In this document: positions 1 through 32,000 of the stretch, in pieces
Position numbering within the stretch: the stretch's first letter is position 1
Layout of the letters: every line of letters begins with the position of its first letter
Assembly (NCBI RefSeq): GCF_000400465.1
Contig: NW_008806274.1
Span: 120,244 to 152,243, forward strand
From: Wallemia ichthyophaga EXF-994
Taxonomy: Eukaryota > Fungi > Basidiomycota
Length of the DNA: 32,000 nucleotides
Reading direction: 5' to 3'
Translations under genes and position numbers: made by a program
Notes under the pieces: model-generated
The model's input: the letters and a program-made list of their open reading frames with translations, nothing else
The model's database searches: none
Told to the model about the DNA's origin: nothing

Positions 1-88
1 CATTTTTGAATTACGTCGATGCGTCGTTGATGGTGGTACAAGTGGAAGCTGCGTTGACCCGAACAGCCAACGCGGTGGAGACAAAGAA

Positions 89-1176
89 ATGTCCACATTG
101 ACGCTCAGTTCAGATTTGATGGTTAGAGCGCCTTTAGTGTACACCAACCACCGACTCACATCCCCCAGAAATCATTCAAGCCTTGCAAGGCTTTCACCGG
201 GTATTGCCAGGAAGACAAGGACATTACTGCTCTGTCTTTCGATGACACTGGCAGCACCTGCGTTACGGCTTCCTCAGACGATACCATACATCTCTTTGAC
301 ACAAAGCTGGGAAAACACCAGAAGTACTTCAGAAGCGGTAAATATGGCGTGGATTTGCCTTGCTTCACCCATTCAAGCTCAACGATTATATATGCATCCA
401 CCAAGCAAGACAACTCTATAAAATACCACAGCTTGCATGATAATAGCTACCTACAATACTACAGAGGCCACCAAGGTAAAGTTAACTCCCTCGAAATGAG
501 TCCGACAGACGATATGTTCTTATCGGCATCGAGTGATGATACTGTGAGGCTTTGGGACTTACGCACCCCTCAATGTCAAGGGTTGCTTCACATTAAGGGC
601 AACTCTATAGCCGCGTGGGATCCTAGTGGTCTTTGTTTTGCTGTCTCCCTTTACTCAGAATCCATGATCCTCCTCTACGATAAGGGTAGGTATGACCAGG
701 CTCCTTTCGCCACTTTTGCTCTCAGGGACAGAGACCACAGAGGCAGGGATATCCGTCCTCACCCTACTTGCATCAAATTTTCATCAAACGGCAATTACAT
801 CCTCGTCGGTACAAACTCCCCCTATCATTACATTTTGGATTCTTTTTCTGGCCAGATTTATTACAGACTAACCGGACACGAAACCTTTACGAGCGTAAAT
901 ATCCAGCGAGACATGCTGAGTTGGTCGCCTGATGGAAAATTCGTCGTCGGCGGTTCTAAAAATGGTAAGATTCACGTTTGGGAGGTACCACCGACTGAAC
1001 CGAGAGATGCTGCCATCAAGACACTCTCCCCAATACACACCACTGATAATCATAAAAACACTCCAAGTAAAATTGTCGCTTTCAATCCTCGCGTTGTTAT
1101 GCTCGCGACTGCTGCTTCATCTGAGTTAGCCTTTTGGCTGCCAATGCAGGACAGTCGCCGTAGCAGCCATAATTAG
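89..1176 (+). CDS. SWD2: WD40-repeat COMPASS/CPF subunit Swd2 (WDR82 family)
   Basis: Exons 89-121 and 169-1176; intron 122-168 (GTTAGA..CCCCAG). Spliced protein: MSTLTLSSDLM|KSFKPCKAF...ITALSFDDTGSTCVTASSDDTIHLFD...KYGVDLPCFTH...HDNSYLQYYRGHQGKVNSLEMSPTDDMFLSASSDDTVRLWDLR. These are typical Swd2/WDR82 motifs. Confidence 0.92.
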
Positions 1177-1247
1177 CGTCTGTCAATCGCATTCTTTATT
1201 TATGTACAGTTAATTCAATCATTCATAATAAACGTAATAGTCATAAC

Positions 1248-2296
1248 CTAAACTCTACCGCTTTGGATAAGATCTTGGACGAGTTTGGGGAGATCAGCGT
1301 AGAAGTCTTTTGTTCCTCTCTGAGGCTTCCAGCCGAGCGAACGAGCTCTAGTTGCACGACCTCTGCAATTACTACCAAAGTACCACAAAGCATCAAAACG
1401 ATCAAAGTCTGCGCTACTGAAAGACTCTACATTCGCAGAAGAGATGCGACCGTGCTTCGAGAGTGCGTTTGCCATCACGCCAACAGCCTCCGAATAGTAG
1501 TAGTGATCAGTAACACCGAAAAAGTACGATCCGCTCTTATCCGATGAGATCTTCCCCTCAATTGCATTTCTCAGTATGAGCTGGAACAGATCGACAACTA
1601 AACCTGTCAGCGAGGTCACATCATACCTAGTTCCAACTTACGCTCGTATATATGTACATTGGGCCAGATATTCTTTCCATCTCCAACAACTTTTGCTTGC
1701 TTCAACTCAACAAAAATCGCAGCGAGAGATGGCATCTGCACAGAGAAGCAATTGCTTATCCCAGCTTTATAGAGGGCATGGTCGACTGCTTGGCCCCACA
1801 CAGTCGAAGGATAGACTATATGTAGCTGCATTTTATCGCTGTGCTCGAGGAGAAACTCATCCACATCGCGATGGACTTGAGAGGTGGGGAGAGTGTTGAT
1901 ATGTTGAGAGTCGCTGTCGTCGTACGTGGTATGCTGGTCGTGGAGTCCGCGTGCATCGTCGACGAGTGCACCCGTACCAGATACGTGTATATAGATAGCG
2001 CTTTTCCCCTTGCCTTTCTCAATGCCACTGACGATGGCCTTCGTTGAGGGCATATCGTCGGCAGAGTTGGCAGTGTGGATGACGACATCCGCTTTCTTTG
2101 CCTCATCTTCTATCAAATCAAACGAATTGTTGTCGCCGACAACTGCTTCGATGTTTTTGAATTGATTCAACTTGCTCGCCTTGTCAGTGGAGCGTGTGAG
2201 TGCTCTGTAATTAAAGCTAGGCCATTGATCTGTGAATCTTGCTAGTATACTGCCGCCAATGTATCCAGTTGCGCCTGTGAGAAAAACTTGAACCAT
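1248..2296 (-). CDS. NAD(P)-dependent epimerase/dehydratase (extended SDR, Rossmann fold)
   Basis: Starts MVQVFLTGATGYIGGSIL (GxxGxxG) at ATG 2296. Intron 1641-1598 (GTAAGT..CTGAC..TTTAG) joins ORFs 1616-2353 and 1248-1619, giving WPNVHIYE|LVDLF. C-terminal FGSNCRGRATRARSLGWKP is characteristic of this fungal family. Confidence 0.9.
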
Positions 2297-2507
2297 ATTG
2301 TGAATAGACTGAGTGGTGAGTGGTGGTAAGTGGTGGAGTGTGAGGAGTATCAAATGGATTCCTATGACACCATTACATAAGCATCAGCATGATCGTAAGC
2401 GACATCGTTCTTGCTCAGAACGGATATTGAAAATAGCCTTTCCAAATCAGCGTCTCGGAACTGCTTTTTTCTGGCGATCCTTTTCCTTTACCAACAACCG
2501 CAACACG

Positions 2508-2963
2508 ATGATGAAATACAAAGACGCCCAATCGCTCGAGTACAAAGCTCAAGTCCCTTCGTTTATACGCAAAATGAAGGGTGAGCGAGTGGAAGAAGAT
2601 GAGAACGCAGATGGCGACGTAGGTGATATTGAAGAAGTCGATGAATTTGGCAGATCCCGTCAGAAGCGCACAGAGCACATTGAGCACGAGGAGGAGCAGG
2701 ACGAGAGTGATCCTATCAAAGCGCTTATAAAGGATGGAGCACAGATAGACAATTTGGATGTGTTACAAACGGCGGAATCACCAACGCAGCAGGAATCACC
2801 CAAGAAAACATCTTCGGTAGGCCAGGAAGGCGTTAACTTTGGCAGCCAGGCAAAGAAACGCAAGACAATTCTCGTTGATAACACTTCCTCTCCTCAACTT
2901 TCAACTTCAAAACAGTCAAAGAAGAAATCGAAACAAAATAAAGGATTGCTTTCGTTTGAATGA
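2508..2963 (+). CDS. Small charged, disordered protein, DUF4604/KIAA1143-like
   Basis: Likely start ATGATG at 2508. N-terminal SLEYKAQVPSFIRKMK and C-terminal KKKSKQNKGLLSFE* resemble the DUF4604 family termini (recognised from memory). Acidic middle region; no intron needed. Confidence 0.65.
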   Translation: MMKYKDAQSLEYKAQVPSFIRKMKGERVEEDENADGDVGDIEEVDEFGRSRQKRTEHIEHEEEQDESDPIKALIKDGAQIDNLDVLQTAESPTQQESPKKTSSVGQEGVNFGSQAKKRKTILVDNTSSPQLSTSKQSKKKSKQNKGLLSFE

Positions 2964-3300
2964 AGTTGCTTATAAAGGATGATAGGCACGGCCACTCCTC
3001 AAATGAGAGGATTCTGTTGGATTTACAAGGTTCAATTGAGGTTGAAGACGGCGTCGATAAGGTGGACGTGGGTAACATTGATATGAGTAATCCTGTGAGT
3101 GGAAAAGATGCTTCGAATTCACGCGTTTAACTTGTTTCTCATAGAACTCACCCGTTCTTCTCATCGGTCATCATCGAATACAAGGCAAAGTACACAAATT
3201 GGAAAAACCACTAGCAATCCTACAAAAGGGTGATAAAAATTATTACGTTAAGAATTTAATTTACAAAACACTTTTATTCACTTCAAGACCTTCTTATTAG
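2960..3300 (+). CDS. CTF8: Chromosome transmission fidelity protein 8 (Ctf18-RFC subunit), 96 aa; absent from the ORF track
   Basis: Exon 1 2960-3094 MKLLIKDDRHGHSSNERILLDLQGSIEVEDGVDKVDVGNIDMSNP; intron 3095-3144 (GTGAGT..CATAG); exon 2 3145-3300 NSPVLLIGHHRIQGKVHKLEKPLAILQKGDKNYYVKNLIYKTLLFTSRPSY*. LxLQG, IGHHRxxGKxxxLxKP and LFxxRP are Ctf8 signature motifs. Confidence 0.88.
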
Positions 3301-3308
3301 TGTACTAT

Positions 3309-4860
3309 TCACCGATGTAAATGCTTCTCCTTTAAGAAGAATGTTGGCACAACGGATAAGGTAATGAGTGCACCGGAAACACCAAATACCAATCCAGGAT
3401 GTTTGGACACGCTAGCTGCAAATATGCCACCTAGCGCGATAGGTGAGAGTACCTGTCCGAGCGCGTCAATGACATACAGTGCACCCAACGTAGCAGCTCT
3501 ATCGCGCTTGTGAGGTGCGAATGCAATCATCAGTGCTTTCAGAGCAGGCAACGCACCACTTCCTACTGACAGACAGCATATCATAACTGCCACAACTGAC
3601 GCATTGCTAGCCAAGCCAATTCCAAAGGTGAGTATGGCATCGAGTGCAAACGATATTTTCACCACCAGCACTTCAAAATAGCTAGCCGGTTCCTTGACAT
3701 GGTCAATCACTTCTTGTTCTTGAACACGGTCTTCTGTGCCATTTTCGACATGCTGACGATGTACCGACCACTCTTCATAGCTCCTCTTGAGGAAAGGCAG
3801 CGCGAGCGGGAAAACAATCAGCAAAAATATTGCCTTGAATCCTGTAAGCAAGGATAAATAAAACCCTGTCTAATGCGCCAATGTTAATTTGCTCATTGCT
3901 TGCAGCGAAACATCGCACTCACCCTGCTGGTGTCAAACTTGAATCTCTCTCCGAGATATTGAATCAGAGTTTTATCAGTGAACGCCGATCCTGACTGCAG
4001 AATAAAGACACTCAGGCAAAGCAAAAGTGGACCAGCATTCGTCTGCCCTCTGCTCCTTCCGAATATAATAGACAGTGGTCTGAAAAAGTCTTCAAGAGCC
4101 ATCTTGAAAGTCTTTGTAACTTGCTCGACATCCTGCAGCTCCAAATGTCCGTTGTGAGGGGTGTCTTTGATGTAGAAACGCAGGTATAACGCGCACAGTA
4201 CATAGATGACGAAAGAAAAGTAGTACGGCGATAAGAAATTACCAGTCACAGCTGGCAAGTATCCTCCGAAAGCAGAAGCAATAGTCAAACCTAAGAAAGC
4301 TGTACCTTCGAGATAAGACAGTTTCGTGGTACGATCGCAAACGCTAGTGATGTTGCTAACGAGGGTGGCCATTGCAAATCCAAAGGCAGCTTGACCGCCG
4401 AATGCAGAAGAAATTGCGAAAGAAATCATCAAAAGAATGCTGATAGTTGGAGTGGCGTGTATGGCCAACGGGAGAGTGATGGATGCCACTAAGGCCTGTG
4501 CTATGATGGTATAGAGGACCTTCTTCACGCCAATCTTGTCGAGCATCGACGTAGTGACAATTATCGAGAGCACGACTGGCTGGATTAGTTTGGACGGTGG
4601 TGGTGGCGGCTGCACGCACCCATGATACTATTTATGGATCCATACGCGGCAACGATAGACGCGGATAATTTCTGTACATCCTCCGCGCCACAATCGTCAG
4701 CACCCTTCACGCTACACGTTATACGCTTTATGCTGTCTATCGTTGACGGCAGAATCTCCTGCTGCGAGAAAGAAAATGCAAAAATCAGCGGCAATAGCCT
4801 TTTAAATGAAATTGAGGGATTTTCGTTTTTAGACAACAGCGGCACCGATTCGGATGACAT
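3309..4860 (-). CDS. MFS transporter (SLC46/tetracycline-efflux-like fungal family), about 484 aa
   Basis: Exons 4860-4620, 4575-3923, 3869-3309; introns of 44 and 53 nt with canonical ends. Multiple hydrophobic TM segments, motif-A-like SMLDKIGVKK, and DRTTKLSYLEGTAFLGLTIASAFGG. An in-frame upstream ATG at 4896 is also possible. Confidence 0.85.
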
Positions 4861-4894
4861 TCTTAACGCAAGACGTTGAGCCGGCAACAAGGGC

Positions 4895-6487
4895 ATGTCA
4901 ATCGCAATTCGAGCAGATGAGCCAATCGCCGTCGAAGAAGAAGTGAACAATATAAATCGCGACGATCCGATTGTTGTTGATAACATGCCACACATACAAA
5001 CCAAATCGAAGCCTTCACAGGTGTATTAGTAAGTGTTTATGTAAATATCCTCACTATCACCCTAAATCCTTAGTCTCTGGCCTTGCTACGGCCTCTACGC
5101 CATGGCAGTCGGCATGACATTTGCGCCGAATCTGGAAGTGCGGTCCAAGATAATCTGCGAAGGCTACAACACTCCCAACTGCCAAGAAGTCCCCTCATTC
5201 AAAAACGATGTCGCAGATCTCACGATAAAACTTTCACTAATCACCGGCATTTTGGCCTGTTTAACGACACCTTACTGGTCAAGTCTCAGCGACAAAATCG
5301 GCAGACTACCTGTAATCACGCTCACTAGCGCCGGATACTTCATATGTAACGCCATTAACGCGTATGTCTCAACAAGGCTCAACCCGAGTGAGATGTATTT
5401 GCTCTACGTGAGTGCAGCATTTGATGGCATCTCTGGTAGTCAAAGCACAGTAATGGCTATCAGCCATGCTTATGCTAGTGATTGCACGGACAATGGCAGT
5501 AGAGCTCACGTTTTCTCTCAACTGATGGGTGTGTTATTTCTAGGCGTCGCTGCTGGTCCTGCTCTTGCCACTTTCGTTACTAGGTACACGCGCAGTTTCG
5601 AACATGCATTCATTGCTGCAGCTGTTGCATCGATTTTGATGCTGGTCATTTCACTCATTATTCCTGAATCTTTGCCTAAACAGAAAAAAGAGCATATTCA
5701 TTCACAGCAATCTACACACTCCATGCACTCGTTGTTTAGAACACCCTCCGTCCTCGACAACTTCAAGAAACCATTCTCGATCCTCGCTCCACGTACAGAT
5801 CCAGACGATAAATCAATCAATGTCAACCTCCTAGCACTCAGTGTTGCATACTTCCCCATAGTACTTGCTATAGGTGCTGTGCAGATCAAGTTTCTCTACA
5901 CCAAATTCAGATTCGACTGGGACGTTAGCCAGTTGGGTACTTTTATAGCGTACATTGGCACAGTTAGGGCTTTAGCACTACTAGTAGTAATTCCAACAAC
6001 CATCAAAACCTTAAGACGCTACCTCAAACCAGCAGTTGAGTTGCCGACTACAACGATTTACGAAGACGAAGATGAAGATACCATTAACGAGGACTTGCTA
6101 GCCAAGTACACAGATCAAGGTGAAATCAAATTCGATTTGGTCTTGTTGAGAGTATGTTTGATCGCAGATTCATTGGCGTATGTCGGTTTGGCGTTGAGTG
6201 GAAACATTTTCACTTTCGCTGCATTTTCAGCAGTCTCAGCTCTCGGCGGTGGTGCTAATCCAGCTGCCATCTCTAGCTTAGCGCTATTACTGTCACCGAA
6301 CAAATCAGAATCCAGTGGCGCTGTCCTCGGTGCCTTTTCCAGCGTTCAATCTGCAGGTGCTCAAATTATAGGACCTGCTCTATACGGACTGATTTACTCA
6401 CATTCCCCCAATTCACTATTTCTAGTAGTTATTGGATCAACATTTTTCATCTCTTTGGCAGCAACTTTCTTTGTCAAGTATTGTTAG
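4895..6487 (+). CDS. MFS transporter (SLC46/tetracycline-efflux-like fungal family), about 515 aa
   Basis: Exon 1 from 4895 (or in-frame ATG 4985) to 5028; intron 5029-5073 (GTAAGT..CCTTAG); exon 2 5074-6487 restores TM1 (LWPCYGLYAMAVGMTFAP). Motif A SSLSDKIGRLPV, AYASDCT, RAHVFSQLMGVLFLGVAAGP; about 12 TM segments. Confidence 0.9.
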
Positions 6488-6671
6488 TAGTATTTATGTG
6501 ACATCTTAATGAATGTATTATAACGACAGTTGAGTTCTTACAGATATGAATAAAAATATATAGACGAAAAAATTTCTGCTTGGGTGTAATTTCAAAGAAG
6601 TATGCTACTTAGACCTTTGACTTTTATCTAACATGATTATAAAGAGACTATAAAAACATCATAAACCTTAG

Positions 6672-8155
6672 CTAGCTGCTTTTCAAAGCCCAATCACGAG
6701 CAAAGATTGAGGCTTTAAGGAACTTTTTGTTGCTATACTTCTTGTAACAGAATTGACTATCGAAGCGTGGTTGGCATAGTGTTTCGAGAATGTATTCAGT
6801 TGGCTTTTCTAGCTGCTTCTCTGAGAATCCAGAGTAGTAGACGAAATCTTCATTCCAATCACCACCCAACATCAATCTAGAGACGTACATTCCGACGGCT
6901 GCAGTGAGTGATGGACGAGCTCTAAGGAAACGGTGGTCAAGCAAAGCGACCTCCATGATGAATTTTGATAATGTGCGCGTTTGTATATCATAATCATCAG
7001 CTTTGCTTATCCGGCGCACCCATGTGTACGGTGATGAGTATGAACTGACAGAGAAATTGAGAGTTTGAAGAATAATTCTTTCGCCCTTTAATATTTCTTC
7101 TCTTGTGTAACCATTTTCAGTCATGTAAACGAATTCATCAACTGAAGGTGCAAGGATTTCCTCATATTTTGCAGCTATGAACATTGCAGTAACACCAACC
7201 AACTGCAACTTGACGAGACTAACCACCCTAACGGAAAGAAATCTATCGATAATGTTTATAGCAATCCATAATGTTTCAGGTAACATATGATACCTCAAAT
7301 GCACCTGCAAAAGCCAATCTATCAGCGTAGAGCGCATTGACCACTCAATTTCAGATTGGAAATCCATATAGTGAGGATTTGCCATAGTTTCTATCTCTTG
7401 TTCGCACATATAGCTGAATATTTCGGGAGCGTATTCAGCCACCATTGTAGTATCCCAGAAATCAAGATCCTCCTTATAATTAGACTGAACATGGTTTACG
7501 TGCTCGATAAGAGACGGCACTTCAACATGTCTCATAACCCAATCATCCTCATCAATATCGTCCTGTTCCATTACATCGGATTCATTATCACCGAGGTCCT
7601 CCTCGTCAGCTTCCTCGATATCAAATTTGTGGTCGTGCACTTGCACTTCGTCCTCTTCATCGGTGAGATCAATATCGGGTGGACCGTCGTCAACGCCGTC
7701 GTCGTCAGTCATCTGATCATCTTCGTTGTAGACGTGCAATTTCGAGGATGGTTGTACGATACGCAGTTTAGTCTGAGGGATGTTGCTAGCTTCGCTGAAG
7801 CTGCTTGCTCGTTTATTTGAGACAGGTTTAGATTCTGTGTTGGTGTTTGTGGGTCTCTGAAATAAGTGAAACTTAGATAAAAGAGAGAAACTTTCAAAAT
7901 AAACACACCTTGCCTTGATTAGACACATCACCAAACGCTGATCTCTTGCTATTTACGGATATCGAATTTGAGGATTTGGCGGAGCGTAAGGGCATTCCAC
8001 CAGCATTATGCTTCGATTTGAGCTGCTGGCTTAGATTATTCTCATCAGCAGTTTTGGTTCTTGATGCATTCAATCTGCGTGAGTTATTTACTTGAAGCTG
8101 TCGTTCGTGAGCCTAGCGACGACGCGGATTGCAGTGTACTCACGCGGGAAGCCAT
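6672..8155 (-). CDS. G2/M B-type cyclin (Cdc13/Clb family), about 461 aa
   Basis: Exons 8155-8144 (MASR), 8097-7909, 7856-6672. Destruction box RSAFGDVSN in exon 2. Cyclin box MRSTLIDWLLQVHLRYHMLPETLWIAINIIDRFLS...KLQLVGVTAMFIAAKYEE. Confidence 0.95.
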
Positions 8156-8203
8156 GGTTTTTTACAAGAATATGAAAGCGTTGTACTATCTGAAATAGAT
8201 TTA

Positions 8204-8209
8204 ACGCGT
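8204..8209. promoter_or_regulatory. Possible MCB box (ACGCGT) about 50 nt upstream of the cyclin ATG
   Basis: TTAACGCGTTT at about 8201-8211. MCB boxes are established fungal cell-cycle elements, but this hexamer also occurs elsewhere in the window (e.g. 3121, 13461), so chance is plausible. Confidence 0.25.
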
Positions 8210-8453
8210 TTATTCTTATCTTTGAATGGATTTTTCTTGGTGGTAGGTTGGCAAGATAGTCCTGGCCGGTTCAGTTGATCTGGCACCCAAAATGGAAAAC
8301 GATCAGCTCCGCAGGTGTCCTAGGGGGCTGTTATAGATGGGCAGCAGTGTTCACCTTTTTTTCACTCCTCCCAATACACATTCATCCTAATCCGTACATT
8401 ACGCATACATACGCGCTTATGCGCTTATTAGGTAATATCAAATTAAATCAATA

Positions 8454-11406
8454 TTATACGTCCGTCTTTACAAACATACTTAAAACTTTTACACAATTTT
8501 CAATCTGCCCGACGCTCAACTCATCCAAGAAGTCGTTACATACGAGGTTGACGACTTCAAACGCCTTTTTTATCTCAGTTGGCTGTTTGCTTTGTGTACT
8601 TGTTGCTAAAATATTTAAAACACTATCCCATTCAATTACCAAACCGTCTCCGGCGCTCTCCAGGCATTTGTGTAAAGTGTCTAACCCTGATTCGCGTATT
8701 GTCTTGAGAATATTGTTAACCGAATATCCTCCACCTTCCAGATTAAGACTAGAGAGATCTTTCAGAGCGTTTAATACACTCTTCTGTATAGCCGCCTTGT
8801 CAATCTTTTCATTCTCTTTGAAATCACCTTGCGCAGCACTCAGTCCGCCGATGAGCAATCTATTCAATACTTCCGAAGCTTCCACACGCAGTATGCTATC
8901 GAATTCCAATATATCTCCACCAACCACCATCAATAAAGTCTCAATAACCATTAACCATCCTCTCTGTGTCCCATTTTTTTGTTATCACTGATGACATCAT
9001 TTAGGGGAAATCACTTACAGCATCTCCAATCATCAATCTGCGCAAATTTAGCTGTCCAACTACGTCGATTTTTGATATTGCGAATACAGAAGACCTCACT
9101 TCTTTGCCCCCCGAAGCTCTATTACCTTCAATTGATGTGCGTGTACTCGATCTGGGCGATTTCGCTGCCGCGTTTACTCCATCTCCCACGCTCAATCGAC
9201 AAAGCGCATGTACGAAAATCTCTAACGACCTTTCGTTGAAATCAACGCTGTGCTTGAATATCTCTTCTATATTATCATATAACAGTCTAGCGTCTGATGA
9301 ATTTTGGGCAATATTTACCGCAACATTATCAGCAATAGCCGTAGTAGTACCTTGTTCAGCTGAAGGTATGTACTGCTTCTGCTTTCTCTCATAATCCAGA
9401 TGAGAGTCAAGAACATAGTGTGCATTCTGCAACGTTTCCAACACATCAAACCAAGAATCACCTAACAGATTCGACAGTACAGCTGTGAGATTGATCAGAA
9501 CGCCAAGACATATGTGGTTCCTGTTCGATAGTCTTGGCGGTGGGTATGAGAACGTAGACGATGTCGGTACAGTCGCTGTAGTTGGAGTCATGCCTATACT
9601 CATGTTCTTGCTCATACTCTCCAATGAGGGGCTGCCTATATCGCTCCTTCTTTCGTTCCACCTCACTATCGCATTAATGGCCATATTCGGGCATGACAAG
9701 CCGTACAGCAATCCCAGAAATGCATTGCGTGAAACTTCCAGTCCCAGCGTACCACTAACAACGGCCATATTCTCTACGCTTTTTATACACTTGACGAATA
9801 TGTCGTCATCTATTTCACCATTGAGGTATTGACTTAGAGTTGCGATAATAGGTGGCCACGAATCGACAATCATTTCTTTGGCCAAATTTTCACTATTCAC
9901 GATTGTTTTGAAGACATTGCATACGTCCAGTATAATAAGCAGTGCAACATAGAGAGAGCTTACATCACTGATGGCCGGCGCGTCGTGTTTATCCCTCTGA
10001 TCCATCATACGCAATTTTATTTTGCGATCAGCACTCAGCTTGAACTGTCGCTGAGAGAAATGTGTGGGTTGATTTGCAGTGTTGGTACCGACCATCGCTG
10101 CTACTTCTCCAACATAACTATACGAAGATGCGTCAACTGTAGCAGGTTCCTTGGGTATGTAGCGTGTGCCCAGCCCTGACATGTCACTATTATGTCCCAT
10201 AACGTGTGCCTTCTCACCAACAAATCTCGCTATTGCCGTGAGAAGGCTGTTAAATATATCTTTCCCCAACTGCTGGTATTGATTGATAACGATTGCTCTA
10301 TTGGAAAATAAAGACTGTGTGACCTCGAGACTGATACATTTCATCCAAGATTGACCATCATTTGATTCCAGTATCTGGATGAGATTAGTCCAGATCTCTC
10401 TACATTCTTGAACCATATCATCTAGAAAACCATCGACGAGTATCTGTGTGATTTGCATAAGTCTAATTCCGACGGCGAACCTCATGTGCTTGTCGTTAAG
10501 CATTGACTGTATGATGGGATATAATTGCTTCTTGACAAGGTAAAGTAAAGAGGGATGAGTTTTGAAGAGGTGAATATGGTTTTTGAGACAACTCTCTACC
10601 AAGTCTAATGCTGAATCTGTCGGTAAGCGACCTATATTGATGTAGCTTGGTAATTTCGTCCCGTTCAAAAGTGAGATAGCGTCTGCAAAGAGTAAATGAG
10701 CTGCAAAGGCATTAGGTGCAACAGGTACACTCGTTCCATCTTCTAAATCAACAAAGAGAGATGGCCGACTGTCGAGGATGCTCTTGTCGAGCTTGTCTTC
10801 CTCCCTTACTCTCTCGAAGACGTTCGAGACGAGTTGCATGAGAGTTGCAGAGGCTGTACTGGAGACAACAGACATCTTTGAGTCTTGCAGTCTGAACGAA
10901 ATGACAAGACATTCAGAAATCTCGTCAGCGTGTAGATCAGACGTAGTGTTGAAAAGAGAGAGTAGAATCTGGAGTATTTTAAGTTGAATCTCGAAGCCTT
11001 TTGAGATTAGTTGGCGTATGATAGCGATAACGGTGCTAACGACGGGCTTTATGGGGTGTGTTTAGATAAATGACTATGTAGACCTCTTTCGAACGCACCT
11101 GTAAAACTAGTTTGAGATTAATGAGCCTTGATAACGCGGATAAGGAGAGGGTGATGATGGAAGACGAGCTAGTCTGACAAGCCAAAACGATAGGTTTAAT
11201 TAGGAGATGTGAATGCTCTTCGTCGATTTGATCACGCTGGAGTATCTCCAAAGCCTTTTCAACAGCCTGGAAAGTGTTAGAGATGAGTTGAGATACGCCA
11301 GCCTCAGCGCCCAACTAACCTGCTTCACGTTTGGAAATTTACGTTTCGTGTCATTTCCGAGATTTTGTAATTCATTTCTTAGTAAACCAAGCGAAGTGGT
11401 GGACAT
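8454..11406 (-). CDS. MON2: Mon2 (Arf-GEF-like endosome/Golgi scaffold), about 930 aa, apparently lacking the C-terminal domain
   Basis: Exons 11406-11320, 11266-11099, 11046-9019, 8963-8454; introns of 53, 52 and 55 nt. N-terminal LRNELQNLGNDTKRKFPNVKQ|AVEKAL, FEIQLKILQIL, SVVSSTASATLMQLV, LDLVESCL, WMKCISLEV, MDQRDKHDAP and AFEVVNLVCNDFL match Mon2 blocks as I remember them. Confidence 0.88.
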
Positions 11407-11426
11407 GGACGTTAGAACGAACAATC

Positions 11427-12190
11427 ATGTCAGCGGGGTTGAGTGCCTCAGAAACGGCGGAGATCGACAAGGAAGTATCTAGAGAAGCGCAGCGTATAAA
11501 TCAAGAATTGGAAATAGAGCGTATACTTAAATCATTCAAGCTTAATCCATTTGAAGTACTTGATATCGATTATGGCGTCGATGATAAGACTATTAAGGCA
11601 ATTTACAGAAAGAAGTCCTTGCTCATACACCCTGATAAAGTAAAGCATGAGCGTGCGGTCGAAGCTTTCGATTTGCTGAAGAAAGCCGAGGCTGTGCTTA
11701 GTACTCCGGAAAAGAGGTACAAAATAGACTGCGTCGTCTCCGATGCAAGAATGTTCCTCATAAAGGATCTCAAGTTACCACTGGGTGTACATGATGATCA
11801 TCCATCGATTAAGGAATTGCATCCGCCGTTTAAACTCCAAGTCAAGGAGAAAATGAAACATTTGATGGTTGAGGATGAGTTGCGGAGGCGAAGGTTGGTT
11901 GATGCTGCCTATATACAACACTTTCTAACATTTCCCAAGGGCTATCAAGACACAGCTAGCCAATGAAGGTGCAGAAGCTCGCAAGAAGGATGAAGAGATT
12001 GATAGTAAAAAGCGCAAAGCCGAGGAGAAAAAGGATTGGGAGTGTCAGTTATTCCCCCATGCCATTAACTATAATCTAACCAACTACCCCAGCCAACCGC
12101 GATAACAGAATATCAGATTGGAGATCATTCCAAAAGGGCGACAAGGATAAAAAGAAGCGTAAAAAGGAGAAGATGAATGTATTAGGATGA
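11427..12190 (+). CDS. SPF31: J-domain protein, DNAJC8/Spf31 family
   Basis: Exons 11427-11893, 11940-12043, 12093-12190; introns of 46 and 49 nt. FKLNPFEVLD...YRKKSLLIHPDK (HPD motif). Spliced C-terminus DWE|SNRDNRISDWRSFQKG...KMNVLG* is typical of the family. Confidence 0.88.
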
Positions 12191-12270
12191 GTGTTGATAG
12201 TTTTGATTCACTGTTGATAGAGTGTTTATGTAAACAATGTAAGGCCCAGAGAATTTGTAATTTTAGATAT

Positions 12271-12990
12271 CTAACTTGCTATTTTATATACTTGTCCTGA
12301 TTGATCACTGACTGGTGCCGTTGAAAGAGTGTCTGACCAGAATTTGAGTATACCTGACCACTCTTGAGGATCCTTAGGCATTTCATCACCAGCTTTATCA
12401 CCCTCAAAGATCGTAACTTTGGAGAAAGCTTTATTGAAATTTGAGCTGTCGAGTACATTCCTCGACGGTCGAGTGAAAATGCAAATAGGAGTTGCAGTTT
12501 TAGAAGAACCCGTAGCGTAAGAGAGGAGTGGACCGAGTACATTTACCACTGAGCCCAAACTGATATTGGAAGATCTAGCAAACTCGACAGCAACAGAGCC
12601 ACCTTGAGCGAAACCAAAGAGATGGATATTCCGTGTATCCCAGCCGAATTGGCTAGTGAGTGTGTAAATCAGGTCGTTGAGTAAGTTGAGAGCAATCCGT
12701 GGATCAGGTGACTGGATAAGATTACCGAGCATATCGAAAGACTGATACCACATCCTAGCTTCATCGAAGAAAGGTACGGGGACAGGACCTTGCAAGACGA
12801 GAGACGCGGTCTGAGGAAGACGCAGCTTCTTAGATAGATTAACGAAATGAGAAATGTTGTCGCCCAATCCATGCAGGTAGATGATTAAGTTGCTATCTAC
12901 GCCGTCTGCTGAAGGGACGTACTCAAACTTGGCGTGTCTAAAGTCCCGCTGGCTTATGGCCTTCTTCGCGCCTAATTCTTCGACATTCAT
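12271..12990 (-). CDS. Phospholipase/carboxylesterase-like alpha/beta hydrolase, probably catalytically degenerate
   Basis: LIIYLHGLGDN oxyanion motif. The nucleophile elbow reads GFAQG rather than GFSQG. No His is evident in the C-terminal segment (GDEMPKDPQEW). Confidence 0.82.
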   Translation of the reverse strand: MNVEELGAKKAISQRDFRHAKFEYVPSADGVDSNLIIYLHGLGDNISHFVNLSKKLRLPQTASLVLQGPVPVPFFDEARMWYQSFDMLGNLIQSPDPRIALNLLNDLIYTLTSQFGWDTRNIHLFGFAQGGSVAVEFARSSNISLGSVVNVLGPLLSYATGSSKTATPICIFTRPSRNVLDSSNFNKAFSKVTIFEGDKAGDEMPKDPQEWSGILKFWSDTLSTAPVSDQSGQVYKIAS

Positions 12991-13171
12991 CGTTTATTAA
13001 AGATGAGAGTGTTGATAAGCGGGGCGTCTTAGCTTTGGATCCAACTGTCAAGTGGAAATATCTGCGAAAAAATGGTTTCTTTTGAGCCGCTTTTTGCGTC
13101 TGGGGTGAGTGCAGGGGAATATTGCATTCTATAATCACCTCCTCATCCACTCACAGCACCATGAAATCAAA

Positions 13172-13989
13172 ATGCCGTCAAGTCGAAACAAGAATACGAC
13201 TTTGACCGCGGATGACAAACCTTTGGGTGTGTATTGATGCTTCGGTTTATTTCAGCCACATAGGCTCATTAGCTGTTAGTTTGGGTCGATTTGGAGATGT
13301 CCGGGCTGGACATCAATCAAGACTGTATAATAGAGGCAGCCGTTATAATTACTGATGGTAATCTTAACGCGGTTGATAACGGTATATCAATCCCCGTTCA
13401 AAGATCTAAAGCTGTGATGGACAAGTAAGCGTAAAGCAGCAATACTACACACGCATTCTTACGCGTTTTTTTTCATAGTATGAACGAATGGTGTATCAGT
13501 ACACACGGATTGTCTGGTCTCACCAAGCAGGTGCTCTCCAGTCCATACTCTCCTCAAGAAGTCAGCGGCGTCTGCTACGAGTATATCAAACGCTGGATAC
13601 CGGATCCTCGGGTGGCTGTTATAGCAGGCAACACTGTGCATATGGATTTACGTTTCTTAGGTTCGTTGGGTTTGTTGGTGACTCTAAATGTTTAATCTCC
13701 ATTTACACCGCAGAAATGGACGCACACAAAGAAGGATGGTCACAGATTGCTTCACATCTTGGTTACAGAGTGGTCGATGTCTCTTCATTTAAGGAAATTG
13801 CCAGACGGTGGTATCCTAATCTACCACTCAAATCGAAGCAGGCGTCTACACACCGGTGAGTGGGAACATGCAAAGGCGATCAGGGCCATTGCTGATTATG
13901 GTATAATATACAGCGCTCTCGATGACATCAGGGCTAGTATTGATGAATTGAAGTACTACAAGCAGTCAATGTTCAAGCCAACAAAATAA
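13172..13989 (+). CDS. REX2: Oligoribonuclease (DEDDh 3'-5' exonuclease, Orn/Rex2)
   Basis: Five exons; introns include 13227-13279 and 13425-13478. Spliced motifs: DKPL|VWVDLEMSGLD, MNEWCISTHGLSGL, AGNTVHMD, HLGYRVVDVSSFKEIARRWYP, H|RALDDIRASIDELKYY. Confidence 0.93.
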
Positions 13990-14065
13990 ACTAACAAGAT
14001 AAATGTAATATTATTATATCCGTATCCTTAGCCCCACTCACCTCCTTTAACACCAACATCCACCA

Positions 14066-14858
14066 ATGGCTGATCAGCAGACGCATAAGATTTACTACTT
14101 GGGAGCATTTGACAGCTCGAATAAGCCTGCAATAAATATACAGCAATGTGAGGATCTCGGCAGCTTCAGCTTCTATCAGCGCAGCTCCGTTAGGGAGTTC
14201 TTGGTCTTCATGGCTAAGACTGTGGCAGAGAGAACCGAAAATGGACAGAGGCAATCAGTGCAGGAGAACAACTACACAGCGCACGTATTCAGACAGGGGG
14301 ATTATTCAGGTGGGTTGAGTGGACTGTGTTACGTGGTTAGCTCACTTTTTTATAGCTGTGGCTATTGTAACGGAGCAGTATCCAGTCAGGCCAGCGTGTG
14401 TACCCTAATTACGCGTCACAACCACTCTAAAACACACACAGCTTCTCCCTTCTGCAAAAAATACTTGACGCAGTCCCTGGCGCGGTCAGAACTGCACCAA
14501 CATACCCTGAGTGGGTCGAAGGAGCGAGAAAGGGGAATAACCCCACACAATGTCCAGTAGTATTGCCTGAGCTCAATACCCTCATCATAAAGTACCAAGA
14601 TCCCAAGCAAGCAGACACCATCATGAGAGTACAGCAAGAGTTGGATGAGACAAAGGTCGTAATGCACAAGACAATCGAAAGCGTCTTGGAGAGAGGTGAG
14701 AAGCTGGACAATCTCGTCGAGCGTTCAAATGCTCTATCTGCACAATCTAAGATGTTTTACAAGACTGCAAAAAAGCAAAATAGCTGTGGGTGTGGATTGT
14801 TTTGCTATGATCCATCTAAACGCTTGACAAACACTATACAGGCTGCGTTATTTCTTAA
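14066..14858 (+). CDS. YKT6: Longin R-SNARE Ykt6
   Basis: DLGSFSFYQRSSVREF (longin domain) and KYQDPKQADTIMRVQQELDETK...LERGEKLDNLVERS (R-SNARE). The last intron, 14786-14841 (GTGGGT..TACAG), creates the terminal NSCCVIS* di-cysteine prenylation motif. Confidence 0.95.
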
Positions 14859-14926
14859 TCCATCTTGCTCGGATACCTCGTCTTTGTTCGTAATAATACA
14901 CATTATCATACATATGTACACCCATT

Positions 14927-15598
14927 TCACCTTGATGTGCCCCGTATACTGGCTGGATTGGGTGAATGAGTCGTTGAATGAGCAGGAACAGTCAGCGCTC
15001 GATCGTCAATACGCGTCTTCTTCTCTCCATTCGCGACACCGTTGATACCATCGTCCTCATCTTCGCGTCTCCTCTTCTTTTTCTTCTTCTTGCGTCTTTC
15101 ATCGTCGTCGTCGCGTCCGGTGAAGACGGAGGCGTCAAACTGAGTTGAGTTAGTCGTGCTCATTCCACGAAGTACATTGATCGCCCAACTTACATTGGGT
15201 ATACTTCCAGGCGGGAGTCTTCCAAACGCCTCGACCAACGTGGCATTATCAATACTATCAGCAGTGATAGTTGGTGGCTGGAACTCTGGATCGAACAGCA
15301 GATCGCGAATTTTAGGCAGCGAGCTATCCTTCTTGCTGATTGTGTTACGTCCAGGAAGATCATTTACAAATAGCTTGAACGTTGACTCCATTTTGTTTCT
15401 CCTAGCCTCACCGTTATCCTGAGGAATTTGAGTGCTACTGCCAGTTGCGTTGGCTGCAGTTGGCTTTATGTATGGCTTTACGTATGTGTCGTAAGTCTCA
15501 TCGAGCCCGAACAACGTTAGCAGATCCTGATTGCCGTTGATTGTACCATTCGGAACCTCACTGGGATCTTCAATTGGATAATAATTCGGTATTTCCAT
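14927..15598 (-). CDS. MED19: Mediator subunit Med19 (Rox3)
   Basis: GNQDLLTLFGLDETYDTYVKP, FKLFVNDLPGR and a Lys-rich KKKKKKRRRE tail. Probable in-frame 54-nt intron 15193-15140 (GTAAGT..CTAAC..CTCAG). Confidence 0.75.
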   Translation of the reverse strand: MEIPNYYPIEDPSEVPNGTINGNQDLLTLFGLDETYDTYVKPYIKPTAANATGSSTQIPQDNGEARRNKMESTFKLFVNDLPGRNTISKKDSSLPKIRDLLFDPEFQPPTITADSIDNATLVEAFGRLPPGSIPNVSWAINVLRGMSTTNSTQFDASVFTGRDDDDERRKKKKKKRRREDEDDGINGVANGEKKTRIDDRALTVPAHSTTHSPNPASIRGTSR

Positions 15599-15643
15599 TT
15601 GCGATGGTTGTTATGGTTGCGATGTTGGTTGACTACTTCAACG

Positions 15644-16248
15644 ATGAACTGTGAGCGCTATGAGGTGACTGTAGGGAAATCAGCTAAAATCTTATAAATA
15701 GTCATTCCCAATGGGCCTGGATTGCTGCCAAAGTGGATGCTATTCGTTTCTGTGCTCGCCATATTCAACAGCATACAGAATTGCTTAACTACTTCACTCA
15801 CAGCTCGCGTATACAATCACAAGCCACAATTAGGTGTGTTTCTATTGGCAATTTGCCCTCTCTCACAGCCACTCCTCAGTAAATCCCCTTCAAGCACGAA
15901 CGTTTGGCGTGTGGACCTTCACTTCAGCTGTCGTTAGATTCTACGCTGCGCACAACATTAATAATAAAGTGTGAGCGGGAATGTTTGTAGGTGAATTCCA
16001 TCATTCTCACATCTCATCCCTTTAGCGTCTACGAAATCGCTATCTGGACATACGCTATCGTCATTGCGCACTATATATCCGAACTTCTCTACTACAGAAC
16101 ATCGAAGCTAAGCGCAGGAATCATTAGTCCACTTGTTATCGGTAGTAAGTTCGGATTCCTTGCCCTGTTCCCCACCATCCTAACAGCCATATTAGCTGCT
16201 TCTTTCGTGTGGATGATATCACAATACGATTTCTACGTCAAGATTTGA
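15644..16248 (+). CDS. ERG28: Ergosterol biosynthesis scaffold Erg28
   Basis: Micro-exon ATGAACT 15644-15650 and intron 15651-15701 give MNFIPNGPGLLPKWMLFVSVLAIFNSIQ. Later exons give NPLQARTFGVWTFTSAVVRFYAA and HYISELLYYRT. Four introns in total. Confidence 0.92.
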
Positions 16249-16313
16249 AATCTAATCTGTTTTATTATATACTCTTAATAATCTTTATCTATTGAAATCA
16301 ATGTACATTCTTT

Positions 16314-19300
16314 TCACTTGAACGCAAAGAAATCGGATGCTGCTACGGGTGAACTATGCTTCGGAAGCTGTACTGCGCGTTGTCGACCACTGCTTCCATC
16401 GTTTTTATGGCGTGGGTGACGAATATGCCCTTCTGAGTCTCTCGAACCGGGTGAGAATTCATCAATTGGTTGCTCATCCCTTGTTGCTGTCTTGCTTGGC
16501 GTACCCGAAGGCGTCGATTTAGCTACAGCCTTTTCATCTCTCCGCTTCCGTATAGCTTCAGCACTCGGTATGTCAACCAGCGAAAGTGGTTCGTCTCGCG
16601 CAAATTGATACCTTTCACTTCCATCTTTTATCACACTCGCTTTAGATGGTTTGCGTGTTTTCAGGGCTGCAGCTAGCTTTGATCTGCGTGCATCTTGTGA
16701 GAGTGTTCTTTCAACAACATCTTTGTCTGGTGGTGGAATGCTCTTTGCACTAACGCTTTTCTCAAATGATAATGCACTTGGCTTGCTACCGTTACCGCCC
16801 ATACCGCCGTTGTTGATTGAAAGCTTTTCAGCACGCTTAATCAAATCATCCAAATTAATCCTCTTCTCAGCTATAGCTATCGCCATTGTACGTGTTGTCC
16901 GGTTTATACTGTCAATTGAAGGAACTTTGAATGTCTTTCCACCTGTCTTCGATTGCATCATCTTGGCCTTGAGTGAGCTGAGTTGATCCTCTACACTCAT
17001 TATACCATCATTCAGCGCTTGCATAGATTTCCGAAGCTTTTGCTGATTCTCACTGTGCTCTGGTCCTAACTGCCTCACTTTCACTATACGAGCAAATTCT
17101 GGATCATTCCTTGCCCTTATGAATCGTGAAATCTCTTCTTTCTTAGTTTCAGCTGTGTGATAATGCGTTAGATAGTTATCAAGTTTAGCATATCCCTAAC
17201 TCACCCTTTAACAAAAGACTCTGTAACTCAACAACTTTGCGCTTCTGTGACAATGACGAATCCTTCAATTCTATCGTATCAGCCTCCAAATCCACACTGA
17301 GCTTCTTAATCAACTCAATGTCACCCAATGACCATTGAGATTTGTCATAGAGAGCCATTACATCATATTCATCAACTGATTGACGCTTCTTTGTGATTTT
17401 ATCGTGGAAATCTAGACAGCTCTTGATATTAACATTCATCTGTTAAACGTAAGCTAGGCGACCTCCACCAAACAGACAACTTACACTCTCGATCTCCTTC
17501 TCAACCATTAGGTACATCTTCAAGAACTCCATAGCCATGCCAGAGGTACCCTCTAATTGACTTGCAGACAACTCCTCATCCATTAGCTTCAACTTAGGAG
17601 GTTGATGTGGTGTTTGTATTGAGTATGATTCATTGTCATTATGCACCTTCTTGAAAGGCGCCGAGACTGGCACAGGAGAAGCAATTGGCGCCTGTTTAGA
17701 GAATGCATCCGAGAAGGCCCCATTATTGAAGCTGAAACTACCACTTGATGATTGAGCTGGAGTTTCCGTACTTGGATTGAAACCAGCGAAAGTAGGACTT
17801 TGAGGTGCGCTAAATAAATTTGGTTTAACAACTTCTGTTGCTGGCGCTTGCTGACCGAAACCAAACTTAGTCTTCTAGGTTTTGTCAAAAGAGCAAAGTT
17901 GGTACAAAATTACTTACGTCTTTTTGCGGAGAGGTTATTGATGCCTTACCGTAGACTGGTGGAGACGAAGCCAGCGGTGAGCTCTCACGCGGTTTAAATG
18001 GTAAACCGAAAGGTGACTGTTGACCAGCCTTGCCGAATGCACCGCTCTTAAAGCTGAGTGCAGATGCTGCCGACGTTTTTTCAGGTGAGCCTGGAGGTGT
18101 GGTAGATTCGTCGTCTTCCACTTCCCTCTGCTCTTCAACACCTTCTTTCTGCTCTTCATGACCCTCTTTCTGCTCTTCGACTTCAACACCCTCTTCCTCT
18201 TCCGCCTCATCAACACCCTCTTCTTCGTCAACAGTGTTGCTGACATGCTCATACCCTTCACTATCACCGCTTTCTTCTTCTTCTTCCTCCTCCTCATCGC
18301 CATCATCTTCTCCTTCCTCATCTTCAGCGTTATCCTGATCAAATTGAACTACCGGCGGATGTTCTTGTGACACTCTCCTACTTGGAGACTCAGATGCAAA
18401 GCCAAAGAAACTCTTCGTTCTGTCATCTTCTTCTTTAGCATCGCTTATTTGTTTCTGATAAAATTGTGAGATTAGAGATGAATAACAACTCTCAAACCAA
18501 CCTTATCCTGGGATTTTGCAATGTTTCCACCAATTGAGAAGCTACTCGACGAACTAAAGGCGGATGGTTTACTGCTTTCAGGGGTTTTTGAAGCATCTCC
18601 ACCAAACCCAAATGCACCTGTAGGGTTTGGTGATTCATTATTAGTTCCTGCGAATGAGAAAGCACTCGCTGGTTTGCTATCTTCAGATGGCTTGGCAAAT
18701 GCTGAGAAAGCATTTTTTGGTGCTTCATTCTTTTTATCATCTTTAACGGGAGATCCGAATGCATTGGCATGAGCACTAGTACTGGCACCACCAAAGCTGA
18801 AAGCAGATGGTGCTTTCCCCAAATTATCCTTCTTCTCGTTTTTAGCAGGCGAAGTAAAGGCATTAGCACCTCCAAAGCTAAACTGGGACGGTGCCTTCAG
18901 TGGATCATCTTTCTTCTCGTCAGTTGCAGTTGATTCTTCTGGCTTGACACCTCCAAAGCTAAAACCACCAGTCGTTGGAGCTGCTTTAGGGGGCTGAGAA
19001 GCGGTCCCAAAAGCACTTGCACCACCGAAGCTAAATGCTGATGGTGCTTTGACCGTATCATCCCTCTTCTCATCCGTTTTTGGCGCATGTGAAGAAGAGC
19101 CTGACGAACCAAATGAGCCTCCTCCGAATGAGAACCCGGCACCCCCTGGGGCTGCAGGTGGAGCTGCTGGCATTGATGACGCTTTGCTATTTTCGCCCGA
19201 TTCCTTTAAAGTGTTGTCGCATACACCACACTTGGTCGCATCAGCTGGTTGATCGAGCATACATACGCCACACTGTTGCTTGCTTTCTTGAGACTTTGCG

Positions 19301-22300
19301 AACATTTGAGCAAGGGGGCTTGGCTCGCTAGTCTTCTCTTGCGTTGGCGCGCTTGACAGCGCAGGTTTTGGTGCCTCAGAATCAGGGTTCTTGAATGCAG
19401 TTGCGCATACCGTGCACTTATCAGCATCTTTGGACGACTTTAATGAGCAACTTGAACATATTTGCTGATCGTTGGACTGTGTACGTGCTGTAGCGAAGAT
19501 GCTTGGCATTTCTTGCTTGTCTTCTTTTTCGTTCTTGCTACTCTCATCTTGCTGATTTTGCTTTGCTTTAGCTTCATCCTCAGCGTCTGCCTTACGCTTG
19601 TCTTCTTCCTCAGCCTTTTTACTGGTTTCCTCTCCCTCTTTCTTTTGAGCAGCGGCGGCCGCGGCGGTAGCAGTCTCCTCTTCTTTCTTTCTCTCGTTTT
19701 CCGCTTCAACAGCCTTCTTGCAATTTTCTTCTTCCTCTCCTTTTTTAACTTTCTCCTCTTTCTCCTTCTCTTCCTTTTTTTCCCTTTCTTGTTGTTGCTT
19801 TTGAGCTTTTTCTTTTTCAGCATTAGCAGCAGCTTCCTGCTCAGCTTTGGCAATCTGTAGCTTTTCGCGCTCTTCCTCGCCTCTGTCTTTCTCCTTGACA
19901 TAAGCGAACGTGTCATCAACGTTATCACCCTCTTCCGATTCAGCTTCTTCGTGTGTCTTGGCATTACCCTCCTTCAAGCAGCCAACATCGAGTTGGGTAC
20001 CGCTACCAAAATCAGCGAGAAGATCATCAACCTGACCATCTTTCTTCTTATCTTTCTGAGACATCTCAGCAGACGTATTGCGCAAACCGAACGTATTAGA
20101 AGCACCTCCGAAACCGAACCCTGCACCTGCACCTGCACCTGTATCGTTAGATGGCTTGGTTGGTGAGCTTCCACTGATTGCTTTGAGGCGAGTTAGATTA
20201 CATCTCTAAAGTCTATGTACCACTCACAGAATGCATTGCTCGTCGGCTGCAATGGAGTTTTACTTTCACTTCCGCTTTCTCCTCTCTCTCTCTTCACGTC
20301 AGCCTTAGGTGTAGTGCTGCCGAAAGCACTCTGACCAAATGCACTTGGCTTTCCGAATGCACTCGATTCAGTCTTACTCTTGACATTGTCTGAGAACGCA
20401 CCAAATGCACTGCCTCCCTCTTTCTTCTCACCGAACAAACTCGGTTTAGCTGCAAATGCACCAAAGCCTCCCCCGCCACTGGGCGTTGTAGCCGGTGAGC
20501 TCTCACTGCCACCTTGGTCCTCTTTTTTAGGCGTACCGAATGCCGATGACTGTCCAAACGCAGATGAAGATGGCGGCTTGGATGCGAAAGCGCCAAAGCC
20601 GCCACCACTAGATGGTGCAGTTGCAGATGCTAAAGCAGAAGTAGATGAGCCCTCCTTCTCCTTCCTGGGTGTACCGAATGCTGATGTCTGACCGAATGCC
20701 GAGGGTTGTCCAAAAGCAGTAGATGTTGACGGCTGAGATGCGAACGCACCAAATGCTCCACCGCTAGTTGGTGTGCTGGTTTGGGGGCTTTCTTTATCTG
20801 GCTTTGGTGCACCGAATGCTGAGGTCTGGCCAAATGCCGAAGTCTGACCGAATGCACTGGGCTGGCCAAACGTACTAGCAGATCCACCGAATGCACCAGG
20901 TTTGGCAGAGAAAGCCCCAAATCCGCCACTAGCAACACTTGATTCGGCTGGTTTGTCATCCTTATTTGCAGATCCAAAGGCAGTAGGTTTGTTTGAAAAT
21001 GCACCAAATCCACCTCCGCTTTGACTGAAGCCACTTGGCTGACCGAAAGCACTAGGTGTGCTTTGTCCAAACGTGCTGTTTTGTCCAAATGCACTGCCTG
21101 TTGTTGGTGCAGTCGAAGGACTCGACGAGAAGGCATTCGCAGGAGCCGGAGCCGGAGCCGGAGCTGGATTTGAAAAGGCAGATGGTTTTTGCTGCGGCTC
21201 ACTCTGCATAGGTGCAGCTTCAATCGATTCTTCTTGCGGATCATTGGGCCATCCTTTCAGATACTGATATGGTCCATACGAGTTTATTAACCACCACGCA
21301 AACAGTTTACCTTCAGAGTTGAGCGTCCATAGAGCAGGAGCAGGAGGGCCATCAGGTGTGTCTGCAGCAGAGCCAGGCTCTGGTTTTAATGGATCTTTCG
21401 CACCCAAGTCAAGCTCCAGCCCGACTGGATATGTCTCTTCTTGCTCCTCCGACATTGGCAGTGCTGGTCTAGCAGTTTCTGGAAGAGCGGCAGCGGCAGC
21501 AGCTATCTCATCGTCTCCAAACACTTCTTTGGCGTGTGGGGAGGACGTGTCTGGTGTGACTATACAGCCTATATCCGAAGAAGGACCTGATGCAGCAAAT
21601 AGTATGTTCCTGAATGGCGACCAATCCCTCAACCAGCTGAAATAGCGGTATGGGAGACGCGACATAACGCCGAAAGGCGGTGCTGGATCAATAGCTTCGA
21701 TGTAGTTGCCATTGTGGATGAAACATGTCTTGTCTTCGAGCGTGTAAGCATCCTGATCGCTATCTCGGCCCTCACTGGAAGCCTCTTTACTGAGTGAAAA
21801 TGTGATAAGGAAGAGATTGTTCTCGAGCCATTTGAGTGAGTTTGGTACGTGATTGGGGGTGAGCTCGAATGAAGAAGGGGGAGGAGGTATCGACATTTTG
21901 ACTTGATTGGAGGTAGTTACTGTGATGATTTCGTTTGTATTTAACGCTAAAGCTAGTTGCTTCCCTTTGGCTGACCAGCTTGCAGCAAAAGTGGTTTTGT
22001 TGAGGCATTGCGTGTTTTTTGACATTTCATCGTGCAAGTAAATGCAGCCGTCAGCTGTGAGAATGGTAATATATTGTCCTACTGGATTTGGGAGTATTGA
22101 GGTTGGATGAGAAGGCAAGTCGATGGAGTTGGTGAGTGTGGCATCGACGTACAAGTGCAACGACTTATCGCTGGCGACTATGAGTTGATTGGAGTGGTAC
22201 TTGATGTGCTGAGATTGCGTGTTGATCGTGTGTATCGGTGCTTGTGGTGAGAGAAGCTGATGAGACTGAGATTGCGACAGTTGAGAGCGCAGGCCGGATA

Positions 22301-22520
22301 AGGAATAAACGTGGACGCCGCTGTTTGTGGCCACAGCCAGCCTATCCAGCTCGTTGCTCAACGTGAAGAGATTCGCTGCGTCGTTGATCTTCTCTCCAAG
22401 GGTGTAAGAGATGTAAGATGAATTTGAGAATGGACGCGTAGTCAAGCACTGCGTGGGTAATTAGATAACGTATCTCTGGGGTAATTACAGTATTCTCACT
22501 TCAATCTCTATTTCGTCCAT
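16314..22520 (-). CDS. NUP159: Cytoplasmic-face FG nucleoporin Nup159/Nup214, about 1970 aa, with two internal RanBP2-type zinc fingers
   Basis: Exons 22520-22500, 22448-20228, 20180-18502, 18454-17918, 17874-17485, 17439-17205, 17152-16314; all junctions keep the frame. N-terminal beta-propeller-like region (ASWSAKGKQLAL, WLENNLF, DPAPPFG), SAFG/PAFG repeats, FSFG repeats, and C-terminal coiled coil AETKKEEISRFIRARNDPEFARIVKVRQLGPEHSENQQKLRK. Confidence 0.9.
18787..19068 (-). repeat. Three copies of a 16-aa K(K/R)D(D/N)xxKAPS(A/Q)FSFGG unit in Nup159
   Basis: KRDDTVKAPSAFSFGG, KKDDPLKAPSQFSFGG and KKDNLGKAPSAFSFGG, read directly from ORF 18472-20085. Confidence 0.85.
19219..19272 (-). other. 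C4 zinc finger 2 (RanBP2/NZF-type spacing) inside Nup159
   Basis: CGVC-MLDQPADATK-CGVC, i.e. C-x2-C-x10-C-x2-C. Confidence 0.78.
19405..19458 (-). other. C4 zinc finger 1 (RanBP2/NZF-type spacing) inside Nup159
   Basis: CSSC-SLKSSKDADK-CTVC, i.e. C-x2-C-x10-C-x2-C. Confidence 0.75.
20330..21110 (-). repeat. SAFG/GGFGAF FG-repeat array of Nup159
   Basis: Recurring (S/T)AFGQ(P/T/S)SAFG and GGFGAF(S/A) units. On the + strand, ccgaatgc and ccaaatgc recur. Confidence 0.85.
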
Positions 22521-22667
22521 CGTTGTCAGTGATCAACAAGCCATTTGTGATTTAGCGCTGAGCAGATAAACGAATTCTACAGCGCGTGGTGATTGATCTG
22601 GTTGGTATTCAAAAATTAATCAAACCCCAATTTGCTTTGATTTGTTTGCTTGATTTCTCACTATCTC

Positions 22668-23234
22668 ATGTTCAAACACATTGATTCAGCGTGTACAGCT
22701 GTAAGTTTATCAGAGTTTGAGCATCTCGCTAGCAGAACTCCTGGTAGCTTTTCTGATCTTCCAACGGTGCTCAGGCTCCGCGTAGATGAATGCTCTTTAA
22801 GTGGTGATTCAGAGCTAGATAACAACCTCAAATACACCGTTTTTATCACTGATAAAGAGCTCGTTGTCTTCTCGCAGTCAGTCTCTACGGGCATCAGCTT
22901 GGATTACCCTTCTATCATGCTTCACGCCGTCAGCGCATCAACTAACTCTATCTTCCTGCAAATTGACGAACGTACAGAAAACATAGACGACTTTGAGAGT
23001 AAGGATATTCACATACATCCTCAGAACCCTTCAATTCTTCATGAAATATACGAAAAACTCAGTTTCTGCGCTAGTTTGCACCAGAACAAGTTTCCATCTG
23101 AGGAGGACGATGACGGCGATGCTATGATAGACGATGGCGTTGGGCTCTCAGACCAGGGCGCTGCCAATTTGGCCAGATTCGACGATATGCTAGACAACCA
23201 AGACAAACACACTGACAAAAAGCAGAAGCAATAA
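22668..23234 (+). CDS. pICln/Lot5 (Voldacs domain; snRNP Sm-assembly chaperone)
   Basis: ATG at 22668. ELVVFS...TGISLDYPSIMLHAVS, IFLQID, LHEIYEKLSFCASLH, then an acidic tail; typical of CLNS1A/Lot5. Confidence 0.8.
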   Translation: MFKHIDSACTAVSLSEFEHLASRTPGSFSDLPTVLRLRVDECSLSGDSELDNNLKYTVFITDKELVVFSQSVSTGISLDYPSIMLHAVSASTNSIFLQIDERTENIDDFESKDIHIHPQNPSILHEIYEKLSFCASLHQNKFPSEEDDDGDAMIDDGVGLSDQGAANLARFDDMLDNQDKHTDKKQKQ

Positions 23235-23235
23235 G

Positions 23236-23930
23236 TTAATTGTCCATGACTGTAACTCTAATACAATCTAAATATCCATTGTTATCGGGTGTTACGCGTT
23301 TTGCCAGCCAATGTTCAAGCCATCGACCAAATGCCTCTCCTCTGCTATCTGCACCCCACATCTGCTGTGTGTGGATGGAAACGCCGCCAAAGGAGTTACC
23401 CATGTACACGTCAGTGAGTAATCTATCTCCTACAAATGCAACATTCTTCAAATCACCAAACTTATTCTCCAACGGGGCTCTGAGCTTTGAAGATGGCTTA
23501 GGATGATTGTGCTCGACGACATGGACTCCTGTATTCCGCGACAAAACCTTTGCCTATAATTTTTTAGCGCTGAGAGGAACTAACAAGCCAATCGCACCTG
23601 AATAAGTCCGGGATCTTTGCCTGTGCCGGCTGAGTTAGACAAAATGACGCAGCCATCACTCCCAAAGGCTTCCTTGCACTCAATCCAGCTATTTTGCAGC
23701 TCAGAAACGACGTAATCCTGCCTCGGAAGCGTCAAGCAGTTGTCCCTGTCAATTACGATGCCAGTGATACCTTTACGTTTCAGTGCACTGAAGTCGATCG
23801 AGCGGATGTCTGGGGGTGATGAGCGGGGGGATCAATGAGCAAAATACCTACCCTTCACGCTCATTGAAGGTTTTAGCAGCTTGGGATTGAACGCTGAACG
23901 CAATGTAGCTGCTATCGCTGCAACACTCAT
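23236..23930 (-). CDS. GEP4: Mitochondrial phosphatidylglycerophosphatase Gep4 (HAD superfamily)
   Basis: Exons 23930 (or 23933)-23852, 23809-23598, 23553-23236; introns of 42 and 44 nt. MSVAAIAATLRSAFNPKLLKPSMSVK|DIRSIDF, HAD motif I DRDNCLT, motif II ILSNSAGT, motif III KP, motif IV VGDRLLTD. Confidence 0.92.
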
Positions 23931-23931
23931 C

Positions 23932-24659
23932 ATGGAACAACTTCAACAGTCGCTGGAAACTACAGGCTCTATATCGCTCCCACAGAAAGTCGCTCTGCTA
24001 TCCCACCTCAAGGCTTTAAACAGAGACAGCTCTTCTGTTATACGCCAATCTAAGCAGGCTGCTGCACATCAGGCTCAATTATCAGACGGTGTACACGCTC
24101 AAGTGCAGAATCTATTATACGAAAGGAGGCATTTAGAGCAGGAAATTGAAAGGTGCAGGAATTTCGAGACTAGCTTCGATAAAGTACCTTTGGTTTCACT
24201 TGACGAGTATCGCAAGTTGAATGGGGGCAAGGAGGAAGACGAGCACGTTTTAATGCTCAATAGACTGAAATTCGAGCTGAGAACTCGCCAGGAACTCAAC
24301 GATCACCGCAATCAGCTGCAAGAAGTGCGATCGTCAATCAACAGCGAGAACAATCAGACGAAAAACAGTTTGGAGGATCTTGACAGCGATTTGGATAAGT
24401 TTGTCGATGTGGGTGGGAGTATTCATGCGTTTACAATTGCTGAGATGCTCTATAGTTTGCAAAGGGTATCCAATCCAAGCTTAACAAGCTCGATAAGGTT
24501 TGGGACAAGGAGAGTGAGGAGGAAAGTGAGGAGAGGAAAGAGTCCAAGAATGAACTCAAGGACGATAATGACATTGAGATTGATCAAGCTAACGAGGCTG
24601 ATAATCACAGACCTCAAGATACCAACTCCGGTGAAGATCAACGTATGGATACTAATTGA
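23932..24659 (+). CDS. THOC5: THO complex subunit 5 (FmiP/Thoc5 domain), about 226 aa
   Basis: Exons 23932-24408 and 24456-24659; intron of 47 nt (GTGGGT..TATAG). LKALNR...QVQNLLYERRHLEQEIERCRNF...EHVLMLNRLKFELRTR is the Thoc5 signature. Confidence 0.85.
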
Positions 24660-24669
24660 CCTTGATAAC

Positions 24670-25131
24670 TTATTTACTATCACTACTATGCATATACTGT
24701 TCAACTGCACCTTCCAGTTCACTCACTGCCTCGCTTCTCTCTTGGCTCAATTCATCAGCTCTTCTTGAGGAGACGTTGAGGCGATGGTGATCATCACCGA
24801 GCAAATTGATCATTTTAAGCGCGTGCGTTATATCCAGTAAGCTATTGGCAGAGCGAATCATAGATTCTGATCTGCAGCTGATCTGGAATGCCTCCTTGCT
24901 GATCTTGTAGTTGTCCTTCTGGTTAATTTCCGCGAGGCCTATAATCTCCGACAGTCCATCGCTCAGCTGCCCAACTTCACCATCGACCTTGTTGTTCAAG
25001 CTCTCCTCGAACGCCTCCAAGTATTCCTCCGGAGAACGATCGTCGATTTCTGCTGATTTTGTCGATGAGTTGTTGTTGATAAGCGAGGAGCTCAACGATT
25101 GATATTTCTTAGCGTCTGATTTAACTTCCAT
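24670..25131 (-). CDS. MED22: Mediator subunit Med22 (Srb6)
   Basis: Intronless 153-aa ORF with EAFQISCRSESMIRSANSLLDITHALKMINLLGD, which matches the Med22 motif. Confidence 0.82.
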   Translation of the reverse strand: MEVKSDAKKYQSLSSSLINNNSSTKSAEIDDRSPEEYLEAFEESLNNKVDGEVGQLSDGLSEIIGLAEINQKDNYKISKEAFQISCRSESMIRSANSLLDITHALKMINLLGDDHHRLNVSSRRADELSQERSEAVSELEGAVEQYMHSSDSK

Positions 25132-25177
25132 TGGGAGATGGGTGATGGGAGTTGACCAGGCGAGCTATCCAACGTCG

Positions 25178-26661
25178 ATGATCCAACGCGGGTGGATTTG
25201 CAGAGAAGGTATTCTCAGGCAGCTCAATGCAAGCAGCATCAGAAGCATATCCAGGCGCAGTATTTCTACATCCCCAGCACCAAAGGAGGAGCCAACGGCA
25301 TCCCCAGCCACCTCCTCAGCTACATCTCTAAAAAGAATCATTGCAGACTCCATCAAAGCAACAGGCCCTATTCCAGTAGCCAGGTATATGTCAGCCTGCA
25401 CTTATCATCCTACTGAGGGTTATTACAGCCGTAAAGACAAAGATCCAATCAGCAAGCACGGCGACTTTATTACTTCCCCTGAAATATCTCAAATATTCGG
25501 AGAGTTAATTGCCGTTTGGTTTCTCCATCAGTGGCATGCTCTGAGACATGACTTATCACACACGTCGAATAACCCTCCAAAGAAAGTCAGATTCGTTGAG
25601 CTCGGACCCGGAAATGGTACTCTGATGGCTGATGTTCTGCGTACCTGGCAATCCTTCCCCACCGCTTGGGAGAACTTGGAAAGTGTGCAGCTAGTCGAGA
25701 CATCGCCAGCCTTAAGAGATACTCAGAAAGCTGCTTTGGAGGGATTTGGGAAGGGTTTAAAATTTCATGATAGAGTCCAGCACATTGACAAAGGTTAGCT
25801 TTCATTAAATCAGCCAAGGCGACATCTTTCCGATCTGACACTAAAGCTAAGATGAGAGCACGTTCACTTTTGTGCTCGCGCATGAATTCTTCGATGCCCT
25901 CCCGGTACATCTTTTCCAAGTGAGTCTTAATTTGACTTCTTGCGTAAAGCTCAAACTGTGTCCAGAAAACAGATGCAGGATTCAGAGAAGTTCTGGTAGA
26001 TCTCATTAATCCACGCATACGCTCAGAAGAGAGCGAGCAGGAAGTTACAAACGAGAATAATAAATGGCTAGACGGAGATGCTGGCTTCAAGTATATAGTC
26101 AGCAAGCAACAGTCAGCCATGAGCTCATTGATACCGATGGTTGCACCCCACATATTTTCAGGCGAGGGCAAGGAGGAAGAAGGGCAGCGAGTCGAGCTCG
26201 GCATAGAAAGCTACCATATTGGCAACTCTATAGGCCAACTTTTGCGTAAAACATCCGAAAATGCGGCAGGCGGCTGTGCTCTTTTTGTCGACTACGGTAA
26301 GGATGGATGGACGGGTGACACATTGCGAGGATTCAAGAATCATCAGCAAGTAGATGTATTGAGTGCGCCCGGAGAATGCGATATTACATCTGATGTTGAC
26401 TTTGGAGTTTTGAGGGAAGCGCTCGCTCACAATGATACTGACACGATTGGTTCTGAGGTTATCACTCAGCGGGACTTCCTCGTCAAGATGGGTGTGGCGG
26501 CAAGGTTGGATACCTTACTTAATAGCGCACAGTCTAATGAGACTAAATTATCCATCGCTAGTTCTGCGAAACGGTTGCTCGATGTGCGCGGTATGGGCAG
26601 CCAGTACAAGTTCATGGCTGCATTCAACACGAGTCACCACAATCGCTATCCTTTTATCTAG
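25178..26661 (+). CDS. NDUFAF7: Mitochondrial SAM-dependent arginine methyltransferase NDUFAF7/MidA
   Basis: Arg-rich presequence-like start MIQRGWICREGILRQLNASSIRSISRRSIS (in-frame ATG 25145 also possible). Motifs: YMSACTYHPTEGYY, GDFITSPEISQIFGE, VELGPGNGTLMAD, AHEFFDALP, LFVDYG, TLRGFKNH, DITSDVDF. Introns 25794-25851 and from 25920. Confidence 0.93.
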
Positions 26662-26738
26662 CTTATCTTGGTGCATCAGAGTAAATTATAAATAGATAAT
26701 TATTTCTTCTTGGAAATTTACCAGGTGCTGTTCAGCGC

Positions 26739-26970
26739 CTATAAGTGCATCTGTGACTTTGTGAGAAGATTCTTTCTTGTATATTGCGCATACTCGCTGC
26801 ATGTCTTGTCGGGGAACGGCGTCCAGGCTGCACAGAGTGGGCACTGCCACTCGTAGTGCTGTGTTAGCGCAAGTTAGTGACATGTTCACACTACTACAGA
26901 TCACACTAACGTATACCTCACCCTCGTCGTCGCTGCTACTGCGAAATACCAAACAGTGATAGCAAATCAT
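26739..26970 (-). CDS. Putative 59-aa C4 zinc-ribbon microprotein (spliced; differs from the ORF-track translation)
   Basis: Exon 1 26970-26911 MICYHCLVFRSSSDDEGEVY; intron 26910-26859 (52 nt, GTTAGT..GCTAAC.ACAG); exon 2 26858-26739 HYEWQCPLCAAWTPFPDKTCSEYAQYTRKNLLTKSQMHL*. Contains two CxxC pairs. The 5' end could be incomplete. Confidence 0.5.
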
Positions 26971-27305
26971 ATTCTGGGCTTCTCAAGCTGTTGAAAAATT
27001 GACAAAACCACTCAAAACGTAGAGCAGAATGAGGAGATTAATTAATGTTTAAGATGCGGGATAACGTGGAATTTGCTTCACGTAACTGGGGTCATAGCTG
27101 GCTTTCTGTTCCTGCATTCAAATTCGGCTCGGTGGAGAATGCGGATGAGATGTGAGATTTGGGCTGCGCGGGATGCTCTGGGGCCTTTATGTCGGGCTTA
27201 TACAATATCTCATCTCACCGAGCTCTGTGAACGCATAGCGCCAAGTATCCACAGCTCTCGCATAAGTTAAGTTCCGCATTAATACGATTGCCCGAATACT
27301 GGTAG

Positions 27306-28345
27306 GCTCAGACTGCACGTGGCACTTTCTCAGCTTCTGATCATCCTTTCACCCACGCGATCACTATATCTCGGTGTGGTGATAAAAATCGGACCAATTG
27401 CGTCAGGCTTTACGAGCAGCTATGCGAGCTACCACAGGATGTATTAATCAGAATCGTCGATTTTGTCCCATCTCTCGCAGCAGTCAATAGATATTTCTAC
27501 GCTCTCGGCTCGCCGGCGTTACTCAGGTGCATTGCAGACCCCAACGGCATAACTAAGGAGAAGATAGGACTGTTCAATCCATTATGTTACAAGAGGCGTA
27601 AAGATCATTGCGCTTATCTTTCAGAAATAGCGAATGACGACAGGCGCATGCAAGTGAAGTGGGCAGTGCGATTGGTATCAATACAACCCAACTGACCGCT
27701 AGATTAGATCACTTGCAATCAGCATCGCCAACGATATCGTCACATCAGATCTAACGGCTGCGATGAGGAGATTGAGCAACGTAAAGTGTCCGACTATAAC
27801 AGGCTTCGTGAACGCCCCACTTGAGAAGCTACTGAGTGAGGTGTCCATGAGTAACGTAACTGATCTAACGCTCAACTTGTGGACATTCGACGAGTTGGAT
27901 GAGTGCATAGCGAAAAATGTGCTACAAGTTAATATGCCGTCGTTGCAGCACTTGCAACTGCATGCTCAGTGTATATTCACCAAGACAGCATCTAATTCCC
28001 TGATATACCCACAACTTAACGCCGTCGTCTCAAACCTAAGAGACTATTTGATCACGGCAATTTTACCCTGCTTCGACACGCTCATCGTGCGAGGTCTCAT
28101 ATTTACGCCACATCTCAAAGCCTGCTTCCCTCAGCTGAGAGGATCGGAATTTTACAGAGCGCGTGTCTTCAAAGGCCGGGAAAATGATCTGGTGGAGGTG
28201 GAGGTGTATGAAAAACTTACTGCGTTAGGCTCTGCGTATGGCGTTACATCAACACAGAAAAGCATCAGTGACATGCTGGTTGTCTGTTGACATTGACAGT
28301 ACACTAATATCCAACTAAATTTAGCTGCTGTCAATTATCACTTGA
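27306..28345 (+). CDS. F-box-like protein (5' end unresolved)
   Basis: An open frame from 27306 with no early start codon contains LCELPQDVLIRIVDFVPSLAAVNRYFYALGSPALLR (F-box-like). Probable intron 27654-27702 joins ORF 27763-28290, which has LRR-like NVTDLTL and SLQHLQL. A possible last intron extends the stop to 28345. Confidence 0.55.
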
Positions 28346-28890
28346 TACATGCGATTCAAATGAAAGCCCATTTGTCTTGCTCGTTTAAGCTCGGCCTTCG
28401 GCATCTATTGCAAGACCCTGCCCGGTTTTTTGCATCTTAAGGTACAACTGGGTAACTCACACATATGGCATGCTGTGAATAGAGTTGGTCATGGGTTTCT
28501 AGATGTATGTTCTAAAAGCAAGGTCTAGTGCTTGAGCTCGCTTGAGCACCCGGCTAGAGAAATTAGTGACGTAAGTGAGGCCCGTGTGCATGCAAGATGG
28601 AGTTGGCAATACAGGAAGAATATGGAGGAGTGAAAGTGTATATAGTGCTGATATAGTGTCGTCGGAAGCAATATTGCTGTGCTGTGTGTGAAGAGAGTGA
28701 GACAGGACGCGTGTACACCCATCGAAGCGGCAGCTGTGGTATTAGTAGCAAGCCCCAAGACAAAATCCTGGAATCCTACAAACAATGTCAATCTATTTTA
28801 TTTTCGCGTACCTGTCGTCGGTCTTTTATGTGCTCGATCGATTGACCAATTCTATTGAGAAGCGCGACGGCATCGAGGATACCATCACCT

Positions 28891-29220
28891 ATGGTGAGGG
28901 GATTATGATATTTCGCGCACACACTTACAGTATATAGACATACGAATGCGAGATCTGCCAGGGCAAGTTTAGCAGGCCTGAGAACTTGTTGCGGCACAAG
29001 AGAAACTCACACAGGTCGGGCGACTTGCATCCATACCTGTGTTCGTGTGGGAGGAGCTATACACGCTCAGATATCCTCCTCAGACATCAGCGCGGTTGCG
29101 AAGTACACAACAACCAACCAGTGGGGTACAAGAAGCGTGGCAGGAAGCGTAAGGCTATTCAACAGCCAGTTTCATCAAGTGATCCCTCCTATTTAGCCGG
29201 GGTAGCGGCGTCAGCCTCGC

Positions 29221-29251
<31 letters not shown>

Positions 29252-29729
29252 GCAGCTACAGCAACAGCATCAACAACAACAACAACAGCTTCTTGCATCT
29301 GCTTATAACCAGCCACACCTTTTCAACACCGAAAATTGGCCTCCCGCCACTTCTATAGATAACGAGCCCGAATTACAATCGCACAGATACTGGCCCTATA
29401 CACTGTACCCAAATACAAGTACACCGCCGCCTGATTTCGAAGCATCGAATTTGCCACTCATTGGCAATACATACAACAATACACACATACCACAGCATGC
29501 GCCACAGCAAACACTACCACCACTAGCATCATGGAATACCTCAGTAAATCAAAGTCATATGGCCAGTTTGCACAATCAACAGCTTCAACAGACTACTCAG
29601 CAAGACAATTATTCTGGCTGGATGTGAGTAGCTGCTTGTATAGCTGCCAGGTCTGACCTGACAAAGTAAAACCCTCACAGAGACACATTAACATGCTCAC
29701 ACTTACAACAGCAGCAACATATCTACTAA
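28891..29729 (+). CDS. C2H2 zinc-finger transcription factor with polyglutamine tract
   Basis: ATG 28891-28893, then intron 28894-28937, then TYECEICQGKFSRPENLLRHKRNSH (C2H2) and YLCSCGRSYTRSDILLRHQRGC (C2HC). Q-rich region follows. Probable last intron 29624-29680 (GTGAGT..CACAG) gives ...GWI|DTLTCSHLQQQQHIY*; unspliced, the ORF stops at 29627. Confidence 0.85.
29220..29288 (+). repeat. (CAA)10 microsatellite within a Q12-L-Q3-H-Q6 tract
   Basis: Pure CAA x10 at 29220-29249, then CAG CAG CTA CAG CAA CAG CAT (CAA)5 CAG. Confidence 0.95.
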
Positions 29730-29943
29730 TACTTGCATTTTATGATTCGAAACAAATCACAGACATTCTCAAACACTTGCTTGTCTCATACTTTGACATA
29801 TTCACTCTTCTTATCAAGCTGGACTTTCGATTAGCCTTTAGTATATTATCATTTTATTATCACATTCCCAAGAAGGACAATTTCACTAACTTTTTCCCCG
29901 GTTATCTCTATATCACTGAAATGAATGCATTTAATTTAGCTTT

Positions 29944-32000
29944 TCATGCGGCTTTGGATACTTTTATAAACTCTGTAAATGCTCTCTTGAACACCTTGGG
30001 CTCGTCTGTTGAGATGTGGTTTGTAAGTTCGACTGCAATGTGGTCAGGACACCCAATTGAAGGTAAATAAATGCTTCTGAGATAGTTCAAAAGTTCATCA
30101 CCACGACTCAAGTACGCCTGTCTAAGTAGGAGTGCAATTTCACCGAGGACCTGATAGTGATTGGTTGGGTTAGATTGGTGCACCGATAAAAGCTCACTCA
30201 ACTCACAACATTAGATTGACCATCTTTCAAGTTGAATGTTGGCTTGGCAGGTACTTCAAATGCCAATTTGATGAATTGTTGGTAGATAAACTCTTCGAAA
30301 CCACTCAAAGGCATTGGAGCCGGGCTGATTTGTACGACGTTTTGGGCGGGTAAAACTTTCAGATCATTTTGCACTTGCTCAATAGTGCCGTAGCAGAAGA
30401 TAATCTTTGCGACGTTGTTGAAAGCGATTCTTTGTGTAGGTGGAGCACAATCTCGAGCAAATTGACATACAGATTCAAGAATTTGAACAAATCTCCCTCT
30501 GTTCTCATCAGAAATGAACACACCTTGAAGTCCAGCTGAAAGTATGGTACCGATAAAATTAAGGTAGCTCTTTTCCATCTCTGTTCTGTTAAGTTCATCA
30601 TCAGTACCAGATATCTGCATTGATAAGAATGAAAAGACCCTATCAATAATAGGTTGTAGAATAGAGTTAAGAATTGAAAAGACTTGTGATTTTAGCTTGT
30701 GCACTAACATATTCAAGAAAGTCAAGAAGTCACTCAACTCGTTCATTTCAAGTCTACCAAGTAAACCATTTACGAACGCAGGTACGTGATTCAAGATGGC
30801 AAAGCCAGTAGAGCTGACAATCTGGGCAAAAGTGAATCGGGAAGCATCTCTGATAACTTTATATTGAGACATCTGATCCAAGACAACAAAGATTGCTTGT
30901 GTGGATTGGACAAATGGTTCAGAGTATGGGGGTGGTGGTTGGTCTAGCGAAGATGATTGTTGTATTAATGATGGTTCAGGTAAACCTTTAGCTAGATGTC
31001 CAATAGCCAAAATGGTATGGTGTACGTTGAGAATGTTCTCAACTTGATCTGGTGAGGATTGTAGAGATTGTTGAAGAGATGCTAATAATGGCTGTATTAT
31101 TTGATTCAAATAGTTTACTTGATTTGTTGGTATGTCACTGAGTTTAGCTAGAATACATCCAATGGCTTCATAAAGGTTGAGTTGATAGTGGAATAAGCCT
31201 ATAGTGTTTACCGATTTGCTTAAAACATCTTGATAGCTATCACCTTGTTCAAGTGGCAAAACGTCGACTGATAGTACTAGTAAATCCGTGATAGATTCAA
31301 GCAACTTTGGCACAAAGTTGGCTGGAATAAATCTTCTAGCTAGCATTGTGAATCGTTGGAAGAGATAAAAGTTTCTCGCTTTCACATTGAGTGACTGGTT
31401 GTGTATACCTCTGTCACCGACAAATGCAGATAAGATTGGATCTATCAATTCTTTTCGTGCAAACAGTATATCAACGTATCTCACTATCATCTCAAAGTAC
31501 TGGAGATTGACTGCGGGGTGTGGATGATTGCTGATACCTGAGTCAACAACAGTTTGTACTAGTTGACCAAGTGGTGTGTAAGGCTTTTCGTCGTACTTGA
31601 TTTTGTAGTTGTTCGCATCCTTTTTTGCTGACTGTCTCTCATCTTCTGATACGTGCACAAACGCCTGCACCGTATTACCTGATTGAATAGCTTCAGCGAA
31701 CAGAAAAACTATATAAAGCACCAATTCCGCTTGATACCAAGGAACAGAATCCGGTCCAGAGCTGGTGCATTGAGTGAGTGTTTGGTTGATGAGAGATACG
31801 ACTGTCGAAGTCCACAGCTCTTGGTCCAGTTGACAGACAGAATCGAATGTTGATCTTAACACTCTGCGAATTTCGTACAGCTCATGACGGTCGTCGTCGA
31901 CATCCTCACCAAGACCACCGAAACCCCATTCAACATCCTCATTCCACTGCATTTTTTGCATAACAGTTGGCAACAATTGACTAAAGAATTCTCTGGTTGG
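29944..32000 (-). CDS. LOS1: Exportin-T (tRNA export receptor), 3' part; the gene continues beyond the window
   Basis: KMQWNEDVEW, ELVLYIVFLFAE, HPHPAVNLQYFEMIVRY, FVGDRGIH, NLYEAIG, LFEVPAKPTFNLKDGQSNV|VLGEIALL. Intron 30206-30151; final exon ends at stop 29944 (AFTEF). Confidence 0.92.

What the first reader, a model, noticed from the sequence alone, without database searches (positions are those of the whole stretch)
19200..19470. Nup159/Nup214 ortholog carrying two RanBP2-type zinc fingers followed by FxFG repeats (a Nup153/Nup358-like module)
Seen: frame-consistent splicing puts two C-x2-C-x10-C-x2-C fingers in one polypeptide with the Nup159 propeller, SAFG repeats and C-terminal coiled coil. 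They follow a long charged E/K helical segment and precede FSFG repeats. Established: RanBP2-type fingers occur in metazoan Nup153 and Nup358 and bind Ran; S. cerevisiae Nup159 has none and yeasts lack Nup358. The canonical Trp before C1 and Asn after C2 are replaced here (QIC/QQC; S/Q), so the fingers are divergent. Inference: a lineage-specific way of placing Ran- or ubiquitin-binding modules on the cytoplasmic face of the pore.
Basis: partly seen in the sequence, partly recalled or inferred. Interest (0 to 1): 0.75.

Follow-up and report, generated by a model that had tools for sequence, protein, structure and literature searches.

The report
Zinc fingers in a fungal Nup159
A small group of related basidiomycete fungi has two conserved, unusual zinc fingers of the Ran-binding nuclear-pore type built into its Nup159/Nup214 pore protein, a domain combination not described for higher fungi, but what the fingers bind is untested.

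Summary
On the minus strand, 16314-22520, a 7-exon gene encodes a 1965-aa Nup159/Nup214 ortholog (PF16755 propeller, E=6e-44). Two C-x2-C-x10-C-x2-C motifs lie at window 19405-19458 and 19219-19272. They sit between an E/K-rich stretch and FSFG repeats and hold 8 of the protein's 16 cysteines.

Pfam's zf-RanBP model (PF00641) misses both fingers, because the signature Trp and Asn are replaced. Other tests support homology:
- The segment finds human RanBP2/Nup358 and Nup153 fingers in the PDB (E=1e-15; best single stretch 5e-7).
- A profile of the clade's own fingers does the same.
- An alignment-guided model superposes on Ran-bound Nup153/Nup358 fingers.

Four related genomes and two independent near-identical samples keep both fingers. 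All eight Cys are invariant despite TGT/TGC changes. dN/dS is 0.07-0.10, against 0.18-0.32 for the linkers.

The fingers are absent from a 46%-identical relative and from 147 other representative orthologs, all 17 named ones basidiomycetes. Three chytrid gene models combine Nup159-type propellers with canonical fingers.

Best reading: a clade-specific, selectively maintained, divergent RanBP2/NZF-type module on the cytoplasmic filaments. It probably docks RanGDP; ubiquitin is the main rival. No ligand or transcript data exist. New variant of a known kind; moderate interest.

The parts
16314..22520 (-). Whole Nup159/Nup214-ortholog gene. Seven exons: 22520-22500, 22448-20228, 20180-18502, 18454-17918, 17850-17485, 17439-17205, 17152-16314. 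Product 1965 aa.
   Evidence: Gene model from GT..AG introns of 45-67 nt with consistent frames. The product is collinear with P0002 and P0008 at both ends. The same architecture is seen in L002, L009 and L011.
21303..22376 (-). N-terminal beta-propeller (aa 32-389)
   Evidence: PF16755 Beta-prop_NUP159_NUP214, E=6.3e-44, 151 bits against a cut-off of 29.6. 362 homologs at E<=0.001.
19978..21197 (-). First FG-repeat block, SAFG/GAFG type (aa 425-815). Intron 2 lies inside it.
   Evidence: About 27 FG, of which 13 are SAFG and 0 FSFG.
20181..20227 (-). Intron 2 (GTGAGT...AAG, 47 nt). It joins the propeller/SAFG exon to the finger exon.
   Evidence: The same position is spliced in L001 and L009 (CAG acceptor) and in L002 (AAG acceptor). 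The peptide across the junction is conserved.
19498..19890 (-). E/K-rich charged segment (aa 845-975)
   Evidence: 50% E+K. Present in L001, L002, L006 and L009. The finger-less relative L004 has only a short K/E stretch here.
19387..19509 (-). Finger 1 with its N-terminal extension (aa 972-1012): MPSIFATARTQSNDQQICSSCSLKSSKDADKCTVCATAFKN. The C4 core is 19405-19458.
   Evidence: Aligns to human NUP358 ZnF1, HCNSCSLKNASTAKKCVSC. Conserved in L002, L006, L009 and L011.
19201..19320 (-). Finger 2 with its N-terminal extension (aa 1035-1074): SPLAQMFAKSQESKQQCGVCMLDQPADATKCGVCDNTLKE. The C4 core is 19219-19272.
   Evidence: Matches single NUP358 and NUP153 finger chains at E 0.009-0.1. The model superposes on them at 0.7-1.5 A. 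The core CxxC[MT]LDQPxDATKC is conserved in relatives.
18371..19170 (-). Second FG-repeat block, FSFG type (aa 1085-1335). Intron 3 (18455-18501) lies inside it.
   Evidence: 11 FG, of which 5 are FSFG. Intron.
18026..18262 (-). Acidic D/E-rich segment (aa 1372-1450)
   Evidence: Composition.
16815..17598 (-). C-terminal helical (coiled-coil) anchoring region (aa 1571-1799), spread over exons 5-7
   Evidence: blastp gives 40-44% identity to the C-terminal regions of P0002, P0008 and P0004, E 1e-48 to 1e-54. Relatives are 46-99% identical.

Best explanation
The gene at 16314-22520 (minus strand) encodes the Nup159/Nup214 cytoplasmic-filament nucleoporin of an AT-rich basidiomycete.

Domain order: Dbp5-type beta-propeller, SAFG repeats, an E/K-rich spacer, two C4 zinc fingers, FSFG repeats, an acidic stretch, and the C-terminal helical region that anchors orthologs in the Nup82 complex.

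The two fingers are divergent homologs of the RanBP2/NZF-type fingers of metazoan Nup153 and Nup358. They keep the C-x2-C-x10-C-x2-C spacing, the A-x-K-C-x-x-C-[DE] half, and a Phe-containing extension upstream. A clade-wide Gln replaces the signature Trp, and Ser or Gln replaces the Asn.

They are present and under strong purifying selection in a small clade of related genomes. They are absent from other Basidiomycota sampled.

Shown here: gene architecture, homology of the fingers, clade restriction and selection.

Inferred:
- Each finger binds one zinc ion.
- The fingers hang in the disordered FG region at the cytoplasmic face and dock a soluble partner there.
- The most likely partner is Ran in its GDP form (about 45%). 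This would create a local Ran reservoir, as the Nup358 fingers do in animals.
- Ubiquitin or a ubiquitin-like protein is the main alternative (about 25%).
For: Gene and architecture:
- PF16755 propeller, E=6.3e-44.
- Seven frame-consistent exons.
- Collinear blastp matches of the propeller and the C-terminal region to annotated Microbotryomycetes, Rhodotorula and Melanopsichium orthologs.
- The same exon order on single contigs in L002, L009 and L011.
- Intron 2 position and the junction peptide are conserved.

Finger homology:
- phmmer of the 119-aa segment against the PDB puts human RanBP2 first (E=9.8e-16; best stretch i-E 4.7e-7). It then lists single-finger chains of RanBP2 and Nup153 (E 0.009-0.12), with YAF2, RYBP and a few weaker unrelated proteins (eL40, FtsZ, a tRNA ligase) interspersed.
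- A profile built only from the clade's 8 fingers hits 7mnt_B at 5.7e-5 and 7mns_B at 8.1e-5. All 26 hits are RanBP2/NZF fingers or eL40.
- hhalign against the chytrid canonical fingers gives probability 79%, E=1.5e-5.
- PF00641 is the Pfam family that most clade fingers touch: 5 of 8, best E 8.9e-4.
- The AF2 model of finger 2 has pLDDT 81-89 in the core. Its top 12 Foldseek hits are NUP358 and NUP153 fingers bound to RanGDP, probability 0.97-1.00; the core-only superpositions (24-29 columns) give rmsd 0.7-1.5 A.

Selection:
- All 8 Cys are invariant in 4 taxa, with TGT/TGC changes in 5 of 8 columns.
- dN/dS is 0.07-0.10 in the finger cores and 0.18-0.32 in the linkers, with synonymous sites near saturation.

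Restriction:
- None of 147 non-chytrid representative orthologs has any C4 cluster. All 17 that carried an organism name are basidiomycetes.
- The 46%-identical relative L004 has 1 Cys in its 1274-aa central ORF.

Ran as the ligand:
- The closest solved relatives are Ran-binding fingers.
- A hydrophobic M-L pair sits where they carry L-V (alignments).
- An upstream Phe or Leu about 10 residues before C1 (QMFAK against human GMFTK) matches the extension that docks into a Ran pocket in all NUP358/NUP153 finger-Ran structures (bioRxiv 10.1101/2021.10.26.465790).
Against: - PF00641 does not match the window's own fingers even at E<=10.
- The Trp and Asn that define the family signature are absent from all 8 clade fingers.
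- Finger 1 (C-S-S-C-S-L-K-S) is most like NUP358 ZnF1, the one human finger that did not bind Ran. Against a chytrid-only profile it scores no better than Cys-fixed shuffles (315 of 3000).
- Val is invariant at C3+2, where Ran-binding fingers have Ala. YAF2, a ubiquitin-binding NZF by prior knowledge, has Met there.
- The AF2 model was guided by an alignment dominated by canonical chytrid fingers. The single-sequence model was meaningless (pLDDT 56, all helices).
- There is no transcript, zinc or binding data.
Confidence: 0.6

Rival explanations
1. The fingers are ubiquitin-binding (or ubiquitin-like-binding) NZF-type modules. They would tether ubiquitylated or SUMOylated cargo or pore components at the cytoplasmic filaments, rather than Ran.
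For: The positions that give NZF fingers their ubiquitin contact (T-F after C2 and a hydrophobic residue at C3+2; prior knowledge from Npl4 and TAB2 studies) read [S/T/M]-L and an invariant Val in all 8 clade fingers. Ran-binding fingers have L-V and Ala there (alignments). The clade profile hits YAF2 (1.2e-4) and RYBP (3e-4) about as well as the single RanBP2 fingers. It also hits HOIP NZF (0.03) and TRABID (0.2). Finger 1's best single-chain match is YAF2.
Against: Leu replaces the Phe of the T-F pair, and no NZF with T-L is known to me to bind ubiquitin. The best overall sequence and fold matches are the nucleoporin Ran-binding fingers. The conserved upstream Phe/Leu extension is a feature described for Ran binding.
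Confidence: 0.25
2. The motifs are generic C4 zinc ribbons that merely share Cys spacing with RanBP2 fingers by convergence. They would serve a structural or other protein-protein role unrelated to Ran or ubiquitin.
For: No PF00641 match for the window's fingers. Trp and Asn are missing. Much of the PDB alignment score comes from the eight Cys. eL40 zinc ribbons also appear among the weak hits. Finger 1 is not better than Cys-fixed shuffles against the chytrid profile.
Against: Non-Cys matches are specific: ADATKC against ASATKC, CSLK against CSLK, and QMFAK against GMFTK/DMFAK upstream. Finger 2 beats Cys-fixed shuffles (25 of 3000). hhalign gives E=1.5e-5. 24 of the 26 PDB hits of the clade profile are RanBP2/NZF fingers. 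The setting is an FG nucleoporin, as for Nup153 and Nup358, and chytrid Nup159-like models carry canonical fingers.
Confidence: 0.1
3. There are two genes rather than one. The first would be a propeller-plus-SAFG protein ending at the in-frame stop just after 20228. The second would be a separate finger/FSFG/coiled-coil nucleoporin starting inside the next exon.
For: No transcript evidence is available. Intron 2 uses an unusual AAG acceptor in the window. A nearby CAG acceptor paired with the same donor would shift the frame into a stop after 66 codons.
Against: Only 47 nt separate the two reading frames. Annotated orthologs carry the propeller and the C-terminal region in one protein. The donor, the intron position and the peptide across the junction (AFS-F/I-...SSP) are conserved in four relatives, two of them with a canonical CAG acceptor. 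A propeller without the C-terminal anchor would not stay at the pore (prior knowledge of Nup159).
Confidence: 0.04

Closest known systems
Metazoan Nup358/RanBP2 zinc-finger domain (eight fingers) and Nup153 zinc-finger domain (four fingers)
   Same: C-x2-C-x10-C-x2-C spacing. An A-x-K-C-x-x-C-[DEQ] second half. A hydrophobic pair after C2. A Phe/Leu-containing extension about 10 residues upstream. Tandem fingers about 60 residues apart, embedded next to FxFG repeats in a nucleoporin. These are the best sequence and fold matches.
   Different: Trp at C1-2 is Gln. Asn at C2+4 is Ser or Gln. Ala at C3+2 is Val. There are only two fingers. The host protein is Nup159/Nup214, not Nup358 or Nup153, and has no RanBD, SUMO-ligase or cyclophilin domains. 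Pfam's threshold is not reached.
S. cerevisiae Nup159 / S. pombe Nup146 / human Nup214 and annotated basidiomycete orthologs (e.g. Rhodotorula toruloides 'Nup214', P0008)
   Same: N-terminal PF16755 propeller, central FG repeats and a C-terminal helical anchoring region, in the same order.
   Different: None of 147 non-chytrid representative orthologs has any C4 cluster. This protein has an added E/K-rich spacer and two fingers between its two FG blocks.
Chytrid Nup159-like gene models (Podochytrium KAJ3069210.1, Physocladia KAJ3130751.1, Siphonaria KAJ3024423.1)
   Same: Nup159-type propeller, Nup159-type C-terminal region, FG repeats and RanBP2-type fingers in one predicted protein. The Siphonaria finger pair aligns directly with the window's pair (blastp E=1.4e-4).
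   Different: The chytrid fingers are canonical (W-x-C, N present, PF00641 E down to 5e-32), number 3-6, and lack the clade's upstream P-x-I-F-A motif. The models contain 2-3 propellers and may be merged paralogs. Domain order varies.
Trypanosoma brucei NUP149 of the NUP76 (Nup82/Nup88-like) complex
   Same: A cytoplasmic-side pore protein partnered with the Nup82/88 homolog. It has few FG repeats of SxFG/FxFG type, carries C4 zinc fingers, and is heavily labelled by Ran-TurboID (PMC11825100).
   Different: It has no Nup159 propeller. [quoted passage not shown] This is a functional analogy only.
NZF ubiquitin-binding fingers (Npl4, TAB2/3, HOIP, TRABID, YAF2/RYBP)
   Same: The same small fold and Cys spacing, with a hydrophobic residue at C3+2. 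YAF2 and RYBP are among the best profile hits.
   Different: The T-F pair is [S/T/M]-L here. Trp and Asn are absent. The host is a nucleoporin.

Membership tests
Nup159/Nup214 nucleoporin | N-terminal seven-bladed propeller of the Nup159/214 type (PF16755) | tested here: met
   E=6.3e-44, 151.2 bits against a cut-off of 29.6, aa 32-389 covering profile positions 5-366 of 366.
Nup159/Nup214 nucleoporin | Central FG-repeat region | tested here: met
   About 27 FG (13 SAFG) in aa 425-815 and 11 FG (5 FSFG) in aa 1085-1335.
Nup159/Nup214 nucleoporin | C-terminal helical region homologous to that of orthologs, in the same polypeptide | tested here: met
   aa 1571-1799 are 40-44% identical to the C-terminal regions of P0002, P0008 and P0004 (E 1e-48 to 1e-54), collinear with the propeller match. 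The single polypeptide rests on predicted splicing, supported by conservation in relatives; no transcript was seen.
Nup159/Nup214 nucleoporin | Binds Dbp5/DDX19 and sits on the cytoplasmic face with Nup82/Nup88 | not testable with these tools
   Inferred from orthology only.
RanBP2-type zinc finger (Pfam PF00641, zf-RanBP / Zn_ribbon_RanBP) | Four Cys spaced C-x2-C-x10-C-x2-C | tested here: met
   Both fingers. Invariant in 4 related taxa and 2 further samples.
RanBP2-type zinc finger (Pfam PF00641, zf-RanBP / Zn_ribbon_RanBP) | Trp two residues before C1 and Asn four residues after C2 (W-x-C-x2-C-x3-N) | tested here: not met
   Gln replaces Trp, and Ser or Gln replaces Asn, in all 8 clade fingers. 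Both residues are invariant in the chytrid fingers.
RanBP2-type zinc finger (Pfam PF00641, zf-RanBP / Zn_ribbon_RanBP) | Score above Pfam's gathering threshold (27 bits) | tested here: not met
   No match for the window's fingers at E<=10. 5 of 8 clade fingers match only weakly, best E 8.9e-4. They are therefore not filed as canonical members, only as divergent homologs.
RanBP2-type zinc finger (Pfam PF00641, zf-RanBP / Zn_ribbon_RanBP) | Significant sequence similarity to solved fingers of the family | tested here: met
   RanBP2 E=9.8e-16, best stretch 4.7e-7. The clade-only profile hits 7mnt_B at 5.7e-5, 7mns_B at 8.1e-5 and YAF2 at 1.2e-4. hhalign against the chytrid fingers gives E=1.5e-5.
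RanBP2-type zinc finger (Pfam PF00641, zf-RanBP / Zn_ribbon_RanBP) | Two-hairpin zinc-ribbon fold binding one zinc ion | tested here: inconclusive
   The alignment-guided AF2 model of finger 2 (core pLDDT 81-89) superposes on Nup153 and Nup358 fingers at 0.7-1.5 A over 24-29 residues. The alignment was dominated by canonical fingers, and the single-sequence model failed. Zinc binding is not testable here.
Ran-binding subclass (Nup153/Nup358 fingers) | Hydrophobic L-V pair after C2 and Ala at C3+2, which form the Ran-contact face | tested here: inconclusive
   Finger 2 has M-L (window, L002) or T-L (L006, L009). Finger 1 has S-L, like the non-binding NUP358 ZnF1. Val stands in place of Ala at C3+2.
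Ran-binding subclass (Nup153/Nup358 fingers) | N-terminal extension with a Phe or Leu that docks into a Ran pocket | tested here: met
   QMFAK is 10 residues before C1 of finger 2 and aligns with human GMFTK/DMFAK. A P-x-[IV]-F-A motif is conserved before every clade finger, and Leu sits at -10 in L006 and L009. This is a sequence match only.
Ran-binding subclass (Nup153/Nup358 fingers) | Binds RanGDP | not testable with these tools
   Needs biochemistry or a complex prediction.
Ubiquitin-binding NZF subclass | T-F pair after C2 plus a hydrophobic residue at C3+2 | tested here: inconclusive
   [S/T/M]-L plus an invariant Val. YAF2, shown, has T-F and Met. The Phe is not present.
RNA-binding subclass (ZRANB2, FUS/EWS/TAF15, RBM5/10 fingers) | N-[FW]-x-x-R after C2, which stacks on GGU (prior knowledge) | tested here: not met
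   No aromatic residue or Arg at these positions in any clade finger. ZRANB2 is only a weak fold hit.

The most novel reading that the evidence does not exclude
Zinc fingers on the Nup214/Nup159 arm could be an ancestral fungal, or even opisthokont, way of docking Ran at the cytoplasmic face. On this reading they were kept in canonical form in chytrids, kept in a remodelled Trp-less form in this basidiomycete clade, and lost repeatedly elsewhere in Dikarya, while animals carry the same module on Nup358 and Nup153. The Trp-less, Asn-less finger would then be a new structural subtype of the RanBP2 finger that still binds Ran.
Probability: 0.15. Interest if true: 0.75.

Novelty: new variant of a known kind. 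Interest (0 to 1): 0.55.

Why it matters
Textbook accounts give Ran-binding zinc fingers only to metazoan Nup358 and Nup153, and treat the fungal cytoplasmic filaments (Nup159-Nup82-Nsp1) as lacking any Ran-docking module. That view is established knowledge; Nup358 is listed as animal-only in PMC2951903 and called vertebrate- or metazoan-specific in PMC8421043 and Bley et al..

Here the same kind of finger sits inside Nup159 in a clade of basidiomycetes, and canonical fingers sit in chytrid Nup159-like gene models. If the fingers bind Ran, pore-tethered Ran reservoirs would not be an animal invention. Domain shuffling among filament nucleoporins would have placed them on different scaffolds in different lineages, and trypanosome NUP149 offers a third, analogous case.

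The fingers also provide a natural experiment on the fold: a RanBP2-type finger that is conserved without the signature Trp and Asn.

The finding is evolutionary and descriptive, so its impact is moderate.

Tried and rejected
- The search for homologous proteins with the propeller and with the finger segment returned nothing. The word index missed P0001 even though it shares 20 five-residue words with the query. The third search, with the C-terminal region, did find the relatives.
It found no record for a neighbouring single-exon ORF, so the source organism could not be named.
- Single-sequence AF2 of the 121-aa module gave an all-helical model at pLDDT 56, which was discarded.
- A profile made only of chytrid fingers supported finger 2 beyond its Cys (25 of 3000 Cys-fixed shuffles scored as high) but not finger 1 (315 of 3000). 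Two earlier runs of that script failed on hmmsearch options.
- Contigs L001, L003, L007, L008 and L010 end before the finger region and say nothing about it.
- Six full-text literature searches found no description of zinc fingers in a fungal Nup159/Nup214. The library is incomplete, so this is weak negative evidence.
- An RNA-binding reading of the ZRANB2 type was considered and rejected, because the N-[FW]-x-x-R residues are absent.
- Decaying relic fingers were considered and rejected on dN/dS.

Full report
**1. What is in the sequence**

Reading the minus strand of 18300-20400 shows two motifs in one open frame, the 537-codon ORF 18472-20085:
- CSSCSLKSSKDADKCTVC at window 19405-19458.
- CGVCMLDQPADATKCGVC at window 19219-19272.

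An E/K-rich stretch lies upstream and FSFG repeats lie downstream.

The motif is not a chance product. The spliced protein has 16 Cys in 1965 residues, and 8 of them are in these two motifs. Composition predicts 8.6e-6 such motifs, and none arose in 5000 shuffles. No other stop-free match exists in any of the six frames of the window.

**2. Gene model**

Canonical GT..AG introns of 45-67 nt join seven exons on the minus strand: 22520-22500, 22448-20228, 20180-18502, 18454-17918, 17850-17485, 17439-17205 and 17152-16314. The result is a 5898-nt open reading frame encoding 1965 aa.

Pfam finds the Nup159/Nup214 propeller at aa 32-389 (PF16755, E=6.3e-44).

The domain map is:

| Region | aa |
|---|---|
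| Propeller | 32-389 |
| SAFG-type FG block (13 SAFG, 0 FSFG) | 425-815 |
| E/K-rich spacer (50% E+K) | 845-975 |
| Finger 1 | 989-1006 |
| Finger 2 | 1051-1068 |
| FSFG-type FG block | 1085-1335 |
| Acidic stretch | 1372-1450 |
| C-terminal helical region | 1571-1799 |

No transcripts are available, so the single-gene model rests on comparison:
- blastp aligns the propeller and the C-terminal region collinearly with annotated orthologs. These come from Microbotryomycetes sp. NB124-2 (P0002), Rhodotorula toruloides (P0008, named Nup214 in one source) and Melanopsichium (P0004).
- Only 47 nt separate the propeller/SAFG exon from the finger exon.
- The donor, the intron position and the peptide across the junction are conserved in relatives L001, L002 and L009. 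Two of these use a canonical CAG acceptor, where the window and L002 use AAG.
- Contigs L002, L009 and L011 carry propeller ORF, finger ORF and C-terminal ORFs in the same order.

**3. Are the fingers RanBP2-type?**

PF00641 does not match either finger, even at E<=10. The reason is visible in the sequence: Gln replaces the signature Trp at C1-2, and Ser or Gln replaces the Asn at C2+4.

Homology is nevertheless supported by independent tests:
- phmmer of the 119-aa two-finger segment against all PDB sequences ranks human RanBP2/Nup358 first (E=9.8e-16; best single stretch 33 bits, i-E 4.7e-7). The whole-protein value is inflated by the eight target repeats. Isolated finger chains of RanBP2 and Nup153 follow at E 0.009-0.12, with YAF2, RYBP and a few weaker unrelated proteins (eL40, FtsZ, a tRNA ligase) among them.
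- The alignments match more than the cysteines: ADATKC against ASATKC, CSSCSLKS against CNSCSLKN (NUP358 finger 1), and the upstream AQMFAKSQE against GMFTKKE/DMFAKKE.
- A profile built only from the clade's own eight fingers (alignment A2) hits single RanBP2 finger chains at 5.7e-5 and 8.1e-5, YAF2 at 1.2e-4 and RYBP at 3e-4. Of its 26 hits, 24 are RanBP2/NZF-type fingers and the last two are eL40 ribbons.
- Profile-profile comparison of A2 with twelve canonical chytrid fingers gives probability 79%, E=1.5e-5.
- PF00641 is the Pfam family touched by most clade fingers: 5 of 8, best E 8.9e-4, below threshold.
- An AF2 model of finger 2 made with an alignment has core pLDDT 81-89. Its 12 best Foldseek matches in the PDB are all NUP358 or NUP153 fingers bound to RanGDP, probability 0.97-1.00; those restricted to the 24-29-residue core give rmsd 0.7-1.5 A.

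Caveats apply. That alignment was dominated by canonical fingers, and the single-sequence model was useless. Finger 1 alone is not distinguishable from Cys-fixed shuffles against a chytrid-only profile (315 of 3000), whereas finger 2 is (25 of 3000).

My reading is that both are divergent homologs of RanBP2/NZF-type fingers. Finger 2 is clearly of the nucleoporin kind. Neither satisfies the canonical signature or Pfam's threshold.

**4. Conservation and distribution**

The third homolog search, with the C-terminal region, found unannotated relatives in public read-set assemblies at 99, 79, 63-64, 55 and 46% identity.

Both fingers are present in:
- L002 (79% relative).
- L006 and L009 (63-64% relatives).
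- L011 and L012, two independent samples that are 99.1-99.3% identical in nucleotides over the whole gene.

All eight Cys are invariant across four taxa, while their codons switch between TGT and TGC in five of the eight columns.

Nei-Gojobori estimates give dN/dS of 0.07-0.10 for the finger cores and 0.18-0.32 for the linker and tails. Synonymous sites are near saturation between the more distant pairs.

The clade consensus is P-x-[IV]-F-A ... Q-Q-x-C-x2-C-[STM]-L-x-[SQ]-P-x-D-A-x-K-C-x-V-C-[DE]. The replacements of Trp and Asn are therefore clade-wide features, not decay.

The fingers are absent elsewhere:
- The 46% relative (L004/L005, GC 58% against 39-46% in the clade) has a single Cys in its 1274-residue central ORF. 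It has only a short K/E stretch where the clade has the E/K spacer plus fingers.
- An exhaustive HMMER search with the propeller found 362 homologs, and I examined the best 150. Apart from a 170-aa fragment of a clade member (P0001, 62% identical), the closest is 34% identical.
- Of these 150, 147 have no C4 cluster at all. All 17 that carried an organism name are basidiomycetes: Pucciniomycotina, Ustilaginomycotina (including Malassezia) and Agaricomycotina.

The three exceptions are chytrid gene models from Podochytrium, Physocladia and Siphonaria. They combine 2-3 PF16755 propellers, a Nup159-type C-terminal region and FG repeats with 3-6 canonical PF00641 fingers. One is auto-named Nup153. 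These automatic models may merge neighbouring paralogs. In all three, however, the fingers are interleaved with Nup159-type domains. The Siphonaria finger pair also aligns directly with the window's pair (blastp E=1.4e-4).

**5. How it most likely works**

Shown: a cytoplasmic-filament nucleoporin ortholog carries two selectively maintained C4 fingers in its disordered FG region, about 500 residues from the anchoring helices.

Inferred: each finger folds around one zinc ion and docks a soluble protein at the cytoplasmic mouth of the pore.

I favour Ran in its GDP form (about 45%) for these reasons:
- The nearest solved relatives are Ran-binding fingers.
- In the window and L002, finger 2 has a hydrophobic M-L pair where they have L-V.
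- Each finger is preceded by a conserved Phe- or Leu-containing extension. Bley et al. report that a Phe or Leu in a roughly 10-residue N-terminal extension of every NUP358/NUP153 finger inserts into a hydrophobic pocket on Ran. QMFAK lies 10 residues before C1 of finger 2.

If so, the module would hold RanGDP near the pore after export-complex disassembly, ready for re-import. This is the role proposed for the Nup358 fingers in animals.

Against this:
- Finger 1 (S-L-K-S) resembles NUP358 finger 1, the only human finger that did not bind Ran.
- Val is invariant at C3+2, where Ran binders have Ala.
- The [S/T]-L plus Val pattern is closer to the T-F plus hydrophobic signature of ubiquitin-binding NZF fingers. 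That signature is prior knowledge; YAF2 shows T-F and Met.

Ubiquitin or a ubiquitin-like protein is therefore a serious rival (about 25%). RNA binding of the ZRANB2 kind is unlikely, because the required aromatic and Arg residues are missing.

**6. Comparison with what is known**

The parts are known: the Nup159/214 scaffold and the RanBP2/NZF finger. Two things are new. One is the combination in a dikaryan fungus. The other is the Trp-less, Asn-less finger variant.

Nup358 is listed as animal-only in Neumann et al. and described as vertebrate-specific in a 2021 review. Six full-text searches found no description of zinc fingers in a fungal Nup159/Nup214.

A functional parallel exists in trypanosomes. 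NUP149 of the NUP76 (Nup82/88-like) complex carries unrelated zinc fingers and is strongly labelled by Ran-TurboID.

**7. Origin**

The data do not decide between a gain in this clade and retention of an ancestral fungal state seen in chytrids.
- For a gain: absence from the 46% relative and from all other sampled Basidiomycota. Parsimony favours this.
- For retention: the chytrid models, and the close resemblance to metazoan nucleoporin fingers including the upstream extension. This keeps the ancestral reading alive, at about 15%.

The fingers lie in the middle of a 1679-nt exon, so there is no sign of exon shuffling.

**8. Verdict**

- It is qualified by the failed Pfam test and by the chytrid cases.
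- It is untested for ligand, zinc and transcripts.
- I class the finding as a new variant of a known kind, of moderate interest (0.55).

The source organism could not be named. By its closest orthologs it is a divergent, AT-rich (GC 45%) basidiomycete nearest to Pucciniomycotina and Ustilaginomycotina.

Noticed in passing
P0003, P0065, P0110 (chytrid proteins KAJ3069210.1, KAJ3130751.1, KAJ3024423.1): These gene models hold 2-3 Nup159-type propellers, a Nup159-type C-terminal region, FG repeats and 3-6 canonical RanBP2 fingers. One is auto-named Nup153. Each finger is followed by a KPSLF motif. They may be merged tandem paralogs.
   Followed up: partly
window 20181-20227; L002 about 3015-3060; L009 about 2290-2335: Intron 2 ends in AAG in the window and in L002, but in CAG in L001 and L009. 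In the window, a CAG 7 nt further on would shift the frame into a stop.
   Followed up: partly
window 23881-24768 (+), 30198-31976 (-): A THOC5-like ORF (PF09766, E=2.6e-27) and an exportin-T ORF (PF19282, E=1e-138) lie within 15 kb of the Nup159 gene. That makes three nuclear-export genes in one window, which is probably coincidence.
   Followed up: no
window 29221-29285, in ORF 28986-29627 (+): A CAA/CAG run encodes a poly-Q tract in an ORF that starts with a C2H2-like zinc-finger motif.
   Followed up: no
L004/L005, ORF 1749-5573: The 46%-identical, GC-rich relative has SAFG-type and FSFG-type blocks but only a short K/E stretch between them and no fingers. This marks the junction between the two FG blocks as the place where the clade's E/K spacer and fingers arose.
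   Followed up: partly
L002, L011 and window 12271-23544: Gene order around the locus is conserved between the window and its relatives: PGP phosphatase, Voldacs/ICln, Nup159, synaptobrevin/longin SNARE, Abhydrolase_2, Sec7-like.
   Followed up: no
L001 about 3530-3560 and 3960-3990: This read-set contig has frameshifts inside the FG-repeat region relative to L009 and the window. They are probably assembly errors in low-complexity sequence.
   Followed up: no
tool behaviour: The word-indexed homolog search did not return P0001, although it is 62% identical to the query and shares 20 five-residue words with it. Negative results from that tool are weak evidence.
   Followed up: yes

What the first reader, a model, noticed from the sequence alone, without database searches (positions are those of the whole stretch)
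23920..23945. Head-to-head GEP4 and THOC5 start codons touch or overlap (CATCATG): zero intergenic DNA
Seen: in CACTCATCATGGAA, GEP4 (minus) starts at 23930, or at the in-frame ATG 23933. THOC5 (plus) starts at 23932. The starts are 1 nt apart or overlap. Both N-termini look family-typical, and THOC5 has no other usable ATG before its conserved domain. Inference: each promoter and 5'UTR must lie inside the partner's coding sequence, and the two mRNAs must have complementary 5' ends. This implies transcriptional interference, dsRNA pairing or mutually exclusive expression, or else near-leaderless mRNAs.
Basis: partly seen in the sequence, partly recalled or inferred. Interest (0 to 1): 0.8.

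Follow-up and report, generated by a model that had tools for sequence, protein, structure and literature searches.

The report
Two divergent genes sharing start-codon DNA
In the very compact genome of the salt-loving fungus Wallemia, two unrelated genes on opposite strands begin at the same seven bases with no DNA between them; this layout is real and conserved across the genus, but it is an extreme case of known gene crowding rather than a new kind of system.

Summary
The window is Wallemia ichthyophaga. In CATCATG (23928-23934), the THOC5-like gene (+) starts at 23932. GEP4 (-) starts at 23933 or 23930. The starts therefore overlap by 2 nt or lie 1 nt apart.

Both starts hold up against relatives:
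- The 14-mer CACTCATCATGGAA is identical in four Wallemia lineages.
- The GEP4 N-terminus aligns end to end with homologues from other fungal phyla.
- The downstream Met used by some GenBank models exists only in W. ichthyophaga.
- A 332-aa THOC5 model with upstream exons has stop codons in other species.

A 27-nt invariant block (23911-23937) is the longest in the locus (0 of 20,000 codon shuffles reach it). It covers GEP4 codons 1-8, which is THOC5 positions -21 to +6. The rest of the first 50 codons of either gene shows no excess synonymous conservation.

Most likely reading: genome compaction removed the spacer, and THOC5's leader and start context lie inside GEP4's first codons. The two transcription units must then cross at their 5' ends. 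No transcript-start data could be reached, so this mechanism is inferred.

Neighbouring genes are packed almost as tightly, with head-to-head gaps of 5-57 nt and tail-to-tail gaps of 1 and 10 nt. GenBank already holds models with abutting starts. Interest is moderate.

The parts
23928..23934 (.). CATCATG junction. THOC5 ATG is 23932-23934 (+). GEP4 ATG1 is 23933-23931 (-) and ATG2 is 23930-23928 (-).
   Evidence: Read directly. Identical in all Wallemia loci.
23911..23937 (.). 27-nt block, GCTATCGCTGCAACACTCATCATGGAA, invariant in 4 Wallemia lineages. It equals GEP4 codons 1-8 and THOC5 positions -21 to +6. Proposed THOC5 leader and start context embedded in GEP4 coding sequence.
   Evidence: longest invariant run in the 1.45-kb locus (next longest is 14 nt); 0 of 20,000 codon shuffles reach 27 nt; class-specific P=1e-4 for GEP4 codons 3-7 all being synonymously invariant; the block is unique in the window.
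23852..23933 (-). GEP4 exon 1 (MMSVAAIAATLRSAFNPKLLKPSMSVK, then the first base of the D codon).
   Evidence: The same structure is seen in the W. mellicola 201-aa model P0051.
23810..23851 (-). GEP4 intron 1 (GTAGGT...CAG, 42 nt). Boundaries are conserved but the sequence is not.
23598..23809 (-). GEP4 exon 2, containing the HAD motif DRDNC.
   Evidence: invariant D48, D50, N51.
23554..23597 (-). GEP4 intron 2 (GTGCGA...TATAG, 44 nt).
23236..23553 (-). GEP4 exon 3, ending with stop codon TAA at 23238-23236.
23862..23864 (-). GEP4 codon 24, the ATG of 'MSVK'. This is the alternative start used by the 180-aa and 146-aa GenBank models. It is Met only in W. ichthyophaga (ATC, ATT and CTG in the others).
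23932..24408 (+). THOC5-like exon 1 (159 codons).
   Evidence: The spliced 226-aa product is 100% identical to the GenBank protein P0036.
24409..24455 (+). THOC5-like intron (GTGGGT...TATAG, 47 nt).
24456..24659 (+). THOC5-like exon 2, ending with stop codon TGA at 24657-24659.
23903..23908 (+). ATG-TAG one-codon upstream ORF at -29 from the THOC5 ATG. Present only in W. ichthyophaga. It lies just outside the invariant block.
22650..23234 (+). Voldacs/ICln-like gene, convergent with GEP4. Its stop codon lies 1 nt from the GEP4 stop codon.
24670..25131 (-). Med22 gene, convergent with THOC5 (10 nt between the stop codons). It is divergent from the NDUFAF7-like gene, whose ATG is at 25178 (46 nt between the starts).

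Best explanation
The arrangement is real and conserved across the genus Wallemia. Genome compaction has removed all spacer between two unrelated, divergently transcribed genes: the mitochondrial PGP phosphatase GEP4 and a short THOC5-like THO-complex subunit. Their start codons now sit in one heptamer, CATCATG. Neither gene has intergenic DNA for a promoter or leader. THOC5's leader and start context therefore lie inside GEP4 codons 1-8, which is the 27-nt invariant block. Its core promoter must lie further into GEP4 exon 1, intron 1 or exon 2. GEP4's leader and promoter lie antisense within THOC5 exon 1. The two transcription units therefore cross, and their mRNAs should be complementary over at least a few tens of nucleotides at the 5' ends. 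Shown here: the positions of both starts, their conservation, and the extra constraint on the 21 nt upstream of the THOC5 ATG. Inferred: where transcription starts, and that the block is constrained because it serves both as GEP4 codons and as THOC5 leader. The confidence given is for the whole statement; that the two coding sequences truly abut I hold at about 0.9.
For: The junction 14-mer is identical in W. ichthyophaga (the window plus 8 strains), W. hederae, W. mellicola and two Logan Wallemia contigs.

For the GEP4 start:
- The Pfam domain match begins at residue 6.
- The N-terminus aligns end to end with 10 proteins from Agaricomycetes, Mucoromycota, Basidiobolus, Glomeromycota and Ascomycota, plus the W. 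mellicola model. Invariant P17, L19 and P22 lie upstream of Met24.
- Met24 is I/I/L in the other Wallemia lineages.
- An in-frame TGA lies 12 nt upstream of the ATG in 3 of the 4 lineages.

For the THOC5 start:
- All orthologues begin MEQLQ or MELLQ.
- There is no in-frame upstream ATG before a stop in any species.
- The 332-aa extended model has Val in place of its Met, and stop codons, in other species.

For the extra constraint:
- The 27-nt invariant run compares with a next-longest run of 14 nt.
- No codon shuffle out of 20,000 reaches 27 nt.
- GEP4 codons 3-7 (S, V, A, A, I) use identical codons in all four lineages. Background invariance is 10-14% for 4- and 6-fold codons, giving P about 1e-4.
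- Med22's first codons, which are also highly conserved as protein, vary normally at third positions.

The 12 nt before the THOC5 ATG are C/A-rich, as are most other leaders in the region. No upstream ATG lies within 28 nt of the THOC5 ATG, or within 61 nt of the GEP4 ATG, in any species.

The context is uniformly hyper-compact. W. ichthyophaga is described as having an unusually compact 9.6-Mb genome that is about three-quarters coding (PMC3849046).
Against: - No transcript 5' ends, RNA-seq or EST data could be reached, so TSS positions, the overlap of the mRNAs and any interference are untested.
- Only four lineages were available, and a simple unweighted run-length shuffle of codon flags is not significant (5-codon run reached in 15% of shuffles).
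- The block could instead reflect constraint on the 5' end of the GEP4 mRNA.
- Beyond the block, neither gene shows excess synonymous conservation in its first 50 codons. Any embedded promoters therefore leave no detectable sequence footprint.
- GEP4's upstream 20 nt are G/T-rich, unlike typical leaders here.
Confidence: 0.6

Rival explanations
1. Near-leaderless solution. Both mRNAs start within a few nucleotides of their ATGs, inside or at the edge of the invariant block. The transcripts then barely overlap, and translation starts on very short leaders, as reported for Giardia and Encephalitozoon (from my own knowledge of that literature).
For: The conserved block is short and sharply bounded at -21 from the THOC5 ATG. 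The nearest upstream ATGs in two species lie just outside it, at -29 and -41. The 30-46 nt spacer of the neighbouring Med22/NDUFAF7 pair is not conserved at all, which fits spacers acting only as short leaders. Several PyA dinucleotides that could act as initiators lie in CAACACTCATC.
Against: There is no TSS evidence. No such mRNAs have been described in basidiomycetes in the papers I found. The upstream ATGs that do occur open 1-5-codon ORFs that end before the main ATG, so longer leaders would be tolerated. GEP4's side shows no conserved element.
Confidence: 0.15
2. In W. ichthyophaga, GEP4 is translated from Met24 (MSVK), as in the 180-aa and 146-aa GenBank models. That would leave 67 nt of untranslated DNA between the two coding sequences, so there would be no true abutment in this species.
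For: An in-frame ATG exists at 23864 in W. ichthyophaga. Most W. ichthyophaga strain annotations choose it.
Against: The codon is ATC, ATT and CTG in W. hederae, W. mellicola and Wallemia sp.. The 23 residues upstream are conserved as protein in all Wallemia lineages and align with GEP4 N-termini from other phyla, including invariant P17, L19 and P22. The Pfam domain match starts at residue 6. The two ATGs at the junction are invariant. GenBank models for this gene disagree with each other (146, 180, 185 and 200 aa). The 200-aa and 185-aa models contain intron-derived sequence, so the annotations carry little weight.
Confidence: 0.08
3. THOC5 has an upstream coding exon on the + strand, antisense to GEP4, as in the 332-aa GenBank model P0043. 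The ATG at 23932 would then be internal.
For: Three strain annotations carry this model. The + frame upstream of the ATG is open for 84-114 nt in all species. It shares third codon positions with the GEP4 frame, so codon periodicity cannot tell the two apart.
Against: The model's initiator Met is Val in W. hederae and W. mellicola. Its two upstream exons contain stop codons in every other lineage available: W. hederae, W. mellicola and Wallemia sp.. There is no in-frame ATG in the open stretch. All other annotations start at MEQ or MEL.
Confidence: 0.02
4. The 27-nt block is not functionally special. It reflects strong protein-level conservation of MMSVAAIA plus chance identity at about six synonymous sites. 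The abutment is a neutral end-point of spacer deletion with no embedded signal.
For: Only four lineages were compared. The unweighted shuffle for a 5-codon invariant run anywhere gives P=0.15.
Against: Weighting by degeneracy class gives P=1e-4. The nucleotide-level codon shuffle gives 0 of 20,000. The block lies exactly where a partner-gene signal is expected.
Confidence: 0.12

Closest known systems
Overlapping or abutting genes and transcripts in compacted eukaryotic genomes (microsporidia such as Encephalitozoon and Antonospora; cryptomonad and chlorarachniophyte nucleomorphs). Recalled from the literature, not re-read here.
   Same: Intergenic DNA is reduced to a few or zero nucleotides. 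Transcription signals and UTRs are forced into neighbouring genes. Both head-to-head and tail-to-tail neighbours are affected, as they are here (1, 0, 10 and 46 nt across five genes).
   Different: Wallemia is a free-living basidiomycete with ordinary spliceosomal introns and a 9.6-Mb genome whose average spacing is far larger (about three-quarters coding, PMC3849046). This is a local extreme rather than the genome-wide norm. Transcript overlap is not demonstrated here.
Classical bidirectional promoters of divergent gene pairs (yeast and mammalian head-to-head genes).
   Same: Two genes on opposite strands with adjacent 5' ends. The pairing is conserved across species.
   Different: A bidirectional promoter is a shared nucleosome-free spacer from which the two TSSs point away from each other. 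Here there is no spacer, and the TSSs must point towards and past each other, so the architecture is crossed rather than back to back. The adjacency is also not ancient: GEP4 has other neighbours in Sistotremastrum, Laccaria and Hesseltinella.
Very short-leader or leaderless mRNAs of Giardia and Encephalitozoon.
   Same: This may be the way out of having no room for a leader. A short conserved element lies immediately upstream of the ATG.
   Different: Not shown for any Wallemia gene. The other leaders in the region look like ordinary C/A-rich fungal leaders.
Existing GenBank gene models for this locus.
   Same: W. mellicola models place the GEP4 start 1 nt from the THOC5 ATG. Three of the eight W. 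ichthyophaga strain loci shown place it overlapping by 2 nt.
   Different: The models are automatic and contradict each other (146, 180, 185, 200 and 201 aa for GEP4; 226 and 332 aa for THOC5). No paper found comments on the arrangement.

Membership tests
GEP4 / mitochondrial PGP phosphatase (Pfam PF09419, HAD superfamily) | Full-length match to the PGP_phosphatase domain above the curated cut-off | tested here: met
   E=3.9e-36, 124.6 bits against a cut-off of 20.4, covering residues 6-160 of the protein and positions 3-163 of the 168-position profile.
GEP4 / mitochondrial PGP phosphatase (Pfam PF09419, HAD superfamily) | HAD catalytic motif DxDx and conserved downstream motifs (SNSAGT, KP, GDRxxTD) | tested here: met
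   invariant D48, D50, N51, S85-T90, K117, P118, G140-R142, T145 and D146 across 12 fungal proteins.
THOC5 / Fms-interacting protein (Pfam PF09766) | Match to the FmiP_Thoc5 domain above the curated cut-off | tested here: met
   E=6.3e-27, 95.2 bits against a cut-off of 29.4.
THOC5 / Fms-interacting protein (Pfam PF09766) | Full-length domain coverage | tested here: not met
   only positions 2-138 of the 362-position profile are matched. The protein is 226 aa, so 'THOC5-like' is the safer name.
Classical bidirectional promoter pair | Divergent orientation with adjacent 5' ends | tested here: met
Classical bidirectional promoter pair | A shared non-coding spacer (about 100-1000 bp) from which the two TSSs diverge | tested here: not met
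   The spacer is between -2 and +1 nt.
Overlapping transcription units of compacted eukaryotic genomes | Intergenic distances too short to hold promoters, leaders or terminators | tested here: met
   CDS-to-CDS gaps across five consecutive genes are 1, 0, 10 and 46 nt.
Overlapping transcription units of compacted eukaryotic genomes | Transcripts demonstrably extend into neighbouring genes | not testable with these tools
   No cDNA, RNA-seq or TSS data were reachable. All Logan contigs found were genomic and retained the introns.
Leaderless or very short-leader mRNAs | TSS mapped within a few nucleotides of the start codon | not testable with these tools
   No 5'-end data. The only hints are indirect: the sharp -21 boundary of the block and the positions of upstream ATGs.

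The most novel reading that the evidence does not exclude
The invariant 27-mer is a self-contained two-way start module. It would hold an initiator-type element and two start codons nested in the palindrome CATG, and would launch very short-leader mRNAs in both directions without any nucleosome-free spacer. This would mean a free-living basidiomycete has independently evolved the short-leader initiation seen in Giardia and microsporidia. It would also provide a natural minimal system for asking how RNA polymerase II promoters work when they lie entirely inside coding sequence.
Probability: 0.12. Interest if true: 0.65.

Novelty: new member of a known kind. Interest (0 to 1): 0.38.

Why it matters
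The finding fixes the correct gene models for a locus where public annotations disagree: 146, 180, 185, 200 and 201 aa for GEP4, and 226 and 332 aa for THOC5.

It also documents, in a free-living fungus, a divergent gene pair with no intergenic DNA that has been kept across a genus. Next to the junction is a short stretch where coding sequence is frozen at synonymous sites. If transcript mapping confirms crossed 5' ends or very short leaders, the locus and its equally crowded neighbours would be a compact natural test case. It could show how promoters, leaders and terminators function inside coding DNA, and how much transcriptional interference housekeeping genes tolerate.

It is not a new class of element. 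It is the extreme tail of gene crowding already known from more reduced eukaryotic genomes.

Tried and rejected
- **Upstream THOC5 exon.** I mapped the 332-aa GenBank model P0043 onto the window and translated the aligned columns in the other species. There is no conserved Met and there are stop codons, so I rejected it.
- **Downstream GEP4 start (MSVK).** Rejected by comparative data.
- **The 200-aa W. ichthyophaga and 185-aa W. hederae GEP4 models.** Both contain intron-derived residues and lack the conserved SAFNPKLLKPS segment. I rejected them in favour of the 203-aa model, which matches the structure of the W. mellicola 201-aa protein.
- **Broad synonymous constraint over the first ~150 nt of both genes.** Not found: 19-24% invariant codons, against 24% elsewhere.
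- **Recurrence of the 27-mer, or over-representation of CATCATG, in the window.** Neither was found.
- **A structured RNA or tRNA at or near the junction.** No Rfam or tRNA hit anywhere in the window.
- **More lineages from JGI metagenomes.** The THOC5 alignment scan and the exact 27-mer scan both found nothing.
- **Transcript-derived contigs.** Every Logan or ENA contig that carries these genes is genomic.
- **A look-up of the ORF at 9001-10875.** Nothing on record.
- **Ancestral adjacency of GEP4 and THOC5.** Not seen in three outgroup fungi.
- **Literature.** Searches for Wallemia with overlapping genes, compact intergenic regions or RNAi genes returned nothing on this arrangement.

Full report
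**What is in the sequence**

The window reads ...GCAACACTCATCATGGAACAA... at 23920-23940. The + strand ATG is at 23932-23934. CAT at 23931-23933 and at 23928-23930 gives two consecutive minus-strand ATGs whose first bases are 23933 and 23930. The first-stage coordinates are exact. If GEP4 uses its first ATG, the two start codons share two bases inside the palindrome CATG. If it uses the second, one base separates them.

**Identity of the genes and the organism**

I spliced the minus-strand gene by eye:
- exons: 23933-23852, 23809-23598 and 23553-23236
- introns: GTAGGT...CAG (42 nt) and GTGCGA...TATAG (44 nt)

This gives a 203-aa protein. It matches Pfam PGP_phosphatase over residues 6-160 (E=3.9e-36).

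The plus-strand gene has exons 23932-24408 and 24456-24659 and a 47-nt intron. Its 226-aa product matches FmiP_Thoc5 (E=6.3e-27, profile positions 2-138 of 362). That product is 100% identical to a GenBank protein of Wallemia ichthyophaga. The GEP4 model is 99% identical to another W. ichthyophaga protein.

The window therefore comes from W. ichthyophaga. Its 9.6-Mb genome has been described as unusually compact, with about three-quarters coding sequence and 514 genes per Mb (PMC3849046).

**Are the two start codons the real ones?**

For GEP4, four lines of evidence point to the junction ATGs:
- The 23 residues before the alternative Met24 ('MSVK') are conserved in all Wallemia lineages.
- They align end to end with GEP4 N-termini from Agaricomycetes, Mucoromycota, Basidiobolus, Glomeromycota and an ascomycete. 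Three invariant residues (P17, L19, P22) lie upstream of Met24.
- Met24 is Met only in W. ichthyophaga. It is Ile, Ile and Leu in W. hederae, W. mellicola and a Wallemia sp. from a Logan assembly.
- An in-frame TGA lies 12 nt upstream of the ATG pair in three of the four lineages.

For THOC5:
- All orthologues start MEQLQ or MELLQ.
- No in-frame ATG precedes the start before a stop codon in any species.
- The next in-frame Met lies about residue 108, far past residue 26, where the conserved domain match begins.

One GenBank model, carried by three strains, extends THOC5 to 332 aa with two upstream exons antisense to GEP4. I mapped those exons to 23311-23412 and 23655-23816. In the other species the initiator Met is Val, and both exons contain stop codons. 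That model is an artefact.

**Conservation of the arrangement**

The 14-mer CACTCATCATGGAA is identical in every Wallemia sequence fetched:
- the window and eight other W. ichthyophaga strains
- W. hederae
- W. mellicola
- two Logan contigs

These lineages are 67-82% identical in THOC5 protein. Only about a quarter of codons that encode the same amino acid are identical in all four, so the conservation is not due to recent common ancestry.

The adjacency appears to be specific to Wallemia. GEP4 has different neighbours in Sistotremastrum, Laccaria and Hesseltinella.

**A sharply bounded invariant block**

I aligned 1.45 kb across the lineages. The longest invariant run is 27 nt, at 23911-23937 (GCTATCGCTGCAACACTCATCATGGAA). 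The next longest runs are 14 and 11 nt.

The block is asymmetric. It runs 21 nt upstream of the THOC5 ATG, covering GEP4 codons 1-8, but only 3 nt past that ATG.

GEP4 codons 3-7 (AGT GTT GCA GCG ATA) are identical in all four lineages. Background invariance for 4-fold and 6-fold codons in these two genes is 10-14%. The class-specific probability for this pre-specified position is about 1e-4. Shuffling whole codon columns never produced a 27-nt run in 20,000 trials, and produced a run of 23 nt or more only 4 times. A cruder, unweighted test for a 5-codon run anywhere is not significant (15% of shuffles), so the result rests on the degeneracy-aware tests.

Outside the block, synonymous conservation in the first 50 codons of either gene is no higher than in the rest of the genes (19-24% against 24%). 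Med22's first codons are equally conserved as protein, yet they vary normally at third positions. Proximity to a start codon alone therefore does not explain the block.

**What the block probably is**

The last 12 nt before the THOC5 ATG (GCAACACTCATC) are C/A-rich, with A at -3 and G at +4. Most leaders of neighbouring genes are also C/A-rich.

No upstream ATG lies within 28 nt of the THOC5 ATG in any species. The nearest are at -29 in W. ichthyophaga (ATG-TAG) and at -41 in W. hederae (a 5-codon ORF), both just outside the block. W. mellicola and Wallemia sp. have none within at least 165 nt.

On the GEP4 side, the nearest upstream ATGs are at -62 and -73. The -73 ATGs open ORFs of one or two codons and the -62 ATG one of seven codons.

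My reading is that the block is constrained because it must encode MMSVAAIA and also serve as THOC5's leader and start context, and possibly its initiator. This is inference.

The block is unique in the window. It is not part of any Rfam family or tRNA.

**How it most likely works**

With no spacer, the back-to-back geometry of an ordinary bidirectional promoter is impossible. To include its ATG, each TSS must lie on the partner's side of the junction.

Either the two transcription units cross, giving mRNAs with complementary 5' ends, or both leaders are only a few nucleotides long. I favour crossing, with a THOC5 leader of about 20 nt or more. The reasons are the extent of the block and the ordinary look of other leaders in the region. 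I give the near-leaderless version about 15%.

Transcriptional interference and mutually exclusive promoter use on a single template are plausible consequences, but they are untested. No cDNA, RNA-seq or TSS data were reachable. All Logan contigs carrying these genes are genomic.

**Context: this is an extreme, not an exception**

Five consecutive genes are arranged as Voldacs/ICln (+), GEP4 (-), THOC5 (+), Med22 (-) and NDUFAF7-like (+). Together they occupy about 4 kb, with CDS-to-CDS gaps of 1, 0, 10 and 46 nt. The same order holds in W. hederae and W. mellicola.

The tail-to-tail gaps mean that 3' ends must overlap as well.

The 30-46 nt Med22/NDUFAF7 spacer is not conserved in sequence.

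Elsewhere in the window:
- An unnamed gene (-) starting at 15598 faces Erg28 (+). The gap is 5 nt as annotated, or 45 nt by my reading.
- An NmrA-like gene faces an unnamed ORF at about 57 nt.

**Comparison with what is known, and novelty**

The closest known cases are the overlapping and abutting genes of microsporidia and nucleomorphs, and the short-leader mRNAs of Giardia and Encephalitozoon. I recall these from the literature and did not re-read them here.

The locus fails the defining test of a classical bidirectional promoter, which requires a shared spacer.

GenBank already holds automatic models with abutting starts (W. mellicola) or overlapping starts (three of the eight W. ichthyophaga strain loci shown). 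These models contradict one another. No paper I could find discusses the arrangement.

I rate it a new member of a known kind, of moderate interest. The useful products are a corrected gene model, the conserved 27-nt block, and a well-defined locus where transcript mapping would show how promoters work inside coding DNA.

Noticed in passing
window 23232-23238: The Voldacs/ICln-like gene (+) ends with TAA at 23232-23234. GEP4 (-) ends with TAA at 23238-23236. Only 1 nt separates the convergent stop codons, so both 3' UTRs and poly(A) signals must lie in the partner's coding sequence. The gap is also 1 nt in W. mellicola and about 9 nt in W. hederae.
   Followed up: partly
window 24657-24672: The THOC5 stop (TGA, 24657-24659) and the Med22 stop (24670-24672, minus strand) are 10 nt apart, which is another convergent near-abutment. 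In W. mellicola the annotated gap is 1 nt.
   Followed up: partly
window 25129-25180: The Med22 ATG (25131, -) and the conserved NDUFAF7-like ATG (25178, +) are 46 nt apart. The gap is about 30-35 nt in W. hederae and Wallemia sp. The spacer sequence is not conserved between species, although the flanking codons are.
   Followed up: partly
window 15596-15720: An unnamed 223-aa gene (-) starts at 15598. GenBank places the Erg28 start (+) at 15604, which is 5 nt away. That frame does not join the Erg28 reading frame across the GTGAGC...ATAG intron. ATG 15644 does, giving MNFIPNGPGLLPKW, so the true gap is probably 45 nt. The stretch between them is the C/A-rich leader of the minus-strand gene.
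   Followed up: partly
L001 3303-3904; L004-L011; proteins P0001, P0002, P0043, P0046-P0048: Public gene models for this locus contradict each other. GEP4 is given as 146, 180 or 200 aa in W. ichthyophaga; the 200-aa model contains the intron-derived 'ILLIDPPRSSPP'. It is 185 aa in W. hederae, where the start MLLPISFLL lies inside intron 1, and 201 aa in W. mellicola. THOC5 is given as 226 aa or as an artefactual 332 aa.
   Followed up: yes
window 23840-23931: The THOC5 reading frame continued upstream, and the GEP4 frame on the other strand, share their third codon positions. The + frame stays open for 84-114 nt upstream of the ATG in all four lineages, but it contains no ATG. This is probably a by-product of the antisense phase, but it hampers tests based on codon periodicity.
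   Followed up: partly
window 2290-2370: An NmrA-like gene (-; conserved start MVQVFLTGATGYIGG, ATG near 2296) faces an unnamed lysine/glutamate-rich ORF (+; first ATG near 2354). The head-to-head gap is about 57 nt.
   Followed up: no
window about 16300-22500 (minus strand): A very large gene of about 1970 aa, shown without any Pfam family in the annotated loci. It has long runs of SAFGQ/FG repeats and looks like an FG-nucleoporin. Its start lies 147 nt from the Voldacs start.
   Followed up: no
L014, 40 nt upstream of 11 annotated starts: Most 5' leaders in this region are C/A-rich and G-poor on the sense strand (for example caccaacatccacca-ATG and ctcccatcacccatctccca-ATG). GEP4's upstream 20 nt are G/T-rich, because they are the antisense of THOC5's C/A-rich first codons.
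   Followed up: no
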